Assembly (NCBI GenBank): GCA_964459725.1 | Contig: CAYWNT010000002.1 | Span: 19,719 to 83,718 of the forward strand | Length of the DNA: 64,000 nucleotides | Direction: 5' to 3' | Origin: an uncultured Gammaproteobacteria bacterium | Lineage (GTDB): Bacteria > Patescibacteriota > Patescibacteriia > Patescibacteriales > UBA12075 | In this document: one piece after another, positions 1 through 64,000 of the stretch | Layout: each line of letters begins with the position of its first letter | Numbering within the stretch: position 1 is the first letter of the stretch | Translations under genes and position numbers: made by a program | The notes under the pieces: generated by a model | Seen by the model: the letters and a program-made list of their open reading frames with translations, nothing else | Told to the model about the DNA's origin: nothing | Database searches by the model: none

Positions 1-145
1 CTGTCGGACCACAAGTATAGAGACCTATTTCGTCCTCATTTGTCGGGGTAAAATCCTCCTTTTTTCTCGATAATGTATTGTATAATTTTATTTTATTCAT
101 AGGTTTATATTATAATACTTAGTCGCTTTAGTAAACCCCCATCTA

Positions 146-176
146 AAAACAAAAAAACTCGACAATACAGCCGAGT
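146..176 (-). terminator. intrinsic terminator downstream of ORF 200..913
   Basis: Minus-strand hairpin ACTCG-N10-CGAGT followed by TTTTTTTGTTTTT. Confidence 0.55.
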
Positions 177-199
177 AGTTTACAAAAAATATTATCAGT

Positions 200-913
200 C
201 TACTCCTCTACTCCTGCAACATGTCCAAATACCTGCTCTTCGTTTATAAGAATAGTTTTTCCAGTTAATCTACCGTGATTATTTCTAATAAATTCTGCCA
301 TTTTTGATTTGTCGATTCTTGTTTTCTTTTTTTCAGTCACAACTTCCTCTTTTGAATTTTTTTGTGACTCCTCTGATTTCTCAGTCAGCTTTGAATTTTC
401 AACTTTGCTAATAATTACACTTTCTATTGTGCTAATATATTTATTTGCCGCAAAAGGGAAAAAGCCAACTACGGAAATAGCAAATATCATTACAATAATA
501 GAAACCACTGAATAGGTAAAAACTTTGTATTGAAAAACTTCATAGAATAAATTATCTCCGCTTTCTCTTCTTTCAGAATAAACTTGCTGACTTTTAGAAA
601 TCTTTTTCATTTCCTTGGCCATTTTTGCGTTTGTTTCCTTGTAAGACTTGCTCCATTTTTTTATAATCTCCTCATTTACATCACCTTCTTCATTGTTACT
701 CAAAAAAACCTCAATTGATTTAATCAATTTACTTGTTCCGGCCAGTCTCTTGCCAACACTACCATGCTTTTTGTTCGACTTACTAGAATTATCACCAATC
801 ACCTGGCCTTCAAGTAAGTTATTTTTTAATGAATTTTTCTTTTTTCCAGATTCAGAAAATTCATTTTGCAAAAAACTAACAAAATCTTTTTGGATTTCTT
901 GATCTTTTTTCAT
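200..913 (-). CDS. hypothetical membrane-anchored protein
   Basis: 237-aa ORF with one hydrophobic helix (VFTYSVVSIIVMIFAISVVGFFPF) and K/E-rich flanks. No family recognised. Confidence 0.45.
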   Translation of the reverse strand: MKKDQEIQKDFVSFLQNEFSESGKKKNSLKNNLLEGQVIGDNSSKSNKKHGSVGKRLAGTSKLIKSIEVFLSNNEEGDVNEEIIKKWSKSYKETNAKMAKEMKKISKSQQVYSERRESGDNLFYEVFQYKVFTYSVVSIIVMIFAISVVGFFPFAANKYISTIESVIISKVENSKLTEKSEESQKNSKEEVVTEKKKTRIDKSKMAEFIRNNHGRLTGKTILINEEQVFGHVAGVEE

Positions 914-1112
914 CTCCTTTTTGTTATACTTGTGGATAAGTATATAAGTAATTTTAATAATAAAATTATAACATAAATCAAAAAATCAGGCAAACAAATA
1001 CTGCCACCACTATTTCTCTTGATTTTTTATTTCTTTTGTGTTAGTATGTACTTATAATTAAAATTATAAAAATAATTGCAAATTACTATTTGCATTTTTT
1101 ATTTCCGTAAAA

Positions 1113-1484
1113 ATGAAAAAAGAAATACACCCAAAATACAATACATCTGCAAAGGTTATCTGTGCTTGTGGAAATACTTTTACTACAGGCTCAACACTTG
1201 ATGAAATAAAGACTGATCTATGTTCAGCTTGCCATCCATTCTTCACTGGTAAACAAAAACTAGTTGATACAGCCAGAAGAGTTGAGAAATTTGAAGATAA
1301 GCTTAAAACTTCTTCAAAAATTGCTCAAATCAAGAAAGGAAAAACAGCAAAAAGGGCTGCAAGGGCAAAAAAACAGGAAGACAAGAAAGAAGTCGTTGTT
1401 AGGTTAAGCGACATGAAAAAGGAAGACAAAAAGAAAGAACCTAAATTAAAGATCAAGGCAGAAAAGAAAAAAAGCGAAAAATAA
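1113..1484 (+). CDS. rpmE: 50S ribosomal protein L31 (Zn-ribbon type) with a ~50-aa K/E-rich C-terminal extension
   Basis: MKKEIHPKY...CACGNTF...[13 protein letters not shown] is the canonical L31 core. The tail [20 protein letters not shown]...KKKSEK is extra. Confidence 0.9.
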
Positions 1485-1490
1485 CTTCTT

Positions 1491-1549
1491 AAAAACAGTT
1501 ACTCTTTTTGACGTGGATTTATTCGCGTCTAGAAGTAGCTGTTTTTTTT
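1491..1549 (+). terminator. intrinsic terminator after rpmE
   Basis: Outer stem AACAGTTACT/AGTAGCTGTT with an inner GACG/CGTC stem, then an 8-nt T-run. Confidence 0.6.
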
Positions 1550-1557
1550 AATTAAAT

Positions 1558-2598
1558 ATGTATCAAGAAATTTTACAACAATTTAAAAAACTAGAAACAG
1601 AGCTAGTTGATCCTGAAGTAATATCTGATCAAAAGAGACTAAAAGAAGCTTCTCAAAAACATGCTGAACTAAAGGATGTTGTGATTTTGATTGAAAAATA
1701 TTTAAAAAATGAAGACACGATCAAGGAGAACGAAGAAATTATAAAAAATGAAACTGACGCCGATCTAAAAGAAATGGCAGAAACAGAGCTCCAAGACGTA
1801 AAAATGGAGCAAGAGGGATTAAAAAAGGAAATAGATATAGAGCTCACACCCAAGGATCCTCGCGATAAAAAAAGTATTATCATGGAGATAAGGGCCGGCA
1901 CTGGAGGAGATGAGTCTGCTCTATTTGCAGCTGAACTTTTCAAAATGTATTCCAGGTTTGCAGAAAAAAATAAAATGAAGACCAAAATCCTAAGCTCCAA
2001 TCAAATCGGTATTGGTGGCTTCAAGGAAGTCATTTTCGAAATAAATGGCATTAACGCTTTTGGCACTTTCAAGTTCGAAGCAGGAACTCATCGCGTGCAA
2101 AGAGTACCTGAAACAGAGAAACAAGGCCGAGTACACACTTCAGCCGTTACCGTGGCTGTCATGCCTGAGGCTGAGGAGGTAGATATTGAGATACACCAAA
2201 ACGACCTGAAGATCGACACATTTGCTTCCAGCGGACCGGGCGGACAAAGTGTAAACACCACTGACTCAGCAGTACGTATCACCCACATCCCATCAGGACT
2301 TGTGGTGAGCTGCCAAAACGAAAAATCCCAACACCAAAACAAGGACAAAGCCATGCAAATCCTCCGCTCACGCTTGCACGCCAAAATAGAAGAAGAAAGA
2401 CACGCCAAGGAGGCCGCTGAAAGAAAAGATCAAATCGGGTCTGGTGACAGAAGTGAAAAAATAAGAACCTACAATTTCCCTCAAGACAGAATAACAGATC
2501 ATAGAATCAAAAAGTCCTGGAGTAATATGCCTATTATTTTAGGTGGGGATATGGATGATATTGTTGAGTCGCTTAAAGAATCAATAAACGCACAATAA
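1558..2598 (+). CDS. prfA: peptide chain release factor 1
   Basis: GGQ motif ([23 protein letters not shown]), an RF1-type PxT tripeptide (VPETEKQGR), 346 aa. Confidence 0.95.
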
Positions 2599-2631
2599 AA
2601 AAGCTGCGATCCTTCATTGAAGAACCGCAGC
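2597..2631 (-). terminator. hairpin terminator between convergent prfA and ORF 2651..3244
   Basis: GCTGCG-N17-CGCAGC. A T-run follows on the minus strand (A-run on plus). Confidence 0.5.
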
Positions 2632-2650
2632 AAGACAAACATAAAATTTT

Positions 2651-3244
2651 TTACTTTTTTATTTTGTGTTGATGAGGATAGCTATCAACTATCCATTTTG
2701 GAATATCCATACAATGTTGCTCATAAGTTGCATCATTGCTATAAAACTGATTAAGCACAAGCGTAAATTGCGCCTTGAAGATATCAATGGGATTTGCATC
2801 TACCCAGCCGCCGCTATCGACTAAAACAGATCTCCTTCTGTCATCGATAGCCGCATACTTCTTTGAAAAACTTATAACCGCAGATATATCATCTCCCCGA
2901 TCATTTATACTGCCAACACTATCCGCTCTCCACCAGTCTTGAATTTTTCTTACAACCCTGTGAAAAGCTAACCTGTCTTTATAACTTGAAGTTACAAGAA
3001 TATAAGGAGCGTTATAATGTGACCATCTCGCAACATGAACAATTGTGACCTCAGGAACTTTTTCTTCCCCAGTTTTCAATTTTACCCAAGTAGTGCAATT
3101 ATCTTCCGGTAAAGGATTTTTTATAAATTGTTCAACTGTCAAACCAACGGTGTTAACATGAACAGTTTTAGTGGTTAACATTTCCGCAAGCGCAGAATTA
3201 CCACAAAAGACCAGGGCCAATGTTACTAAAAATTTTTTTACCAC
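2651..3244 (-). CDS. secreted hypothetical protein
   Basis: 197-aa ORF with a GTG start 6 nt after AAGGAGGTG. Signal peptide MVKKFLVTLALVFCGNSALA. No family recognised. Confidence 0.5.
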   Translation of the reverse strand: MVKKFLVTLALVFCGNSALAEMLTTKTVHVNTVGLTVEQFIKNPLPEDNCTTWVKLKTGEEKVPEVTIVHVARWSHYNAPYILVTSSYKDRLAFHRVVRKIQDWWRADSVGSINDRGDDISAVISFSKKYAAIDDRRRSVLVDSGGWVDANPIDIFKAQFTLVLNQFYSNDATYEQHCMDIPKWIVDSYPHQHKIKK

Positions 3245-3265
3245 CTTAGCACCTCCTTCAGTTGA

Positions 3266-3694
3266 TTATAAAACATTAAGCTTTTTAAAAAACATTTCCA
3301 TTAAAAACACTATTACTTTAGCTATTGCCATAATGGCAAAACTCCACAGTATATAAACAAAGAAAACAATGGCCAACACAACCGCCTGGAAGGTGCTAAC
3401 ATAGTGAATCAGAAATTTTCCAATCAGTAATGATAAAGCTGTTGCCAAACAAAATCCCGAAACAACAGTGATTATATGCACTAGCCTGGAAGGAGATTCA
3501 TTTTTTACATCAAGTAATTTCCCAAAAAAATAATTGGACAAAAATGGAAACAAAATACTTATTGGTGCAATTATGAAACAATACACCTTCCAAAAGCTTA
3601 GCAATTCCATTCCCTCCCGACGTCCAGCGGGGAAAAACCAAATCAAAGTAATTAGCAAATAAAATAAAACTTTTTCCCACCAGCTTACAATCAT
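3266..3694 (-). CDS. hypothetical polytopic membrane protein
   Basis: 142-aa ORF with about 4 hydrophobic helices. Strong SD AGGAGGAG 4-5 nt upstream of the ATG. Confidence 0.5.
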   Translation of the reverse strand: MIVSWWEKVLFYLLITLIWFFPAGRREGMELLSFWKVYCFIIAPISILFPFLSNYFFGKLLDVKNESPSRLVHIITVVSGFCLATALSLLIGKFLIHYVSTFQAVVLAIVFFVYILWSFAIMAIAKVIVFLMEMFFKKLNVL

Positions 3695-3752
3695 GACACT
3701 CCTCCTATATGTTTATTAATCTAAGATTTTAAGAACGATATTTCATAATAAC

Positions 3753-4670
3753 ATGTTTAACTCAATTGGTCAAGTACTTCAAGAAAATAAAAAAATTCTA
3801 TCAAAAAATACCACACCAAGTTTAGATGCTGAGGTGCTACTTTGTTTTGTCTTAAAAAAACCAAAAGAATTTCTACATACTTACCCAGATTACGAATTAA
3901 CTCAAGAAGAACTAGATAATTACTCAAATTGCATTAAAAAACGCCTGGAGGGCGCTCCAATTGCCCATATAACGGGTGTTAAGGAGTTTTATGGGCGTGA
4001 ATTCATTGTCACTCCAGATACGCTTGTGCCACGGCCGGAAACGGAGCTTTTTATTGACTATATAAAGAATTATGAATTAAGAATTACGAATTACGAATCT
4101 TTGATTATTGATGTTGGAACCGGGACAGGGTGTATTATTGTTTCGCTTGCAAAAGAATTAAGAAAAAATTTACGATTTTTTGCTACTGATATTTCTGAAA
4201 AAGTTTTGGAGGTTGCTAGGCAAAATGCGAAGAATCACAATGTTGATAATGTTATAAATTTCCACCAAGGCAATCTACTAGAACCCGTTTTTAACAATCC
4301 CAAAATTTTCAAAGATCCTAAAAATCATAACAACCACATAATCATCACTGCCAATCTCCCCTATCTAACTCCTAACCAAATCAAAAATTCTCCATCAATC
4401 CACCAAGAGCCAGAACTAGCTCTAGTCGCTGGAGAAGACGGACTCAAGTATTACCGAGAACTTTTTGAGCAAATTAAAAGATTTATGATTTATGATTTAA
4501 AATGTAAGGTGTTATTAGAAATAGATAATTCACAACGTGAATCAATTTCTAAGTTGATAAAAAAAGAATTTCCTGAAGCAAATTTTGAAATAAAAAAAGA
4601 CCTAGCAGGTCTTTCGAGGTTAGTGGTACTAACAAATTCTAAAACTCAAGCACCAAATACCAAACAATAA
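3753..4670 (+). CDS. prmC: release-factor glutamine N5-methyltransferase (PrmC/HemK)
   Basis: SAM motif IIDVGTGTGCI and LVPRPETE. The catalytic tetrapeptide reads NLPY instead of the usual NPPY. Adjacent to prfA. Confidence 0.85.
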   Translation: MFNSIGQVLQENKKILSKNTTPSLDAEVLLCFVLKKPKEFLHTYPDYELTQEELDNYSNCIKKRLEGAPIAHITGVKEFYGREFIVTPDTLVPRPETELFIDYIKNYELRITNYESLIIDVGTGTGCIIVSLAKELRKNLRFFATDISEKVLEVARQNAKNHNVDNVINFHQGNLLEPVFNNPKIFKDPKNHNNHIIITANLPYLTPNQIKNSPSIHQEPELALVAGEDGLKYYRELFEQIKRFMIYDLKCKVLLEIDNSQRESISKLIKKEFPEANFEIKKDLAGLSRLVVLTNSKTQAPNTKQ

Positions 4671-4820
4671 CCAAATTTCAAATTAAAAATTCTAAACAAA
4701 ATTAATCATAGATAAAAAAAATAATACTAATTTGATTGAATAATTTAGCATTATTTATAATTTGGTAATTATGATTTGGAATTTGTTTGGAATTTGTTTT
4801 TTGTTATTTGGGATTTAATA

Positions 4821-5861
4821 TTAGTAACTAATATATCTTTCTGGTCTCACAACCTCAATCCAGGTTGTTCCGGCGTTAAACTCGAATTCCTCATCATCCT
4901 TCTCGTAAAAAGAAGTAATCTTATTTTTACTCTTCTTCTTCCAGGTGCCAGTACTACACTCACCATCTAAACAAACAATCGACTCACCCTCTCCTACTGT
5001 TTTCATATCCAGTCGCAATTTATCATCTATCTCCTCTGCCCTAACTACCTGAATTATGATATTTTTGGCTGTTATGTACTCTCCTGATTCTGTGGCGTGT
5101 GCTTTGCCACCCAGGTATCTGACATAGTTGTTATTCTCTCTATCAAACTTCCATTCAACTTTATAATCATACAAAGGATAGCCTATCTCAATCACAGAAC
5201 TGTCTGGCAATTCATCTTTTGGTTTATCCTCTTTGTATTTTCTGGAAATTAATTGACTTTTTCCTGCGCTGTTCTTGTCCAAATATTTTTTCACATTTTC
5301 GCTAGAAGTAAAAATATTATGTGGCGCATACCTTCCCTTATCTCTCCAAAAATAACTACCATTATAAAATTCATTTATATGAAAGACGTTATCCTTTTCA
5401 ATCTGCACCAATGCTGCCGGACTTCCTCCCACATGCACATACAAAGAAGATAGATCTTTCGCCCAGTCAACAAAATAAGGCCTGGCGCTTCGAATAGGTC
5501 CGATCTTATCAATTTTTTCTCCACCGGCAAAAACAGCAAAATATCTCGTAATACCACCTTCGGCTTCAGCCTCTATTACTAAGTTGGCCTTTTCCAGACC
5601 GACAGGAGGACGAGCGTCTGTGTGATTATCGATCATTATAGAGAAGGGGAAGTGATTCTCCTCTCCTTCTCGGACATAGACTCCGTCAATTACTCTACGG
5701 ACCAACGTACTTGTACCAACTTTATCTCCATCATTCAATTCAGTTTGTATATCATTCTTTTTGTTGTCTCCATTTAAAAAAGAATAAATAAAACCTGACA
5801 AAATAACCGCCGACAAAATCAAGCCAATTATTAAGAATGATTGTCTCTCCTTGTTGATCAT
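4821..5861 (-). CDS. DUF3048-family (YerB-like) membrane-anchored protein
   Basis: MIDNHTDARPPVGLEKANLVIEAEAEGGITRYFAVF matches the DUF3048 signature. The track ORF extends to 5933 (GTG) and overlaps the rplY 3' end. I place the start at MINKERQ (5861), before the TM helix. Confidence 0.75.
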   Translation of the reverse strand: MINKERQSFLIIGLILSAVILSGFIYSFLNGDNKKNDIQTELNDGDKVGTSTLVRRVIDGVYVREGEENHFPFSIMIDNHTDARPPVGLEKANLVIEAEAEGGITRYFAVFAGGEKIDKIGPIRSARPYFVDWAKDLSSLYVHVGGSPAALVQIEKDNVFHINEFYNGSYFWRDKGRYAPHNIFTSSENVKKYLDKNSAGKSQLISRKYKEDKPKDELPDSSVIEIGYPLYDYKVEWKFDRENNNYVRYLGGKAHATESGEYITAKNIIIQVVRAEEIDDKLRLDMKTVGEGESIVCLDGECSTGTWKKKSKNKITSFYEKDDEEFEFNAGTTWIEVVRPERYISY

Positions 5862-5874
5862 TTTTATATAAAGA

Positions 5875-6549
5875 TTATTTTTTCTCTTCTCCTTCTTTAG
5901 CCTCACCACCTTCTCCTTCTTTAGCCTCACCACCTTCTCCTTCTTTTGCCTCAGGAGTTTCTTCTTTTTCTACAACCTCTTCAACTTCTACCTTTCTTGG
6001 TCTTTCTGCCTTGGCGATTAAATCTCCAGGAGCAGCCATTATTTCATATTTATCACCCAAATTAAGACTATTCACCCTAACAGAGTCTGTAAAGTCCTCA
6101 AGTGAAGACAAGTCAATTTCCAATTCGCTTTTCAAGTCTTCAGGAAGACATTGAATTTTCAAGCTTTCTTTGCTTACAGACAACATTCCACCTTTTTTTC
6201 TAACTGCACCAGATTCTCCAACAAACTTAAATGGAACCTCAACTTTTACCTTTCTATCCTTGTTAACTTTCAAAAAATCAACATGGATTGGATCATCTTG
6301 AATAGTGTCAAATTGCACATCTTTAACCAAGACTTCCACCTCTTCTTTCCCGTCAATTACGATTTTAAAAATATTACATCCTTTCACCTGAGAAAGAATA
6401 TGCACAAAATCATTTTTATTCAATTTTAGGGCCTTGTTTTCAAAAGAGTGCCCATAAACAACAGCAGGAATATTTCCTTCATTTTTTACATTGCTTATTT
6501 TTTCATCCTCTTTTCTACTAGCAACTTCTAGTTTAATTTCTTTATTCAT
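5875..6549 (-). CDS. rplY: 50S ribosomal protein L25 / general stress protein Ctc, with an acidic repeat tail
   Basis: NIPAVVYGHS..., two-domain Ctc length (224 aa), C-terminal EAKEGEGG x3. Confidence 0.85.
   Translation of the reverse strand: MNKEIKLEVASRKEDEKISNVKNEGNIPAVVYGHSFENKALKLNKNDFVHILSQVKGCNIFKIVIDGKEEVEVLVKDVQFDTIQDDPIHVDFLKVNKDRKVKVEVPFKFVGESGAVRKKGGMLSVSKESLKIQCLPEDLKSELEIDLSSLEDFTDSVRVNSLNLGDKYEIMAAPGDLIAKAERPRKVEVEEVVEKEETPEAKEGEGGEAKEGEGGEAKEGEEKK
5878..5952 (-). repeat. 24-bp in-frame tandem repeat (about 3 copies) at the rplY 3' end
   Basis: ccttctccttctttagcctcacca units encoding EAKEGEGG-EAKEGEGG-EAKEGEEKK. Confidence 0.8.
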
Positions 6550-6601
6550 ATATTTTTATAAAATTATTATATTTTATTATTTAATAAGACAAAAATGCCT
6601 G

Positions 6602-6682
6602 TTTTGTTATTTATAAATAACAAAATGCAAGAATATTTTGAAAATAGTTGAAAACTTTTAATTATTTTCACAATATTCTTGC
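6602..6682. repeat. 24-nt perfect palindrome plus a 19-bp inverted repeat, in the rodA-rplY spacer
   Basis: TTTTGTTATTTATAAATAACAAAA (6602-6625). GCAAGAATATTTTGAAAAT (6627-6645) pairs with ATTTTCACAATATTCTTGC (6664-6682) with 1 mismatch. Confidence 0.7.
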
Positions 6683-6745
6683 AAATTGCAAATATACAAT
6701 ATATACTAACATTTTTCTGAAAAAAATCAAGTACCCTGAAATATT

Positions 6746-7855
6746 TTAGTATTTTATGCGAGATCTGGCAATTATACTCTCCAGTACGCCTACAAATGCC
6801 AAAAAGGTCACAATGGCCGAACCACCGTAACTAATAAAAGGCAAAGAGATCCCCACCACTGGCAAGAGACCAATATTCATCCCAATATTTACAAACATTT
6901 GAATAAAAATGAGAGCCATGGCCCCCAAAATAAAGTAAATCCCAAAATCATTATCAATATTCCTGACACTTGCTATAAGCCTGTAAAAAAGTATAGAAAA
7001 AAACGACAGAGCCAGACAAACCCCTAGAAATCCCTGCTCCTCGGCAATCACGGCAAAAATAAAGTCATTTTGCGCTTCTGGCAAAAATTTCAACTGAGAT
7101 TGTGAACCAAAACCAATTCCCCTGCCGACCGCTCCGCCTGACCCGACCGCAATGATGGCCTGAGTAATGTTATACCCCTCTCCCAGCGGGTCTTCTTGGC
7201 CTGGACGCAGGAAAGTCATTATTCTGTTTTTCTGATAATCTTTGAAAAAAAACAACCACCCACTAGCAAAGATCATAACCAGAATCATGCCAATTGCAAA
7301 AATATATTTCTTATCAAATCCGGCAAACACAACCATCGCTCCCCAAATGGCGAACAAAACCAAGGCTGAACCAAAATCAGGTTGCTGAATCACTAATAAA
7401 ATATAAACAGCGCTAGCAAATCCGGATATCAGGATATGCTTAAAGGGATTTGCCTTTATAGTATTTTCAGAAAAATATTTTGCCAAAAATACAATGAGAA
7501 AAAACTTAACAAACTCAACTGGCTGCAAACTAAAAAATCCCAAATCAAACCAACCAGTTGTTCCCCTGACTGTTTTCCCAAAAAAAAGAACAGCTACCAA
7601 TAATATTATTCCAGAAAAATAAATATAATGGCCAAAGCTGCGCAGGTTATGATAATCGATCATTAAAAACACTAGTAGTGCCGAAAGACCGATAATGATA
7701 AAAAAAATCTGTTTTTGAAAATTAATTATTCCCAAACCCTCCTTGCTCAAGGCAATACTATATATCTCCACCAGGCCAAACAAGAGAAGTAGAACTACAG
7801 AGGAGAAAATAATCCAATCTAAATTTTTTAATAATGCCAAAAATCTGCTAAACAT
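6746..7855 (-). CDS. SEDS-family peptidoglycan polymerase (FtsW/RodA/SpoVE)
   Basis: 369 aa, about 10 TM helices, QPDFGSA, GSGGAVGRGIGFGSQSQLKFLPEAQNDFIFA, LPFISYGGSA. Confidence 0.9.
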   Translation of the reverse strand: MFSRFLALLKNLDWIIFSSVVLLLLFGLVEIYSIALSKEGLGIINFQKQIFFIIIGLSALLVFLMIDYHNLRSFGHYIYFSGIILLVAVLFFGKTVRGTTGWFDLGFFSLQPVEFVKFFLIVFLAKYFSENTIKANPFKHILISGFASAVYILLVIQQPDFGSALVLFAIWGAMVVFAGFDKKYIFAIGMILVMIFASGWLFFFKDYQKNRIMTFLRPGQEDPLGEGYNITQAIIAVGSGGAVGRGIGFGSQSQLKFLPEAQNDFIFAVIAEEQGFLGVCLALSFFSILFYRLIASVRNIDNDFGIYFILGAMALIFIQMFVNIGMNIGLLPVVGISLPFISYGGSAIVTFLAFVGVLESIIARSRIKY

Positions 7856-7882
7856 ATGACGCTAATTACTAAATGCTAATTA

Positions 7883-8938
7883 CTAACGCTTATCGCCTAT
7901 TCCTCCTTCAAATTCTTTATAAACCTTTGGATCAGTAATATTTATATCCGGATACACAAGAACCTCACCAACCCGACCGAGGCGTCCGACTATTGTTTTA
8001 TCAATTTGCTTTTCCTCACCAGATAACAGATCTCCTGCTCCATATTTATCTACTCCAACCACCTTGGCGTTATTTAGAAGAACTATCACCAAATCTATGT
8101 TCCAATAATTATAAGCGGAGTTATTCTTCAGGGAAAAATTTAAATTATTTATATTTCCTTTGCCAGCCTCGCTCCCGGAAGTTGATGGAACATATTCTAT
8201 ATCACTCACCACCATGTCTAAATGTTTGTCCCTGTACTCTTCCCATAAACCGAAATTATGAGGATCCACTCTTGTCCACTTCAAATTCTCGATTTGAATT
8301 TTAACATTTTTTGATAGAGGTAGTTTGTCATTATAAACCGAAAGTAAGTACTTCGACTCATTTGGTAAAATAAATCCTTCTTCTCTGCCGTACTCCTTCC
8401 CATTGATCAAAAAATAATATTCAAATTCAGCGTAGAAAGAGCTATTCACATTTTGGATGAGCGCATAAAAATCATTCTGATCTTCTCCTTGTTTAAGAAG
8501 TCCGGTTTTTAGAATTTTTATATCAACTGCTGACTCGTTGAGAAAATAATCATGAGAAGGTATATTCTTTTTCAGTGTTTGGTTCATCACTTCTCTGTCA
8601 TTTTTTAAACCAACAAAACTATACTCCCCAAACTCATACAAAAACATGCCCCAAAAAATAACAATAAAAATAATCAAAAATATATTTCGTGCAATTCGCA
8701 ATCTATTTTTATTTTTTATATACCAAGCACCAAAATCAAGCCTTTTAGAGGTCAGACCTGTCTGGTCCTGATATCTTTCCAGATTTACTTCTTGCTTACC
8801 TGTTTCTTTTTCTACTGCTTCTTCACCTGACTTATTCTCTTCATTCTTTTCTACAACTCCTTCCTGAACGCTCTTTTCATCTTGTTTTAGCTCATCTTCT
8901 GTAAAATATTTATTTTTATTCTTTATTAAATCTATCAT
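7883..8938 (-). CDS. hypothetical single-pass membrane protein with a large extracytoplasmic domain
   Basis: The track ORF starts at a TTG (8977). The first ATG (MIDLIKNK) is at 8938. TM helix IARNIFLIIFIVIFWGMFLYEF. No family recognised. Confidence 0.45.
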   Translation of the reverse strand: MIDLIKNKNKYFTEDELKQDEKSVQEGVVEKNEENKSGEEAVEKETGKQEVNLERYQDQTGLTSKRLDFGAWYIKNKNRLRIARNIFLIIFIVIFWGMFLYEFGEYSFVGLKNDREVMNQTLKKNIPSHDYFLNESAVDIKILKTGLLKQGEDQNDFYALIQNVNSSFYAEFEYYFLINGKEYGREEGFILPNESKYLLSVYNDKLPLSKNVKIQIENLKWTRVDPHNFGLWEEYRDKHLDMVVSDIEYVPSTSGSEAGKGNINNLNFSLKNNSAYNYWNIDLVIVLLNNAKVVGVDKYGAGDLLSGEEKQIDKTIVGRLGRVGEVLVYPDINITDPKVYKEFEGGIGDKR

Positions 8939-9011
8939 AAAATGCAAACAAACATTTATTATAAAACCAGTAGTCAAAAACTACTTTTCAATACTATTAT
9001 ACCATTTCGAG

Positions 9012-9049
9012 AGCAAAAATGAAAACCACAGGCTCTAAGCTGGTGGTTT
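9012..9049 (-). terminator. intrinsic terminator ending an unannotated minus-strand transcript
   Basis: Minus strand: AAACCACCAGCT-TAG-AGCCTGTGGTTT (12 positions, 1 mismatch, 1 G-U) followed by TTTTCATTTTTG. Confidence 0.6.
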
Positions 9050-9388
9050 CTAATTTGCCTGCTTCATACAGACTAAGTCTTTTACTTTTGTATATCTAGG
9101 TTTTTTTGTAATAACAACATACTCAAAGCACAAATGGGGGTTTGGGGGTGGATGCTGAGCGCCATTGCTAGGGAGGTTGAAATAATAATCAATGTGATAG
9201 CGAATCAGGAACCCCCAAGACTTTTGGTTACTTTTGGTCTCAAAATGACATAAGCGGTAGCGCGATAGGTTCAAGAGGTTAACATTAATTATTATTTTAA
9301 ACTAAATAGCAAGAAATGCGTCATTAAACAGTTTATCCTGTCGAATGATCAGGAAGCACACCAGCTCTAAGCTGATAAAATAATTCAA

Positions 9389-9799
9389 CTATTTATTTAA
9401 ATGCTTATCAATGGCTATGTTTACCAATTCATCAGCTTCATGATTCTGCTCCCTGAAAACATGACTAAAAGAAACTTTTTGAAATCCTAATGAAAGATTA
9501 TAAATCTGGACAAAAATTTGAGCCAAATCCTTATTCTTCACCTTGTATTCCTTGTTTAACTGCTTAACAACCAATTCGCTATCGCAAAAAAACTCTAGCT
9601 CTTCCGCTTCTAGCTCCTTGGCTTTTTTGATCGCTCCAAGAACCGCTAGGTACTCTGCCTGATTATTGGTGGCTATTCCGATATACTCGGAAATTTTTGC
9701 TACCACCTCCTTTTCAACATTTTTTAAAACCGCCCCTATACCAGCGTGACCTGGATTTCCTCTGGCGCCACCATCTGTATGAATTATTAATTTTTTCAT
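9389..9799 (-). CDS. rnhA: ribonuclease HI
   Basis: IHTDGGARGNPGHAGIGAVL, TNNQAEYLAVLGAI and HEADELV. The start overlaps the recJ stop (ATGA). Confidence 0.85.
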   Translation of the reverse strand: MKKLIIHTDGGARGNPGHAGIGAVLKNVEKEVVAKISEYIGIATNNQAEYLAVLGAIKKAKELEAEELEFFCDSELVVKQLNKEYKVKNKDLAQIFVQIYNLSLGFQKVSFSHVFREQNHEADELVNIAIDKHLNK

Positions 9800-11538
9800 A
9801 AAGTTGTTTTTTCAATATCAACAATCTTCATCTGAATGCTTCTTCTATTGTTGAATTCATTTATTTCCAAATAATAAACAATATCTATTTTATCTCCCTC
9901 GTTTATATCTTTCCATTTCTCAGCTTGCCCAAAACCTATAGCAAAAATCAAATTCTGACCTTCACGAGACAAGCCAAGCTTTAAATGCTGCCCCTCATCC
10001 CCCATGAGTGTCTTATTAACTACTGACACCCCGCGACTTACGAATCTCGGCCTGTTATTGCTCTGTCCGAAGGGTTCAAACTTTTCAATATCGCCAATCA
10101 AATCTTCATTAACTTCTGAGAATCTAAGCTCTGACTCTATTTCAATACCAGGCACCAAATCCACATCTTTCAATTTTTGATTTACATTTTGGATAACACC
10201 ATCTCTAAACTTTTCAATTTTTGATTCCGAAGTACTAAATCCGCAGGCCATTGGATGGCCTCCGTATTTATCCAAATGCTCGCCCACCTCGCTAATCGCC
10301 TCAGCCAAATTTAATTCCGGAATACTCCTTCCTGAGCCTTTGTAGCCATTTTCTATCTTGGTAATAACCAAAGAGGGTTTATAATACTTTTCTGTAATCC
10401 TTCCGGCAACAATTCCAATAACACCCTCATTCCAGGCCTGTTTTTTTTGTTTACCCTCTAGCTCAAATATCCCAATTAGTATTTTATCTTTTTTATTCTT
10501 GACCAAATCATCTACCTGAAAAAAAATATCATCTGTCATTTCCCTTCTTTCCTTATTTCTCTCATCAAGTTCCCCTGCCAATTTAGACGCCTTGTCCTCT
10601 TCGGTAGATGTTAGTAATTCATAAGCCATGCTGGCATGACCAATTCTGCCGGCAGCGTTAATTCGAGGTGCTATCTGAAATCCAATATTCCAGGCTTCTA
10701 TTTTTTTATCAGTCAGGCCTGAAACTTTGACTAGCGCATTAATACCCACATTCTTTGTGTTTTCTATTTCTTTGAGCCCTCTTTTTACCAAAAGCCTATT
10801 TTCTCCAAGCAAAGGAACACAATCAGCTATAGTGCCGATAGCAACCAAGGGCAGCATCCTATTCTCCAAAAGAAGCTTATCCTCATCACTTAATTTAGAT
10901 TTCTCCATGATAGCCAAGGCTAGCTTGAAAGCTACACCCACACCGGCTAAATATTTATAAGAATATTTCTCACTTTCCAAAACAGGATTGATTATAAGGC
11001 ATTCCGGCATCTCGCTCTCTTCTGCTGGATGATGATCAGTGACGATAACATCGATATTGTTATCAATTGCAAACTTTATTTCATCCTTGCTTTTGATTCC
11101 AGAGTCCACAGTAATGATCAGACTAACTTCACTCTCGACAAAATATTCAACAGCCTTTTTGTTTACTCCATAACCCTCAGTGGTTCGATCTGGAAGATAC
11201 ACATCAACATTGGCATTTACCGTTTTTAGGAAATTAACCAGAAGAGATGAGGCTGTTACTCCGTCAGCATCATAATCACCAAATATTATTATCTTGTTCT
11301 GTTTTTTTATGTGACCAACTATTAAGTCAACCGCCTTTTCCATATCCCGAAAAAGATAAGGATCATAAAGAGACTTATCATTTTTAGGATTCATAAATTC
11401 TTCAATTTCCGGTCCACTCCTGAGCCCTCTATTAAAAAGCATCTTGAGTATTACATCATTATATTCTGGGAAATCTTTTGGAAATTTATCATCCAAATCT
11501 TTTGATATTTTCCATTTTTTTTTCTTAAAATCGGTCAT
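9796..11538 (-). CDS. recJ: single-stranded-DNA-specific exonuclease RecJ
   Basis: DHH-family motifs GDYDADGVTASS, DSG and VTDHH, a DHHA1-like GGHPMACG, 580 aa. Confidence 0.9.
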   Translation of the reverse strand: MTDFKKKKWKISKDLDDKFPKDFPEYNDVILKMLFNRGLRSGPEIEEFMNPKNDKSLYDPYLFRDMEKAVDLIVGHIKKQNKIIIFGDYDADGVTASSLLVNFLKTVNANVDVYLPDRTTEGYGVNKKAVEYFVESEVSLIITVDSGIKSKDEIKFAIDNNIDVIVTDHHPAEESEMPECLIINPVLESEKYSYKYLAGVGVAFKLALAIMEKSKLSDEDKLLLENRMLPLVAIGTIADCVPLLGENRLLVKRGLKEIENTKNVGINALVKVSGLTDKKIEAWNIGFQIAPRINAAGRIGHASMAYELLTSTEEDKASKLAGELDERNKERREMTDDIFFQVDDLVKNKKDKILIGIFELEGKQKKQAWNEGVIGIVAGRITEKYYKPSLVITKIENGYKGSGRSIPELNLAEAISEVGEHLDKYGGHPMACGFSTSESKIEKFRDGVIQNVNQKLKDVDLVPGIEIESELRFSEVNEDLIGDIEKFEPFGQSNNRPRFVSRGVSVVNKTLMGDEGQHLKLGLSREGQNLIFAIGFGQAEKWKDINEGDKIDIVYYLEINEFNNRRSIQMKIVDIEKTTL

Positions 11539-11677
11539 TTTTGATTAGATTTTACATGAATGCTGCACCAATTGTCCAAAGCACCATTGTAAATATTATC
11601 ATCACAGATATTATACCCCACACGATTTTTATAACTTTTTTTCTTTTCATAAATAAATATAAATTATTTTATTAATT

Positions 11678-13486
11678 TTACTTCTTGAGTATTTTAACAA
11701 AAATTCCGGAAGGAATATCTACATTACCCTTTCCTGCCGCCATCATCTTCTTTTTTCCTTTTCTTTGTTTTTCTAAGAGCTTCCTTTTTCTACTCACATC
11801 CCCACCATACAACTTAGCAGTCACGTCTTTTCGCATCGCTGACAATCTCTCACCAGCAATAATTTTACCACCCACTGCTGCTTGAAGTTTTATAACAAAC
11901 ATTTGCCTTGGCAAACTTTCTTTTAATATTTTTAGTATTTCCTTCCCTCGCTTATGGGCCGCATCCTCATAAACAATCACAGACAAAGCCTCCATCACAT
12001 CTTCCGCTATTAAAATATCCATTTTAACAACTTTTGCAGCTCGATAATCTAAATATTCATAATTGATTGAAGCATATCCGGAACTGATGCTTTTTATCTT
12101 GTCGTAAAAATCAGTTAGGATTGAGCTCATTGGTATTTCATAGTGAATAACAGCTCTTGTTTCATCAATATACTCAGTATTTATATACACCCCTCTCTTG
12201 TCTTGGGCCAAGGACATCACTCCACCCACAAACTCCTTTGGCGTTATAATATCAAGCGATACCCATGGCTCCTCAACTTTTTCTATCACCTCCCGAGCTG
12301 GAAACTGTTGAGGAGTTCTGATAGTCTCAACTTTGCCGGCCTTATCAAAAACCTTGTAAGCTACACTTGGCACAGTAACAACTAAATCTAAATTATACTC
12401 TCTTTTTAGTCTTTCCTGAAAAATTTCTAAATGAAGAATCCCTAGAAATCCACATCTAAATCCAAAACCTAGTGCATTTGAATGCTCAGCCTCATAGACC
12501 AGGGAGGAGTCATTTAATTTCAGTCTTTCAATCGCCTCTCTGAGCTCCTCATATTCATTACCTTCTTTCGGGAATATTCCGGCAAAAACCATTGGCTTCA
12601 CCTCTTTATAACCAGTAAGAGGCTCAATGGATAAATTGTCATGCTTCAGTCTTTTTACATCTCCAAGCAATGTTATAGTATCTCCCACCCTACACTCATT
12701 TACACTCTTAAAACCTGTCACCACATACCCAATCTCTCCTGTTTTTAGTTCAGAAGTTGATTTATAGTCAGGTTTAAATATTCCAACATCGAGAGCCTCA
12801 CTTTCAGCTCCACTTGCTAATAATTTTATCTTATCTCTTTTTTTTATACCTCCATCTACAATACGCACATAAGCTACCACTCCCTTGTACTCATCATAAC
12901 TGGAATCAAAGATTAAGGCTCTAGTCTGCTCATTTTCATTTTTTTCTGGAGGAGGAATTTTTTTAATTACAACATCAAGCAGCTCGTCCACGCCCTCTCC
13001 GGTTTTACCAGAAGTATAAATAATTTCATCCTCTTGGCATCCTAACAAGTTTATTATTTCATTTTTAGCCTTTTCTCTATCTGCGGCCGGTAAATCAATT
13101 TTGTTTACTACCGGAATTATTTTCAAATCCTGCTCTAGGGCTAAATAAAGATTTGCCAGAGTCTGCGCCTGAATTCCTTGAGCCGCATCAACTAGCAAAA
13201 CAGCACCCTCAACGGCTGCCAAACTTCTGGATACCTCATAGGTGAAATCAACATGTCCGGGAGTGTCAATCAGATTCAAAATATGATCCTTATGCTTCAT
13301 GGTAACCGGCTGCAATTTTATCGTAATTCCCCTCTCTCTTTCCAGGTCCATGGTATCTAGTAATTGTTCTTTCATTTTTCTATCCTCGACGGTCTTGGTA
13401 ATCTCCAACATCCTGTCCGAAATTGTTGACTTACCATGATCAATATGCGCGATGATACAAAAATTTCTAATATTTTTCATTCTCAT
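11678..13486 (-). CDS. lepA: translation elongation factor 4 (LepA)
   Basis: IRNFCIIAHIDHGKSTISDRMLE, DTPGHVDF, NKIDL, and a LepA C-terminal domain. AAGGAGA lies 9 nt upstream. Confidence 0.95.
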   Translation of the reverse strand: MRMKNIRNFCIIAHIDHGKSTISDRMLEITKTVEDRKMKEQLLDTMDLERERGITIKLQPVTMKHKDHILNLIDTPGHVDFTYEVSRSLAAVEGAVLLVDAAQGIQAQTLANLYLALEQDLKIIPVVNKIDLPAADREKAKNEIINLLGCQEDEIIYTSGKTGEGVDELLDVVIKKIPPPEKNENEQTRALIFDSSYDEYKGVVAYVRIVDGGIKKRDKIKLLASGAESEALDVGIFKPDYKSTSELKTGEIGYVVTGFKSVNECRVGDTITLLGDVKRLKHDNLSIEPLTGYKEVKPMVFAGIFPKEGNEYEELREAIERLKLNDSSLVYEAEHSNALGFGFRCGFLGILHLEIFQERLKREYNLDLVVTVPSVAYKVFDKAGKVETIRTPQQFPAREVIEKVEEPWVSLDIITPKEFVGGVMSLAQDKRGVYINTEYIDETRAVIHYEIPMSSILTDFYDKIKSISSGYASINYEYLDYRAAKVVKMDILIAEDVMEALSVIVYEDAAHKRGKEILKILKESLPRQMFVIKLQAAVGGKIIAGERLSAMRKDVTAKLYGGDVSRKRKLLEKQRKGKKKMMAAGKGNVDIPSGIFVKILKK

Positions 13487-13600
13487 TTGGGATTATCTCC
13501 TTACTTTTCCAAATCCCCTTAATAATAAAAACAAGAAGATAGGCGCTAAAATATCTCTGATCTTCTTGTTGTGGTGGTCAATATGTGACCCAAAAACCAA

Positions 13601-14797
13601 CTATTTTCTCTCTATCAGTTCATCTAAAATTATATTCACCTCATTTCTCTCGCCATCTCTTAAATAAACCAGGTTGATTTCCTCTTTTGCTGAATATTTT
13701 AACATCAAATCATTCAACTCAACATCTCCTCCAATTTCAACCTTGTCAACAGAGATTATAATATCACCTGCTTTTAGCCCAGCCACTTGAGCTGCACTTC
13801 CTTTTCTCACCGCTACCCCCTTTTCGTCTTCATGAATCAATGCCCCCTTTTCAGGAAAGCTATCTTTATATATTTTTACAAAATCTGACAAGTTTACATA
13901 ATTAACACCCAAACTTGCTCTGGTTATAGTGTTTGTTTCCAAAAGACAATTCACACAAGATACATAAGAGCTTATAGGCTCAACTTCCCCATCCTCGCTT
14001 ATTAACGCCAGCAAATCTCCACTCAAATTGAACAAAAAGGAGCCAATGAACTCTTTTGGTGGGTCTTGAGCGAGAACCAGTCTTTCCTTTCTCCCATCAC
14101 TTGATTTTACCACATTATCACTATCCAGCTCCTTTGATTGAACCGTAGAGACCCAAACATCTCCATCCCAATTCACTCCTGTCACCAACTGACCATTGTG
14201 AATATCACTCTCTGAAACGAAAATCCACACAGGTAAATCATCTGCCTCTATTCTCCAGAAGGAATAATTGGAAAATTCATCCACAACAACATTTTCCACG
14301 TCATATATCTCGCCACCCGAGGTTATAATCACATAATTATCAAGAATTTCTTTCATATCCGCATCCTCTTTTAAAATACTTTCTGGATAAAAATTACTAA
14401 TAATCCAACCATCACTGGTAACAATAAAACCTTGTCCGACTTCCTTGTTTAAATTATAATAGCTATCAATATTTATTTTTTCTTCCTCTCCCTTTACTGC
14501 CTTATCCTTTGTGGTGGTGCTAATTCTTGAAAAAATACCCACAATTCCATTTCTAGTGTTTTTTGCTGTTTCAACCACTTTATCATTTTGTTCTACCACC
14601 ACCTTCTTTGGATTTTTTATTACCAAGCTTGATCCATCATAACGATAATCGTTCTGCAAATTTATATCACTAAGACGGTCCACATTTAAAGCGTCCTTGA
14701 GTAAATAAGAACGAAAAAATATCTCTCCGGCGACCCCCCCTCCAATACCGAAAATAACAGACATGATTATTAAAGCAATTATTTTTTTATTTTTCAT
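13601..14797 (-). CDS. HtrA/DegP-like PDZ protein with an apparently degenerate catalytic triad
   Basis: N-terminal TM helix. GQGFIVTSDGWIISNFYP replaces GSGF..DG.I.TNNHV. FNLSGDLL replaces GNSGGPL. The PDZ domain (GSAAQVAGLKAGDIIISVD) is intact. Confidence 0.6.
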   Translation of the reverse strand: MKNKKIIALIIMSVIFGIGGGVAGEIFFRSYLLKDALNVDRLSDINLQNDYRYDGSSLVIKNPKKVVVEQNDKVVETAKNTRNGIVGIFSRISTTTKDKAVKGEEEKINIDSYYNLNKEVGQGFIVTSDGWIISNFYPESILKEDADMKEILDNYVIITSGGEIYDVENVVVDEFSNYSFWRIEADDLPVWIFVSESDIHNGQLVTGVNWDGDVWVSTVQSKELDSDNVVKSSDGRKERLVLAQDPPKEFIGSFLFNLSGDLLALISEDGEVEPISSYVSCVNCLLETNTITRASLGVNYVNLSDFVKIYKDSFPEKGALIHEDEKGVAVRKGSAAQVAGLKAGDIIISVDKVEIGGDVELNDLMLKYSAKEEINLVYLRDGERNEVNIILDELIERK

Positions 14798-14810
14798 AAT
14801 ATAATTTTAG

Positions 14811-15572
14811 TTAAATCCATCTGGCAGTAAGCAGAACTATAAGAATGCTTAAAAAGCCATATATCAAATATAATTTTACAATTTTTTTATCAAACTTACC
14901 TAAAAGGTAAAATCTAATCAACCCTATTAATATATAGTAAGCCACGGCTAAAATCAACCCCAAAATATAATAACTCAAAGTGAGAAAAGAAATAGACCAG
15001 GCCAACTCGGTCAAAATCAAACAACTAATCAGGATATAAAATGCTCCCACTTTTTTATCAATTTTGTTCGCCCATGATACCTGATAAACAATCAAAGCGA
15101 CAGTCGCAACAATTACTAGCATCAACTTCCAAGTTGAGATATTTAAAAATATCTGAAATCCAAAAACAGTGGAAGCTATAAAATAAAATGACAAAAAATT
15201 TCCATAAGCTGAAAAATTTTCTAAATCCCCCTTTTTGTACAACTCCTCTTTTACAACAAAATAATAAAGGGACCTAAAATATAAATACAGAAATACGACA
15301 TTAAATAAAATCAAAGCCTGACTTACCCATGGCTTATAAATCAATGTAGTATAACCAATCAGTCCAACAGTAAACAGGGAGGGCAAGATTATGAGACTCC
15401 ACCACTTCTCATGCTTTTTACCAGCAGCAATGAATTGCCTGGCAGTAAAAAAAAACAAAAGCAACAATAAAATTATTGCTACATAAATCATTCTTGGAAA
15501 ATTATAATAAATCTCCAAATACAAAAATGATAGAACAGGTACTATTAATGGCAAGAATCGGTTATAACTCAT
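14811..15572 (-). CDS. hypothetical polytopic membrane protein
   Basis: 253 aa, about 7-8 hydrophobic helices. Overlaps the upstream ORF by 4 nt. Confidence 0.5.
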   Translation of the reverse strand: MSYNRFLPLIVPVLSFLYLEIYYNFPRMIYVAIILLLLLFFFTARQFIAAGKKHEKWWSLIILPSLFTVGLIGYTTLIYKPWVSQALILFNVVFLYLYFRSLYYFVVKEELYKKGDLENFSAYGNFLSFYFIASTVFGFQIFLNISTWKLMLVIVATVALIVYQVSWANKIDKKVGAFYILISCLILTELAWSISFLTLSYYILGLILAVAYYILIGLIRFYLLGKFDKKIVKLYLIYGFLSILIVLLTARWI

Positions 15573-16045
15573 AATGAATAATTTATCATCTCGTGATAAT
15601 TTTGTCTAACATTTTGAACAAGTCTTCTACACTCACTCCGACTCTCATCCGTTCCTAATTCTATAAATTTTTCTATTGCTGATAATGACAAAATAAAATT
15701 CAGATGCAAGTCCTTTGATTCTGGTGTTGGAGATTTCAAATTAACAATATTATTTTTTAATTCTAGCACCTTAGTCAGCATATCATTATCCCCCTTCACT
15801 GCACCCGTCTTGTTTCCGTCTAAGTCTATATCTCTAATAATTCCCTCAAGAACATCAAAATTTTTCGAAAGATCATTGTTGTAAGACTTTAACTCGCCTG
15901 GTGAGATAGGTGTAGTTACAGTTGTATTCACAACCTGTTTATTGGTCGCCTTATCTGTCTGCTCTTTTGTTTTCATAATGAGCAACAACAGAATTAAAAT
16001 GGCAACAATAATAAAAATAATTAAGTTTTTCTTATTTTTTGTCAT
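15569..16045 (-). CDS. hypothetical membrane-anchored protein
   Basis: The track start at 16054 is TTG. An ATG at 16045 gives MTKNKKNLIIFIIVAILILLLLI (signal anchor). Confidence 0.45.
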   Translation of the reverse strand: MTKNKKNLIIFIIVAILILLLLIMKTKEQTDKATNKQVVNTTVTTPISPGELKSYNNDLSKNFDVLEGIIRDIDLDGNKTGAVKGDNDMLTKVLELKNNIVNLKSPTPESKDLHLNFILSLSAIEKFIELGTDESRSECRRLVQNVRQNYHEMINYSL

Positions 16046-16226
16046 ATGTTTCAAGTTAGGCGGAAACGCGTATTTAAATGACTAGCGTCTTGCCAGGATA
16101 ATTAATCATAATTTAAGTGAGCTAACGCAGTCCCGCGAATAGCGGTCGTGGTTGAAATAAAATAATAAAATTATTTGATTATTACGCTTAAAAATTAACC
16201 ACTAGTAAAATCTCTTTACGGGAGAT

Positions 16227-18560
16227 TTAATTGACAATATCAAAATCATCTTCATTTATATTTTTTTCTTTCTTAAGTTCTACAGTTTTAATCTCTTCTA
16301 GATCTGCCAATTTGTTTATCTTAATATAATTATTAGAAAATGTATATAGGGAATCGTCAATATACAAACTCCTCTTAACAGAGTTATCATAATACTGGAC
16401 ACCTCCCCAATAATCTGCGTAAGAATTACTATCATAGCTCTCATGATCGATCTTGCCTTTCAGTTTGAATCCGCTCTTGTCAATATCGAAAACAGCCGCT
16501 CCTCTAAACATAGACCTTGGTGAATAATTCATTGGTTTCATCATTTCTTCACCTTCCTCAATAAGTCCTGGATCCTCAATTTCAAAAACATCCTGCATGG
16601 AAATAGGGATAACCAACAAGCCCTTCTCTTTGGAGAATAAAAATGCCTTATGGTCATGAATCGCCACTGAATCACTTCCACTGCTTCCCAAGATATAAGT
16701 ATCAACCTCCTTTGGGTTAGCCACATCCTCCACATCAAACAATGACAGCTTGACTCCGCCAGTCCTTACTCCTCCCCACTCATTCTCATAAGTATCTCTA
16801 CCCAGTCCAATCAAAGTATCCTCGTCGTAAGGGTGGAGATAATTCGAGAACCCAGGAATCTTCAGCTCTCCTAGCACCTTTGGCTTCTTTGGATTTTTCA
16901 AGTCAATCACAAAGAGAGGGTCAACCTGCTTAAAGGTCACCATATAGGCTCTGTCCTGCATAAATCGAACAGAATAAATGCGCTCACCCTTTGCAAGTCC
17001 CTCCAGCTCACCGACCATTTTCAAATTTTCATCTAAGACGTACAGATTATTATAAGACTCGGTTTGCTTCTTGTCGGCATATCTTGACCAGGTTCTGTTT
17101 TTTGTAGTTGCGATTCTAAAATATTCACCTTTTTCATCCATTGAAAATTGGCTAATAACATGTCCCACCACTTCTCCGTCAGTTTTGTACTCAATATCGT
17201 CTTTATTTATTGAAATTTTATGAATTATTGTTTTTTCTAGCTCCTTTGAAATATCTGCGTACTTCTTTTTCATAGCAGCGGCCAGCTCTTTTTCCAGCTT
17301 TTTCTTCTCTTCCTTTTCAAGATTATCTCCGAATCTTTCCAAAATCATGGCTGTCTTCCTCATCTTTTCATCTTTGGTCAATATATAACTTTTTACTGAT
17401 TCTATATTTCTAATCTTTTCTTGATCATCACTACTCAAGCGTGGGAATATTATTTCACGCATCACTTCCATTTCGAGCTGGTATTCACTGACATACTTTG
17501 TATAAGTTATATAAATATTATTTTCTGAAACATACATATTCTGATTATGGTTCATTATATATACCTCACCTGACACTTCCTTATTCTCTGTAATATTTAT
17601 GGCGTAAATTGAAGTAAAGTTATATCTGTTATAAGGAATATCAAAATAATAAACTTCAGGAGCAAAACACTTCGCATTTCCTGAACATGTGTTTGAAACC
17701 ACTTCTCCTCCATCTATAATCCTAGGCAAAGCCGGTTCATCCTCTATGTAGTACTGATAATTTGATGTTATAAAATAAACATAGTCACCAATCATTCTAG
17801 AGTTTACAAAATTACCTTCAAAATCCAAATCACGGACCTGTACTGGATTTTTCCTATCGCTTATATCAAAAACCTTGAAATAAGTATAAGAATTTTTCCT
17901 CTTGAACCTTTGGTAAGGTTCGATTTCATGGATATAATTATCCCTACCATAAATAACCAAACGATCTTCATTTATGAAAATATTATCCGGCCTGGATTTA
18001 AACTCAATTTTTGAAAGTATTTCAGCCTCCCCTCCAGGATAAGCATCTATAATAAAGAGGTTCATCTTGGACACTGCATAAATATATTTCCCGTCCGTCT
18101 TGATAATATCAGCCTCATCAACTCCCTCTACCTGAACGTTTGTTTTTGAATAATCGTCTGATCCACCACCTGCATTATCCATGGAAACTGCTTTTTCGGC
18201 AAAAGGCATAGCCAATCCCTCCTGGACACTGTCAAACATCATCTCCCTGGCCATTCCCGAACCTCGACCATAACCACCAGACGAGTCACTTGTTTCATTG
18301 TTTTTCAAAAATTCATTTAATTCGTCCTGTGTTTTAAATTTTAAAATCTTGCTCTGTCCGGCCAAAAGTTCAGAAACCGACTTTTGAGTATTCTGCTCAT
18401 AGGCTCCATTTCCTTCTTTTGGTGTTTTTTTATTAGGATCAGTGCATCCAATTACCAACAAAGGAATTGTCAGAATTAACACTGAGTATACGCTTATTCT
18501 ATAAAACATAAATAATATTTTTTCGTTATTTTTTAAATATTTATAATTAATGTTATGCAT
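16227..18560 (-). CDS. secreted beta-propeller-domain lipoprotein (PF09826-like)
   Basis: YSKTNVQVEGVDEADIIKTDGKYIY is the signature I associate with the Beta_propel family. Lipobox LLVIGC. The likely true start is the ATG at 18509 (MFYRISVYSVLILTIPLLVIGC). Confidence 0.7.
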   Translation of the reverse strand: MHNINYKYLKNNEKILFMFYRISVYSVLILTIPLLVIGCTDPNKKTPKEGNGAYEQNTQKSVSELLAGQSKILKFKTQDELNEFLKNNETSDSSGGYGRGSGMAREMMFDSVQEGLAMPFAEKAVSMDNAGGGSDDYSKTNVQVEGVDEADIIKTDGKYIYAVSKMNLFIIDAYPGGEAEILSKIEFKSRPDNIFINEDRLVIYGRDNYIHEIEPYQRFKRKNSYTYFKVFDISDRKNPVQVRDLDFEGNFVNSRMIGDYVYFITSNYQYYIEDEPALPRIIDGGEVVSNTCSGNAKCFAPEVYYFDIPYNRYNFTSIYAINITENKEVSGEVYIMNHNQNMYVSENNIYITYTKYVSEYQLEMEVMREIIFPRLSSDDQEKIRNIESVKSYILTKDEKMRKTAMILERFGDNLEKEEKKKLEKELAAAMKKKYADISKELEKTIIHKISINKDDIEYKTDGEVVGHVISQFSMDEKGEYFRIATTKNRTWSRYADKKQTESYNNLYVLDENLKMVGELEGLAKGERIYSVRFMQDRAYMVTFKQVDPLFVIDLKNPKKPKVLGELKIPGFSNYLHPYDEDTLIGLGRDTYENEWGGVRTGGVKLSLFDVEDVANPKEVDTYILGSSGSDSVAIHDHKAFLFSKEKGLLVIPISMQDVFEIEDPGLIEEGEEMMKPMNYSPRSMFRGAAVFDIDKSGFKLKGKIDHESYDSNSYADYWGGVQYYDNSVKRSLYIDDSLYTFSNNYIKINKLADLEEIKTVELKKEKNINEDDFDIVN

Positions 18561-18564
18561 CTTT

Positions 18565-18999
18565 TTAAATTTCTAAAATAATTGTTACTGGACCGTCATT
18601 TACAAGATCGACGTCCATCATCTTGCCAAATTCTCCTGTTTCGGTCTTCACACCTCTCGCTCTAATACCCTCAACCAATCGCTCATAAACAGGTATTGCT
18701 AGGTCGGGTTTGGCAGAATTTATAAAACTTGGCCTATTGCCTTTCCGGGTATCAGCGTACAGGGTAAACTGAGAAACTAAAAGCACCTCACCGCCAATAT
18801 CCTTTACTGATAAGTTCATCTTGCCATCTTCATCGGAAAATATTCTCATGTTGACAATCTTGTCTGCTATTTTTTCAATGTTTTTATCATCATCAACATG
18901 AACCGCGAACAAGACCAATAATCCCTTGTTAATTTTTGAAACTACCTCACCATCAATCTTAACGCTCGATTTTTTCACTCTCTGAATTACTGCTTTCAT
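18565..18999 (-). CDS. dtd: D-aminoacyl-tRNA deacylase
   Basis: MKAVIQRV...[17 protein letters not shown]...GPVTIILE, 144 aa. Confidence 0.9.
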
Positions 19000-19085
19000 A
19001 AATAAAAATTAGGTCGCTAAATTTTGTAATTATTTGGCCCCTATGTGTACATTAAAATGTACACTAAATAACTTTATCTAAAAAT

Positions 19086-19412
19086 CTAAGCAAACATGCC
19101 AGCCTCAATCTCAGTCCACTCTTCATCACCATCATTCCACTTATAAGCAGTCATTTTAGCACTTTTCTCATCTTCACTGTAAACATAATCAATCTTTGTT
19201 TCAGAACCAATCCTTCTTGAGTAGGTCGTTTTCCTATCTAAAACTACAGGCTTCGTAGCATACTCCAATCTCATCTTCCCAAGAGGACCTTCAAAAACTA
19301 CAAATTCAACATCCACTCCCCCTTCATCGTCAATATGCTCACCTCCCTCATCCTCAACTGTGAATTTGTCTTTTACCATCCCCTTTATTTCCTCCCATTT
19401 TTCTTTAGTCAT
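19086..19412 (-). CDS. hypothetical acidic protein
   Basis: 108-aa ORF directly downstream of pilT. No family recognised. Confidence 0.4.
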   Translation of the reverse strand: MTKEKWEEIKGMVKDKFTVEDEGGEHIDDEGGVDVEFVVFEGPLGKMRLEYATKPVVLDRKTTYSRRIGSETKIDYVYSEDEKSAKMTAYKWNDGDEEWTEIEAGMFA

Positions 19413-19432
19413 AATTTTGTTTATTTAAAGAT

Positions 19433-20476
19433 TTAATAATAGGCTGCATGTGTCTCCAGATCACGTTTTCCGTTTTTTGCAGTCTGTGCTGTTATTTTCC
19501 CCTGAGCATAAAGATCGTCAATTGATTTATTCATTGAAATCATACCCTCTTCCTGGCTTGACTGAATAACATTCATCATTTGTTCCACCTTGTTAGTTCT
19601 TATAAGATTTGATATGGCGTTATTATTTATCATCACCTCTCTGGCGGCCACAAGTCCACCTCCAACTTTTGGCAATAACTGTTGGGCAACTACCACTCTA
19701 AGCACTGAAGCTAATTGATGCAGGATCAAGCCCTGAGTTTCAATAGGGAAAAAATCAATTATCCTCTCAATCGTTTCGGGCGCGGTTGATGTATGTAAGG
19801 TGGCCAAAACCAAGTGTCCGGTCTTTGCTGCCATCAAGGCGGCCTTGATAGTTTCTGTATCTCTTGTCTCTCCGACCATGATTACATTTGGATCTTGTCT
19901 CAAGGCATACTTCAGGGCTGAGGAAAAGCTCAGAGTGTCTCTTCCGATTTGCCTTTGCTCAACTATACTCTGCTTATCGTGAAATCGAAATTCAATGGGA
20001 TCCTCAATGGTGATAATGTGCGCTCGTCTTTCGGAATTTATTATGTCCACCAAGGAGGCTAAGGTTGTTGACTTACCACTTCCGGTTGGCCCTGTAACCA
20101 ACACCAATCCGTCTCTTAAATGGGTAAGGCCATACAAAACTTCATTGAATCCGATATCGGCAGGCGACGGGATCACCAGAGGAATCAAACGAGCTGAAAG
20201 TGCCATTTTACCTTCCTGAAAATGTAAATTTACACGAAAATGATTGCCAAAAAACTCCATTGAAACATCCAAATCTCTCTTTCTTTTTAGTCTTTCGTTA
20301 GTTTTTTTGTCTAAATATGCATTAATCGCATATTTTAATTCTCCAAATGGAATTACATTGCTGCCAATCGGCTTTAATTCTCCAAAAACCCTCAAAGAAG
20401 GTATACTTCCTTCAACTAAATGGAGGTCAGAAGCGTTATTATCTATAGCATGTTTAAAATAATGATTTAAATCCAT
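19433..20476 (-). CDS. pilT: type IV pilus retraction ATPase PilT
   Basis: Walker A GPTGSGKSTTLAS, Walker B IMVGETRD, His box ATLHT, 347 aa. Confidence 0.85.
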   Translation of the reverse strand: MDLNHYFKHAIDNNASDLHLVEGSIPSLRVFGELKPIGSNVIPFGELKYAINAYLDKKTNERLKRKRDLDVSMEFFGNHFRVNLHFQEGKMALSARLIPLVIPSPADIGFNEVLYGLTHLRDGLVLVTGPTGSGKSTTLASLVDIINSERRAHIITIEDPIEFRFHDKQSIVEQRQIGRDTLSFSSALKYALRQDPNVIMVGETRDTETIKAALMAAKTGHLVLATLHTSTAPETIERIIDFFPIETQGLILHQLASVLRVVVAQQLLPKVGGGLVAAREVMINNNAISNLIRTNKVEQMMNVIQSSQEEGMISMNKSIDDLYAQGKITAQTAKNGKRDLETHAAYY

Positions 20477-20534
20477 ATTGTATATTATACATGTTTTCTA
20501 GGGAATATTGCAAGTAAGAAAATTTACCAAAAAA

Positions 20535-21092
20535 CTACTTTTTATCTCTAATGCTAAATTCACAACCGCAGTAATTTTGGCGATATAAATTAAGCTTCCT
20601 AGATACAGCGCAAGACTTTTTAAAGCCCTCATTTTTCTTAAAATCCTTGTCTAGGTACTTTATATTTTTGTCCTTCGATAACTCATTGCCAATTCGACTG
20701 ATTAACGCTGCGTCTTTATGCGGACTAGTTGTTAGAGTTGTGGCAAAATAATCAAAATTACTATTCTGAGCATACTCGGCTGTCTTTTTTAATCTATCCC
20801 TAAAGCAAACTTCACACCTTTTTCCTTTCTCCGGTTCGGACTCTAATCCCTTTACCATTTGGAGCCATTTTTTATGGTCATTTTCACTTATTACAAGTTT
20901 TAGTCCATATTCCTCGGAAATCCTCTTAGTTTCATGAAGTCTTTTTTTATACTCCTCCACAGGAAAAATATTTGGATTATAAAAAAACAGAGTAATATCA
21001 TATTCTGATTTTAACTCTTCTGATATATAGACTCCACACCCCACACAACAAATATGTAATAATAATTTTTTATTTGAATCTCCAATAACCAT
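20535..21092 (-). CDS. queH: epoxyqueuosine reductase QueH (DUF208)
   Basis: LLHICCVGCG, CEVCFRDRL and NYCGCEFS cysteine motifs, 185 aa. Confidence 0.8.
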   Translation of the reverse strand: MVIGDSNKKLLLHICCVGCGVYISEELKSEYDITLFFYNPNIFPVEEYKKRLHETKRISEEYGLKLVISENDHKKWLQMVKGLESEPEKGKRCEVCFRDRLKKTAEYAQNSNFDYFATTLTTSPHKDAALISRIGNELSKDKNIKYLDKDFKKNEGFKKSCAVSRKLNLYRQNYCGCEFSIRDKK

Positions 21093-21453
21093 AAATAGAA
21101 ATAATTATTATTCCAACCACACCTGCCAAAAAATCCAACTCTGAAGAGCTCCTGCCAGGAACGAACAACTGAATAAATTCACCCAAAAAGGCAAATAAGA
21201 GCCCGGCGAAAAAACTGATCTTCAAAATATCTCTTCTTTTTCTCTTGTTGGAATGAAGAACCAGGGCCACTAAAAATGAGAAAACTCCAAACATGGCAGC
21301 ATGGGCTATCTTGTCATAATAGGTAATCTTGTCTCCATTATAAGCCGGTGTTGGAAAAGAAATAAGGGCCAAAACAAATAAGGTCCAGGCAATCAATAAG
21401 AAAATTCTTAACCTTTTGGTCTTTACAATCTCTTTTTTTATTAATATCTTCAT
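21070..21453 (-). CDS. VanZ-family membrane protein
   Basis: DKIAHAAMFGVFSFL and FIQLFVPGRSSSELDFLAGVVG. 4 TM helices. Confidence 0.7.
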   Translation of the reverse strand: MKILIKKEIVKTKRLRIFLLIAWTLFVLALISFPTPAYNGDKITYYDKIAHAAMFGVFSFLVALVLHSNKRKRRDILKISFFAGLLFAFLGEFIQLFVPGRSSSELDFLAGVVGIIIISIYGYWRFK

Positions 21454-22523
21454 GTTTTATTAAATTTTTTATTAAAACCTAAAACGATCAGAATCATTAT
21501 AATAACTAGTAGTCCAATTGCGAATATCTTACCAGCACTCTGCAAAAACAGAGCGCTCATGCCAAAAACAAAAGAAAGCGCATAAAAAATAAACGCCACT
21601 CTTCTCTGGCCCATCCCGAGATCTAGCAATCTGAAATGCAAATGCTTTCTGTCGGCAAATTTAAAAGGATTTTTTCCATCTCTTAGTCTCCTGATTATAG
21701 TCCAGGCCACATCCATGATAGGAATACCCATTATCAAAAAAGCTATGGCTATTTTCCCGCCGGAAATTACAGCTAGGACACCCAAAGCATACCCCAAGAA
21801 CAAAGACCCTCCCTCTCCTAGGAATATCTTGGCCGGGTGCCAATTAAAAACCAAAAATCCGGCACACGCAGCAGACAGAGCCAGAGCTGCGATCCCAATA
21901 TCAGGCTGAAAATACCTAGTAGTCATTGTAAACAAAAAAGTAATAAAAGCCCCTATCCCGACTACTCCCGAAACTAGCCCGTCTACACCATCTAAAAGCT
22001 TGGTAGTATACATCATTCCCATCAACCATAAAAAAATAAAAATATCTGAAATAACCACAAAAAAATATTTATAACTTCCTATTTCCAATATCGGAATTTT
22101 TATTGAGTCCAAAAACAAAAATCCCCCCAGCGGATTAGTAATTTTTTCTATCTCAATGCCCCCCATAATGACCGCAAAAATAGCCAAGATGGGGAAAATA
22201 ATCTGTTGCCCTGGCTTCAATTTAAAAATATCATCCATTATCCCTCCAATAATCAAAAAACAAGCCCCAATAAAAAAGCCTATCCAGTGGCTAACTGTTA
22301 AATTTCCTGACAATAACTCGCTTTTTAAAAAAAGCAAAACAACAAAAAATGACAAAAAAATAGCAACACCTCCCATCAAGGGAATATTTTTTTTATGTAT
22401 CTTTCTTTCACTGTCGGGCTTATCAACTACATTAAAAAATAGTGCACTCCTCTTAATTGCCAGAGTGAATAAAATAGTCAATATAAATGTAGAAAAAAAA
22501 ACTATAATTAAATTCATTTCCAA
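21450..22523 (-). CDS. polyprenyl-phosphate HexNAc-1-phosphate transferase (MraY/WecA family, WecA/TagO-like)
   Basis: DDIFKLKP, TKLLDGVDGL and DRKHLHFRLL (WecA-type rather than the MraY HHHFE). 357 aa, polytopic. Confidence 0.8.
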   Translation of the reverse strand: MEMNLIIVFFSTFILTILFTLAIKRSALFFNVVDKPDSERKIHKKNIPLMGGVAIFLSFFVVLLFLKSELLSGNLTVSHWIGFFIGACFLIIGGIMDDIFKLKPGQQIIFPILAIFAVIMGGIEIEKITNPLGGFLFLDSIKIPILEIGSYKYFFVVISDIFIFLWLMGMMYTTKLLDGVDGLVSGVVGIGAFITFLFTMTTRYFQPDIGIAALALSAACAGFLVFNWHPAKIFLGEGGSLFLGYALGVLAVISGGKIAIAFLIMGIPIMDVAWTIIRRLRDGKNPFKFADRKHLHFRLLDLGMGQRRVAFIFYALSFVFGMSALFLQSAGKIFAIGLLVIIMILIVLGFNKKFNKT

Positions 22524-22574
22524 GTGTTATAATTAATCGTAAAATTGTATTGTCTTTATTGATGGTGTCTAGCT

Positions 22575-25322
22575 CTATAGCTCTCTTCCTTTTTCAACCT
22601 CAATCTCTGCGTCTTTATTTATAACCACAGTGTCTCTCCTCTCTAACTCTCCAGACAATATCTTATTAGCCACAATATTTTCCACTCTTTCTTGTAGGAC
22701 TCTTCTGAGTGGCCTAGCTCCAAACTTAGGGTCATAACCATCCTTAGCCAGGATGCGCACTCCCTCATCTTCAGCCCTGAGAGCAATACCTTTTACCTCC
22801 AATATTTTTGCAATGTTATCTATTAGCAAGCCGGCAATCTGGAAGACATGCTCACGACTAAGCGGTTCAAAAACAATAACTCCATCAAAACGATTGATAA
22901 GCTCCGGACGCATCACCTTGTTTAAATGCTCGTTTATGAGCGTCCTCTTTATCTCTTCGTGAGGCTTACCTCCAAAAATACTTTCTTGAATATACAACGC
23001 TCCAACATTGGAAGTAGCTATTATGATGCTATTTGTAAAATCAACCGTTCTTCCCTGCCCATCTGTAAGTCGACCATCATCCATAACTTGTAAAAACAGG
23101 TTCAAGATATCTCCGTGAGCTTTCTCGAGCTCATCTAAGAGTATAAGGGAAAAAGGTGACTTTCGCACTGCTTCTGTCAAATATCCCTTAATGCCAGTAG
23201 CATCTCCGATCATCTTTTTTATGGAATCAGGATGCTGATACTCACTCATATCCACCCTGATCATATATTTCTCATCCCCAAAATATATCTCCGACACAGT
23301 CTTCGCCAACTCTGTTTTACCAACACCGGTAGGTCCCAAAAATAAAAAATTAGCAATTGGCTTCTTGCCCTCCCTTAACTGAGCTCTAGCTCTTCTCAGA
23401 CTAGCTGAAACCATATTTACAGCCTCTTCTTGTCCGATCATCCTTTTATGAATGTTTTTCTCAAGCTCCAAAAGGGCCTTGCCTTCTGTGTCTGTTATTT
23501 TGGTTGTAGGAATTTTTGTAATTTCCGCTATAGCCCTGGATATATCCTCCTTGGTCACCACTGACCTCATTCCTCTTGTCTTGCGGACATTTACACCAAC
23601 TAGTTTTAATATATTTATAGCCTTTTCTGGTAAATACTTATCATGAATATACTTTTTGGAAAGTTTTATCGCTTGCTCTATAGCATTATATGAATAATAC
23701 ACTCCATAACTACCCTCCAGAAGTCCAATCTTGCTCTCCACCATCTGTATAGCCCTGTCTCCCACCGGCTCCAGCACATCCACCTTTCTCATAATTTTCC
23801 CAATAGACTTATCCTCTATGTATTTTGTATAATTAGCCGCCGTTGCTGTAGCTATGCAATAAATCTGCCTCTTGTCAATTGCACTAGCTAAAACTTCTGA
23901 CAAATCCATACTCCCCTCACCCCCACTTGTAATGCCGATAATGTTTTCTATATTGTTCAGGCAAAGAATAACATTTCCCGCCCTCATAGTCTCATCAACC
24001 AAGACCATCATCCGACCTTCAGCCTGTGATGGAGTGGCTCCACTTACAAGTCTGGCAGCATCAATCTCAACCAAACGTTTATCGCGCATAAATAACGGCA
24101 CATCTTCTTTTACCATAAGCTCAGCCAAGCCGCTCAAAATCGTATTTTTACCCACTCCTTTAGGACCGACTAATAAAGCCCCATTCATTCCCCCTTCAAA
24201 TATTTGAAATATCTTATTCAGCTCATCCTCTCTCGAGACACAATACTCCAGCTTCCCCCATTTTGAAGCTACAGTCAGGTCATAACCATAATTATCCAAA
24301 ACCGGTGTAGCAACAGCAGTGTAAGCCCTATCCATATTTGTGCTTGGTTTTAGTCTAGATTTCTTTCGATATGCCTTGTAATTTTTAGTGATTATATCAT
24401 TTACATTAAACCAAACAACAACATTTAAAATCTTGTCTGGGGTAATCTCCATATCATACAGGAGTTCGCCTAAATATTTATCTTTTTTTACACAAGAAAC
24501 GATTAAGTTCTTTGGGCTCACCACGCTCTGACCATGAACCAACGCCTCTAAATAAGCCTCAATTAATATCTCCTTACTACTAAGAGATAGATCGATCTGA
24601 CCATCAGCTTTTTCTATAGATGCTAATCCTTCTTTCACCTTCAGGAGAAGTCTGTCTGTGTCAGCATTTAAACGTGAGAGTATGGATTGAACCTCCTGAT
24701 TACCGAGCAATGAGAAAAAAATATGAATAGGAAGAACTTGAGCATGCCCCATTTTATGAGCCAATAAAAAAGCATTCTCTGCTATCGCATAAGCAGCCTC
24801 ACTGAAGCCCTTCTCCACATCTATCTTTGATTTATTTTTATACTTCTTCAATTGCTCCCAATTATTCGGCAGTTCTTTTATGGAATACTTGTCATCGTAT
24901 GAAATTTGCCCTATCTCCTTTTTTAGTCGCACACCCTCGCCAGCCCTATAAATTATATACATATCCGCAATCGCACTTACCCAAAAGACAAAAAGGAGAT
25001 AATGATTTTCTTTCCAAAAGAAATAATCAAAAGTGCCAAAACTGTCCTGACTAGTCTTATAAAACCAAATAGCAAGAGCCAAGAGCCCGAGAAATCCGAT
25101 GAAGTAAGCAAAAAGTAATATGGTCTTTTGAATTTTTTTTCGAAGATGGTCAAGCTCTATCGTAGCGATCCCAAATTTCGGTCCCCAATAAAAAAATCTA
25201 GTATATTCAAATATCCCTATGCCCATACCGGCACAATTTGGACAACGAAATCCCAACTTGTTCTTTCCGCTACCAGAACAAAGTGGACATGAAATAAATT
25301 TTTTTTCTGTATATGATTCCAT
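22575..25322 (-). CDS. membrane-anchored Clp/Hsp100 AAA+ ATPase with an N-terminal DnaJ-type zinc finger and a degenerate D1
   Basis: CPLCSGSG...CPNCAGMG, then 2 TM helices and Clp-N-like repeats. D1 P-loop is GPKGVGKNT and D1 Walker B is ILCLNNIE (DE replaced by NN). D2 is intact (GPTGVGKTELAK, LILLDELEKAH). Confidence 0.8.
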   Translation of the reverse strand: MESYTEKKFISCPLCSGSGKNKLGFRCPNCAGMGIGIFEYTRFFYWGPKFGIATIELDHLRKKIQKTILLFAYFIGFLGLLALAIWFYKTSQDSFGTFDYFFWKENHYLLFVFWVSAIADMYIIYRAGEGVRLKKEIGQISYDDKYSIKELPNNWEQLKKYKNKSKIDVEKGFSEAAYAIAENAFLLAHKMGHAQVLPIHIFFSLLGNQEVQSILSRLNADTDRLLLKVKEGLASIEKADGQIDLSLSSKEILIEAYLEALVHGQSVVSPKNLIVSCVKKDKYLGELLYDMEITPDKILNVVVWFNVNDIITKNYKAYRKKSRLKPSTNMDRAYTAVATPVLDNYGYDLTVASKWGKLEYCVSREDELNKIFQIFEGGMNGALLVGPKGVGKNTILSGLAELMVKEDVPLFMRDKRLVEIDAARLVSGATPSQAEGRMMVLVDETMRAGNVILCLNNIENIIGITSGGEGSMDLSEVLASAIDKRQIYCIATATAANYTKYIEDKSIGKIMRKVDVLEPVGDRAIQMVESKIGLLEGSYGVYYSYNAIEQAIKLSKKYIHDKYLPEKAINILKLVGVNVRKTRGMRSVVTKEDISRAIAEITKIPTTKITDTEGKALLELEKNIHKRMIGQEEAVNMVSASLRRARAQLREGKKPIANFLFLGPTGVGKTELAKTVSEIYFGDEKYMIRVDMSEYQHPDSIKKMIGDATGIKGYLTEAVRKSPFSLILLDELEKAHGDILNLFLQVMDDGRLTDGQGRTVDFTNSIIIATSNVGALYIQESIFGGKPHEEIKRTLINEHLNKVMRPELINRFDGVIVFEPLSREHVFQIAGLLIDNIAKILEVKGIALRAEDEGVRILAKDGYDPKFGARPLRRVLQERVENIVANKILSGELERRDTVVINKDAEIEVEKGREL

Positions 25323-25340
25323 TTAACAAATTTTAAAACG

Positions 25341-25721
25341 TTATGTAAATAACTGAGGTAGTACTTGGTATGTAATTTCCAACAAAACTATTATTGGGAA
25401 CGAAATCCAAAAAATTAACAAAAACAATGCTATGGCCAAAATAACCAACATTACTATACTCCTAGCAATAATCTGAATGAGTCTGATAAAAAAACTAATC
25501 AATCTGCCCTGCCAGTCAGTTTGTCCAAACATTGGAACAAAAATATTTTTTATCCAAATTAAAAGACCGGTTATCTTTAACCAGTCAGACAAAAAAGACA
25601 GAAGAGATCTAATAGTCTGCACCAACCCTCTGGTGTACCACCAAACCGGGAAATAGACCACATCACTAATAATCTCTAAGATTATTTTAAAACTGTACAA
25701 TATAGGATTATTTGTTATCAT
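25341..25721 (-). CDS. hypothetical membrane protein
   Basis: 126 aa, 3-4 hydrophobic helices. Sits 18 nt upstream of the Clp-like gene on the same strand. Confidence 0.45.
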   Translation of the reverse strand: MITNNPILYSFKIILEIISDVVYFPVWWYTRGLVQTIRSLLSFLSDWLKITGLLIWIKNIFVPMFGQTDWQGRLISFFIRLIQIIARSIVMLVILAIALFLLIFWISFPIIVLLEITYQVLPQLFT

Positions 25722-25930
25722 TAATTCTTTTTTTACTATATAAACAAAAAAGCAAACTCAGGAAATAAAAATCTCAAACTCCTAAACAGACAATAGTTTT
25801 TATTCAAAATAATCACACTTGAGTCTTTACATATTATACCATTTTTTTATATTTTTTAAAAATTATCAAAATCTTATATTTTTATCTCGACTTTCATTAA
25901 TTAGGCTAATACTGGTAAAATAAAAAATTA

Positions 25931-25959
25931 TTGACAAAAATATTTAGCTCTGATATACT
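25931..25959 (+). promoter_or_regulatory. sigma70-type promoter for rpmA
   Basis: TTGACA, 17-nt spacer, TATACT. Confidence 0.6.
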
Positions 25960-25977
25960 AATTATAGTTATAAAGAC

Positions 25978-26010
25978 TTACTTTTCCACAAGAAAAGTAT
26001 TATTTTTTTA
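25978..26010 (+). promoter_or_regulatory. terminator-like hairpin in the rpmA 5' leader (possible attenuator)
   Basis: TACTTTTC-CACAA-GAAAAGTA followed by TTATTTTTTT, about 22 nt before the rpmA ATG. Confidence 0.45.
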
Positions 26011-26031
26011 GAATAATTAATAAATAACCAT

Positions 26032-26313
26032 ATGGCACATAAAAAGGCTGGTGGCTCCAGTAGGAATGGACGCGATTCGAATAGTAAGCGTCTAGGCGTA
26101 AAGTTATCAGATGGACAATACGCAAAATCAGGCGCTATCATAATCAGACAACGAGGAACAAAATACAGACCAGGAGAAAATGTGAAGAAAGGGAAAGATG
26201 ATACTTTATTCTCTATCACTCCAGGACTTGTAAAATTTACTACCAGAAAGTTAATGAAATTCAATAACAAGCTGAAATCGACAAAAATAGTAAACGTAAT
26301 TCCTTCAAAATAA
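26032..26313 (+). CDS. rpmA: 50S ribosomal protein L27
   Basis: [24 protein letters not shown]...[16 protein letters not shown]. Confidence 0.95.
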
Positions 26314-26347
26314 AAAATCTACGTAGATGTCTACGTAGATTTTTTTA
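26313..26347. terminator. bidirectional terminator between rpmA and pyrG
   Basis: AAAATCTACGTAGA-TG-TCTACGTAGATTTT, a perfect 14-bp stem flanked by A and T runs. Confidence 0.75.
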
Positions 26348-26360
26348 TTGTAATTTTTTA

Positions 26361-28031
26361 TTATTTTTCTCCTATACAAACTTTTACAAACTCTACAAAT
26401 AAAGGATGCGGATCAAGCGGCCTAGAGATATATTCTGGATGAAACTGAACACCGACAAAGAATGGATGATCTGTTATTTCTACTGCTTCTACTATTTTGT
26501 CATCAGGTGAAGTTCCAGCTATTGTAAGTCCTGCTTTTTCTAGTTGTTCTCTATAGTCGTTATTAAACTCATATCTATGTCTATGACGCTCTGATATTGT
26601 GTCCTCATTTCCGAATTTGCTCTCATAAGCCTTAGCCAAACGAGTTCCTTTTTTCAGTTTACATGGCCAACCTCCAAGTCGGATAGTACCGCCGTATTGC
26701 TTCTTCTCAAGTAGCTCTTTTTGTTCTGGCATGATATGAATCACTGGATCAGGTGTGCCTGAGTTTACCTCTTCAGAATTTGCATCTTTTAGTCCAAGTA
26801 CATTTCTAGAATACTCAATAACCGCCATCTGCATTCCGTAACAAAGACCAAAATATGGCTTCTTGTTTTCTCGGCAATACTTAATGGTGTCAATCTTACC
26901 TTCACTCCCTCTATTGCCCCAACCCTGTGGAACTATGATCCCATCATAACTATCCAACTCCTTAGTACCGTTTTTCTCAATCTCTTCAGTATTGATCCAA
27001 GTTAGATCTGCCTTGCAATCATTTACAATACAAGCATGTTTAATTGCTTCTATTACGGATATATAAGAATCAGACAAGGAAAAATCACCGGTTGAAAAAT
27101 ATTTTCCCACAATACCAATCTTAACTTTTTTATCTCCTTTTTTAGAGTTATCAACCATTTTTTTCCACTCGCTCAGATCATTCTGTCTAGGCTTTAGGTC
27201 AAATTTTTCTAATATCCGATCTCCAAGATTGTCTTTTTCAAAATTAATTGGAACATCGTAGATAGATTCAATGTCAGGCGCCGATATCACAGCGTCTTTG
27301 GCCACATTGCAGTGTATGGCAATCTTTTTCCTTCGTGGCTCGTCAATCTCAACTCTTGACCTAGCTACAATAAAATCAGGCTGAATTCCAGCGCTATTTA
27401 GACTCCTGACGGCATGCTGGGTAGGCTTGGTTTTCATCTCACCTACTTTAGCCGGAATTGGAAGATAGCTTACCATTACAAATTGAATATTATCAGGATT
27501 TTCCAGATGCATAAATCTCGCTGCTTCTAAGAACAGTAAATTCTCGTACTCGCCAACCGTGCCCCCAATTTCGATCACCATTATTTCAGCCCCAGTCTTT
27601 TTTACCGCACCTCTTATTCTGTCTCTGATCTCCATTGGAATATGAGGCACAACCTGCACGCATTTTCCTTTGTATTCCAAATTTCTTTCTTTTTGAATGA
27701 CCGTCTGGTATACACGACCAGTGGTCATGTAATTTTCTCTATAAATATTTTTATTTAAAAATCTCTCATAATTACCTATGTCCTGATCAGTCTCATCACC
27801 ATCCTCGGTGACAAATACTTCTCCATGTTCTACCGGGTTCATTGTACCGGCATCAACATTTACATAAGGATCAACCTTGATGGCGCTCACATTATACCCC
27901 TTAGATTGTAAAATAGTACCAATTGAAGCAGTGGTAATACCCTTACCAACACCACTCATAACTCCTCCTACTACAAAAATATATTTTGTAGGATCATTTT
28001 CAGCTATAGCCGAACTTTTAGTTAAACTCAT
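26361..28031 (-). CDS. pyrG: CTP synthase
   Basis: YIFVVGGVMSGVGKGITTASIG and the glutaminase domain GLCYGMQ...HRHRYEFN. 556 aa. Confidence 0.95.
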   Translation of the reverse strand: MSLTKSSAIAENDPTKYIFVVGGVMSGVGKGITTASIGTILQSKGYNVSAIKVDPYVNVDAGTMNPVEHGEVFVTEDGDETDQDIGNYERFLNKNIYRENYMTTGRVYQTVIQKERNLEYKGKCVQVVPHIPMEIRDRIRGAVKKTGAEIMVIEIGGTVGEYENLLFLEAARFMHLENPDNIQFVMVSYLPIPAKVGEMKTKPTQHAVRSLNSAGIQPDFIVARSRVEIDEPRRKKIAIHCNVAKDAVISAPDIESIYDVPINFEKDNLGDRILEKFDLKPRQNDLSEWKKMVDNSKKGDKKVKIGIVGKYFSTGDFSLSDSYISVIEAIKHACIVNDCKADLTWINTEEIEKNGTKELDSYDGIIVPQGWGNRGSEGKIDTIKYCRENKKPYFGLCYGMQMAVIEYSRNVLGLKDANSEEVNSGTPDPVIHIMPEQKELLEKKQYGGTIRLGGWPCKLKKGTRLAKAYESKFGNEDTISERHRHRYEFNNDYREQLEKAGLTIAGTSPDDKIVEAVEITDHPFFVGVQFHPEYISRPLDPHPLFVEFVKVCIGEK

Positions 28032-28232
28032 AGTTTTATAAACAGATCATGGACAGCACCAATCTCCATTTTGTTAATAATTAAAAGATTTAAAAATTGA
28101 AAGATTTAATGACTATAAATTTACAAACAAAATCCAAACACCGAATTTCAAAATACAAATATTTTTTGGTTATTGTTTTTTTAGTATTGGTTATTGTTTG
28201 TTGATTGTTATTTGATAATTGTAAATTAAAAC

Positions 28233-29522
28233 CTAATTCAGATCAGTAGAACTAGATACCTTCTCTGTCGTTGTGCCTACCCCAATATCCTCCCCATTCA
28301 AAAAACCAATTGCAACCTCCATTTGTGGATCATTTCCACTATTATAGTCATCCAGGGTCAGATCAATAATATTATCAGGCTCAATTCCTTCGTCGTTTAT
28401 ACTCCTCCCCTTTGGTGTTAGCCATTTGGCTACGGTAATTTTTACCGAAGAGCCATCACTAAAATTACTTAAAGTCTGGACTGACCCTTTGCCAAAAGTC
28501 TTTTTACCAACTATTATTGCCTCATCATAATCCTGCAATGCCCCAGACACAATCTCAGCTGCTGAAGCGCTCCCCTCGTTTACCAAAACCACAGTTTTGT
28601 AACTTTTCAAACGAGCTCTTCCTCTGGCCAAATGCTCATTCTTATTATCCTCGCTATAATGCTCTGTAACCACTACTCCTGTCTCAACCCACTCACTAGC
28701 CATTTCAATAGCGGTGTCCAGGTATCCTCCTGGATTATTTCTTAGATCCACTATTATCCCTTTTGGATTCTTTTTTATAATATTTCTAACTGCTTTATTA
28801 AATAAATCAATCGTATCATTGTTAAAATTAGTTATTTTTACTACATAAATATCATCATCTCTGTGAGTTTCTCTTACGCTTTTTACTATTATCTTCCCTC
28901 TTTCAATTGTAAAGTCAGTTAGCCCGTCCTTGCCCTCTCTTGCAATAGACAGAACGACCTCAGTGCCCTTCGGACCTCTTATTTTATTTACAGCTTCATC
29001 TATACTTATTCCCATTGTGGATTCACCATTAATAAGAAAAACCTTATCTCCAGCCATAAGACCTGCTTTTTCTGCAGGCATTTCAGGAAGTGGTGCCACT
29101 ATAGTCAAAATATCGTCCTTGATTCCAATTTCAGCTCCAATGCCCTCAAAGGTGCCAGCCAAATCATCTGTAAAATCTTTTGAAATTTTAGGATCCATAA
29201 AAACAGTATAGGGATCCTCAAGAGAATCTACCATGCCCCGAATGGCTCCATAAAACATCTTTTTTTCATTTACTTTTTCCTGATCCACATAAAGACTACT
29301 GACAGACTCCCAAACATCCCAAAATAAACTAAAATCGATATCCTGAGTTAGCTGCCCTGGTTCAGGCTCGCTAAATTTTCCAAGAATCTTACCGGCATAG
29401 ACGGCCTGTTTCTTTGAAAGATCCATTATGACGTCATTTCGAGCAGCAAAATATGCTCCAAACTCAAAACTGACAAACATAAGGACAACTATAATTATAT
29501 ATTTTAAAATTTTTTTATACAT
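28233..29522 (-). CDS. S41-family C-terminal processing peptidase with PDZ
   Basis: FEGIGAEI, PDZ (AGLMAGDKVFLING), NEGSASAAEI, TFGKGSVQ, and an N-terminal TM anchor. Confidence 0.85.
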   Translation of the reverse strand: MYKKILKYIIIVVLMFVSFEFGAYFAARNDVIMDLSKKQAVYAGKILGKFSEPEPGQLTQDIDFSLFWDVWESVSSLYVDQEKVNEKKMFYGAIRGMVDSLEDPYTVFMDPKISKDFTDDLAGTFEGIGAEIGIKDDILTIVAPLPEMPAEKAGLMAGDKVFLINGESTMGISIDEAVNKIRGPKGTEVVLSIAREGKDGLTDFTIERGKIIVKSVRETHRDDDIYVVKITNFNNDTIDLFNKAVRNIIKKNPKGIIVDLRNNPGGYLDTAIEMASEWVETGVVVTEHYSEDNKNEHLARGRARLKSYKTVVLVNEGSASAAEIVSGALQDYDEAIIVGKKTFGKGSVQTLSNFSDGSSVKITVAKWLTPKGRSINDEGIEPDNIIDLTLDDYNSGNDPQMEVAIGFLNGEDIGVGTTTEKVSSSTDLN

Positions 29523-29775
29523 TTTTTATATAAACAAAATAAAATTTTTATTTTTTGTCAATTGTTCTTATTTTAGCATAACTTGCACTTTGTTAGCAAG
29601 TGAACAAAGTAGTAAAAACTACATACACCTTATTAATACATCAATTTTTTACTATTATTATTTTCTCAAATCACCTATTTAAAAACTCATCATCCTTCCT
29701 TTCCCAATTAAGAAACAATAGCATTGTTGTAGATTCTGACGACCGCACAAATCTACAACAATCAAATTTTTCAAT

Positions 29776-29816
29776 AAAAAAGAAAAAGCCGGAGTTCTTT
29801 ATTAGAACTCCGGCTA
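29776..29816 (-). terminator. intrinsic terminator of the large lipoprotein gene
   Basis: AGCCGGAGTTCT-N5-AGAACTCCGGCT, then TTTTTCTTTTTT on the minus strand. Confidence 0.75.
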
Positions 29817-29840
29817 AATTGTTTATTGTTTAAATACCAG

Positions 29841-32800
29841 TTATTTCCGGTATCGCCTCATTTGCACGTCAGTAGTTGAGTAACTACCAGCGTGTCCGCC
29901 GTAATTAATGGAAACTCTCCCGTTTGAAATGGAGAATTCTGGATCAAGAACGAACACGGCTTGTCCGTTCTCAAACGACGATGTGTCATCAGCAGAGGTG
30001 GAATAACCACTGCCGTCGTTATTGACATCAACACCAGACTCTTTGAGCTGAACAGTGATTGGATCACCGGTTGACGATGTGCCAGTGACAACGATCTCAT
30101 AGATATACTGGGTATCTATTTCGATTCCATCCCAACGTCTTGCCACATCCCAATGATTTCCATCCGCATAGATGATGGCACCTGTGCCAGTCATTACAGG
30201 CTGGGGATCAAGATCTGGGTTGATCCAGATCGTATCATCCGTCATGTTGAGCGGAGTCGAATCATGAAGGAGTGGTGTACTAAATGAAAAGATATCGCTG
30301 CCTCCCAAGGTGTGACCTGACACATCAGCAATACTTCCCAGGATCGTAACGGTGAAATTACTTCCAAACGCCAAAGGCACATAAGGAATAAATGTAATAG
30401 TATCGCCGCTAACTGAGTGAATCCCACTGACAGGAATATCACCCGGGCCAATGATCCGGAATGACAAATTACTTACAGTTGCCGGATCGACAAGCCCGTC
30501 AAAGACAACTACAATGTTGTCATTCGGCATGCCGGTGCCAACCGGCTCTCTCTCGGTAATGTTAAAAGTTGTATCGTCAATTATTGTACCTCCTGTTCTG
30601 AAATTGACAATAGCAGACAATGTATTTCCAGCGACATCGGCAATTCCCATAAACGTGGCAATATAGCTAGTAAATGAGTCTAGCGGAGCGTCAGGGGTAA
30701 GCGTAATGATGTTATCATCCACATCCAGATCAAAATCTACATCATTACCATGCTCATCTCTCAAACGAACCGAATTAACAGTTACGAATGAAGGATCAAG
30801 CTCATTTGATGTCTCCAACTCAATTCTGGTTGTTAATGAAACATTTTCTGCATTCCTCTCTGGTAACGTACTCATCACTACAAAAGAGTCAGGATCGACC
30901 ACGCTTGTTGTGACACAAATGCCTTCAATGTCATAAGTGTCGGCATGAGCACCAAGATTTACAGCCAATACTGCCTCAGAATCATACTCTGAGGGTTGAA
31001 GAGTTACAGTTGCTGTGCCATCAAGCCGAACTTCAGCCTTGGCAAATGAGGTGTAATCATTTCCATCGCCGTTTCGATCCTCACCGTCCTCCTTGATCTG
31101 TACTTCGACCATGGAATTCCTGAGCGAATCGCCATTAATTTCTACTGTGTAGACATGCGATGGATCAGCAACAATTGGTGCTTTGTAGGCTACATCCCAA
31201 GGATCGGTGCTTTGAAAAACTTCCACATCACCATTTTCGTGCTCAGCTCCTGCAATCGGATCATTCTCAATAAACAAAAACCATCCTTCACGATCGGTAC
31301 AATTGGAACCAAGAACAGTTGGAGTAGTTACTGTCCAGCTGTACATCTGGTCAAGTATGATTCCATCCTGACTCTCAACTGAACGATGGACAGTCACAGT
31401 ATACGACGTATCCAGGGTCAAAGATTGGTCTGGTGTGACTGTAACAGTCGCTCCACTAACCTGAATGGTTATATCGATATAATCCTCGATGTCATTATTC
31501 ATAATACTAATGGAACCTCCCAACACAGAACCAGGATCTACGACTTCATCAAAGCGAAGTCGAAATACACTATCAGTCTCAGCAAACTGCTCCGGAGAGT
31601 AGCTAGTCAGACTGAAAGTCTCAGGATCACCCGAACCGGGACCTCCGGTTGTAAATGTAGAAGTGTGATCGTTGGACATTACTCCTCCGCTCTCACCTAC
31701 TACACCAGATACGGTAACAGTATAAAGTGTTCCCGAACTCAACGGGCTCTCAGGCATAAAAAAAATATACCTACCCTGAAAGCTGGTAGTACCAACCACT
31801 TCTGAACCGGCCTCAGAAACAACCGTGATGCTATCGTTCTCTATCGAGGCAATATCATCGCTCATTGCCTTTTCTACAGAAGTGGCAATTGAAATATCTG
31901 TTGCTTCATCAGCAGGAAAAGAGCTGATCACTGTAAGGTAGTCAGGGTCAGTTCCAGGATCATCACCTACTCCACTTGGGAGATCAACATTGGTGAAGGT
32001 TCCGCCTTCAACGGCAAGGATTTCATCCTTGTCGTCCATAGTAGCTGAACGAATCTGGGCACCTTCCCTGATTACTGCCATCCTCTTCACCTCGGTAGAA
32101 CCGTTGGCTAAGAGACGAACAGTAAATGGGTCAAGGTTATCCCACAATAACCACGTCATCAAAAATTCTGAAGAATTATCAGAAAAAATCGCCGACATAG
32201 AAATAGTGGTTGCGCCTTCTTCCAAGTTATCTACAATCTTGGTCCAGGCCACTCCTGGATTCCAACCAACATTTTGGCTTCCGGCACCGGTTGCACTCTT
32301 GTATGATGTTTTTTGCTCGATAACATCATCTCTGTCACCACCAGGCACCAAGTAAGTCTTGATGTAGAGGTCTTCACCTTCAATCTTCAAAGTCGGCTGA
32401 AGCATGAAACCATCTTCACCCAGCTTCTCAATTCCGGTACCCCTGTAGATAAATCCAAGGCTTTTATCCCCCTTGGAATCTACAAAGACCCAATCACCAA
32501 CACTGTCTTGATCAAGGTAGACAGTTACTTCAGATCCGGTTTCAGGATTTATCCCTCTGAACTTGAGAGAAACATTCTCCCCCTCTTCGATCGCGGGAAC
32601 AGTTACCGTATGGGTGCTTGAGTCCTCACCTAATGTGAGTCTGACATCAGACACCACGCCGAGTGCATCTTTAACTTCATACTCAGGGAATCCCTGAAAT
32701 GAACTCTTAAGAACCTGTGAAAGATTCTTAAAAGTAAAGCGCACCTCTCCGGTATCCAGCTTCTCAGAGTTAACTGAAAAGGCTGAACTACCACTTCCAC

Positions 32801-32891
32801 CATCACTGCTTGGACTGCCTTTACCGCCTCCGCATGAGACGATCAAAAGCAAAGCTGCCAACAAAAATGTTAACCTCATAACCGCCTTCAT
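29841..32891 (-). CDS. large surface lipoprotein with about 4 SbsA/Big_5-like Ig domains and 2 CBM_4_9-like modules
   Basis: The start MKAVMRLTFLLAALLLIVSCGGG (lipobox) lies 5 nt after GAGGAGGAAG; the track start at 32927 is probably too long. Ig-like segments repeat the pattern ...P.D.A..V.....I...F...V.P.SV....I.......V.G....G.T.TF.P...L...T.YTVT.... Two W/D-rich beta-sandwich-like modules are present (..DPWDVAYKAP.., ..NHWDVARRWDG..). Confidence 0.7.
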   Translation of the reverse strand: MKAVMRLTFLLAALLLIVSCGGGKGSPSSDGGSGSSAFSVNSEKLDTGEVRFTFKNLSQVLKSSFQGFPEYEVKDALGVVSDVRLTLGEDSSTHTVTVPAIEEGENVSLKFRGINPETGSEVTVYLDQDSVGDWVFVDSKGDKSLGFIYRGTGIEKLGEDGFMLQPTLKIEGEDLYIKTYLVPGGDRDDVIEQKTSYKSATGAGSQNVGWNPGVAWTKIVDNLEEGATTISMSAIFSDNSSEFLMTWLLWDNLDPFTVRLLANGSTEVKRMAVIREGAQIRSATMDDKDEILAVEGGTFTNVDLPSGVGDDPGTDPDYLTVISSFPADEATDISIATSVEKAMSDDIASIENDSITVVSEAGSEVVGTTSFQGRYIFFMPESPLSSGTLYTVTVSGVVGESGGVMSNDHTSTFTTGGPGSGDPETFSLTSYSPEQFAETDSVFRLRFDEVVDPGSVLGGSISIMNNDIEDYIDITIQVSGATVTVTPDQSLTLDTSYTVTVHRSVESQDGIILDQMYSWTVTTPTVLGSNCTDREGWFLFIENDPIAGAEHENGDVEVFQSTDPWDVAYKAPIVADPSHVYTVEINGDSLRNSMVEVQIKEDGEDRNGDGNDYTSFAKAEVRLDGTATVTLQPSEYDSEAVLAVNLGAHADTYDIEGICVTTSVVDPDSFVVMSTLPERNAENVSLTTRIELETSNELDPSFVTVNSVRLRDEHGNDVDFDLDVDDNIITLTPDAPLDSFTSYIATFMGIADVAGNTLSAIVNFRTGGTIIDDTTFNITEREPVGTGMPNDNIVVVFDGLVDPATVSNLSFRIIGPGDIPVSGIHSVSGDTITFIPYVPLAFGSNFTVTILGSIADVSGHTLGGSDIFSFSTPLLHDSTPLNMTDDTIWINPDLDPQPVMTGTGAIIYADGNHWDVARRWDGIEIDTQYIYEIVVTGTSSTGDPITVQLKESGVDVNNDGSGYSTSADDTSSFENGQAVFVLDPEFSISNGRVSINYGGHAGSYSTTDVQMRRYRK

Positions 32892-33023
32892 GATCTTCCT
32901 CCTCTCGTTGTTTTTTATTATCCTCATGTAAACTATAACCTTGAAACTAATTACCTAAAACTAACTATATAACATTTTAATTGATTTTAATTGTTTATTC
33001 AATTGTCAAATAACCAATATGTA

Positions 33024-33052
33024 AACTTAGCATAATTCCCATTGGTTGTCAA
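33024..33052 (-). promoter_or_regulatory. candidate promoter of the large lipoprotein gene
   Basis: Minus strand: TTGACA, 17-nt spacer, TAAGTT, about 130 nt upstream of the start. Confidence 0.35.
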
Positions 33053-33140
33053 GAGGAAAAAGCAAAAATTGATAATTGTTTAATAATTAAAAATAATCCC
33101 ATAAATTATTGTATAAAAACCAATAAAACACTAATTTTAA

Positions 33141-33180
33141 AAAGAAAAAGGGGCTGAATATTAGTAAAATATTCAACCCC
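33141..33180 (-). terminator. intrinsic terminator of the SLT gene
   Basis: GGGGTTGAATATT-N5-AATATTCAGCCCC, then TTTTTCTTTTT on the minus strand. Confidence 0.75.
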
Positions 33181-33186
33181 TTGATT

Positions 33187-34632
33187 TTAGGCCTTTCTCA
33201 TTACCCTCAAAAACCTTTTTACATGTTTTGTGGTCCTAGGGTAGATGTGGTATGTTTTGCCGGCTAGCAGGGCCTTTTTTATATCCTCCGGTCCTGCATA
33301 ATAAGCAGCAACAGCGTATTCGATGATATTGTTGAACTCATCAAGCTGCTCTGCAAAATACTCGCCAGTGCCTAATAGGTTCTGCCTTGGATCAAAAGGA
33401 TCGGTTACACCGAGATATTTCTGGGTACCGGGCATTAACTGCCCCAAACCCTCAGCTCCGTCCTCAGACACTGCATTTGGATCACCGGTTGACTCAATAA
33501 AAACCTTTACTGACATCAGAAACTGCGGCACCCCGTGTATTTTATAAACATCGTCAATATGCTTTTTGTATTTACGATAAATACGAAGGATACGAGTATC
33601 TGTAACTCTTTTACCATCATGCCTTATGAGATGCCCTTCGGGATCAATCGTAAAAGCATAATTTAGATTTTTTTCTCTAGTCCTTTGTTTAACAACCCAA
33701 TCCCTAGGTTTCCTTTTGGTAGTTTTTTTCAAGAAAGCCAACTCCTCTTGAGCCGATGACAAATCTGAACTTAACGAACCGAAACTCTTTTTCATACTTG
33801 CTACTTCTTTGAGAAGCACAGTTTGCTCTCTTGTGAGTCTCATAATCTTTTCTTCGCTTACTTTCAGTTTCAATTTCGCTTCAGCCAGCTCCTTCATTGC
33901 TCCTACGTAGCTCTTTCCTAGTTTATTTTTTTCTTTCTCCAGGGCTACATATTTTTCTATCTGTCTTTGTCGGTCAAGCCTGGCAGATTCTGCTAATTTT
34001 TTCTTGGTTACCTCTCTCTCTTTATAGCTCGAATTAAATTCCCTTCTTGCCTTTTTGAGTCTCCTGTCAGCCTCCTCTTTCTCACTCGTCAAAGAAGATA
34101 AACTGGCGCTCAAGTTGTTTTTCTCTCGCACAACACGCTCGAGTCTCGCTTCTAAGCCTATCACTCTGCTCTGATAATTTTTTAGATCATTTTCCTTGAG
34201 AGAAGACAAGTTGACGCTCAAAGCATCTCTCTCTTGCCTCACAAGTTCCAGTATTGACTCCAGACTCTTAACTCTCCTTTTGTGAGACTTTAATTCATTT
34301 TCCTGAAGTGAAGACAAGCTGGCGCTCAAGTTATTCTTCTCCAATGTCACTTGCTCAAGCATTGACTCCAGGTACCTGACTCGCCTTTTGTGTTTTTTTA
34401 GTTCGTTCTCCTTTAGCGAGGACAAACTGGCGCTCAAAACATCTTTCTCTAGCGTCACTTGCTCGAGTCTTGACTCCAGGTCTCCAACCTTGCTTTTGTA
34501 TAATTTTAACTCATTTTCTTTCTCAGTCGTCCCGTAGTAATAACCGCCTGGACCGACCAACCTAATCTTTTTGCACTCTCCTGTTCCAGGAAAAAGCAAA
34601 AGAAACATCAAAAAAAACATTACCCCACGCAT
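33187..34632 (-). CDS. secreted coiled-coil protein with a C-terminal lytic transglycosylase (SLT, GH23-like) domain
   Basis: Signal peptide, 4 x 36-aa heptad-rich repeats, more coiled coil, then IESTGDPNAVS...GLGQLMPGT...AAYYAGP (the E-S / GLMQ / AYNAG pattern). AGAGGAGGAAG lies 2 nt upstream (GGAGGA core 4 nt upstream). Confidence 0.75.
   Translation of the reverse strand: MRGVMFFLMFLLLFPGTGECKKIRLVGPGGYYYGTTEKENELKLYKSKVGDLESRLEQVTLEKDVLSASLSSLKENELKKHKRRVRYLESMLEQVTLEKNNLSASLSSLQENELKSHKRRVKSLESILELVRQERDALSVNLSSLKENDLKNYQSRVIGLEARLERVVREKNNLSASLSSLTSEKEEADRRLKKARREFNSSYKEREVTKKKLAESARLDRQRQIEKYVALEKEKNKLGKSYVGAMKELAEAKLKLKVSEEKIMRLTREQTVLLKEVASMKKSFGSLSSDLSSAQEELAFLKKTTKRKPRDWVVKQRTREKNLNYAFTIDPEGHLIRHDGKRVTDTRILRIYRKYKKHIDDVYKIHGVPQFLMSVKVFIESTGDPNAVSEDGAEGLGQLMPGTQKYLGVTDPFDPRQNLLGTGEYFAEQLDEFNNIIEYAVAAYYAGPEDIKKALLAGKTYHIYPRTTKHVKRFLRVMRKA
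34087..34518 (-). repeat. four tandem 108-bp (36-aa) in-frame repeats in the SLT gene
   Basis: ENELK.[YH]K.[RK]V..LES.LE.V..EK..LSASLSSL[KQT] x4 (residues about 39-182). Confidence 0.8.
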
Positions 34633-34810
34633 AGCTTCCTCCTCTTATTTTAAAGATCTAAATATTAGATAAATAACTCTAATATTTTATTAAATATAAA
34701 CTCTTACTTATATTTAATGATATTATAAAAAAATTAATAAACTATTAAAGCTTCTTTACAACAAATCAACTTAACATAAACACACGAAACTTGTCAACTT
34801 TTTTTGCAAA

Positions 34811-34848
34811 TAAAAAAGGCGGGTTTATTATTTTCAATAAACCCGCCT
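34811..34848 (-). terminator. intrinsic terminator of ORF 34870..35913
   Basis: GGCGGGTTTATT-N6-AATAAACCCGCC, then TTTTTTATTT on the minus strand. Confidence 0.75.
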
Positions 34849-34869
34849 ATAGCAGCTAAATATTTCTTG

Positions 34870-35913
34870 TTATTTCTTTAGACCCGCTTTTTTCATGGCT
34901 TTAGCAATAAAGCCACCTTTCTCTTCCTTGTTTTTTCCTTCCAATACATCCATCTCTTCTGGAAGAATTTCAACAGTTTGACTTGTAAATACACTTGGCT
35001 CATCACTCTCTGACTCATCTTCACCTTCAAGACTATCGATATCAAGACCTGTTAGATCCCCAAAGCCTTCACCGATATCAGCCAGAGTCTCATCGATTTC
35101 TCCTTCATCGAAAGCCCCATCTTCTAAATCACCAGGCTCTTCTTCGACAACCGTCTCTCCTGGAGGAATAAGTTCATCTGCATCCAACACTTGAGTTTCC
35201 AACCCAGATTCTGCTTTTTCCTGCTCTGGAGAAGAATCAGTTGGAGCACCTTCTTCGCCCATTTTTTTTTCTATATCCTTTACTAATTCCGGCCTCTCAT
35301 CCGACTCTGGCTTCTCGGGTATTTCATCTCCTGTATAAGTCAGCTTTATCATCTCTGCTTCTTCCAGGTTGGCCAATGCGCAAGCACTAATATCATAATA
35401 AGATATTTTCCCTTTGCACTTACAATTTTCCAACGCAGAGAAATATTTTGCCTTTATTTCTCCAGTTTCAAAATTTGCCCCTCTGTCTACCCAAAGTTTT
35501 TCACACTCACCTTCAAATTTATGACAATTACCGTGTACTAGTAGTTGTCTACATTTTACAAAGATAATTTCATCCTGAGCAGAATGACATGAGTCAAGAA
35601 ACACCTTGGCGCCAGGAGCGTGTACTTTTCCGGAAAATTCTCCCTTGATATGTACATGTTTAATTTCTTTAGGCAAACTAACTTCGGCTGCTGGTATGCC
35701 AATATCGGATCCAAGCTTTACCGTATTGGCTTCTTTGTTTAATTGCTCAACTTCTTTTTGCATGGTCGCCATTTTTTCTTTTAATTCATTATTCTCAGCT
35801 AGCTTTCTATTAGCATCAGTAGTCGCATCTCTAGCTCTTCTTTCTGCATCATCTTTTTCCGTGTTTCGCTTCAATCCAAGCTCGTTATTTATTCTTAATA
35901 CTTCTTGATGCAT
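34870..35913 (-). CDS. hypothetical protein: N-terminal coiled coil, Cys/His-containing beta-helix-like core, long acidic tail
   Basis: 347 aa. The core IKGEFSGKVHAPGAKVFLDSCHSAQDEIIFVKCRQLLVHGNCHKFEGECEKLWVDRGANFETGEIKAKYF has a bactofilin-like periodicity (weak, by eye). The last ~150 aa are D/E-rich. Confidence 0.5.
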   Translation of the reverse strand: MHQEVLRINNELGLKRNTEKDDAERRARDATTDANRKLAENNELKEKMATMQKEVEQLNKEANTVKLGSDIGIPAAEVSLPKEIKHVHIKGEFSGKVHAPGAKVFLDSCHSAQDEIIFVKCRQLLVHGNCHKFEGECEKLWVDRGANFETGEIKAKYFSALENCKCKGKISYYDISACALANLEEAEMIKLTYTGDEIPEKPESDERPELVKDIEKKMGEEGAPTDSSPEQEKAESGLETQVLDADELIPPGETVVEEEPGDLEDGAFDEGEIDETLADIGEGFGDLTGLDIDSLEGEDESESDEPSVFTSQTVEILPEEMDVLEGKNKEEKGGFIAKAMKKAGLKK

Positions 35914-36091
35914 GTCCTTCTCTTAATTGTCTTAGTCCATTACTGACCAATATTTTCAACAAACAATACACCAAAAGAATAATCAACAATGTCACCAATG
36001 CCACGACTGTCCAATCAATCCATGTCATATTTACAACATGAAAGAAAAACAAATCCCATGTCTCCGCCCTAAATAGTATATTCTCAAACAT
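35885..36091 (-). CDS. small single-pass membrane protein
   Basis: 68 aa. TM helix WTVVALVTLLIILLVYCLLKILV. GGGAGGAG lies 5 nt upstream. The 3' end overlaps the next ORF by 29 nt. Confidence 0.4.
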   Translation of the reverse strand: MFENILFRAETWDLFFFHVVNMTWIDWTVVALVTLLIILLVYCLLKILVSNGLRQLREGHASRSIKNK

Positions 36092-36211
36092 CTTGTCTCC
36101 TCCCTGTATTCTAAAATGAAATGAACGATAATTAAATTTGGTATAAAATTAAAACATATTGCTTAATAAGTCAATAGCAATATGTCAAATCACACTCTTT
36201 TTATCAAAATC

Positions 36212-36727
36212 TTAAATTATTGATTTTAGTTGTTTTAGAATTTCAGGCAGAAGAGGAAATATTATATTTACAAACTTGAGAAAAAACGCTGCTAACTTGG
36301 AGTTAACCAGAGCGTCTCCCAAGAAGTGATTGATGAATGAATACCTGGCAATTAGAAATAAAAAGAGGCCAATAACCAGTGATCCTTCCAAAAAGCCAAG
36401 TATTGCTCCACCAAGACGGTTAAAAGTCTTTAAAAATGGAATTATCGATAGCAAATTAAATGTTTTATCAATAAGAGAAAAAGCAAGACCAACAACCTTC
36501 TGGGTAAAAGAAAAAACAATTAAGAAGCTTAAAATTCGGCCGAAATTATCCAAGCCTAAAAAAGCACCCTGAATAAGCTCGAAAAGGCTCAAATAATAAT
36601 GACTAGCAACCCAAGCTCCAATAATAGCTCCGATCAACGCTCCCAGAGTTCTAATTAGACCAAAAAACAAGCCATAAAAAACAAAGCCTGATAATATCAC
36701 TATTAATATTGTATCGAAGATAGACAT
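36212..36727 (-). CDS. cvpA: CvpA-family (colicin V production) membrane protein
   Basis: MSIFDTILIVILSGFVFYGLFFGLIRTLGALIGAIIGAWVA..., 171 aa, 4 TM helices. Confidence 0.7.
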   Translation of the reverse strand: MSIFDTILIVILSGFVFYGLFFGLIRTLGALIGAIIGAWVASHYYLSLFELIQGAFLGLDNFGRILSFLIVFSFTQKVVGLAFSLIDKTFNLLSIIPFLKTFNRLGGAILGFLEGSLVIGLFLFLIARYSFINHFLGDALVNSKLAAFFLKFVNIIFPLLPEILKQLKSII

Positions 36728-36770
36728 AGATTTAGTCGAAAGTCTTAAAGTTGAAAGTCTATAAAGTCTT
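36728..36770 (-). repeat. array of about 5 GACTTT-like units abutting the cvpA start codon
   Basis: Minus strand: GACTTTATA GACTTTCA ACTTTAA GACTTTC GACTAAATCT ATG. A sister array lies at 62834-62877. Confidence 0.6.
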
Positions 36771-36825
36771 CCATATTTTTATCTCTAATAAAATATTATA
36801 TTAAAATTATAACATTAACATAACA

Positions 36826-36852
36826 AAAAAGCGAGCATTTGCTCGCTTTTTT
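36826..36852. terminator. bidirectional terminator downstream of the triple-repeat gene
   Basis: AAAAAAGCGAGC-ATTT-GCTCGCTTTTTT. Confidence 0.7.
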
Positions 36853-36883
36853 GTTATAAAACTTTCGACTCGCGCGAAGCTTG

Positions 36884-38611
36884 CTAGCGCGTCGCTCCAC
36901 TATAAGTTATCGCCTGCATGGCGTTCCAGTCTTCTGTTGTGCTTGGTGTTTTTCCGAATATTCCCTTGAAGATATTTATTCCGTTTTTCTCACTGTTTAA
37001 ATTTCTGTTTTCAGCTCTCTGTCTAAGTCCATAGGCCATAACCTTGATAGCTGCAGCGTCATTGGGATTATCCATGTTTGGATATCTCTTATAGATCGAT
37101 TTGAATTTAGTAATTGCTTTATTTTCTGCCGTCACGTTTGTCATTGTCGGCCATCTGCCATTAGCAATCTTTACAGCATCGGTCAGGTCATCTTCGGTTT
37201 CAGGCAACTTACCGAAAGCAGCTTTGAAAGAGTGCATCACGGCCGCCCTCTCGCCTGCTCCAAGGCGCTTAGTGTTCTCATCAACTCCATAAGTAATAAA
37301 ACTATTGATAGAGTTCTGCATCTCAGCTGTCACGTTCGACATGTCAGTCATTAATGACTTTAGATATGTAATTTGGTTTTGCTGTTCTCTTACTAAATTT
37401 CTGAGCTCCTTTAGCTCTGCTAAAATATCATCTAATTTATTACCACTAAGCAACTCAGCCTTTTCTTCTATTTTTATAATAGCATCGTCTTTTGCGCATT
37501 CCCCATAATGCTTCTTGGCTACTCCGGTAGCGTCTAGCATACATTTATTGCCATATGTTTTTCCATCAACTCCACAAACCGGATCGTACTGCATGGTACA
37601 AGCAACACCAGCCGACTCCATTGCTACGTTTATTTCATTGCTGTACACTCCACATTTTCCTCCGAGATACTCGCAAACTCGAACATAATAAACTCCAATC
37701 CCTGAAAAAGCATCTAAAACATCAGATGATTTATTAGGGTCACTGAGATAATGATACTTATCTCCGCTCCTAGTTGGATAAGTTGGGCCTGGGTTCTTGG
37801 ACCATACCACCTTAAATCCTTTCTCTGAATATCCGTCAACAGACCATTTAATATCTCTTCCTTCACCGCTCAAGGTAATTGATTTTACCTCACCAGAAGA
37901 AGTATCACTTGATCCATCACCAAGTGTTACTGTAATTTCATTACTATACTTACCACATGCCCCTCCAAGGTACTCACAAACACGAACATAATATGTTCCA
38001 GAACCAGAAAAATCACTTAACGTGTCAGATGTCCTGTTCGGATCACTGTAGTAGTGATACTTATCCCCGCTTCTAGTTGGATACGTTGGTCCTTGATTCT
38101 TGGACCATACAACCTTGAACCCTTTTTTCGAATAACCATCTGTGGACCATTTAATATTTTTTCCTTCTCCACTTAGGGTAATTGACTCTACCTCTCCGGA
38201 AGAATTATCAGCTGATCCGTCACCAAGTGTAACAGTAATCTCATTACTGTACTTTGCGCACTGTCCTCCTCCAAGATACTCACAAACTCGAACATAATAA
38301 GTTCCAGAACCAGAAAAATCACTTAACGTGTCAGATGTCCTGTTCGGATCACTGTAGTAGTGATACTTATCCCCGCTTCTAGTTGGATACGTTGGTCCTT
38401 GATTCTTGGACCATACAACCTTGAACCCTTTATAAGAATACCCATCAACACTCCAAGAAATAGAACTTCCGCTCCCAGAAAGAGAAATAGAATTTACAAC
38501 TCCCTGATTACTACTTGTGTTATTAGAATAAACCGCTCCGACTATGTCCACACTGAACATAAACGAAAAAATTATAAGCGCTGATAAAACAACGCGAGAT
38601 GTTTTCCTCAT
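36884..38611 (-). CDS. secreted protein: three ~100-aa tandem domains, a Kazal-like domain and a helical C-terminal domain
   Basis: Start at [17 protein letters not shown] (38611; the track ORF extends to 38680). The repeats contain [29 protein letters not shown]...[12 protein letters not shown]. The Kazal-like segment is [35 protein letters not shown]. Confidence 0.7.
37607..38497 (-). repeat. three ~300-bp tandem coding repeats; copies 1 and 2 are near-identical at the DNA level
   Basis: A stretch of >120 nt (ccagaaccagaaaaatcacttaacgtgtcagatgtcctgttcggatcactgtagtagtgatacttatccccgcttctagttggatacgttggtccttgattcttggaccatacaaccttgaaccc) occurs at about 38000 and about 38300. Confidence 0.85.
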
Positions 38612-38767
38612 AAATCTTCTTAAATTTAGTTTATAAAGTTTATATATTATTTTATTAACAATGATAATATTATAACACATTTAACCATATTTATACTATA
38701 GTATAAATATTAGAAATTCGTTAAGAAATAATTATTACCATCTAATATAAATTATAAAAACAAAATA

Positions 38768-38797
38768 GCCCCTTCTACTTTCTAAAGTAAAAGGGGC
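38768..38797 (-). terminator. terminator downstream of ORF 38822..39484
   Basis: GCCCCTT...AAGGGGC stem, then TATTTTGTTTTT on the minus strand. Confidence 0.55.
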
Positions 38798-38821
38798 CAT
38801 GGTTTTTAATTTTATAAAAAC

Positions 38822-39484
38822 CTAAATTATAAAAGGAGCTAGAGCAAAGGCCCAGCGAAAATTAGAGTCCCAGACACTGCTATTATTTTCACAGGAACGC
38901 ACATTTAGCCAAAGACCTCTTCCGAGGCGCTCAACACTAAAAAGACATAATTTACCCTCAGAGTCTTTAATTGGCTTCATTGCCATCAAAAGTGTTTCAC
39001 CTATTGGCTGATCCACGTATTGCAACCGCCACTGCGGTCCTGCTTCTGCTAGAAAAAGTTCGCCGCCAATCTTGTAAATACCTTCATAAATCTCATCCAA
39101 AGTCCCTGATCTTCCGATTATTTCCTTCGTTGTCGCAACACCAATATCAATCCTGATATCAATCTGAGAAATTCCCGGAAGAAACTCCGGCTTCTCTATA
39201 ATATCCTTGGCTGATTCTGACATCTTGAATATTGGATTGCTTAAGGCCTCTAAAAACTCAGCACTATTTTGCAATCCTGTTCCAAGTTCGACAGCCTTCC
39301 CGATTGAAAATTTGCTTTTACTATCACAAACCTCACACTCATCCCAAATATCACAAAGGATTTGAAAATCGAATTCTGTATGTAGATTAATACCTCCCCT
39401 CTGATCAAGTTGAAGCTTGATCCTGCGCATTATTCGATCCAATTTTTGATATTGATCATCGCTTACAGTTATGTTGGTCGCCAT
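38822..39484 (-). CDS. hypothetical cytoplasmic protein
   Basis: 220-aa ORF. GAAGGAGGA lies 5 nt upstream. No family recognised. Confidence 0.5.
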   Translation of the reverse strand: MATNITVSDDQYQKLDRIMRRIKLQLDQRGGINLHTEFDFQILCDIWDECEVCDSKSKFSIGKAVELGTGLQNSAEFLEALSNPIFKMSESAKDIIEKPEFLPGISQIDIRIDIGVATTKEIIGRSGTLDEIYEGIYKIGGELFLAEAGPQWRLQYVDQPIGETLLMAMKPIKDSEGKLCLFSVERLGRGLWLNVRSCENNSSVWDSNFRWAFALAPFII

Positions 39485-39624
39485 GATAATCCTCCTTCTT
39501 TTGCAGGATTAATTATCCGTTATAATTAAAAGAGCAAAACATTTACTTATTAAATGTTGAGTTATTATTGCATATCTCTATAAAAAGTCAAGAAAAAATA
39601 AAGAAAAAATAAATACTTAACAAT

Positions 39625-39652
39625 TTGACAATTCTATTTGTTGTGTTAATAT
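39625..39652 (+). promoter_or_regulatory. promoter for tRNA-Tyr
   Basis: TTGACA, 16-nt spacer, TAATAT, about 33 nt upstream of the tRNA 5' end. Confidence 0.55.
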
Positions 39653-39684
39653 CTCATTATTGATCCTTTTGAAATAAATTATGA

Positions 39685-39848
39685 GGAGGGGTAGCCGAGT
39701 CGGTTTCAGGCGCTTGATTGTAAATCAAGTAAAAGCGAAAATTCACCAAACAATGTTTTAAGGGTTTTTTGTCTAGTGCGCATAAACATAAAACTATTAG
39801 AATATTGTGAATTCTCGTACGTAGGTTCAATTCCTACCCCCTCAGCCA
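39685..39848 (+). tRNA. tRNA-Tyr(GTA) with a greatly expanded (~91-nt) variable region
   Basis: Acceptor GGAGGGG/CCCCTCA (G1-A72 mismatch as drawn). D-arm GCC-GAGTCGGTTTCA-GGC. Anticodon arm CTTGA-TTGTAAA-TCAAG. T-arm GTAGG-TTCAATT-CCTAC. CCA is encoded. 164 nt total versus about 85 nt expected. Confidence 0.7.
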
Positions 39849-39859
39849 TTTTCCATTAT

Positions 39860-39892
39860 AAAAAGTCATCGTAAAATACGATGACTTTTTTT
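39860..39892. terminator. bidirectional terminator between tRNA-Tyr and metG
   Basis: AAAAAGTCATCG-TAAAATA-CGATGACTTTTT. Confidence 0.75.
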
Positions 39893-39909
39893 CTTATTGA
39901 AATGACTTT

Positions 39910-41373
39910 TTAAATTCTAGGAAACAAAGGCTCGCCTTTCTTCACCCGCCTCTCGCTAAACTGTTTTACAATTTCTAGAGATACACTTGGCATAAATGGC
40001 GTTAGCAACTTAACCACGTAAAGTAAATTCTCTGCGACTGGCTCAAGTACTGCTTTTATTTCATCCTTCTCTTTTAGCTTCCAAGGAGTTTTTTGGCTTA
40101 GAAATTCATCCTGCTCGCGAAGTCTTGCCCATAGCACCTTTAATGCTTCATCAAATCTATACTTCTTCATTTTCTCTTCAAAATCCTTCTTTAATTGCTC
40201 ATCGCATTTATCTAAACCAATATCCAATTCGATTTCATTTTTTTCAAGCATGTTAGAGGTTCTAGCGACCAAGTTTCCTAGTCCATTTGCCAAATCAGCA
40301 TTGTAAATTTCTTGAAACCGCTCATCACTTAAATCCGTATCTTCAAAAGGACTTTGAGATAATAAAAAATATCTGGTTGCATCCTGGCCATATTTCTCGA
40401 CTACATCGTATGGATTAATCACATTACCAAGACTCTTGCTCATCTTTTGTCCTCCAGAATTAATAAAACCAAAAATCAATACTTGAGTAGAATTCGAAAT
40501 TCCAGCAGACATAAGCATGGCCTGCCACATTGCAGTTTGCTGCCTTAAATTATCCTTCCCCGCAACCTGCATCCCGGGCCAGTATTCCTCAAACAAATTC
40601 CCCTCTTGAGAGGGGTGCCCTTTAGGGTGGGGTGTGTTTTGATTACCTCCCCAGCCAAGGCAAGAAATATAATTCACAAGCGCATCAAACCAAACATACA
40701 TTACATGATCCTCATCGCCCGGAACCGGCACGCCCCAAGGCATCTTCTCTTTTAGTCGCGAAATAGAAAAATCCTCAAGTCCCCTCTCCACAAAAGCCCT
40801 TATTTCATTTAGTCTATGTGCTGGCACCACAAACTCGGGGTTATCTTTGTAAAACTTTAATAACTTATCCTGATAATTTGACCACTTAAAAAAATAATTC
40901 TCCTCTTCAATCAATTCGAGTTCTTGATCCGGGTGATGTGGGCATTTTCCATCAACCAGTTCTGACTCAGTTAATTCAAGCTCGCAACCAACACAATATT
41001 TAACGCTATAATTCTTTTTATAAATATCACCATTCTCCTCACACTTCTTCCAAAACTCTTGCGCGGCTTTCACGTGGTGCTCATCCGTAGTTCGAATGAA
41101 GTTATCATAACTCAAATTCAGAGCCTCTTTTAGATCATTAAACTTCTTGGCATATCCGTCACAATACTCCTGGGGATCAACTCCAGCTTCTTTTGCCTTA
41201 CGATAAATCTTTAACCCATGCTCATCTGTTCCGGTGTTAAAAAACACTTCTTTCCCAAGCCCCCTCTGATATCTAGCCAAACAATCAGCTCTAAGGATCT
41301 CAGCCGCAAACCCAACATGCGGATCAGCGTTTACATATGGCAGGGTTGTTGTAATGTAAAATTTGCTTTGCAT
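39910..41373 (-). CDS. metG: methionyl-tRNA synthetase (short form)
   Basis: TTTLPYVNADPHVGFA (HIGH-type), a CxxC...CP knuckle, KMSKSLGN, 487 aa. Confidence 0.95.
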   Translation of the reverse strand: MQSKFYITTTLPYVNADPHVGFAAEILRADCLARYQRGLGKEVFFNTGTDEHGLKIYRKAKEAGVDPQEYCDGYAKKFNDLKEALNLSYDNFIRTTDEHHVKAAQEFWKKCEENGDIYKKNYSVKYCVGCELELTESELVDGKCPHHPDQELELIEEENYFFKWSNYQDKLLKFYKDNPEFVVPAHRLNEIRAFVERGLEDFSISRLKEKMPWGVPVPGDEDHVMYVWFDALVNYISCLGWGGNQNTPHPKGHPSQEGNLFEEYWPGMQVAGKDNLRQQTAMWQAMLMSAGISNSTQVLIFGFINSGGQKMSKSLGNVINPYDVVEKYGQDATRYFLLSQSPFEDTDLSDERFQEIYNADLANGLGNLVARTSNMLEKNEIELDIGLDKCDEQLKKDFEEKMKKYRFDEALKVLWARLREQDEFLSQKTPWKLKEKDEIKAVLEPVAENLLYVVKLLTPFMPSVSLEIVKQFSERRVKKGEPLFPRI

Positions 41374-41410
41374 ACACTAAAAAAAACAAAAAAACACGAA
41401 TAAAACAAAA

Positions 41411-41821
41411 TTATTTTTCTGTATTTCGCACTTTTCTATCATTTGTAAAAATTACTCTTTTAATATATAAGTTAGGACTTCTAAAATTGACAAATATACC
41501 TAATTCAAAGTTGCTAACTCTTAAATAACTATAAACTTGGTCTATAAAATTTTTTGGAATGGCGTCAACTGCTTTCACCTCTAATATTACTTTATCATCA
41601 ATTATAAAATCAGGTTTATAATATCCAATTCTTTTTCCTGAAACAGGAGAAATAATATCAATATTTTTTTCTCTTTTATATTTTATACCATCCCTGCTAA
41701 ATATTTCTTCAACCAAATTACAATAAACCAACTCTTTATGTCCTGGTCCTAAAATCTTCCTCACTTCGATAAGTGCACCTTGAACTTTATAACTCAATTC
41801 CTTATACAATACAAAAGTCAT
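41411..41821 (-). CDS. GxxExxY-family protein (PD-(D/E)xK nuclease fold)
   Basis: GHKELVY matches GxxExxY. KPDFIIDDKVILEVK gives the PD...ExK motif. 136 aa. Confidence 0.7.
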   Translation of the reverse strand: MTFVLYKELSYKVQGALIEVRKILGPGHKELVYCNLVEEIFSRDGIKYKREKNIDIISPVSGKRIGYYKPDFIIDDKVILEVKAVDAIPKNFIDQVYSYLRVSNFELGIFVNFRSPNLYIKRVIFTNDRKVRNTEK

Positions 41822-41876
41822 AATAAATTAGTTTATTTCGCTATTCCTACGTTTGCTTTGTGTCTGTTTGTTGTTA

Positions 41877-42632
41877 TTATGCAATAATAACAACAAACTC
41901 TCCTTTCTGGTCATTTTTATCTGACTTAATTTTCTCGGAAATATTTTGCAAGCTTCCCCTATAAACGGTTTCGTGCATCTTCGAAAGCTCTCTGCATACC
42001 ACCACAGAGGTTACCTGTTTCTTCTTCTTTATCCCCTTTTTCTTCTTTGTGTACTCATCCATTTTTTCTATTTTCTCATTCTCTTTTTCAATTCTTTCGT
42101 TCTGTTCCTCTAGTTCATCTAAAAACTTAATAATCCTATGTTTAGATTCATACACCACCACTGGCTCTTCTGAGATAACTATTTTTTCCAAGAAAGTTTG
42201 TCTTCCTTTTTTGTGTGGCGGGAATCCTAGAAATAAAAACCTGTCAGTAGGAATTCCGGAAATTGACAGAGCCGCGGTTACCGCTGAAGGGCCAGGAACT
42301 GACTCTACTTTCACCTCTTCTCCGAAATTCTCAATCACAGCTTCAACCAATTTCCCTCCCGGATCAGATATACCCGGGGTACCGGCGTCAGTCACCAAGG
42401 CCAAGCTTCTCCCTTCCCTTAACAACTTCAATATTTTATCTTCTTTTACCTCGTCTGAATGCTGATGATATGAAATCGTCTTAGCATCAATTTCATAATG
42501 GTCCAGAATCTTCTTTGTAACTCTAGTATCTTCGCATAAAATAAAATCCACTTCACGTAAAATGCGAATGGCTCGAAGTGAGATATCCTCCAAATTTCCT
42601 ATTGGCGTAGCAACAATGTATAATTTTGACAT
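41877..42632 (-). CDS. rsmI: 16S rRNA (cytidine1402-2'-O)-methyltransferase RsmI
   Basis: LYIVATPIGNLEDISLRAIRILREVDFILCEDTR and DAGTPGISDPG. Contains a K/E-rich insert (EEQNERIEKENEKIEK...KKKKGIKKKK). Confidence 0.9.
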   Translation of the reverse strand: MSKLYIVATPIGNLEDISLRAIRILREVDFILCEDTRVTKKILDHYEIDAKTISYHQHSDEVKEDKILKLLREGRSLALVTDAGTPGISDPGGKLVEAVIENFGEEVKVESVPGPSAVTAALSISGIPTDRFLFLGFPPHKKGRQTFLEKIVISEEPVVVYESKHRIIKFLDELEEQNERIEKENEKIEKMDEYTKKKKGIKKKKQVTSVVVCRELSKMHETVYRGSLQNISEKIKSDKNDQKGEFVVIIA

Positions 42633-42702
42633 AATTAAATTAAATGAAGCCCCGTCGAATGACTGGGGCGAAGTGCTCGAAGCGAGTTATCCTCTAAACT
42701 CC

Positions 42703-44367
42703 CTAACTAATATTATCCTTCCTCTCCTTTACGTACTTAGTCCACTCCTCTGTAATCTCCACAAATATTTTAAACGGTGCTTCAATTATGAAGTCAAGAA
42801 TGAACACAAACACATTCAATCTTGAGAATTTCTCACTTAACCACTTTCCGGTAGTAACAATCGGCACGTAGAAGAAGTCAGCGAAGAAAGATAAAATATT
42901 CTCCTTTGGAGGAAGAACCATTAGCTCCTTGATTCCCTTTCTAATTCTAATGCTGAAAAAACTAATCAAGGCCAAGAAGAATAAAAAGATTATTATACTA
43001 ACAAAGTTAAAATTAATCTCATTCAAGATCCACACCACTGCCCCAAAAGACAAAAATATAGTAATGGTGTAAAAAATCCCAAATACAGTATTCATAAAAC
43101 CGCCTCTCTCTCCAGGGTGTCGCAGTTGAAATGGTTCTGTTCTCTTCTTCTCTTCAAATACTATTTCTTCAATTCCCTCAACCACCTTCAATGAGTTTTC
43201 AATAGACGGTGTTTTGGTAAATATTACAATCAAAAATAGAAGCAAAACCGGGAATCCTATGTTTATTGCGAGAGAAAACATATTCACTTCTTCGCCAAAC
43301 CATTTAATCACCGGCACCTCTAGGGCAAAAGCAAAAACAGACTTGGTAAGAAACACATACAAAAGACTCCTAATCGCAGCTCGCCATAATCGTTTTTTGG
43401 TCATTTTGTATCTAGCTTCGCAAATTCTCTTAATGTGTCTAGGAAAAACTTTCGGATCTTTTCCAAAGCAATCATATATCCCCACACAATCATCCTCTAT
43501 GGTATCAATAAGAATTGTGAAAAAAACAGTGTACCTGCTCACTATTCTATTAAGTTGTGGAGCTAGTGCATGATCGATCTGATTATTAATTGACTCTCTA
43601 AGAGCATTGATGTTTTTTGCTAGATCCTCTATTTTGTCATCGCCTGCGTTCTCCCAATCAGCTATAAAATATTTGAGTAGAATAAATCCAATCATATCCT
43701 TATCAAATCTGAAAAAATTCCTATGTATGGCAACATAAATCTGGATCTCTCTGTCTTTGTCATATTTGGAATTCTCCGGCAACTTTATATTCGGCTCCAA
43801 AACATCATACATGTAGTCGATCACGACCTTATCAGCCTTGCTCATACCTACTCTTTCCTCGATGTCTGTTGCCGCCATTGCGATAATCCAATTTATCAAT
43901 TCATTCTTCTCTTTTATGTTTGTCAGATTAATCTTGTCAGCACTTATTCTTTTTAACTTCAAGTATCTCTCAACCACCACAGCTATTTCCCCTATTTTTG
44001 TTTCCGGGATTTTATTGTTTGGCAGATAGCCCGCTCGTATCAGCTCTACAAGCAAGTGCTTTGATACCTCGCGACTATCGACATCTCTAAGCGACACCGC
44101 GCCCTCAATCACAATTTGTCTTTTCAAGATTCTCTCTATAGCATTCTTGCGAAGCAAATTATCCTCCTTATAGTCAACTGAATTTCTTATCTTTTCATAG
44201 TAAAAAGCCATCCGAGAAACCAATTCCGAAACCTTGATTACCGGCACTTCTTCTCCTTGTTTTTCAGCCGCATTTTGCTTTTGATAAATGGCCTGAAACA
44301 ATCTTTTAGCATCCTCGGTGGGCACAAAAGATGAATCTACTTTTTTTGTTATAGTAGGATTTTTCAT
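42703..44367 (-). CDS. hypothetical large membrane protein (cytoplasmic N-terminal ~300 aa plus about 6 TM helices)
   Basis: 554-aa ORF. Last gene of a five-gene minus-strand cluster. No family confidently recognised. Confidence 0.5.
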   Translation of the reverse strand: MKNPTITKKVDSSFVPTEDAKRLFQAIYQKQNAAEKQGEEVPVIKVSELVSRMAFYYEKIRNSVDYKEDNLLRKNAIERILKRQIVIEGAVSLRDVDSREVSKHLLVELIRAGYLPNNKIPETKIGEIAVVVERYLKLKRISADKINLTNIKEKNELINWIIAMAATDIEERVGMSKADKVVIDYMYDVLEPNIKLPENSKYDKDREIQIYVAIHRNFFRFDKDMIGFILLKYFIADWENAGDDKIEDLAKNINALRESINNQIDHALAPQLNRIVSRYTVFFTILIDTIEDDCVGIYDCFGKDPKVFPRHIKRICEARYKMTKKRLWRAAIRSLLYVFLTKSVFAFALEVPVIKWFGEEVNMFSLAINIGFPVLLLFLIVIFTKTPSIENSLKVVEGIEEIVFEEKKRTEPFQLRHPGERGGFMNTVFGIFYTITIFLSFGAVVWILNEINFNFVSIIIFLFFLALISFFSIRIRKGIKELMVLPPKENILSFFADFFYVPIVTTGKWLSEKFSRLNVFVFILDFIIEAPFKIFVEITEEWTKYVKERKDNIS

Positions 44368-44372
44368 TTTTT

Positions 44373-44846
44373 TTAATAAAGATTAAAGCTATCTGTTATA
44401 CCTCTCTCCATCTCAGTTGTCCACTTCTCTTTCCAATCCTCTGGTGACTTACCCCAAAATTTAATTAAGTATATTTTATTATTTTTCTCTCCCAATTTTT
44501 GATTCTTTTCCTTTTCAGTTTCAGGCAAGCCTTCCCATACACTTTCTTGATACACCCTGATAACAACTGGCTTAGCATAACCGGGAACTTGTTGCGGATA
44601 AGAAGTATCACTAGTAGGGACAAAAATCTCTATATCTTGGTAGTCTTCAGTTTCAATTCTTTGAGTCTGGTAATATATAAATTCTTTTGGTAGATTAACG
44701 GAGAAACCAAGCATCTTGTTAGAATACACATAGCTACCATCGTTAATCTGGGCACTGTTTTCCTGATTTTTCTTACACCCCTGAGAAAGCAAAACAACAA
44801 CTGCCAAACTCAAAAGAAATATTATCTTTCTATATTTTTTGAACAT
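44373..44846 (-). CDS. hypothetical lipoprotein
   Basis: Signal peptide plus lipobox (VVLLSQGC). 157 aa. Confidence 0.5.
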   Translation of the reverse strand: MFKKYRKIIFLLSLAVVVLLSQGCKKNQENSAQINDGSYVYSNKMLGFSVNLPKEFIYYQTQRIETEDYQDIEIFVPTSDTSYPQQVPGYAKPVVIRVYQESVWEGLPETEKEKNQKLGEKNNKIYLIKFWGKSPEDWKEKWTTEMERGITDSFNLY

Positions 44847-44851
44847 ATCTT

Positions 44852-45079
44852 CTAGAATCTAAAATGATTTTTTATATCTCTCTTTAAGTGCCAAAGCTTG
44901 TAGGCCATGTACATAAACATGTACGCAACTACCAAGGTAATGATACCAAAAATAATACGAAGCAAAAATTCTGTCCAGATTATAAGAATAGCCAAAACCA
45001 AAATAATAATACCCGTACTAAAAAGAGACCATATAAGATGGTTAATTTTTTTATTAATTTTTTTAAATAAGTTTTCCAT
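44852..45079 (-). CDS. small two-TM membrane protein
   Basis: 75 aa with two hydrophobic helices. Confidence 0.4.
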   Translation of the reverse strand: MENLFKKINKKINHLIWSLFSTGIIILVLAILIIWTEFLLRIIFGIITLVVAYMFMYMAYKLWHLKRDIKNHFRF

Positions 45080-45149
45080 ATTTTTTTGAGTTTAATAAAA
45101 TATTTTTTATTTATAATAAAAGTAGATTTTAGTATGAACCTAATCCAAG

Positions 45150-45746
45150 CTAACTACAGAATCCAAAATTACACTCAAGGCTCTCATCACACCCCATGGA
45201 ATTATCTTCATTTTTACAGCACGGCCTATTGAGACCACCGCATCTAAAGCAGAAATCATTATTAAGTAAATTTCCTTCCAAGCACTTCAATTGGTTCGGA
45301 CAAGCAACCTCCCCATCAGCCCCACAATTTGTACAAATATTATTAATACACTCGGCGCGCTCAGAGCTCAAGCTTTCCTGATTTTTACACTTCACCTCCT
45401 CTTGGCAGCAAGGGTTACCACTTTCTCCGCATTCTACACAGTAATCCTGCTTACAACCCAGGCCTTCATCACACACCGGACCTTCTAGCCTGCAAGGCAT
45501 TTTCTTCTTCCCAAAATCACACTCATCTGCACAATAATGTATTTCCGGATTATTAGGAGCAAAGCAACAAGTCTGACCGAATTGGCATTGTGGCTCCTGA
45601 TCAAGACAACACTGTAGACCATCCATTCCACAATCTTGGGCTATCAAAACGTCCGTGTTCCACTCCTCGTCATTATCAACTTTCTCACCGCCAGCACACC
45701 CAGATAAAAACAAAATAAAAATTAGCGCCAATGCTTTATATTTCAT
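45150..45746 (-). CDS. cysteine-rich lipoprotein (about 38 Cys in 198 aa)
   Basis: Lipobox LFLSGCAGG. The module C..CG..G..(C)C....(K)C.......C recurs three times (CVECGESGNPCC..., CTNCGADGEVAC..., CFRCGGLNRPCC...). Confidence 0.55.
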   Translation of the reverse strand: MKYKALALIFILFLSGCAGGEKVDNDEEWNTDVLIAQDCGMDGLQCCLDQEPQCQFGQTCCFAPNNPEIHYCADECDFGKKKMPCRLEGPVCDEGLGCKQDYCVECGESGNPCCQEEVKCKNQESLSSERAECINNICTNCGADGEVACPNQLKCLEGNLLNNDFCFRCGGLNRPCCKNEDNSMGCDESLECNFGFCS

Positions 45747-46356
45747 AAATATATATCCTATTTTCCTTTTTGCTTTTTTTCATGCTGGACTGAAGTAAAT
45801 CCTTATCGCCGGAAAGGAAAGAATATCTCCCCTTCTTATTTGCCAACTCTATAACTCCGATAGGTTCAAAATTAGGAATTACAAAACCATTACTGAATAT
45901 AATTGTGCCTGACTTACATTCGAATTTGAATTTCTTATCGAGATCCCTGAGTTTTTCTGTGTCCAACTTACAATACAAGAGATCAACATTGCTCACGTCT
46001 ACATTTCTAGGTTCACTCTTTATGACTTTTATCCCGTTTCTTTTTAGAAATACTTGGAATCTATATATAATCGAATACCACCACGAATCCTCTACGCCCA
46101 CACATCTTGTATTTGGGTACTTTTTTTTGACTGCTCCTAGAAACCCAGATCTGCCACTTCCTATTGATATCACTTCTCCCTCGTTTTTTAAACCAACCTT
46201 TCTCACTTCATCTAATAACTGCTCTATAACCCATGGCCTTCCCTGAATAAAAGGAGAAAAACCTCTCAATAAAAAATTAAAGATTTGCCTTCCAATAATA
46301 AACAATAACAAATAAAATGCTGCGCTATAAAACAAAACTTCCCATTTACTTATCAT
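45736..46356 (-). CDS. membrane-anchored protein with a class I SAM-methyltransferase-like motif
   Basis: N-terminal TM helix, VISIGSGRSGFLG (motif I-like), CVGVEDS (motif II-like). Overlaps the next ORF by 11 nt. Weak call. Confidence 0.4.
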   Translation of the reverse strand: MISKWEVLFYSAAFYLLLFIIGRQIFNFLLRGFSPFIQGRPWVIEQLLDEVRKVGLKNEGEVISIGSGRSGFLGAVKKKYPNTRCVGVEDSWWYSIIYRFQVFLKRNGIKVIKSEPRNVDVSNVDLLYCKLDTEKLRDLDKKFKFECKSGTIIFSNGFVIPNFEPIGVIELANKKGRYSFLSGDKDLLQSSMKKSKKENRIYIYEI

Positions 46357-46534
46357 ATTTTAATACAATAATTAATAATTTCTTATTTCCACTCAAACAG
46401 ATCGTAAATAATCACAAAAAACCAGATAACAAAAACTAGATTACTCCATGACTAATTAATTATATTTTAGAATAATTTTAGCAAAAAATCAACTTTTTTG
46501 TTAAGTTTTGCTTTTTTTTAAGCAACAAAACAAG

Positions 46535-46565
46535 AAAAATCCTATTTAAATAGGATTTTTCTTTG
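46535..46565 (-). terminator. terminator downstream of ORF 46584..46934
   Basis: AAAAATCCTATTT/AAATAGGATTTTT palindrome followed by a T-rich tract. Confidence 0.6.
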
Positions 46566-46583
46566 CATTTTGTTTAATTTTAG

Positions 46584-46934
46584 CTATATTCTTTTAAATC
46601 TAACAGAAAAAATAGGTTCATACTTATTTTCCTTTTCATCTGAAACCTCAACAGTCTCCCCATCCATTAATTGAGTTATAGCTGCGTCACTCAATAGCAA
46701 ATTATCATTCTCCATGTCGAGTTTTATTGTATCCAATTTTGAAAATTCAGATCGAAATTCATCTTTGATAGACTCTTCTATCTTTTTCTTTGTGTCTTTT
46801 AGAACCTTCAACTCTTCTAGGGCGTCCTGATATTTCTTCGAGTTTGATAATGCATCACGATACATTGCCATGATGTCCTTTTTTTCTTTTTTTGATTTTT
46901 GGATTCTTTCAAATACTTTTTGAACTTTGCTCAT
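46584..46934 (-). CDS. hypothetical coiled-coil protein
   Basis: 116-aa K/E-rich ORF. No family recognised. Confidence 0.4.
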   Translation of the reverse strand: MSKVQKVFERIQKSKKEKKDIMAMYRDALSNSKKYQDALEELKVLKDTKKKIEESIKDEFRSEFSKLDTIKLDMENDNLLLSDAAITQLMDGETVEVSDEKENKYEPIFSVRFKRI

Positions 46935-46999
46935 AAAAAAATAAAACTCAAAATTAATAAATAATTAATCTTGAATTGATTAAGTGTTATTTGAATTTA

Positions 47000-47869
47000 T
47001 TATTTAATTTTATCTATCATGCCCGACAGCTCCTCGTCGCTAAAAAAATCAATTATTATCTGACCCCCACCCTCTTTTCTGACAATCCTGGCCTTAGTTC
47101 CGAAAAATTCACGCAGAGCGAATTCTTTATCATTATCACGATAATTTATTTTTACACGAGCCTGCTTTGTGCCTCCTGATTTTTTTATAGCTGTTTCCGT
47201 ATCTTTTACTGACAAGCCATTATGAACGATATTTCTAAACATCTTCATCTGCCTCACCTCTCCATCAATTCCAAGTAGGTACTTAGCATGTCCTTCTGAT
47301 ATCTTTCCGTTGATTAGGGCAAGCTGAATCTCATCAGGCAAATTTACCATACGAAGCGTATTAGCAATAGAGGAACGTGACTTGCCAACTTGCTTGGCAA
47401 CATCCTCCTGCGTAAGGTTAAATTCGTCCATCAAGCGCTTGTATGATAACGCCAAGTCAATTGGGTTCAGCTCCTCTCTTTGGATATTTTCTATAAGGGC
47501 AAGCTCCAATCTCTTTTGTTCATCCACATCCCGAAGTATTACAGGCACCTCCTCCAGTCCGGCTATCTTTGAGGCTCTCAAGCGTCTCTCTCCGGCAATA
47601 AGCTCGTACTTATCCTCCTCTTTCGGACTTACTACCAATGGCTGTATAATACCGTGTTTCTTTATGGACTCCGCTAGTTCATCAATCTTGTAATCTGTGA
47701 ATTTTTTTCTAGGCTGCATTTTATTAGCCACTACATCCTCGGGCCGAATCATCAAAACACCACCCTCTTTGTGTGGCACAATAGAACTATCTTCTTTTGT
47801 TGTAATTGCTCTTTTTGTTGGTTTTTGAGGAATCAGAGAACCAAGTCCCCTTCCTAATCCATTTGACAT
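47000..47869 (-). CDS. parB: chromosome partitioning protein ParB/Spo0J
   Basis: GIIQPLVVSP...YELIAGERRLRAS and an HTH (TQEDVAKQVGKSRSSIANTLR). 289 aa. Confidence 0.9.
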   Translation of the reverse strand: MSNGLGRGLGSLIPQKPTKRAITTKEDSSIVPHKEGGVLMIRPEDVVANKMQPRKKFTDYKIDELAESIKKHGIIQPLVVSPKEEDKYELIAGERRLRASKIAGLEEVPVILRDVDEQKRLELALIENIQREELNPIDLALSYKRLMDEFNLTQEDVAKQVGKSRSSIANTLRMVNLPDEIQLALINGKISEGHAKYLLGIDGEVRQMKMFRNIVHNGLSVKDTETAIKKSGGTKQARVKINYRDNDKEFALREFFGTKARIVRKEGGGQIIIDFFSDEELSGMIDKIK

Positions 47870-47895
47870 ATTTATAATTAAATTAATTTAAATAA

Positions 47896-48660
47896 TTACA
47901 CTTCGAGATTGATCAGCTCTCTAGCTAGTTTATCGTATGCTTTGCCTCCTTTTGATTTTGGATCATAGTGAAGTATTGATCGTCCATAACTCGGAGCCTC
48001 GGCCAAGCGAACACTCCTTGGGATCACAGAACGAAAAACTCTATTCGGAAAATACTGATAGAGCTCATTCATCACAGCACCGGATAACTTGTTGCGCTTA
48101 TCGTACATGGTAATAATTGCTCCCATCACTCCCAAATCCGGCTTCAAACCTCTCTGGACCAAACCTATTGTTTCCAAGAGCTGACTAAGCCCCTCTAGGG
48201 CGTAATACTCACTCTGAATTGGAATCAAAACCTCATCAGCCGCCACCAAACTATTTACCGTAAGAAGCCCCAAAGAAGGTGGCCCGTCTATAATTATGTA
48301 ATCATACTCATCTCTAACCATCTCTAATGTGTCCTTTAGTCGAAATTCTCTATCATCCATCCCAACAAGCTCTATACCAGCACCAGCCAGAGACAGGGTG
48401 GCCGGAGCAATCATAAATTTATCCTGTACTGTCCTCTTGGTAATACTAAAGATTTCCTTTTGCCCGATTATGGCTTCATAAATTCCATGAGGAATATTCT
48501 TGTGATCAACGCCTATGCCTGAAGTAGCATTTGCCTGCGGATCAATATCAACTAGGAGAACATTTTTACCCAAATAAGCCAAGTACGCACTTAGATTAAC
48601 TGCGGTAGTGGTTTTTCCCACACCGCCTTTTTGATTTACTATTGAAATAATCTTTCCCAT
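47896..48660 (-). CDS. parA: chromosome partitioning ATPase ParA/Soj
   Basis: Deviant Walker [18 protein letters not shown]. 254 aa. Adjacent to parB. Confidence 0.95.
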
Positions 48661-48863
48661 TTAATACTTTATTTAACTACTTTTTCTAATTCTCTCTATT
48701 TTACCATAATGTAATTATAGCCCAAAAATTAATTTTTGACAATTTTTGACAATTTTTAAAAAATACTATAAGCTGTAATAAACAAGAATACAAGAATATA
48801 AAAAATAGACTTTTAATTAATTCTTATTTTTATATTTTGAATTCTTGTATTTTTATTAAGCAA

Positions 48864-48947
48864 GCCTCGGTGGCGGAACTGGTAGACGCGCGGGATTCAA
48901 AATCCCGTTTTCCTTGGAAAGTGAGAGTTCGATTCTCTCCCGAGGCA
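48864..48947 (+). tRNA. tRNA-Leu(CAA)
   Basis: Acceptor GCCTCGG/CCGAGGC. Anticodon arm CGGGA-TTCAAAA-TCCCG. Long variable arm. T-arm GAGAG-TTCGATT-CTCTC. Discriminator A. CCA not encoded. Confidence 0.9.
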
Positions 48948-48948
48948 C

Positions 48949-48980
48949 AAAAAAACAAGACTCAAGAGTCTTGTTTTTTT
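48949..48980. terminator. bidirectional terminator after tRNA-Leu
   Basis: AAAAAAACAAGACTC-AA-GAGTCTTGTTTTTTT. Confidence 0.75.
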
Positions 48981-48990
48981 ATTGAGAAAT

Positions 48991-49275
48991 TTAAATGTTA
49001 TTTTCAATTTCTGAATTTACTTCTGTTTCTACTTCAGCTTTTTCTTCTTGTTTGATTCCTGATTTAAATCCAAATTTAGACAACAACATCATCATCGGGC
49101 AATACCCAGTCAATGATGACAAAAGTAACATAACACCCATAAAGGCAATAAAATATAAAAATTTTTCACTAACTGTCATTACCAATATGACACTTACTAA
49201 AGTAAAAAACCCAAAAAGGAAAAATATTATCCTCTCCAGATACCAACTATCAGTTGGCTGTTTATGAATGGACAT
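48991..49275 (-). CDS. DUF2892 (YgaP-like) small membrane protein
   Basis: Two TM helices followed by LTGYCPMMMLLSKFG. Confidence 0.55.
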   Translation of the reverse strand: MSIHKQPTDSWYLERIIFFLFGFFTLVSVILVMTVSEKFLYFIAFMGVMLLLSSLTGYCPMMMLLSKFGFKSGIKQEEKAEVETEVNSEIENNI

Positions 49276-49402
49276 AAGTTTTTAATTAATAATTAAATAA
49301 ACTCTTATTTATTGTAGCACATTTTATATTTGTAGACTAAGGTTTAAGCATCTTATAAAATAAAATTTTTACATATCTTGGTCGTTTTGATATAATATAA
49401 AT

Positions 49403-50152
49403 ATGCAAAACATATATCTCTATATTTCCATAAGTATTATGACAGTTTCTGCCCTCTCTCTGGTCGGAGTATTTTTTCTGTCTTTCAATATAGAAAAATT
49501 AAAAAAAGTTACTATTTTTCTTGTTAGCTTTTCTACTGGAACCTTACTTGGGGGCGCATTGATTCATTTACTACCAGAATCAATAGAAGAATATGGCTCT
49601 GACATATCAATCTGGTTATCACTCCTTGCCGGAATATTATCCTTCTTTGTTCTAGAAAAAATTATTCGTTGGAGACATTGCCACGTGCCAACCTCAAAAG
49701 ACCACCCCCATCCACTTGGAGCAATGAACTTAATCGGAGATGGTTTACATAACTTTATTGACGGCATAATAATCGCATCAGCCTTCCTGGTTGATGTGAA
49801 ACTTGGAATAGCCACCTCGATTGCTGTCATTACCCATGAAATCCCCCAAGAAATCGCCGACTTTGGTATTCTTATACACGCCGGGTATACAAAAAAAAGA
49901 GCCTTGATACTTAATTTTCTTATATCTCTTGCATCGGCCGCGGGTGCCATACTCACAATATTATTGCTTAACAATATTGAAAATATCACAAAATTTATAA
50001 TACCCCTAACCGCTGGTGGCTTTATCTACATAGCCACAGCCGATCTTATTCCTGAGCTAAGAAAAGAAGTCTCAATAAAAAAATCTCTCTTACAGATAAT
50101 TGTTATACTTTTGGGCATTGCTATAATGTACGGACTCCTATATATTGGTTAA
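49403..50152 (+). CDS. ZIP-family divalent metal transporter (ZupT-like)
   Basis: HNFIDGIIIASAF and HEIPQEIADFGIL. 249 aa, polytopic. Confidence 0.85.
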   Translation: MQNIYLYISISIMTVSALSLVGVFFLSFNIEKLKKVTIFLVSFSTGTLLGGALIHLLPESIEEYGSDISIWLSLLAGILSFFVLEKIIRWRHCHVPTSKDHPHPLGAMNLIGDGLHNFIDGIIIASAFLVDVKLGIATSIAVITHEIPQEIADFGILIHAGYTKKRALILNFLISLASAAGAILTILLLNNIENITKFIIPLTAGGFIYIATADLIPELRKEVSIKKSLLQIIVILLGIAIMYGLLYIG

Positions 50153-50212
50153 ATAAAAAAAGAAAGCTAAAAATAAAATATTTTCAGCTTTCTTTTTTAT
50201 TATCTCTATCAA

Positions 50213-50244
50213 TCATCTGAAAAAACGATCGTTTTTTCAGATGA
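50213..50244. repeat. 32-nt perfect palindrome between convergent genes
   Basis: TCATCTGAAAAAACGATCGTTTTTTCAGATGA. Preceded by a second hairpin AGAAAGCT-N17-AGCTTTCT with a T-run (50161-50198). Confidence 0.7.
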
Positions 50245-50260
50245 CGATTGTAAGTATTTA

Positions 50261-51370
50261 TCAATCAATTACTTCCTGATAAATACCATCAATTTTCTCT
50301 ATAATAGTCGGCCAATTAAATTTCTGCACAGTCTCTAGACCTCTCTTCGAAAATCTATCTATCATTTCCTTGTCACTCAAGAGTTTAATTATGGCCTGCG
50401 ATATTTCCTCTGAACTCTTCGGATTTATCATGAGACCATTCTCGCCATTTGTAATAATATCCGGTATTCCACCAACATTTGTTCCAATCGGCGGAACTCC
50501 GCACGCTTGTGACTCTATGAACACATTCCCCAAACCTTCAGCTAGCGACGGACAAATAAATATTTCTGATTTCTTAATCTCAGTTAACACTTGATCATGA
50601 GGCAAATTGCCAGTCAGAACTACACTATCTTTGATATTTTTTTCTTCAATCATTTTCTCAATATCCCCTCTTTTATCACCCTCCCCCACTAAAACCAATT
50701 TGGCACCAGGAATGCTCTTCAAAACTTCCGGCCAAGCCTCTATCAGATAATTATGCCCTTTCTCCCAGGAGAGACGGCCAACCATCACCACTCTATTCCT
50801 CTCCTTTTCTTGCTCACCTGGAATTTCAGACATTTCAACTCCGTTTGGAGTAATAAAAATTCTTTCCTCACTTACCCCTAGTTTTTTCGCACGCTCTACT
50901 AGAAATGAACTAATAGCTGTGACTATGTCTGGTGACGTATGAAGGGCCTTGAAAAACATTTTAAATAATAATCTTTTCTGATTTTTAGGGTCATCCATGT
51001 CTCCACTCTGTAGAGTTAAAATTCTTTTTGTCTTTGGGTATAAGTACTTAACCAAAGCAAGCGCCCCACCAGCATAGCTCTCCATGATCGCATGTGTGAT
51101 TTGAGGTTTTATCTTCTTGACCCTCAGGGCCGACAATAAAATGTATAAAATTTTATCTATCTGCATATGGCCAATTCCCACCCTCTCAATCACAAAATTA
51201 TCACGCTTTTCAACTCTAGGAAGAGATTTATCATAAAGACCGGTCAATAAAGTAATTTCATAATTATTACCAAGTCTCTCGACCACCTCCTTAACCATCT
51301 GCTCAGCCCCACTCATATATGGCTCATAAAAAGCTGACAGCACAACTAATTTTAATTTTTCTTTGCTCAT
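50261..51370 (-). CDS. GT4-family (GT-B) glycosyltransferase
   Basis: Start at MSKEKLKLVVLSAFYEPYMSGAEQ (the track start at 51403 adds 11 aa). C-terminal EGLGNVFIESQACGVPPIGTNVGGIPDII. Confidence 0.8.
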   Translation of the reverse strand: MSKEKLKLVVLSAFYEPYMSGAEQMVKEVVERLGNNYEITLLTGLYDKSLPRVEKRDNFVIERVGIGHMQIDKILYILLSALRVKKIKPQITHAIMESYAGGALALVKYLYPKTKRILTLQSGDMDDPKNQKRLLFKMFFKALHTSPDIVTAISSFLVERAKKLGVSEERIFITPNGVEMSEIPGEQEKERNRVVMVGRLSWEKGHNYLIEAWPEVLKSIPGAKLVLVGEGDKRGDIEKMIEEKNIKDSVVLTGNLPHDQVLTEIKKSEIFICPSLAEGLGNVFIESQACGVPPIGTNVGGIPDIITNGENGLMINPKSSEEISQAIIKLLSDKEMIDRFSKRGLETVQKFNWPTIIEKIDGIYQEVID

Positions 51371-51549
51371 AAAAACTATCTTCCCTAATATCCCGAGGAT
51401 CATTTCCCAGCTAAACCAAGAATTAGCTGCACGATCTCCTGTCCTCCGAAATTTTAATGTAGGGGGATTAAGAAATTATTAATATTCAATAAGTAAATAA
51501 ATAATAACATTTCAGAGCATTTATCACAACCTTTTTAAGGAGTGAGCTA

Positions 51550-51578
51550 TTGACTTTGTCATAAATCTGTACTATACT
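51550..51578 (+). promoter_or_regulatory. near-consensus promoter of the 67-aa ORF
   Basis: TTGACT, 17-nt spacer, TATACT. Confidence 0.6.
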
Positions 51579-51612
51579 TATACAAAACCACAACACAAGG
51601 AAGGAGGCAATT

Positions 51613-51816
51613 ATGCTATACATTGGCGCGCTTTCTCGTAAAGACTACGAAAAAATAATTAATTTCCTTATAAAGCACGAGATATTCATTGTCATCCAAA
51701 ACGATAGAATGATGAAAGTTGCTGTAAAAGGAGTAGAAAAAAAACAACTCGAAGAACAATTACGAAGCGAAATTACGCTTGAAAGAAGTGTCTCAATAAA
51801 CAAACCCTTGAATTAA
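51613..51816 (+). CDS. small hypothetical protein (67 aa)
   Basis: GGAAGGAGG lies 5 nt upstream of the ATG. It has its own promoter and terminator. No family recognised. Confidence 0.5.
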   Translation: MLYIGALSRKDYEKIINFLIKHEIFIVIQNDRMMKVAVKGVEKKQLEEQLRSEITLERSVSINKPLN

Positions 51817-51841
51817 ATTAGGGTAATACGAACTCGCTAAT

Positions 51842-51887
51842 GCCGCCACAACTTACCAAAAAGTTGAGGCGGCTTTTCTTTTTTTAA
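51842..51887 (+). terminator. intrinsic terminator of the 67-aa ORF
   Basis: GCCGCCACAACTT-N6-AAGTTGAGGCGGC, then TTTTCTTTTTTTT. Confidence 0.75.
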
Positions 51888-51893
51888 AATGGC

Positions 51894-51933
51894 GCAAAAA
51901 AACAGGCCGCACATTAAAAAGTGCGGCCTGTTT
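51894..51933 (-). terminator. intrinsic terminator of the UXS-fusion gene
   Basis: ACAGGCCGCAC-N8-GTGCGGCCTGT, then TTTTTTTG on the minus strand. Confidence 0.75.
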
Positions 51934-51951
51934 ATATGATATCAAATTATC

Positions 51952-53520
51952 TTACAATGGTCTTGATAATTTCTTTTCCTGCTTGTCCAACAACGAAGAG
52001 TATGTCTCCCTTACCTTTTTCGCCAAATCAATATCCTTTTGATTCATAACCGAAGTATTATTTTTATCCTTAGCTAGTTCTTTCATCTGTTTCATGGCAT
52101 CATAATCAGTAAAATAAACCGAATCTGCTTTTCTAAAAATCAATTTGTAGACAGGAAGTAATAGCTTCCCTTTAAAAAATCCTCTTTTCTCAACTTCTGT
52201 TTTATCTAGGGTGAGAAGGAAATTAATCTTCTTGTTAAAGAATTTCAAAAGTACAGCTGCCAATCCTCCATAGCTCGCCATCACAGACCAGGCAAAGCGA
52301 TATTTGAACTCCTTGTTGAGCTCACGTGCCTTTCTAGCCCCTCTCCATGGGAATAGGTATTTGCCAAGAATGTTCCCGCCGCCTAAACGATAAATGTGAT
52401 TGTTTTCCAATTGCTCAAAGTTCTTGAGTCCCTTTCTAGATTTAACAGTTATGATATGAAACTCTGTATCAGGCATAGACTTCGTGAGTTCCATTATAGC
52501 GTTTTCAGCTGGTCCCATATCAGGATAATAAGTAGTAGAAAAAACCAAAATCTTCTTATCTGGCAAATCTATGCTCTTGTAATATTCTATTGTTTCTCTT
52601 GCTCCATCTTCCAGTGACACTGTCGGCTCCCAGTCAAGCTCCTTTTTCGCTCGATCAATATTTGGCCTTCTAAATTTAGGATCACCAGTCAATTCCTTAT
52701 CATATATAATCTTAGATTTTGATCCTATTGTCCTTATAATCGTCTCTGCTAACTCCTGAACAGTAATCTCTTTTGTGCTTCCGATGTTAACAGGGCCAAA
52801 AAATCCCTTTTCTCTCTTCATCATCCTGTCGACGGCCTCTACTAAGTCAGAAACATACAAATGACTTCGAGTAAACGACCCGTCACCATAAATTGTGAGA
52901 TCTTTATTTGCAAGTGCCGCAACTATAAAATTACTCATCACTCGCCCATCACGATGATATACATTTGGTCCATAAGTATTGAATATTCTCATAATCTTCA
53001 CATCAACCCCGTATTTTCTAAAATAATCCATACACAGAGTCTCTGCTGCTCTCTTTCCTTCCTCATAACAAGCTCGAGCTGTCAAAGTATCAACTAGTCC
53101 AATATCGTCCTCAGACATCCTCTCCCCTTTCTCTCTTACACCATAAACATCAGATGACGAAGCCTGGATAAACTTAGCGTCATGCTTTCTGGCAATCTCT
53201 AACATATTTATGACACCGTGGATATTCGACTTTAGCGTATGAACCGGATCAACCTGCAAATCAACACAAGAAACAGGGCAAGCAAAATTAAGCACCCAGT
53301 CAATTTTTTCCTTGAACTCGATAGGGTCAATAATATCATGCTGGATAAACTTGAAATTATCATTATCCATGAACTCATCTATATTTTCAGTTGACCTACT
53401 TTTCTGCAAGTTATCAATACAAATCACCTTGTGCCCCTCATCCAAGTATCTCCTACATAAATGAGAGCCAACAAAGCCCGCTCCTCCTGTTATTAAAACT
53501 GTTCTTTTTGTATTATTCAT
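51952..53520 (-). CDS. UDP-glucuronate decarboxylase (UXS-type SDR) fused to a GT-B N-terminal-half-like domain
   Basis: N-terminal VLITGGAGFVGSHLCRRYLDEGHKVICIDNL, plus a YxxxK-type SDR core of about 315 aa. The C-terminal ~200 aa (KKILVFSTTYYPDMGPAENAIMEL...) resembles the N-half of the GT4 at 50261..51370. Confidence 0.75.
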   Translation of the reverse strand: MNNTKRTVLITGGAGFVGSHLCRRYLDEGHKVICIDNLQKSRSTENIDEFMDNDNFKFIQHDIIDPIEFKEKIDWVLNFACPVSCVDLQVDPVHTLKSNIHGVINMLEIARKHDAKFIQASSSDVYGVREKGERMSEDDIGLVDTLTARACYEEGKRAAETLCMDYFRKYGVDVKIMRIFNTYGPNVYHRDGRVMSNFIVAALANKDLTIYGDGSFTRSHLYVSDLVEAVDRMMKREKGFFGPVNIGSTKEITVQELAETIIRTIGSKSKIIYDKELTGDPKFRRPNIDRAKKELDWEPTVSLEDGARETIEYYKSIDLPDKKILVFSTTYYPDMGPAENAIMELTKSMPDTEFHIITVKSRKGLKNFEQLENNHIYRLGGGNILGKYLFPWRGARKARELNKEFKYRFAWSVMASYGGLAAVLLKFFNKKINFLLTLDKTEVEKRGFFKGKLLLPVYKLIFRKADSVYFTDYDAMKQMKELAKDKNNTSVMNQKDIDLAKKVRETYSSLLDKQEKKLSRPL

Positions 53521-54376
53521 CTCTTTTATTTAGTATATCTTTTCCATAAACTCCTTCGAGTAAATCCAAATCTTTTTCACTATCCAAAAGAAGTTTAATA
53601 TTTTTCTCCTGAAGCGCGTCTAGAACCTTCATGCCCAAATCATCTCCAACCTTATCATTGTAAATTTCAGAAAAGGCTGCAAAATCTTTGATAAAACAAT
53701 GCCCACCAGCACCTCGACCGCTCTTATGAATCGGATCCAAATGAGTTCTGCCAATACGCGGATCTGCAGACAAGGCATCACGAATCTTTTCCCATTTAGC
53801 GCCTTTCTCTCTAGCTAAATCATAAAGCATGTTTATAAATATCACCTTGAAATAAAACCAACAATTGCCACCATATTTTATAAGCTCTGCCTCCTTGGCT
53901 GAGCAAACTAATTTATAAGGTGTGTAGGCCAGAGTATCCATAACCATTCTTGCTTTTTCCTTGTGCTCATCTGACATTTCAGAAATACCAATTATATTAC
54001 GATCAGGATTAGCTGCATCATGAGCAGCTGTGGCTTCAGTTAGAAACTCAGGAGAATGCATTACAAATACTTCAGGGTAAACTTTTTGCAACCTCTCTGT
54101 CACGCCAGGAAGAATAGTGGATTTAATTACTGCGACATTGCCCTCTCCTACATTTTTTATCGCATCTTCTAAAATACTGTGGTCAAAACCATCAGGAGTA
54201 GAAGGGGTTGGAACAGCAATAAAAACTATATCACACTTTTTTATTTTTTCTTTATTTTTTCTATGCGGTTCTTCCAATGCGTAGCGCACAACATCATGCC
54301 CTCTTTCTTCAAAATTATCTGCATAGTTCTTACCAATCCAGCCTTGTCCTATAAAGCCGATTTTTATATTTCCCAT
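53513..54376 (-). CDS. short UDP-glucose/GDP-mannose dehydrogenase-family protein
   Basis: Rossmann IGFIGQGWIGKNYA and a catalytic-Cys-like GGHCFIKD. Only 287 aa, so it appears to lack the usual C-terminal UDP-binding domain. Overlaps the UXS gene by 8 nt. Confidence 0.55.
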   Translation of the reverse strand: MGNIKIGFIGQGWIGKNYADNFEERGHDVVRYALEEPHRKNKEKIKKCDIVFIAVPTPSTPDGFDHSILEDAIKNVGEGNVAVIKSTILPGVTERLQKVYPEVFVMHSPEFLTEATAAHDAANPDRNIIGISEMSDEHKEKARMVMDTLAYTPYKLVCSAKEAELIKYGGNCWFYFKVIFINMLYDLAREKGAKWEKIRDALSADPRIGRTHLDPIHKSGRGAGGHCFIKDFAAFSEIYNDKVGDDLGMKVLDALQEKNIKLLLDSEKDLDLLEGVYGKDILNKRDE

Positions 54377-54497
54377 ATTGTTTAAAATAAAAATCTAAGA
54401 AACTGTTCAAAAATAGAAACTTAGATCTTAACTTGAATAATGTTATTCTTTAAGCTATCATTAATATATCATAATTACGCAATAAAAGTCAACTAAT

Positions 54498-55649
54498 ATG
54501 CAAGAAAAGAAGAAAAAAATACTATATTTAATTACCCAAGGAGAAATGGGCGGCGCTCAAGGATATGTTTTTGATCTAGCAAAGAACATGCAAGCAGATT
54601 ATGATGCTATCATTGCACTAGGAAAAAGTGATAAAAATAATGAAATCAAAAAAAGACTAGACAGCCATAAAATTTCATATTATGAACTATCTCATGTAAA
54701 ACGAGAAATCTCCCCGATCGATGATCTGCTGGCCATTTTTGAAATTCGAAATTTAATAAAAAAAATAAAACCAGACATTATTCATCTCAACAGCTCAAAG
54801 ATATCCATCCTTGGCCCTATTTCTTCAATTTTCACAAGTCCAAAAATCATATACACAGCTCATGGCTGGGTATTTAATGAACCACTACCAATCTGGAAAA
54901 AAATGTTTTATAAATACGCTGAAAAATTTACTGCCCCACTAAAAGACAAAATAATCTGTGTCAGCGAATTTGATTACAAAACAGCCATCCAAGAAAAAAT
55001 CTGCAGAAAAGAAAACTTAACAACAATTCACAACGGTATAAAAAATAGAAATCTTCAAACGAAAACAGAATCATTAAGCAAGTTACAGGCTACGGGTTGG
55101 GAGTTACGAGATAGTGATTTGATAATTGGATCCATTGGGCACCTTTACAAAACCAAGGGCTATAAATATCTGATAAGGGCTATTGATATAGTGGTAACTA
55201 AATACAAAAAAAATATAAGATTATTTATAATCGGAGAAGGAGACGAGAGAAAAGATTTGGAAAGAGAAATTAAAAAACTAAAACTAGAAAAAAATATTAT
55301 TCTCACTGGAACTGTTCAAAACGCCTCTCGTGTCTTACCGGCGTTTGACGCCTATGTCTGCTCTTCAGTAAAAGAAGGCTTCCCCTATTCCATAATCGAA
55401 GCCATGATGTCTGGCCTGCCTATCGTTTCTACCAACGTCGGAGGAATTAGTGAGCAAATTACAGACCAAAAATCAGGCATACTAGTTGAACCAAAAAACC
55501 CCGAGCAACTTGCCAGGGGTATTATAAAATTAATCGACGACAAAGATTTTAGAGAAAGACTGGGAGCAGAAGCTAAGAAAAAAGCTGAACACGAATTCAC
55601 TATTGAAAAAATGATTCAAAAAACAAAAGAAGTTTACGCCACTCTGTAA
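54498..55649 (+). CDS. GT4-family glycosyltransferase
   Basis: LITQGEMGGAQGYV and EGFPYSIIEAMMSGLPIVSTNVGGISE. 383 aa. Confidence 0.85.
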   Translation: MQEKKKKILYLITQGEMGGAQGYVFDLAKNMQADYDAIIALGKSDKNNEIKKRLDSHKISYYELSHVKREISPIDDLLAIFEIRNLIKKIKPDIIHLNSSKISILGPISSIFTSPKIIYTAHGWVFNEPLPIWKKMFYKYAEKFTAPLKDKIICVSEFDYKTAIQEKICRKENLTTIHNGIKNRNLQTKTESLSKLQATGWELRDSDLIIGSIGHLYKTKGYKYLIRAIDIVVTKYKKNIRLFIIGEGDERKDLEREIKKLKLEKNIILTGTVQNASRVLPAFDAYVCSSVKEGFPYSIIEAMMSGLPIVSTNVGGISEQITDQKSGILVEPKNPEQLARGIIKLIDDKDFRERLGAEAKKKAEHEFTIEKMIQKTKEVYATL

Positions 55650-55651
55650 AT

Positions 55652-56533
55652 TTATATCTCATCAAATACCCTGATCGCCTCATCAGGGCTTCCTAGAAAA
55701 TATCTCTTTCCATCTTCACCTACGTACCAAGCCTCACCATTTCTTTCTACTTGCAAAAGAATCTTACCTTTCTGATTATTAGCAAAATTCTCGTCATACT
55801 CTATCACTCCTTCGCCATTTGGATTATGGCCAAACAGGATCTCAGATTTATCATCATGGCCATCGTCATCTGTGTCTGCCTTTTCTTTATCAGTTGCCAA
55901 AGAATCTTCCAACTTGTCAGACAAGCCATCCTCGTCCTTGTCCTCACCTACAAAGTTTACCTCTGCCACAGGAATCTTCCATAGATTTACATTACTCACA
56001 CCCACACCGAGCTTCACAATCATGGACTTGATATGCAAACCAGTTTCCTCGATCTGCTTTTCATACTCTTCTAGAGCGGTTTTCTTCTCCCCTTCGGCCT
56101 TTTCCTTTTCTTCAAGGGCCGCTATCGCCTCCTCTGCTTTTTTTCTCAATTCTTCTGTTTTTAATTTCAGCTCCTCGCTCTTTTCGGTTAAATTTTGCTC
56201 TAGTTCTTTCATTTTCTCCTTTGAGTTAAGCAAATCTGAACTCACTTCACCCAGCTCCCCTTCTTTTTTAGAAAGTGTGTCCTTAGTTTCATTTAAATCC
56301 TTTTTAATAAGTACTGTCTGGGCAAGTATTTTTGTATTGGTGTCATAGGCCTTAACTATCAGTATAGTCATTACGATAAAAAGGATGGAAATAATAAAAT
56401 AAAAAAACCATCTCTGATATCTTCTTATTGAGATTTCTTCTTTTAACTGAATAGCATGTTCTATTTTTCCTCCGCAAAACATGCATGATACCGCGTCATC
56501 CGGTATCTGTTTTTTACAATTTATACAAATCAT
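55652..56533 (-). CDS. zinc-ribbon / TM / coiled-coil protein with an Asp-rich Ca-binding-like stretch
   Basis: MICINCKKQIPDDAVSCMFCGGKI, one TM helix, a long K/E coiled coil, DKDEDGLSD...DTDDDGHDD, and a C-terminal GKILLQVERNGEAWYVGEDGKRYFLG motif. Confidence 0.5.
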   Translation of the reverse strand: MICINCKKQIPDDAVSCMFCGGKIEHAIQLKEEISIRRYQRWFFYFIISILFIVMTILIVKAYDTNTKILAQTVLIKKDLNETKDTLSKKEGELGEVSSDLLNSKEKMKELEQNLTEKSEELKLKTEELRKKAEEAIAALEEKEKAEGEKKTALEEYEKQIEETGLHIKSMIVKLGVGVSNVNLWKIPVAEVNFVGEDKDEDGLSDKLEDSLATDKEKADTDDDGHDDKSEILFGHNPNGEGVIEYDENFANNQKGKILLQVERNGEAWYVGEDGKRYFLGSPDEAIRVFDEI

Positions 56534-56535
56534 AT

Positions 56536-57123
56536 CTATATTCCATAAGTTAATAAGCTAACTAAAGCAAATGCTATCGCCAAGTACAAAGTTCCATTAG
56601 CATAGGGAAAAAGAGTGGCCCAATCAAATATTATAGCCAATAAAAGAATTGCCACACCCAATACCTGTAAAATCATCTTAATCTTGCCCCAAATATTCGC
56701 CTGCACTTTATAGCCCAACTTGAGCCTAATCCAGGCTGTAATCACGATTACAATCTCGAGTCCAACAATTAGAAAGGAGGCCCAGGCATCAATATATTTA
56801 AAAACAATTATAAACACCATTCCCCCAACCAATACCTTGTCTGCGATAGGATCATAAATCTTGCCCCAATCTGTTATCTGATTTCTAGTTCGGGCTAATG
56901 ACCCATCAATTGCGTCAGTAAAAGCCACCAGCAAAAAAGCTATCAAGCCGATATAGTATTCGCCCAAATACAAAAGTGCCAAGACAAATGGCGTAGCGAT
57001 CAATCTAAAAACAGTGACATAGTTTGGATAAATCCACCCTGGGAAAAGCCTCAAAATTGTCTTTTCCATTACTTTGTCATGCCAAAATATTCTATCCGCT
57101 TGTTGAAAATCCTTTTTAAGCAT
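56536..57123 (-). CDS. CDP-alcohol phosphatidyltransferase-family protein
   Basis: DAIDGSLAR...G...DPIADK matches D(x)2DG(x)2AR...G(x)3D(x)3D. Confidence 0.8.
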   Translation of the reverse strand: MLKKDFQQADRIFWHDKVMEKTILRLFPGWIYPNYVTVFRLIATPFVLALLYLGEYYIGLIAFLLVAFTDAIDGSLARTRNQITDWGKIYDPIADKVLVGGMVFIIVFKYIDAWASFLIVGLEIVIVITAWIRLKLGYKVQANIWGKIKMILQVLGVAILLLAIIFDWATLFPYANGTLYLAIAFALVSLLTYGI

Positions 57124-57135
57124 ATAATAATTAAT

Positions 57136-59061
57136 ATGAAGATTTCAGAGAAAATATTAAAAAATATTCTCACTCTAATAGCGCTAATATCATTATGTGG
57201 TGGTGCTGTATACAAATTTTACTCCCTAAATATCAAGGGGGTTATTTTTGCTAGTTTAATTTCTATTGTCCTGTATTTTATTATACAATATTTAGCAAAG
57301 AAACACAATCAAAACAGCACAAAAGAAATATTTCTCACAAACAAAAAATCAATTTCAAATTTCAGCATCAGGAAAAATTTCACCATTATAAATTATTTGT
57401 TTTTTGTGGTTATAGCGTTTTTTATTCTAATAAAAAACACCACAGCCAGCTCCATAATTTCTCCATGGGAGATTGTAAGTGACCATTATTTTGTTGTTTA
57501 TTTTTTGGCCACCCTAGCCCTCCTGATACACATTACCAAAAATAATAATTTCACCTTACCACTACTTTCTATTCATTATCTTTTATCATTTTCTGTTGCC
57601 TTAATAATTTATAAAATAGGATATGGTTTTGACCCCTTTATTCATCAAGCTAGTGTTGACTATATAGATAAATTTGGAGAAATAACTCCCAAGCCCTTTT
57701 ATTATCTCGGGCAATATTCTCTAGTTGTGATTTTTCATAAAATTTTCCATATCCCCATTTCCATAATGGACAAACTGCTCGTTCCTCTAGCGGCAAGTAT
57801 TTTTCTACCGTTTTCAATACGCTTGGTTTTGAAAAAATGGTTCCAGAATAAAAAATTCATAAACCTAACCTTGTTATTTTTATTAATTTTTCCAGCGAGC
57901 TTCCTAATTGTTACTACACCTCAAAATCTTTCTTATATTTTTTTCCTTGTTGTGGTGGCCTTCGGAATAATTTGCAAGAATCCACACGACCTTTTACTGG
58001 TTTATCTTTTTAGTTTTACTACACTTGCGATTCATCCTATAGCTGGAATTCCTGCCATTCTCTACTCTCTCATGCTCACAGTTTATCACTCTGACATTCA
58101 TAAATATAAGAATATTATTTTTACACTTTTATTTCTCTTGTCTGTATTCGCTCTCCCCTTCGCTTTTTCGTTTATAAACTCAGCTAGCTCAGAAGCTCCG
58201 GGGGGCGGTGCAATCGATTTCGCACTACCTCAAATCGAAATACCACAAAAGGAAAATGCTCTTCTCAATTTCTCATATCTTTTTGGATTTAATTACTTGT
58301 ACCTATTTCTACTATTCATGATTGCTGGGATAATAATATTTTTCAAACACAAAAGAAAGAGTAAATCCTTCACCATACCAGGGATGATGTCTCTAGCTAT
58401 GATAGTGTCATTTTTTATCACTAGATCACTTCCGTTTCAATTCTTGATAGAATATGAAAGATCCAACTACTCTAATCGTCTCCTGATAATTTCAGCTATC
58501 TTCCTCCTACCATTCATACTATCCTCTCTTTATGGACTGATTATAAGAATATTCAAACAAGACAGATGGACAAAGAATATTATATTAATATTTCTAGCCA
58601 TACTTATCACTGTTTCTCATTATTTTTCCCATCCTCGCCATGACAACTATCATAACTCACACGGAATTTCAGTCGGAGAGTATGACAGACAAGCAGTGAG
58701 ATGGATAGAAGATGACAGCAAGGGTGACTATATAGTTTTGGCAAATCAGCAAGTTAGCGCTGCCTCTCTCAGAGAATTCGGATTTGCCAAGTACTATGAA
58801 ACGGATAGCGAGAAAATATTCTATTACCCAATCCCAACTGGCGGCCAACTATATAAGTACTATCTTGATATGGTATATGAATACCCATCAAAAAAAACCA
58901 TCACAGAAGCGATGGATAAAGTGGGGGTGGACACTGGTTATTTTGTGCTGAATAAATATTGGTGGGCGTATAAAAAAATCCTGGAAGAAGCTAAGCTAGA
59001 AGCGAACAGCTATGAAAAAATCGGCAACGGAGAAATCTACGTCTTTAAATATTTGAAATAA
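57136..59061 (+). CDS. large polytopic membrane protein (possible GT-C-like glycosyltransferase or polymerase)
   Basis: Start at the ATG at 57136 (MKISEKILKN). About 14 TM helices plus a soluble C-terminal domain. The glycan-cluster context is the only functional hint. Confidence 0.5.
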   Translation: MKISEKILKNILTLIALISLCGGAVYKFYSLNIKGVIFASLISIVLYFIIQYLAKKHNQNSTKEIFLTNKKSISNFSIRKNFTIINYLFFVVIAFFILIKNTTASSIISPWEIVSDHYFVVYFLATLALLIHITKNNNFTLPLLSIHYLLSFSVALIIYKIGYGFDPFIHQASVDYIDKFGEITPKPFYYLGQYSLVVIFHKIFHIPISIMDKLLVPLAASIFLPFSIRLVLKKWFQNKKFINLTLLFLLIFPASFLIVTTPQNLSYIFFLVVVAFGIICKNPHDLLLVYLFSFTTLAIHPIAGIPAILYSLMLTVYHSDIHKYKNIIFTLLFLLSVFALPFAFSFINSASSEAPGGGAIDFALPQIEIPQKENALLNFSYLFGFNYLYLFLLFMIAGIIIFFKHKRKSKSFTIPGMMSLAMIVSFFITRSLPFQFLIEYERSNYSNRLLIISAIFLLPFILSSLYGLIIRIFKQDRWTKNIILIFLAILITVSHYFSHPRHDNYHNSHGISVGEYDRQAVRWIEDDSKGDYIVLANQQVSAASLREFGFAKYYETDSEKIFYYPIPTGGQLYKYYLDMVYEYPSKKTITEAMDKVGVDTGYFVLNKYWWAYKKILEEAKLEANSYEKIGNGEIYVFKYLK

Positions 59062-59080
59062 TATTCAGCTATATTTTTCT

Positions 59081-59108
59081 AAAAAAACCGTTTTGAAACG
59101 GTTTTTTT
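59081..59108 (+). terminator. intrinsic terminator
   Basis: AAAAAAACCGTTT-TGA-AACGGTTTTTTT. Confidence 0.7.
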
Positions 59109-59179
59109 AATTTACTTATAATGTATATATAATTCTAACTTCATCTTATTTTTATATAATAAAAGTAATAAAAAGTAAG

Positions 59180-59695
59180 ATGAAAACAAGAAAAATCTAC
59201 AATTTATTAATCCCAATTATTATTTCAAGCTTTTTTTTGATGCCAGTAAAAGCTGCCAACACAGAACAGGACACGAGATATAGCTTGCCTTATTTAGAGA
59301 CTAGCGAAATATTAAAATTAATAAACACAGAAAGAGAGTTGCATCAACTCGCACCTCTAAAGTCAAACAAAATACTTACTGAAGCCGCCATGAATAAAAC
59401 AAACAGCATGGAGGTCGAGCAGTATTTTGCTCACTACAGCCCACAGAACAAAGGGTTAAAAGACTTAATGAAAGAGGTAGATTACATATATATGTACGCA
59501 GGTGAAAATCTGGCCATTAACTATTCTGACAACGAAGAGCTGGTAAGAGCCTGGCTAAACTCAGAATCACATAGATACAATATTCTATTTTCAGAATATG
59601 AAGAGATAGGAATTTATTTTAAAAAAATAAACCTAAACGGCATAAACCAAATTGTAGCAGTAACAATATTTGGCAAAAATCTTATAATTGAATAA
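59180..59695 (+). CDS. secreted CAP/SCP-domain (YkwD-like) protein
   Basis: Signal peptide, LINTERELHQLAPLKSN, AGENLA and WLNSESHRYNIL. Confidence 0.7.
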   Translation: MKTRKIYNLLIPIIISSFFLMPVKAANTEQDTRYSLPYLETSEILKLINTERELHQLAPLKSNKILTEAAMNKTNSMEVEQYFAHYSPQNKGLKDLMKEVDYIYMYAGENLAINYSDNEELVRAWLNSESHRYNILFSEYEEIGIYFKKINLNGINQIVAVTIFGKNLIIE

Positions 59696-59713
59696 TTAAC
59701 TAACTACTACAAA

Positions 59714-59745
59714 TAAAAAAAGCTGGAATTACTTCCAGCTTTTTA
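59714..59745. terminator. bidirectional terminator
   Basis: AAAAAAAGCTGGAA-TTAC-TTCCAGCTTTTT. Confidence 0.7.
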
Positions 59746-59762
59746 GAGAACATTGAAATGTT

Positions 59763-60749
59763 TTAGGATACTAATGCAGATACTGACCTATAAACGTCTC
59801 CACATAAATGATACAAGTGCGGTGATTCAATTTTAACATGTTTTTTAGAATTTTCATTTTCAAGTATTTTTAACACTTGTTTGCGGAGCTGATCTATTGC
59901 ATCAATAAATACAACTGTATATTGCCAACTATTAGTTTTTCTAGCAATTACACCTCGATCATTTATGATGACAACCAATTTGGTTTTAGGCCAAATTTCT
60001 CTTATTTTTGCAATAAGAGTGCCAGTATGAAACCATCCAAATCCGACTGCTTTTACCTGTATAGTGTTATTGGCCTGCTCTGTAATGCGACCAGTGCTTT
60101 TCGAAAGCTCTATTGAATTTCTCACTCTCTCAATACTTTCAATATTTGATCGCATAAAACTGATATCGTCACCACCTCCTCTTAATGCAAGAAAATCAGC
60201 AAGGGTGTTGACACCATCTCCTGTCTGGTCAGGATATGGATAAGCATAACCAATAACATTGGAAAGAAAATGGTTTATTGGCTTGGAATGGTGAGATAAT
60301 AAAACCCAGGACGCATCATGGTGCAGCTCACCTACAGAATTGTAGGCTCTGTGCTTTTTGTTTTCAATAAAAGCTCTTGAGAATAAATAATGCCTTATTG
60401 TGTAGGGCATAACAACAAAAATTCTTTCTGAAGCCTGAATTGCAGAAGTAAGTTCTTCCGCCCTCTGAAAATCACTAATTCCAGCGCTTCCTGGAGTGTA
60501 ATACTCATTACCAAGAAATAAATAATGTGTATGAGTGTTACTTTTTTCTTTCATGACACTCTCTGACAAAAACGCCAAAGTAGTTATCTGATTTGCCGGA
60601 GTCTTTTTTTCAGTAAAAGCGTCAATAATAATCATTAAATCAGGTTGAAAATTCTCTCCGATTCTGATCATCTGAACATATTGAGGGATCTGATCGATTC
60701 TCTTGCCACCCATTAAATAATAATACTCAAACACCTTTTCATCACTCAT
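59763..60749 (-). CDS. hypothetical protein (328 aa)
   Basis: The ATG at 60749 (MSDEKVFEYY) lies 8 nt after AAGGAGA. The track ORF starts at an upstream GTG (60842). No family recognised. Confidence 0.45.
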   Translation of the reverse strand: MSDEKVFEYYYLMGGKRIDQIPQYVQMIRIGENFQPDLMIIIDAFTEKKTPANQITTLAFLSESVMKEKSNTHTHYLFLGNEYYTPGSAGISDFQRAEELTSAIQASERIFVVMPYTIRHYLFSRAFIENKKHRAYNSVGELHHDASWVLLSHHSKPINHFLSNVIGYAYPYPDQTGDGVNTLADFLALRGGGDDISFMRSNIESIERVRNSIELSKSTGRITEQANNTIQVKAVGFGWFHTGTLIAKIREIWPKTKLVVIINDRGVIARKTNSWQYTVVFIDAIDQLRKQVLKILENENSKKHVKIESPHLYHLCGDVYRSVSALVS

Positions 60750-60903
60750 GTCTCTAATCTCCTTGTTTAAGGTTTTTGGCCCTTTTATATCGCTTTTTGA
60801 CGATATTGCCCTTTTTGAGGCTGGCCATGTTAAGGTGCACACTGATAAAATCAGTTTAAAAATTTAACATTATAAATTCAAATTGTCAAGCTATAAAAAC
60901 AAA

Positions 60904-62166
60904 CTACTTCTTATAAAGCGGATTCATACTTCTCAGTCTCTCCACGATCGCAGGTAAAACTTTTATCGCTTTTTTAATATCAGATCGTCTAGTTCCTTTG
61001 CCTAGTGTAAATCTGATTGAGTTGTGGGCGATCTCTTTTTTTATGCCCATAGCAAGGAGCACATGTGAAGCCTTGAGACTACCTGAGGCGCAAGCCGAGC
61101 CGGTTGATACTGCCACTCCCTCCATGTCCAGAGAAATCAAGAGGGACTCACCCTCTATTCCTAGGAATGTGAAATGGGCGTGACTAGGCGTGCTTACTTC
61201 TCTGTCAGTATTCAAAATAACATCTGATATATTCTTTTTTATCTCGCTAACTAGTAAATCTCTAAGTTTTGATATTTTCTCGTTGTTCGCCTTCTGAGTC
61301 TTGCTTTCCTCACCCTTTTCCTCTCTCGCGCCAAGCAGGCTAACTGCCTCTCCAAATCCGACAATCCCAGACACATTCAATGTGCCACTTCTAGCATTAC
61401 CCTCATGATGCCCACCTCTTTGCATGGCCATAAGAGGAATGTCCTCTTTTTTATAGAGAACTCCAACACCTTTTGGTCCATAAATCTTGTGTGAGGACAT
61501 AGAAAGCATATCGATATAGTTCCACTCCACATCACAGTTAAGAAAATTTGCCGCCTGAGTGGCATCAGTATGGAAATAAATTCTATCAGGCCGCTCACCT
61601 CTTTCCGAGTCTGACCTTTTCTTCCATTCATTTAATTTTTTCTCGTTTATTTTCCTGATTATCTTTCCAATCTCGCGAATTGGCTGAATAGCGCCTACTT
61701 CGCTATTTACGTACATTATTGAAACTAAAACTGTATTATCTTTGATTAATTTTTTAAACTTTTCAATATTAATCACACCTCTTTTGTCTACTGGTACATG
61801 CGACACTTCAACACCATCATATTCCATCTCCATAAAAGGCTCGAGGATGGCATCATGCTCAATTAGGGATGTGATTATATGAATTTTTTCTTTTCTTTTT
61901 TTTCTAATTGCTTTTATAACGCCTTTTACTGCCAGGTTATTCGACTCGGTCGCGCCGGAAGTAAAGATAATATTATTAGGATCTGAGTTCAAAAACTCAG
62001 CCACCTGCTCTCTGGCTCTATCTACCCCGGCAATCGCCTCCTGCCCGAATGAGTGAATAGATGAAGCATTACCATATTTCTCAGTAAAATAAGGAAGCAT
62101 GGCCTTCAGCACTTTTTTGTCTACCGGAGTTGTGGCGCTATGATCAAAGTATATTTTTTTTAACAT
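60904..62166 (-). CDS. cysteine desulfurase (NifS/IscS class)
   Basis: Start at MLKKIYFDHSATTP (62166). PLP-Lys motif SSHKIYGPKGVG. Active-site loop SGSACASG. Confidence 0.9.
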   Translation of the reverse strand: MLKKIYFDHSATTPVDKKVLKAMLPYFTEKYGNASSIHSFGQEAIAGVDRAREQVAEFLNSDPNNIIFTSGATESNNLAVKGVIKAIRKKRKEKIHIITSLIEHDAILEPFMEMEYDGVEVSHVPVDKRGVINIEKFKKLIKDNTVLVSIMYVNSEVGAIQPIREIGKIIRKINEKKLNEWKKRSDSERGERPDRIYFHTDATQAANFLNCDVEWNYIDMLSMSSHKIYGPKGVGVLYKKEDIPLMAMQRGGHHEGNARSGTLNVSGIVGFGEAVSLLGAREEKGEESKTQKANNEKISKLRDLLVSEIKKNISDVILNTDREVSTPSHAHFTFLGIEGESLLISLDMEGVAVSTGSACASGSLKASHVLLAMGIKKEIAHNSIRFTLGKGTRRSDIKKAIKVLPAIVERLRSMNPLYKK

Positions 62167-62208
62167 AAATATTAAATTTAAATCTCTCAATAATTATTGA
62201 ATTAAAAT

Positions 62209-62445
62209 TTACACCGCTATTACCTCTTTTACCTCTGGTACATCCTTTTTTATCTCAACTTCAATCCCCTGCTTGAGGGTTATCTGTGACATTGGACAAT
62301 GCGTACACATCCCCAGAAGTCTCACTTCCAGAACTCCAGTATCTTCGTTCCATTTCACAAACTCGACATCACCTCTATCCATTTGAAGAGAAGGACGTAC
62401 TTTGTCGAGTGATTTTTTTATTTTTTCTATTATTTCGTTTTCCAT
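62209..62445 (-). CDS. NifU C-terminal (Nfu-type) Fe-S assembly domain protein
   Basis: Start at MENEIIEKIK (62445). LQMDRGDVEFV...GMCTHCPMSQITLK (CxxC). Confidence 0.75.
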   Translation of the reverse strand: MENEIIEKIKKSLDKVRPSLQMDRGDVEFVKWNEDTGVLEVRLLGMCTHCPMSQITLKQGIEVEIKKDVPEVKEVIAV

Positions 62446-62461
62446 TTTTTTAAATTTAATA

Positions 62462-62833
62462 TTATTTATTTTTTTCTCTATATTTTTCAATTGCCTGATG
62501 CAGGGCATCGATCCCGAGCATTGAGCAATGGATTTTTGTATCTGGCAAACCACCCAGAGACTCTATGATGTCATTTTTTTTCATGGCCATTGCCTCATCT
62601 AACGTTTTCCCCTTAGCTAGCTCAGTTGCGGCTGAAGAAACAGCGATAGCTGCAGCGCAGCCCAGAGTTTCAAACTTGATATCATCTATCTTGTTATCCT
62701 TGACCTTGATATAAATCTTCATCACATCCCCGCAAGTCGGATTACCCTCTTCCCCGATCGCGTCAGCATCCTCAATCACTCCCTGATTACGAGGATTTTT
62801 AAAATGTTCTAATACTATATCTGTATATTGCAT
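62462..62833 (-). CDS. iscU: Fe-S cluster assembly scaffold IscU/NifU N-terminal type
   Basis: NPTCGDVMK, LGCAAAIAVSS and IHCSML (three conserved Cys). Confidence 0.9.
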   Translation of the reverse strand: MQYTDIVLEHFKNPRNQGVIEDADAIGEEGNPTCGDVMKIYIKVKDNKIDDIKFETLGCAAAIAVSSAATELAKGKTLDEAMAMKKNDIIESLGGLPDTKIHCSMLGIDALHQAIEKYREKNK

Positions 62834-62877
62834 ATGAATTTAGTCTATAAAGCTGAAAGTCGTAAAGTCTAAAGTTA
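62834..62877 (-). repeat. array of about 5 GACTTT-like units abutting the iscU start codon
   Basis: Minus strand: AACTTTA GACTTTAC GACTTTCA GCTTTATA GACTAAATTCAT ATG. Sister of the array at 36728-36770. Confidence 0.6.
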
Positions 62878-62911
62878 CAAACTAACAACTGTTAATAGCC
62901 ATAATTAGTAA

Positions 62912-63667
62912 TTAAAAAATAAAAACTTTTGTTCCTACTTCGGCCCAGTTATACATAAACTCGGCAGCTCCCACTCCAAGACGGATACAGCCATGAGATA
63001 CTGCTTTTCCTAAATGATCCTCTCCTTCCCTGTAGCCACTAGGCCAAACCGGCAACTCATGAATACCAAATCTGCCAGTCCCCAGCCCCATCCAGTACGG
63101 CATCCAGAGTCCGTAACTTGACCATGGTTTTAGGTGCTTATTAATAATCTCGAAATGCCCCTTTGGTGTTGGCATACTAGGTAATCCTGATGAAATTAGG
63201 AATTTCCCCATCCTAACACCCCCGAGAAAATAACTCATTTCCTGTTTGGCAATATCAATCTCAATCCTTTTTTCCAACCTCTTCTTTTCGCTACTTCTAG
63301 GATCGTAGCCATTCTCAACTTCCTCTCCATCAACAACACCATCTCCGTCAGTATCAGCGTCAGACAAATCAGTATGGAAATTGAGCTCCATCCTGTCGCT
63401 TAAACCATCTTGATCATAGTCATAGTCCTCCAGCTTAACTCCTTCAGGAGAATGAGGAGAGTATCCATTGTTAAGCTCCGTCCAATCACTATAGCCATCT
63501 CCATCTGTATCAGGATCTTCGGGATCAGTTTTGTAAATTTCGATCTCATCTACATCCGGGACATTATCTCCGTCAGTGTCAGCTAGTCCGTTTGCCTGAG
63601 AAAATAAAGGAAAAAATAAAAAAAAGACCCCAATGAATGTAAGTAATAATTTGTTTTTATATTTCAT
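62912..63667 (-). CDS. L,D-transpeptidase (YkuD) with N-terminal Asp-rich Ca-binding-like repeats
   Basis: HGCIRL catalytic motif. DTDGDNVPD and DTDGDGYSD repeats. Signal peptide. Confidence 0.85.
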   Translation of the reverse strand: MKYKNKLLLTFIGVFFLFFPLFSQANGLADTDGDNVPDVDEIEIYKTDPEDPDTDGDGYSDWTELNNGYSPHSPEGVKLEDYDYDQDGLSDRMELNFHTDLSDADTDGDGVVDGEEVENGYDPRSSEKKRLEKRIEIDIAKQEMSYFLGGVRMGKFLISSGLPSMPTPKGHFEIINKHLKPWSSYGLWMPYWMGLGTGRFGIHELPVWPSGYREGEDHLGKAVSHGCIRLGVGAAEFMYNWAEVGTKVFIF

Positions 63668-63671
63668 AAAT

Positions 63672-64000
63672 CTAAATCAAGTCACTTAGCTTTATTTTTT
63701 CCAAAGTATCTGTAATAGAATCCTGAACCTTATGGAGCACCTCCGTGACAGTGCAGTTACATTTGGAGCTGCAGAACTTCTTCTTGTCTCTTCCCACGCA
63801 GTAAAAAGGCACAATATCTCCCTCCAAGGCGTTCACAATATCAAAAACAGTAATCTTTTCTGCCTTTCTAGCAAGTAAATAACCCCCCGATATTCCCTTT
63901 TCTGATTTAACCAAATTCGCTTTCTTAAGTTTTGAAAAAATACGCTCCAAATACTTGGCTGAAATTTTTTCCTTTTTAGAAATAGAAGACAATGCAGTAA
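63672..64000 (-). CDS. Rrf2-family transcriptional regulator (IscR-like), 5'-truncated by the window edge
   Basis: ISAKYLERIFSKLKKANLVKSEKGISGGYLLA (wHTH). C-terminal Cys cluster FYCVGRDKKKFCSSKCNC. The frame stays open to position 64000. Confidence 0.8.
   Translation of the reverse strand, partial: TALSSISKKEKISAKYLERIFSKLKKANLVKSEKGISGGYLLARKAEKITVFDIVNALEGDIVPFYCVGRDKKKFCSSKCNCTVTEVLHKVQDSITDTLEKIKLSDLI

Follow-up and report, generated by a model that had tools for sequence, protein, structure and literature searches.

On its reverse strand, the 64-kb window analyzed here (the whole stretch of 64,000 nucleotides) carries at positions 36884 to 38611 a complete coding sequence of 575 amino acids plus stop codon. 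Its product combines, in order, a signal peptide, three FN3-like modules of approximately 100 residues, one Kazal domain, a heptad coiled coil, and a 145-residue helical C-terminal domain (CTD). With a confidence only slightly above even, we favor the reading that this protein is tethered to the cell surface and acts there as a canonical inhibitor of proteases of the subtilisin or chymotrypsin kind; we infer its activity, target, and anchoring. It would be exported via Sec to the surface of a Falkowbacteria-like patescibacterium, and its active part would be a substrate-like, "standard mechanism" Kazal domain. All coordinates below refer to the window, and all features lie on the reverse strand.

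The open reading frame extends from 36884 to 38680. The start codon proposed in the preliminary description, the ATG at 38611 (MRKTSR...), agrees with the N termini of the homologs in the family alignment; an in-frame ATG farther upstream, at 38680, would add 23 residues that are absent from the aligned homologs. Public gene calls disagree on the length, with 598 amino acids for P0389 and 558 for P0001. As had been supposed, the N terminus reads as a signal peptide: residues 1 to 26 (38534 to 38611), followed by VYS, form a predicted Sec signal with a basic n-region (R2, K3, and R6), a hydrophobic core, and the residues V-G-A before the putative cleavage site. A lipobox cysteine is absent from the predicted signal peptide, and the protein reads as exported via Sec. 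Past the stop codon, at a distance of 26 nt, lies a terminator-like hairpin with an 18-bp stem and a T-rich tail (36819 to 36858); another, with a 16-bp stem and a T run (38765 to 38800), belongs to the upstream gene. Between this upstream hairpin and the start codon, two promoter-like sites were found, TTAACG-18-TATAGT (38724 to 38695) and TGT-TATAAT (38677 to 38669). The gene is predicted to form its own transcription unit, set apart by the terminator-like hairpin of the upstream gene.

The Kazal-like segment of the preliminary description was confirmed by profile searches. The 35-residue segment scores 42.1 bits against Kazal_1 (PF00050; curated cutoff, 21) and 26.1 bits against Kazal_2 (PF07648; curated cutoff, 22.8), and both models place it above the gathering threshold for a Kazal-type inhibitor (MEROPS I1). 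A phmmer search of the PDB matched at least 60 solved Kazal inhibitors, including ovomucoid (E of 8.8e-15), GmSPI-2 (E of 1.8e-9), and CrSPI-1, with agrin and follistatin among the weaker matches. Judged by these matches and by loop conservation in 118 family domains, residues 336 to 373 (37493 to 37606) are a genuine Kazal domain, of the two-disulfide, nonclassical kind. Four cysteines rather than six had been counted, and indeed four are present, at positions 338, 346, 357, and 372, because Cys1 and Cys5 are missing; in the alignment to ovomucoid, Cys1 is absent and Asp360 occupies the position of Cys5. With four cysteines, the segment is therefore not a classical Kazal domain, which has six cysteines and disulfides 1-5, 2-4, and 3-6. 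Its spacing, C-x7-C-x10-C-x14-C, is that of GmSPI-2, with all four cysteines in register and the pairs Cys2-Cys4 and Cys3-Cys6 kept, and disulfides C338-C357 and C346-C372 are predicted. Four cysteines are also the rule in the family (111 of 118 Kazal domains). In the AlphaFold2 (AF2) model, read for secondary structure only, residues 336 to 372 are arranged as strand, strand, helix, and strand (E345-347, H356-362, and E366-369), with a pLDDT of approximately 88; this order is consistent with the short hairpin, helix, and third strand of a Kazal fold. Of the two refuting conditions set in the preliminary description, a lack of Kazal similarity and an origin of the repeats in assembly, neither speaks against the finding.

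The four-cysteine pattern was already known from GmSPI-2, the silk proteinase inhibitor 2 of Galleria mellonella (PDB 2m5x and 4hgu), which is likewise a single Kazal domain with two disulfides and potently inhibits both subtilisin and proteinase K (PMC4169406). The two domains align without gaps over 37 residues, 21 of them identical. However, GmSPI-2 is a free insect peptide of 36 residues with Thr at P1, whereas the domain in the window is a cassette within a 575-residue bacterial protein and has Met at P1. The third domain of ovomucoid (turkey OMTKY3 and silver-pheasant OMSVP3) has an almost identical loop, which reads C-T-L-E-Y-R-P-L-C in OMTKY3 and C-T-M-Q-Y-D-P-V-C here, and shares the ...KTYGNKC segment with the spacer Asn, but it has six cysteines, and its Cys1-Cys5 bridge and N-terminal segment are missing from the window domain. 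Secreted microbial Kazal domains are also known from Phytophthora infestans, where EPI1 and EPI10 are used at the interface between organisms, and EPI1a is a two-disulfide Kazal domain that stably inhibits subtilisin-family proteases (PMC1236909; PMC9904509). These oomycete (hence eukaryotic) proteins differ in being small soluble effectors without FN3-like modules, coiled coil, or CTD, and EPI1a lacks Cys3 and Cys6 rather than Cys1 and Cys5.

The reactive loop, C338-T-M340-Q-Y-D-P-V-C346, and the spacer Asn355, which braces the loop, follow the canonical arrangement, with Met340 at P1, which we take to be the second residue after Cys2, as established for ovomucoid. Among the 118 family Kazal domains, the P3 Cys is present in all 110 that align across the loop start, P2 is Thr in 104, P1' is Glu in 93 (Gln in the window protein), P2' is Tyr in 114, the Pro is found in all 118, and the spacer Asn in 108. 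The columns of the loop and the spacer Asn are the most conserved of the domain family-wide, and the loop consensus is C-T-M-E-Y-A-P-V-C. P1 is Met in about two thirds of the domains (73), Leu in 11, and Lys in 7, and across relatives Arg, Thr, and Glu are also seen at this position. In two-headed relatives, a Leu or Met at P1 is paired with a Lys or Arg, apparently as in multi-headed inhibitors. In the reading that we favor, the Met340-Gln341 loop would dock in the active site of proteases resembling subtilisin, chymotrypsin, or elastase and block them; a Met at P1 argues against trypsin-like targets. The Gln at P1', where the family usually has Glu, counts against this reading.

The same domain might instead serve as a gripping device, by which an episymbiont attaches through a tight complex with a host-surface serine protease, or as a noninhibitory binding module of the agrin or follistatin kind. 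The family does belong to the Patescibacteria, whose cultivated members are obligate episymbionts (PMC12206443), and the Kazal head sits on a multidomain, probably oligomeric surface protein. The variation of P1 among relatives might be expected with differing partners, and the weaker matches to agrin and follistatin point in the same direction. Nevertheless, the best PDB matches are true inhibitors rather than matrix Kazal-like domains, the strong conservation of the loop, with its predominant P1 Met, suits a common target better than host-specific receptors, and the lineage has no known host. We regard attachment or noninhibitory binding by the Kazal domain as improbable and give it little weight beside canonical inhibition.

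Preceding the Kazal domain are the three modules, located at residues 39 to 130 (38222 to 38497; module HMM i-E of 5e-44), 141 to 231 (37919 to 38191; 3.5e-47), and 242 to 331 (37619 to 37888; 1.9e-46). Tandem Repeats Finder reports a period of 303 nt and 2.6 copies between 37658 and 38450, and a second repeat search delimits three copies of 300 nt between 37622 and 38530. The modules had been described as near-identical, which is true only of the core of modules 1 and 2: these share 87% of amino acids and 84% of nucleotides, while module 3 is 66% identical to module 1 (69% of nucleotides) and 69% identical to module 2 (71% of nucleotides). The claim that copies 1 and 2 share more than 120 identical nucleotides was borne out, the longest common substring being an exact tract of 131 nt at 38301 to 38431 in module 1 and 37995 to 38125 in module 2. 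Given a background identity of 84%, a run of this length has a chance of about 1e-10.

Recent duplication or gene conversion had been offered as the cause of this identity, and conversion is the better of the two options. Within the tract, modules 1 and 2 have no synonymous difference in 43 codons, whereas its flanks carry 7 in 20 to 22 codons; modules 1 and 3 differ synonymously at 16 of 35 codons for identical amino acids. Since the sequences on either side have diverged between modules 1 and 2, the 131-nt tract is best read as a gene-conversion patch. Concerted evolution as a general rule was rejected, as 210 of 234 modules have their nearest relative in another protein; on this comparison, the patch in modules 1 and 2 records a local event. 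It could be objected that assembly, by collapsing or expanding the repeat, has created the three modules or the identical tract as an artefact, since short-read metagenome assembly can misjoin repeats of 300 nt and the tract is near a typical read length. However, an identical protein is encoded on a 301,085-bp JGI contig and on a 318,313-bp NCBI/ENA contig, the frame is intact through all three modules, and three-module relatives occur in other samples (P0002 and P0004, at 64 to 65% identity). The modules also differ at 13 to 34% of residues and would therefore be individually assemblable, which leaves an assembly artefact barely credible.

The preliminary description did not recognize the module family, and structure prediction now points to an FN3-like beta-sandwich. 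In the AF2 models, module 1 has seven or eight strands at a pLDDT of 76 to 89, with a hairpin pair Cys110-Cys118, and modules 2 and 3 reach a pLDDT of 93 to 97. Foldseek searches against the PDB matched FN3 arrays, with contactin FN1-FN3, LAR, fibronectin 10-12, and gp130 at the top (E of 1e-10 to 1e-8) and approximately 320 aligned columns spanning the three modules. The Pfam fn3 model (PF00041) scores 15.6 bits (E of 0.019), short of its cutoff of 25, and an isolated module had no Pfam match at E values up to 10. The modules are thus, by predicted structure, FN3-like seven-stranded beta-sandwiches that fall below the Pfam fn3 cutoff. In the family alignment, the module also has a highly conserved loop, PTYPxRxGDKYHY, together with a disulfide hairpin; both suggest that the module has a function of its own.

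Homologs of the protein number at least 892 and occur in Falkowbacteria and other Parcubacteria; some have been automatically named Kazal-type by NCBI, and most have precomputed Pfam Kazal matches. The statement that Kazal domains are uncommon in bacteria thus needs to be qualified, as they are not rare in this lineage. A survey of repeat copy number in relatives showed that modules and Kazal domains vary in number and order (16 architectures among 121 proteins) and that three-module relatives recur. Architectures differ even between loci with the same MetRS–gene–CvpA order, a synteny that is seen in a subset only, with MetRS upstream at 9 and CvpA downstream at 8 of 41 loci, plus two contigs. 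A search of the 41 loci for a conserved operon partner gave only this MetRS/CvpA synteny and nothing functionally suggestive. Taken together with the local conversion, these comparisons suggest that the FN3-like and Kazal units act as cassettes, open to duplication, conversion, deletion, and reordering by recombination, with the 131-nt patch as a fresh trace.

Roughly one in four of the 121 homologs has no Kazal domain, and inhibition is therefore not the constant function of the family. It is conceivable that the family is mainly a structural surface fiber or surface-layer component built of FN3-like modules, in which the Kazal domain only guards the fiber from clipping. The coiled coil, CTD, and modules are what stays constant, and the Kazal domain is optional; the conserved module loop with its hairpin hints at a function apart from inhibition, and the gene stands alone between two terminators. 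Against this, versions with Kazal domains and no modules exist (Kazal-coiled coil-CTD and Kazal-Kazal-coiled coil-CTD), and the complementary P1 residues of the two-headed forms point to selection on inhibitory range and not on self-protection alone. A mainly structural role is in our view decidedly improbable.

The helical region of approximately 200 residues that had been described as a single domain is helical over about that length in the AF2 model, but it consists of two parts, a coiled coil and the CTD, which together are the constant and most conserved part of the family. The coiled-coil stalk comprises residues 374 to 430 (37322 to 37492), with the heptad positions I/L/L/L/V/Q/I/L/M within a 29-residue stretch. 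The AF2 model has a long helix at 393 to 424 with a low monomer pLDDT of 59 to 68, and L397, E409, Q410, and L417 are invariant in the family alignment. The CTD, residues 431 to 575 (36887 to 37321), ends in ...AITYSGATR and is an all-alpha domain (pLDDT of 86 to 97) of three helical-hairpin repeats of approximately 44 residues, which match one another in hhalign self-comparison (E of about 2e-5). It has a basic pI of 9.5 in a protein that is otherwise acidic, and it holds most of the invariant columns of the family alignment, including many polar residues (E, R, D, K, N, and S as well as W and Y).

An exhaustive search of cluster representatives found the CTD at the C terminus of 1392 of them, with lengths of 230 to 3605 residues, 926 of them at E values up to 1e-30. 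The window protein was part of the alignment that defined the profile, so that its own match is circular and the support comes from the other representatives. A query with the CTD alone against a word-indexed database returned mostly short fragments. The CTD-bearing proteins have signal-peptide-like N termini and carry Ig-like, CARDB, CarboxypepD_reg, and LTD domains, glycosidases, and S8 subtilases as passengers; the coiled coil accompanies the CTD in proteins with such unrelated passengers, and several genomes have at least two CTD loci. The unit of coiled coil and CTD has no match in Pfam, NCBIfam, or the PDB. For the CTD, the best Foldseek E value was 0.95 against the PDB and 0.38 against viral structures, and a PDB profile search gave no match at E values up to 10. 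Two candidate identities were rejected. The first, SLH (PF00395), had no Pfam match, an hhalign probability of 0.1% against the SLH regions of P0085, P0103, and P0117, and no SLH structure among the Foldseek matches. The second, DUF4214 (PF13946), considered for a resemblance of motifs, had no Pfam match at E values up to 10, and phage DUF4214 structures were nonsignificant (E of 2.2 and 4.2). On these profile comparisons, the coiled coil and CTD together make up an undescribed superfamily of Patescibacteria, defined by a heptad helix and, after it, a three-repeat helical C-terminal domain of approximately 145 residues ending in ...Y-S-G-A-x-R.

The architecture suggests that the CTD is an anchor on the cell surface. 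It would hold the protein noncovalently on the cell envelope, in a manner that resembles SLH surface proteins in design and not in sequence. Those proteins, with three SLH motifs that bind a secondary cell-wall polymer, likewise use a lineage-typical, three-repeat helical module with varied passengers, and SLH replaces the coiled coil and CTD in relatives of the FN3-like array; in those relatives, however, SLH is N-terminal, whereas the CTD always follows the coiled coil at the C terminus. In other bacteria, the array is joined either to SLH or to a FecR domain that follows a hydrophobic N-terminal segment, which may be read as a membrane anchor. The protein could also be a soluble secreted inhibitor, with the coiled coil and CTD acting as a unit for oligomerization, ligand binding, or catalysis that many secreted proteins happen to have in common. 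No transmembrane segment, LPXTG motif, or similarity to known wall-binding domains was found in the CTD, and its many invariant polar residues may mark a binding or catalytic site. Yet strict C-terminal placement, some 1,400 passenger architectures, and several paralogs per genome are the pattern of an anchoring or sorting module, the three pseudo-repeats and basic pI suit binding of an anionic envelope polymer, and relatives of the array use SLH anchors. A soluble inhibitor is an unlikely reading, although one that deserves some weight.

Under the favored reading of a tethered inhibitor, the coiled coil would oligomerize the protein, and the CTD would help to form an inhibitor layer on the surface of the tiny cell, with disulfides assumed to form in the envelope of what is probably an anaerobe. 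Such a layer would protect surface proteins from the cell's own CTD-bearing subtilases or from proteases of a host or the community. No open reading frame with S8 or S1 motifs was found within the 64-kb window, and no S8 or S1 protease adjoins 79 related loci, which counts against this reading. A GDSGG match in L027, considered as an S1 protease, proved to be a Gly/Ser-rich stretch. The only protease in the window is an S41 Ctp-like protein (28233 to 29522), which is not of a known Kazal target class. In a wider and quite unlikely extension, the coiled coil and CTD might constitute an undescribed surface-display system of the Parcubacteria, a counterpart of SLH or LPXTG, with interchangeable heads that include S8 subtilases and Kazal domains. 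The Kazal heads would then act at the interface between episymbiont and host, neutralizing host or self proteases or, most boldly, serving as adhesins through a firm hold on serine proteases of the host surface.

The Patescibacteria account for a large part of bacterial diversity, and those that have been cultivated grow attached to other microbes; to our knowledge, how they build and defend their surfaces is poorly known. A literature search for Kazal domains in Patescibacteria or CPR returned no paper. The nearest parallel is a report of Pacifastin-like domains from CPR bacteria and Myxobacteria (PMC13388995). These are likewise small, disulfide-rich, "animal-type" serine protease inhibitor domains, known by sequence from genuinely bacterial contexts; they belong to another inhibitor family, not Kazal, and that paper does not treat the present protein family. 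As some homologs already carry an automatic Kazal annotation at NCBI, the value of the present analysis rests on the architecture and the CTD rather than on a bacterial Kazal domain as such. The system is tractable with recombinant protein, as the Kazal head is small and easily expressed, and the solved structure nearest to it is that of a potent subtilisin inhibitor of practical interest. The CTD, present in approximately 1,400 clusters and missing from Pfam, NCBIfam, and the PDB, probably defines the way in which many surface proteins of these organisms are mounted. Overall, a textbook "animal" inhibitor domain appears as a routine, cassette-like piece of the surface proteome of Patescibacteria, and its specificity residues vary in the manner expected of real inhibitors.

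The gene under study (36884-38611, minus strand) encodes a 575-residue protein, and the longest form of its ORF in the ORF list spans 36884..38680. The ATG at 38611 (MRKTSR...) is likely the start of the gene, since the N-termini of homologs line up there (consensus xxKK...); the 23 additional residues from the ATG at 38680 were unmatched in aligned homologs, and public gene calls disagree (598 aa versus 558 aa). Terminator-like hairpins on the same strand were found upstream (38800-38765) and downstream (36858-36819), so the gene looks monocistronic. The N-terminus reads as a putative Sec signal peptide: R2, K3, and R6 are basic, a hydrophobic core is present, V-G-A precedes Val27, and there is no lipobox.

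A Kazal core with four cysteines had been recognized in the preliminary description, and this was borne out: residues 336 to 373 exceeded the curated cutoffs of Pfam Kazal_1 and Kazal_2, matched more than 60 solved Kazal inhibitors among PDB sequences, and carry cysteines at 338, 346, 357, and 372. Upon alignment with the ovomucoid third domain, these correspond to Cys2, Cys3, Cys4, and Cys6, respectively, whereas Cys1 is missing and an Asp occupies the Cys5 position. In ovomucoid, P1 is the second residue past Cys2; M340, Q341, and Y342 aligned with P1, P1', and P2', and N355 aligned with the loop-bracing Asn. The best single-domain match was GmSPI-2 of the wax moth (37 residues gap-free, 21 identical), which has identical four-Cys spacing. 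Since GmSPI-2 is a two-disulfide, strong inhibitor of subtilisin and proteinase K (PMC4169406), the four-Cys pattern represents a known functional variant, of a two-disulfide type known from insects; oomycetes have another such type (PMC1236909).

When 118 Kazal domains from the family were compared, conservation was highest in the columns of the reactive loop and the Asn (P2 Thr in 104, P1' Glu in 93, P2' Tyr in 114, Pro in 118, and Asn in 108), and P1 was Met in 73, Leu in 11, and Lys in 7. In two-Kazal proteins, a hydrophobic P1 (Met or Leu) is usually paired with a basic P1 (Lys or Arg), which is the logic of multi-headed inhibitors. The conserved loop and Asn, the known four-Cys variant, and the P1 pairing argue for a real inhibitory function, and the domain is quite probably a working inhibitor. 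With Met at P1, the predicted targets are proteases of the subtilisin, chymotrypsin, or elastase kind, with a subtilisin- or chymotrypsin-like class being somewhat favored. We also observed a six-Cys subtype (P0033, P0062, P0084, P0090, P0098, P0102, and P0106), in which the added Cys pair falls inside an insertion between Cys3 and Cys4 (CG..L.VQC.TTPCDP..KTYSNKC) rather than at the classical Cys1/Cys5; the disulfide layout of this subtype may be undescribed.

The modules that precede the Kazal domain were modeled with AlphaFold2 on an 81-sequence alignment as confident beta-sandwiches (pLDDT up to 97). Foldseek against the PDB matched them to tandem FN3 arrays with E values of 1e-10 to 1e-8 (contactin FN1-3, LAR, fibronectin 10-12, and gp130). 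Pfam fn3 reached 15.6 bits on the protein, under its threshold of 25, and an isolated module had no Pfam match; by predicted structure, the module thus has an FN3-like fold and belongs to a family outside Pfam coverage. Within the module, the loop PTYPxRxGDKYHY is strongly conserved, and a Cys pair (C110/C118 in module 1) lies across the final hairpin. Some other bacteria have this FN3-like array fused either to an SLH domain at the N-terminus or to a FecR domain that follows a hydrophobic N-terminal segment, a putative membrane anchor.

Tandem Repeats Finder and a second repeat search agreed on three copies of a repeat of ~303 nt. The three modules had been described as near identical, which fits modules 1 and 2 (87% amino acid and 84% nucleotide identity) and not module 3 (66% and 69%, respectively, to module 1; 69% and 71% to module 2). 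Modules 1 and 2 share the expected DNA-identical stretch of more than 120 nt, an exact 131-nt tract (38431-38301 and 38125-37995). Protein-level constraint as its cause was ruled out by codon-level comparison: the 43 codons of the tract hold no synonymous difference between modules 1 and 2, whereas over the same stretch 16 of the 35 codons that encode an identical amino acid in modules 1 and 3 show one. Since the 60 to 66 nt on either side are diverged (55% and 82% identity, with 7 synonymous differences per side), of the proposed recent duplication or gene conversion, a conversion patch better explains the tract. Among the 121 family proteins, the nearest relative of a module lies in a different protein for 210 of 234 modules, and on this comparison gene conversion among modules is the exception, with nearly identical copies in a few relatives (e.g., P0009).

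Kazal-like domains had been thought uncommon in bacteria; nevertheless, a full-length search recovered at least 892 homologs at E values up to 1e-3 (8000 candidates scored), some already named "Kazal-type serine protease inhibitor family protein" by NCBI, and the occurrence of the domain in bacteria is not new. Named sources were Candidatus Falkowbacteria, Parcubacteria, and "Patescibacteria group," and a Falkowbacteria-like source organism would fit the GC content and relatives. Domain HMMs built from the query and run on the 121 proteins resolved 16 architectures, with one to four modules and zero to three Kazal domains in variable positions; about a quarter lack a Kazal domain, and almost all end in the same coiled coil and C-terminal domain (CTD). 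The gene lies between MetRS and CvpA in the window and in contigs of two relatives; in species-representative genomes, MetRS was a neighbor at 9 of 41 loci and CvpA at 8 of 41. At this locus, MOD-MOD-MOD-KAZ in the query (MOD, module; KAZ, Kazal domain) is replaced by MOD-KAZ, MOD-KAZ-MOD, MOD-KAZ-MOD-KAZ, MOD-KAZ-MOD-MOD, MOD-MOD-KAZ, or MOD-MOD-MOD, suggesting that modules and Kazal domains recombine as cassettes on a base that stays fixed.

That base, judging by conservation, is the real constant of the family, as most of its invariant columns fall in residues 397 to 575. The tail, described earlier as one helical domain of ~200 aa, is indeed helical and resolves into a coiled coil (374-430) plus an all-alpha CTD (431-575). 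The former is a long helix with hydrophobics at 3-4 heptad spacing, whose low monomer pLDDT is expected of a coiled coil requiring partners. The CTD was modeled confidently (pLDDT 86-97; tail model pTM 0.76), contains three internal repeats of ~44 residues (hhalign self-matches, E ~2e-5), has a pI of 9.5 versus 4.7 to 5.7 in the rest of the protein, and is conserved through to its final residue. It had no match in Pfam, NCBIfam, or PDB sequences, profile search included, nor in viral structures, and its best Foldseek E value against PDB structures was 0.95. Homology to SLH domains was tested with hhalign, and none was found. An exhaustive profile search located the CTD in 1392 cluster representatives (926 at E values up to 1e-30), and in nearly all of the 150 matches listed (230-3605 aa) it lies at or within ~50 residues of the C-terminus. 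Very different extracellular passengers were found in 35 representatives (CarboxypepD_reg, Big_5 and other Ig-like domains, CARDB, LTD, TSP3, glycosidases, and two fervidolysin-type S8 subtilases), and nearly all begin with a signal-peptide-like sequence. Of 81 ORFs bearing the CTD, 77 also have the coiled coil, and species-representative genomes with the CTD comprise Falkow-, Komeili-, Uhr-, Yanofsky-, and further Parcubacteria-type MAGs, several with at least two loci each. From this architecture, the coiled coil and CTD may form an anchor, for noncovalent surface anchoring or surface assembly, a proposal we hold to be evenly balanced. In the related locus L027, a CTD-bearing gene (7722-10781, plus strand) is interrupted by one in-frame TAA, the mark of either a pseudogene or an error in sequencing. 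A TSP3-type calcium-binding tail follows its CTD, which explains some CTDs ending ~45 residues short of the C-terminus.

Downstream of the gene, a series of envelope-related genes occupies 28233-36727 on the minus strand: CvpA (36212-36727), a very acidic 347-aa protein without a Pfam match (34870-35913), a coiled-coil-containing SLT transglycosylase (33187-34632), a 1028-aa protein that carries four Big_5 Ig-like domains (29841-32927; local GC 0.45 versus ~0.36), and a PDZ-containing S41 Ctp-like peptidase (28233-29522). Between the gene and MetRS lies a 220-aa ORF (38822-39484, minus strand) with no Pfam match and no homolog in 79 related loci; it is missing from the syntenic loci of relatives, where MetRS directly adjoins, and the ORF may be a lineage-specific insertion. 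Between it and MetRS, an Rfam tRNA model matched 39685-39845 (161 nt) end to end on the plus strand, opposite to nearly all genes (41.3 bits versus a gathering score of 29); this element, not called by ARAGORN, has a GUA (Tyr) anticodon loop and an insertion of ~88 nt at the variable-arm position. A small PD-(D/E)XK nuclease gene (PDDEXK_3; 41411-41821, minus strand) separates MetRS from an RsmI-like methylase; one relative has an NYN-domain gene there and another none, and this position appears variable within a block whose synteny is otherwise kept. Of the 51 ORFs of at least 150 aa in the window, about 40 are on the minus strand, several plus-strand ones overlapping minus-strand genes, and GC skew is negative in all 2-kb bins, its cumulative value falling monotonically. 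This bias and skew are consistent with one replichore with genes co-oriented with replication.

No description of the coiled coil and CTD superfamily, the chief new item, of cassettes mounted on a conserved base, or of the FN3-like module family was found in the literature and databases searched, and the literature search found no paper on Kazal domains in Patescibacteria. Pacifastin-like inhibitor domains were described in CPR bacteria in 2026 (PMC13388995), which suggests a wider theme. No protease gene linked to the locus was found in the window (S8/S1 motif search) or beside the 79 related loci; candidate targets would be this lineage's CTD-bearing subtilases, or proteases from hosts or neighbors. 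Once exported and freed of its signal peptide, the protein would be retained at the envelope by its CTD, and its coiled coil would form a dimeric or trimeric stalk, with the Kazal head directly above it and the three FN3-like domains reaching further outward. Subtilisin- or chymotrypsin-like proteases would be blocked by the Kazal loop, which would bind their active sites as a substrate does, and this would protect the surface proteins of the cell.
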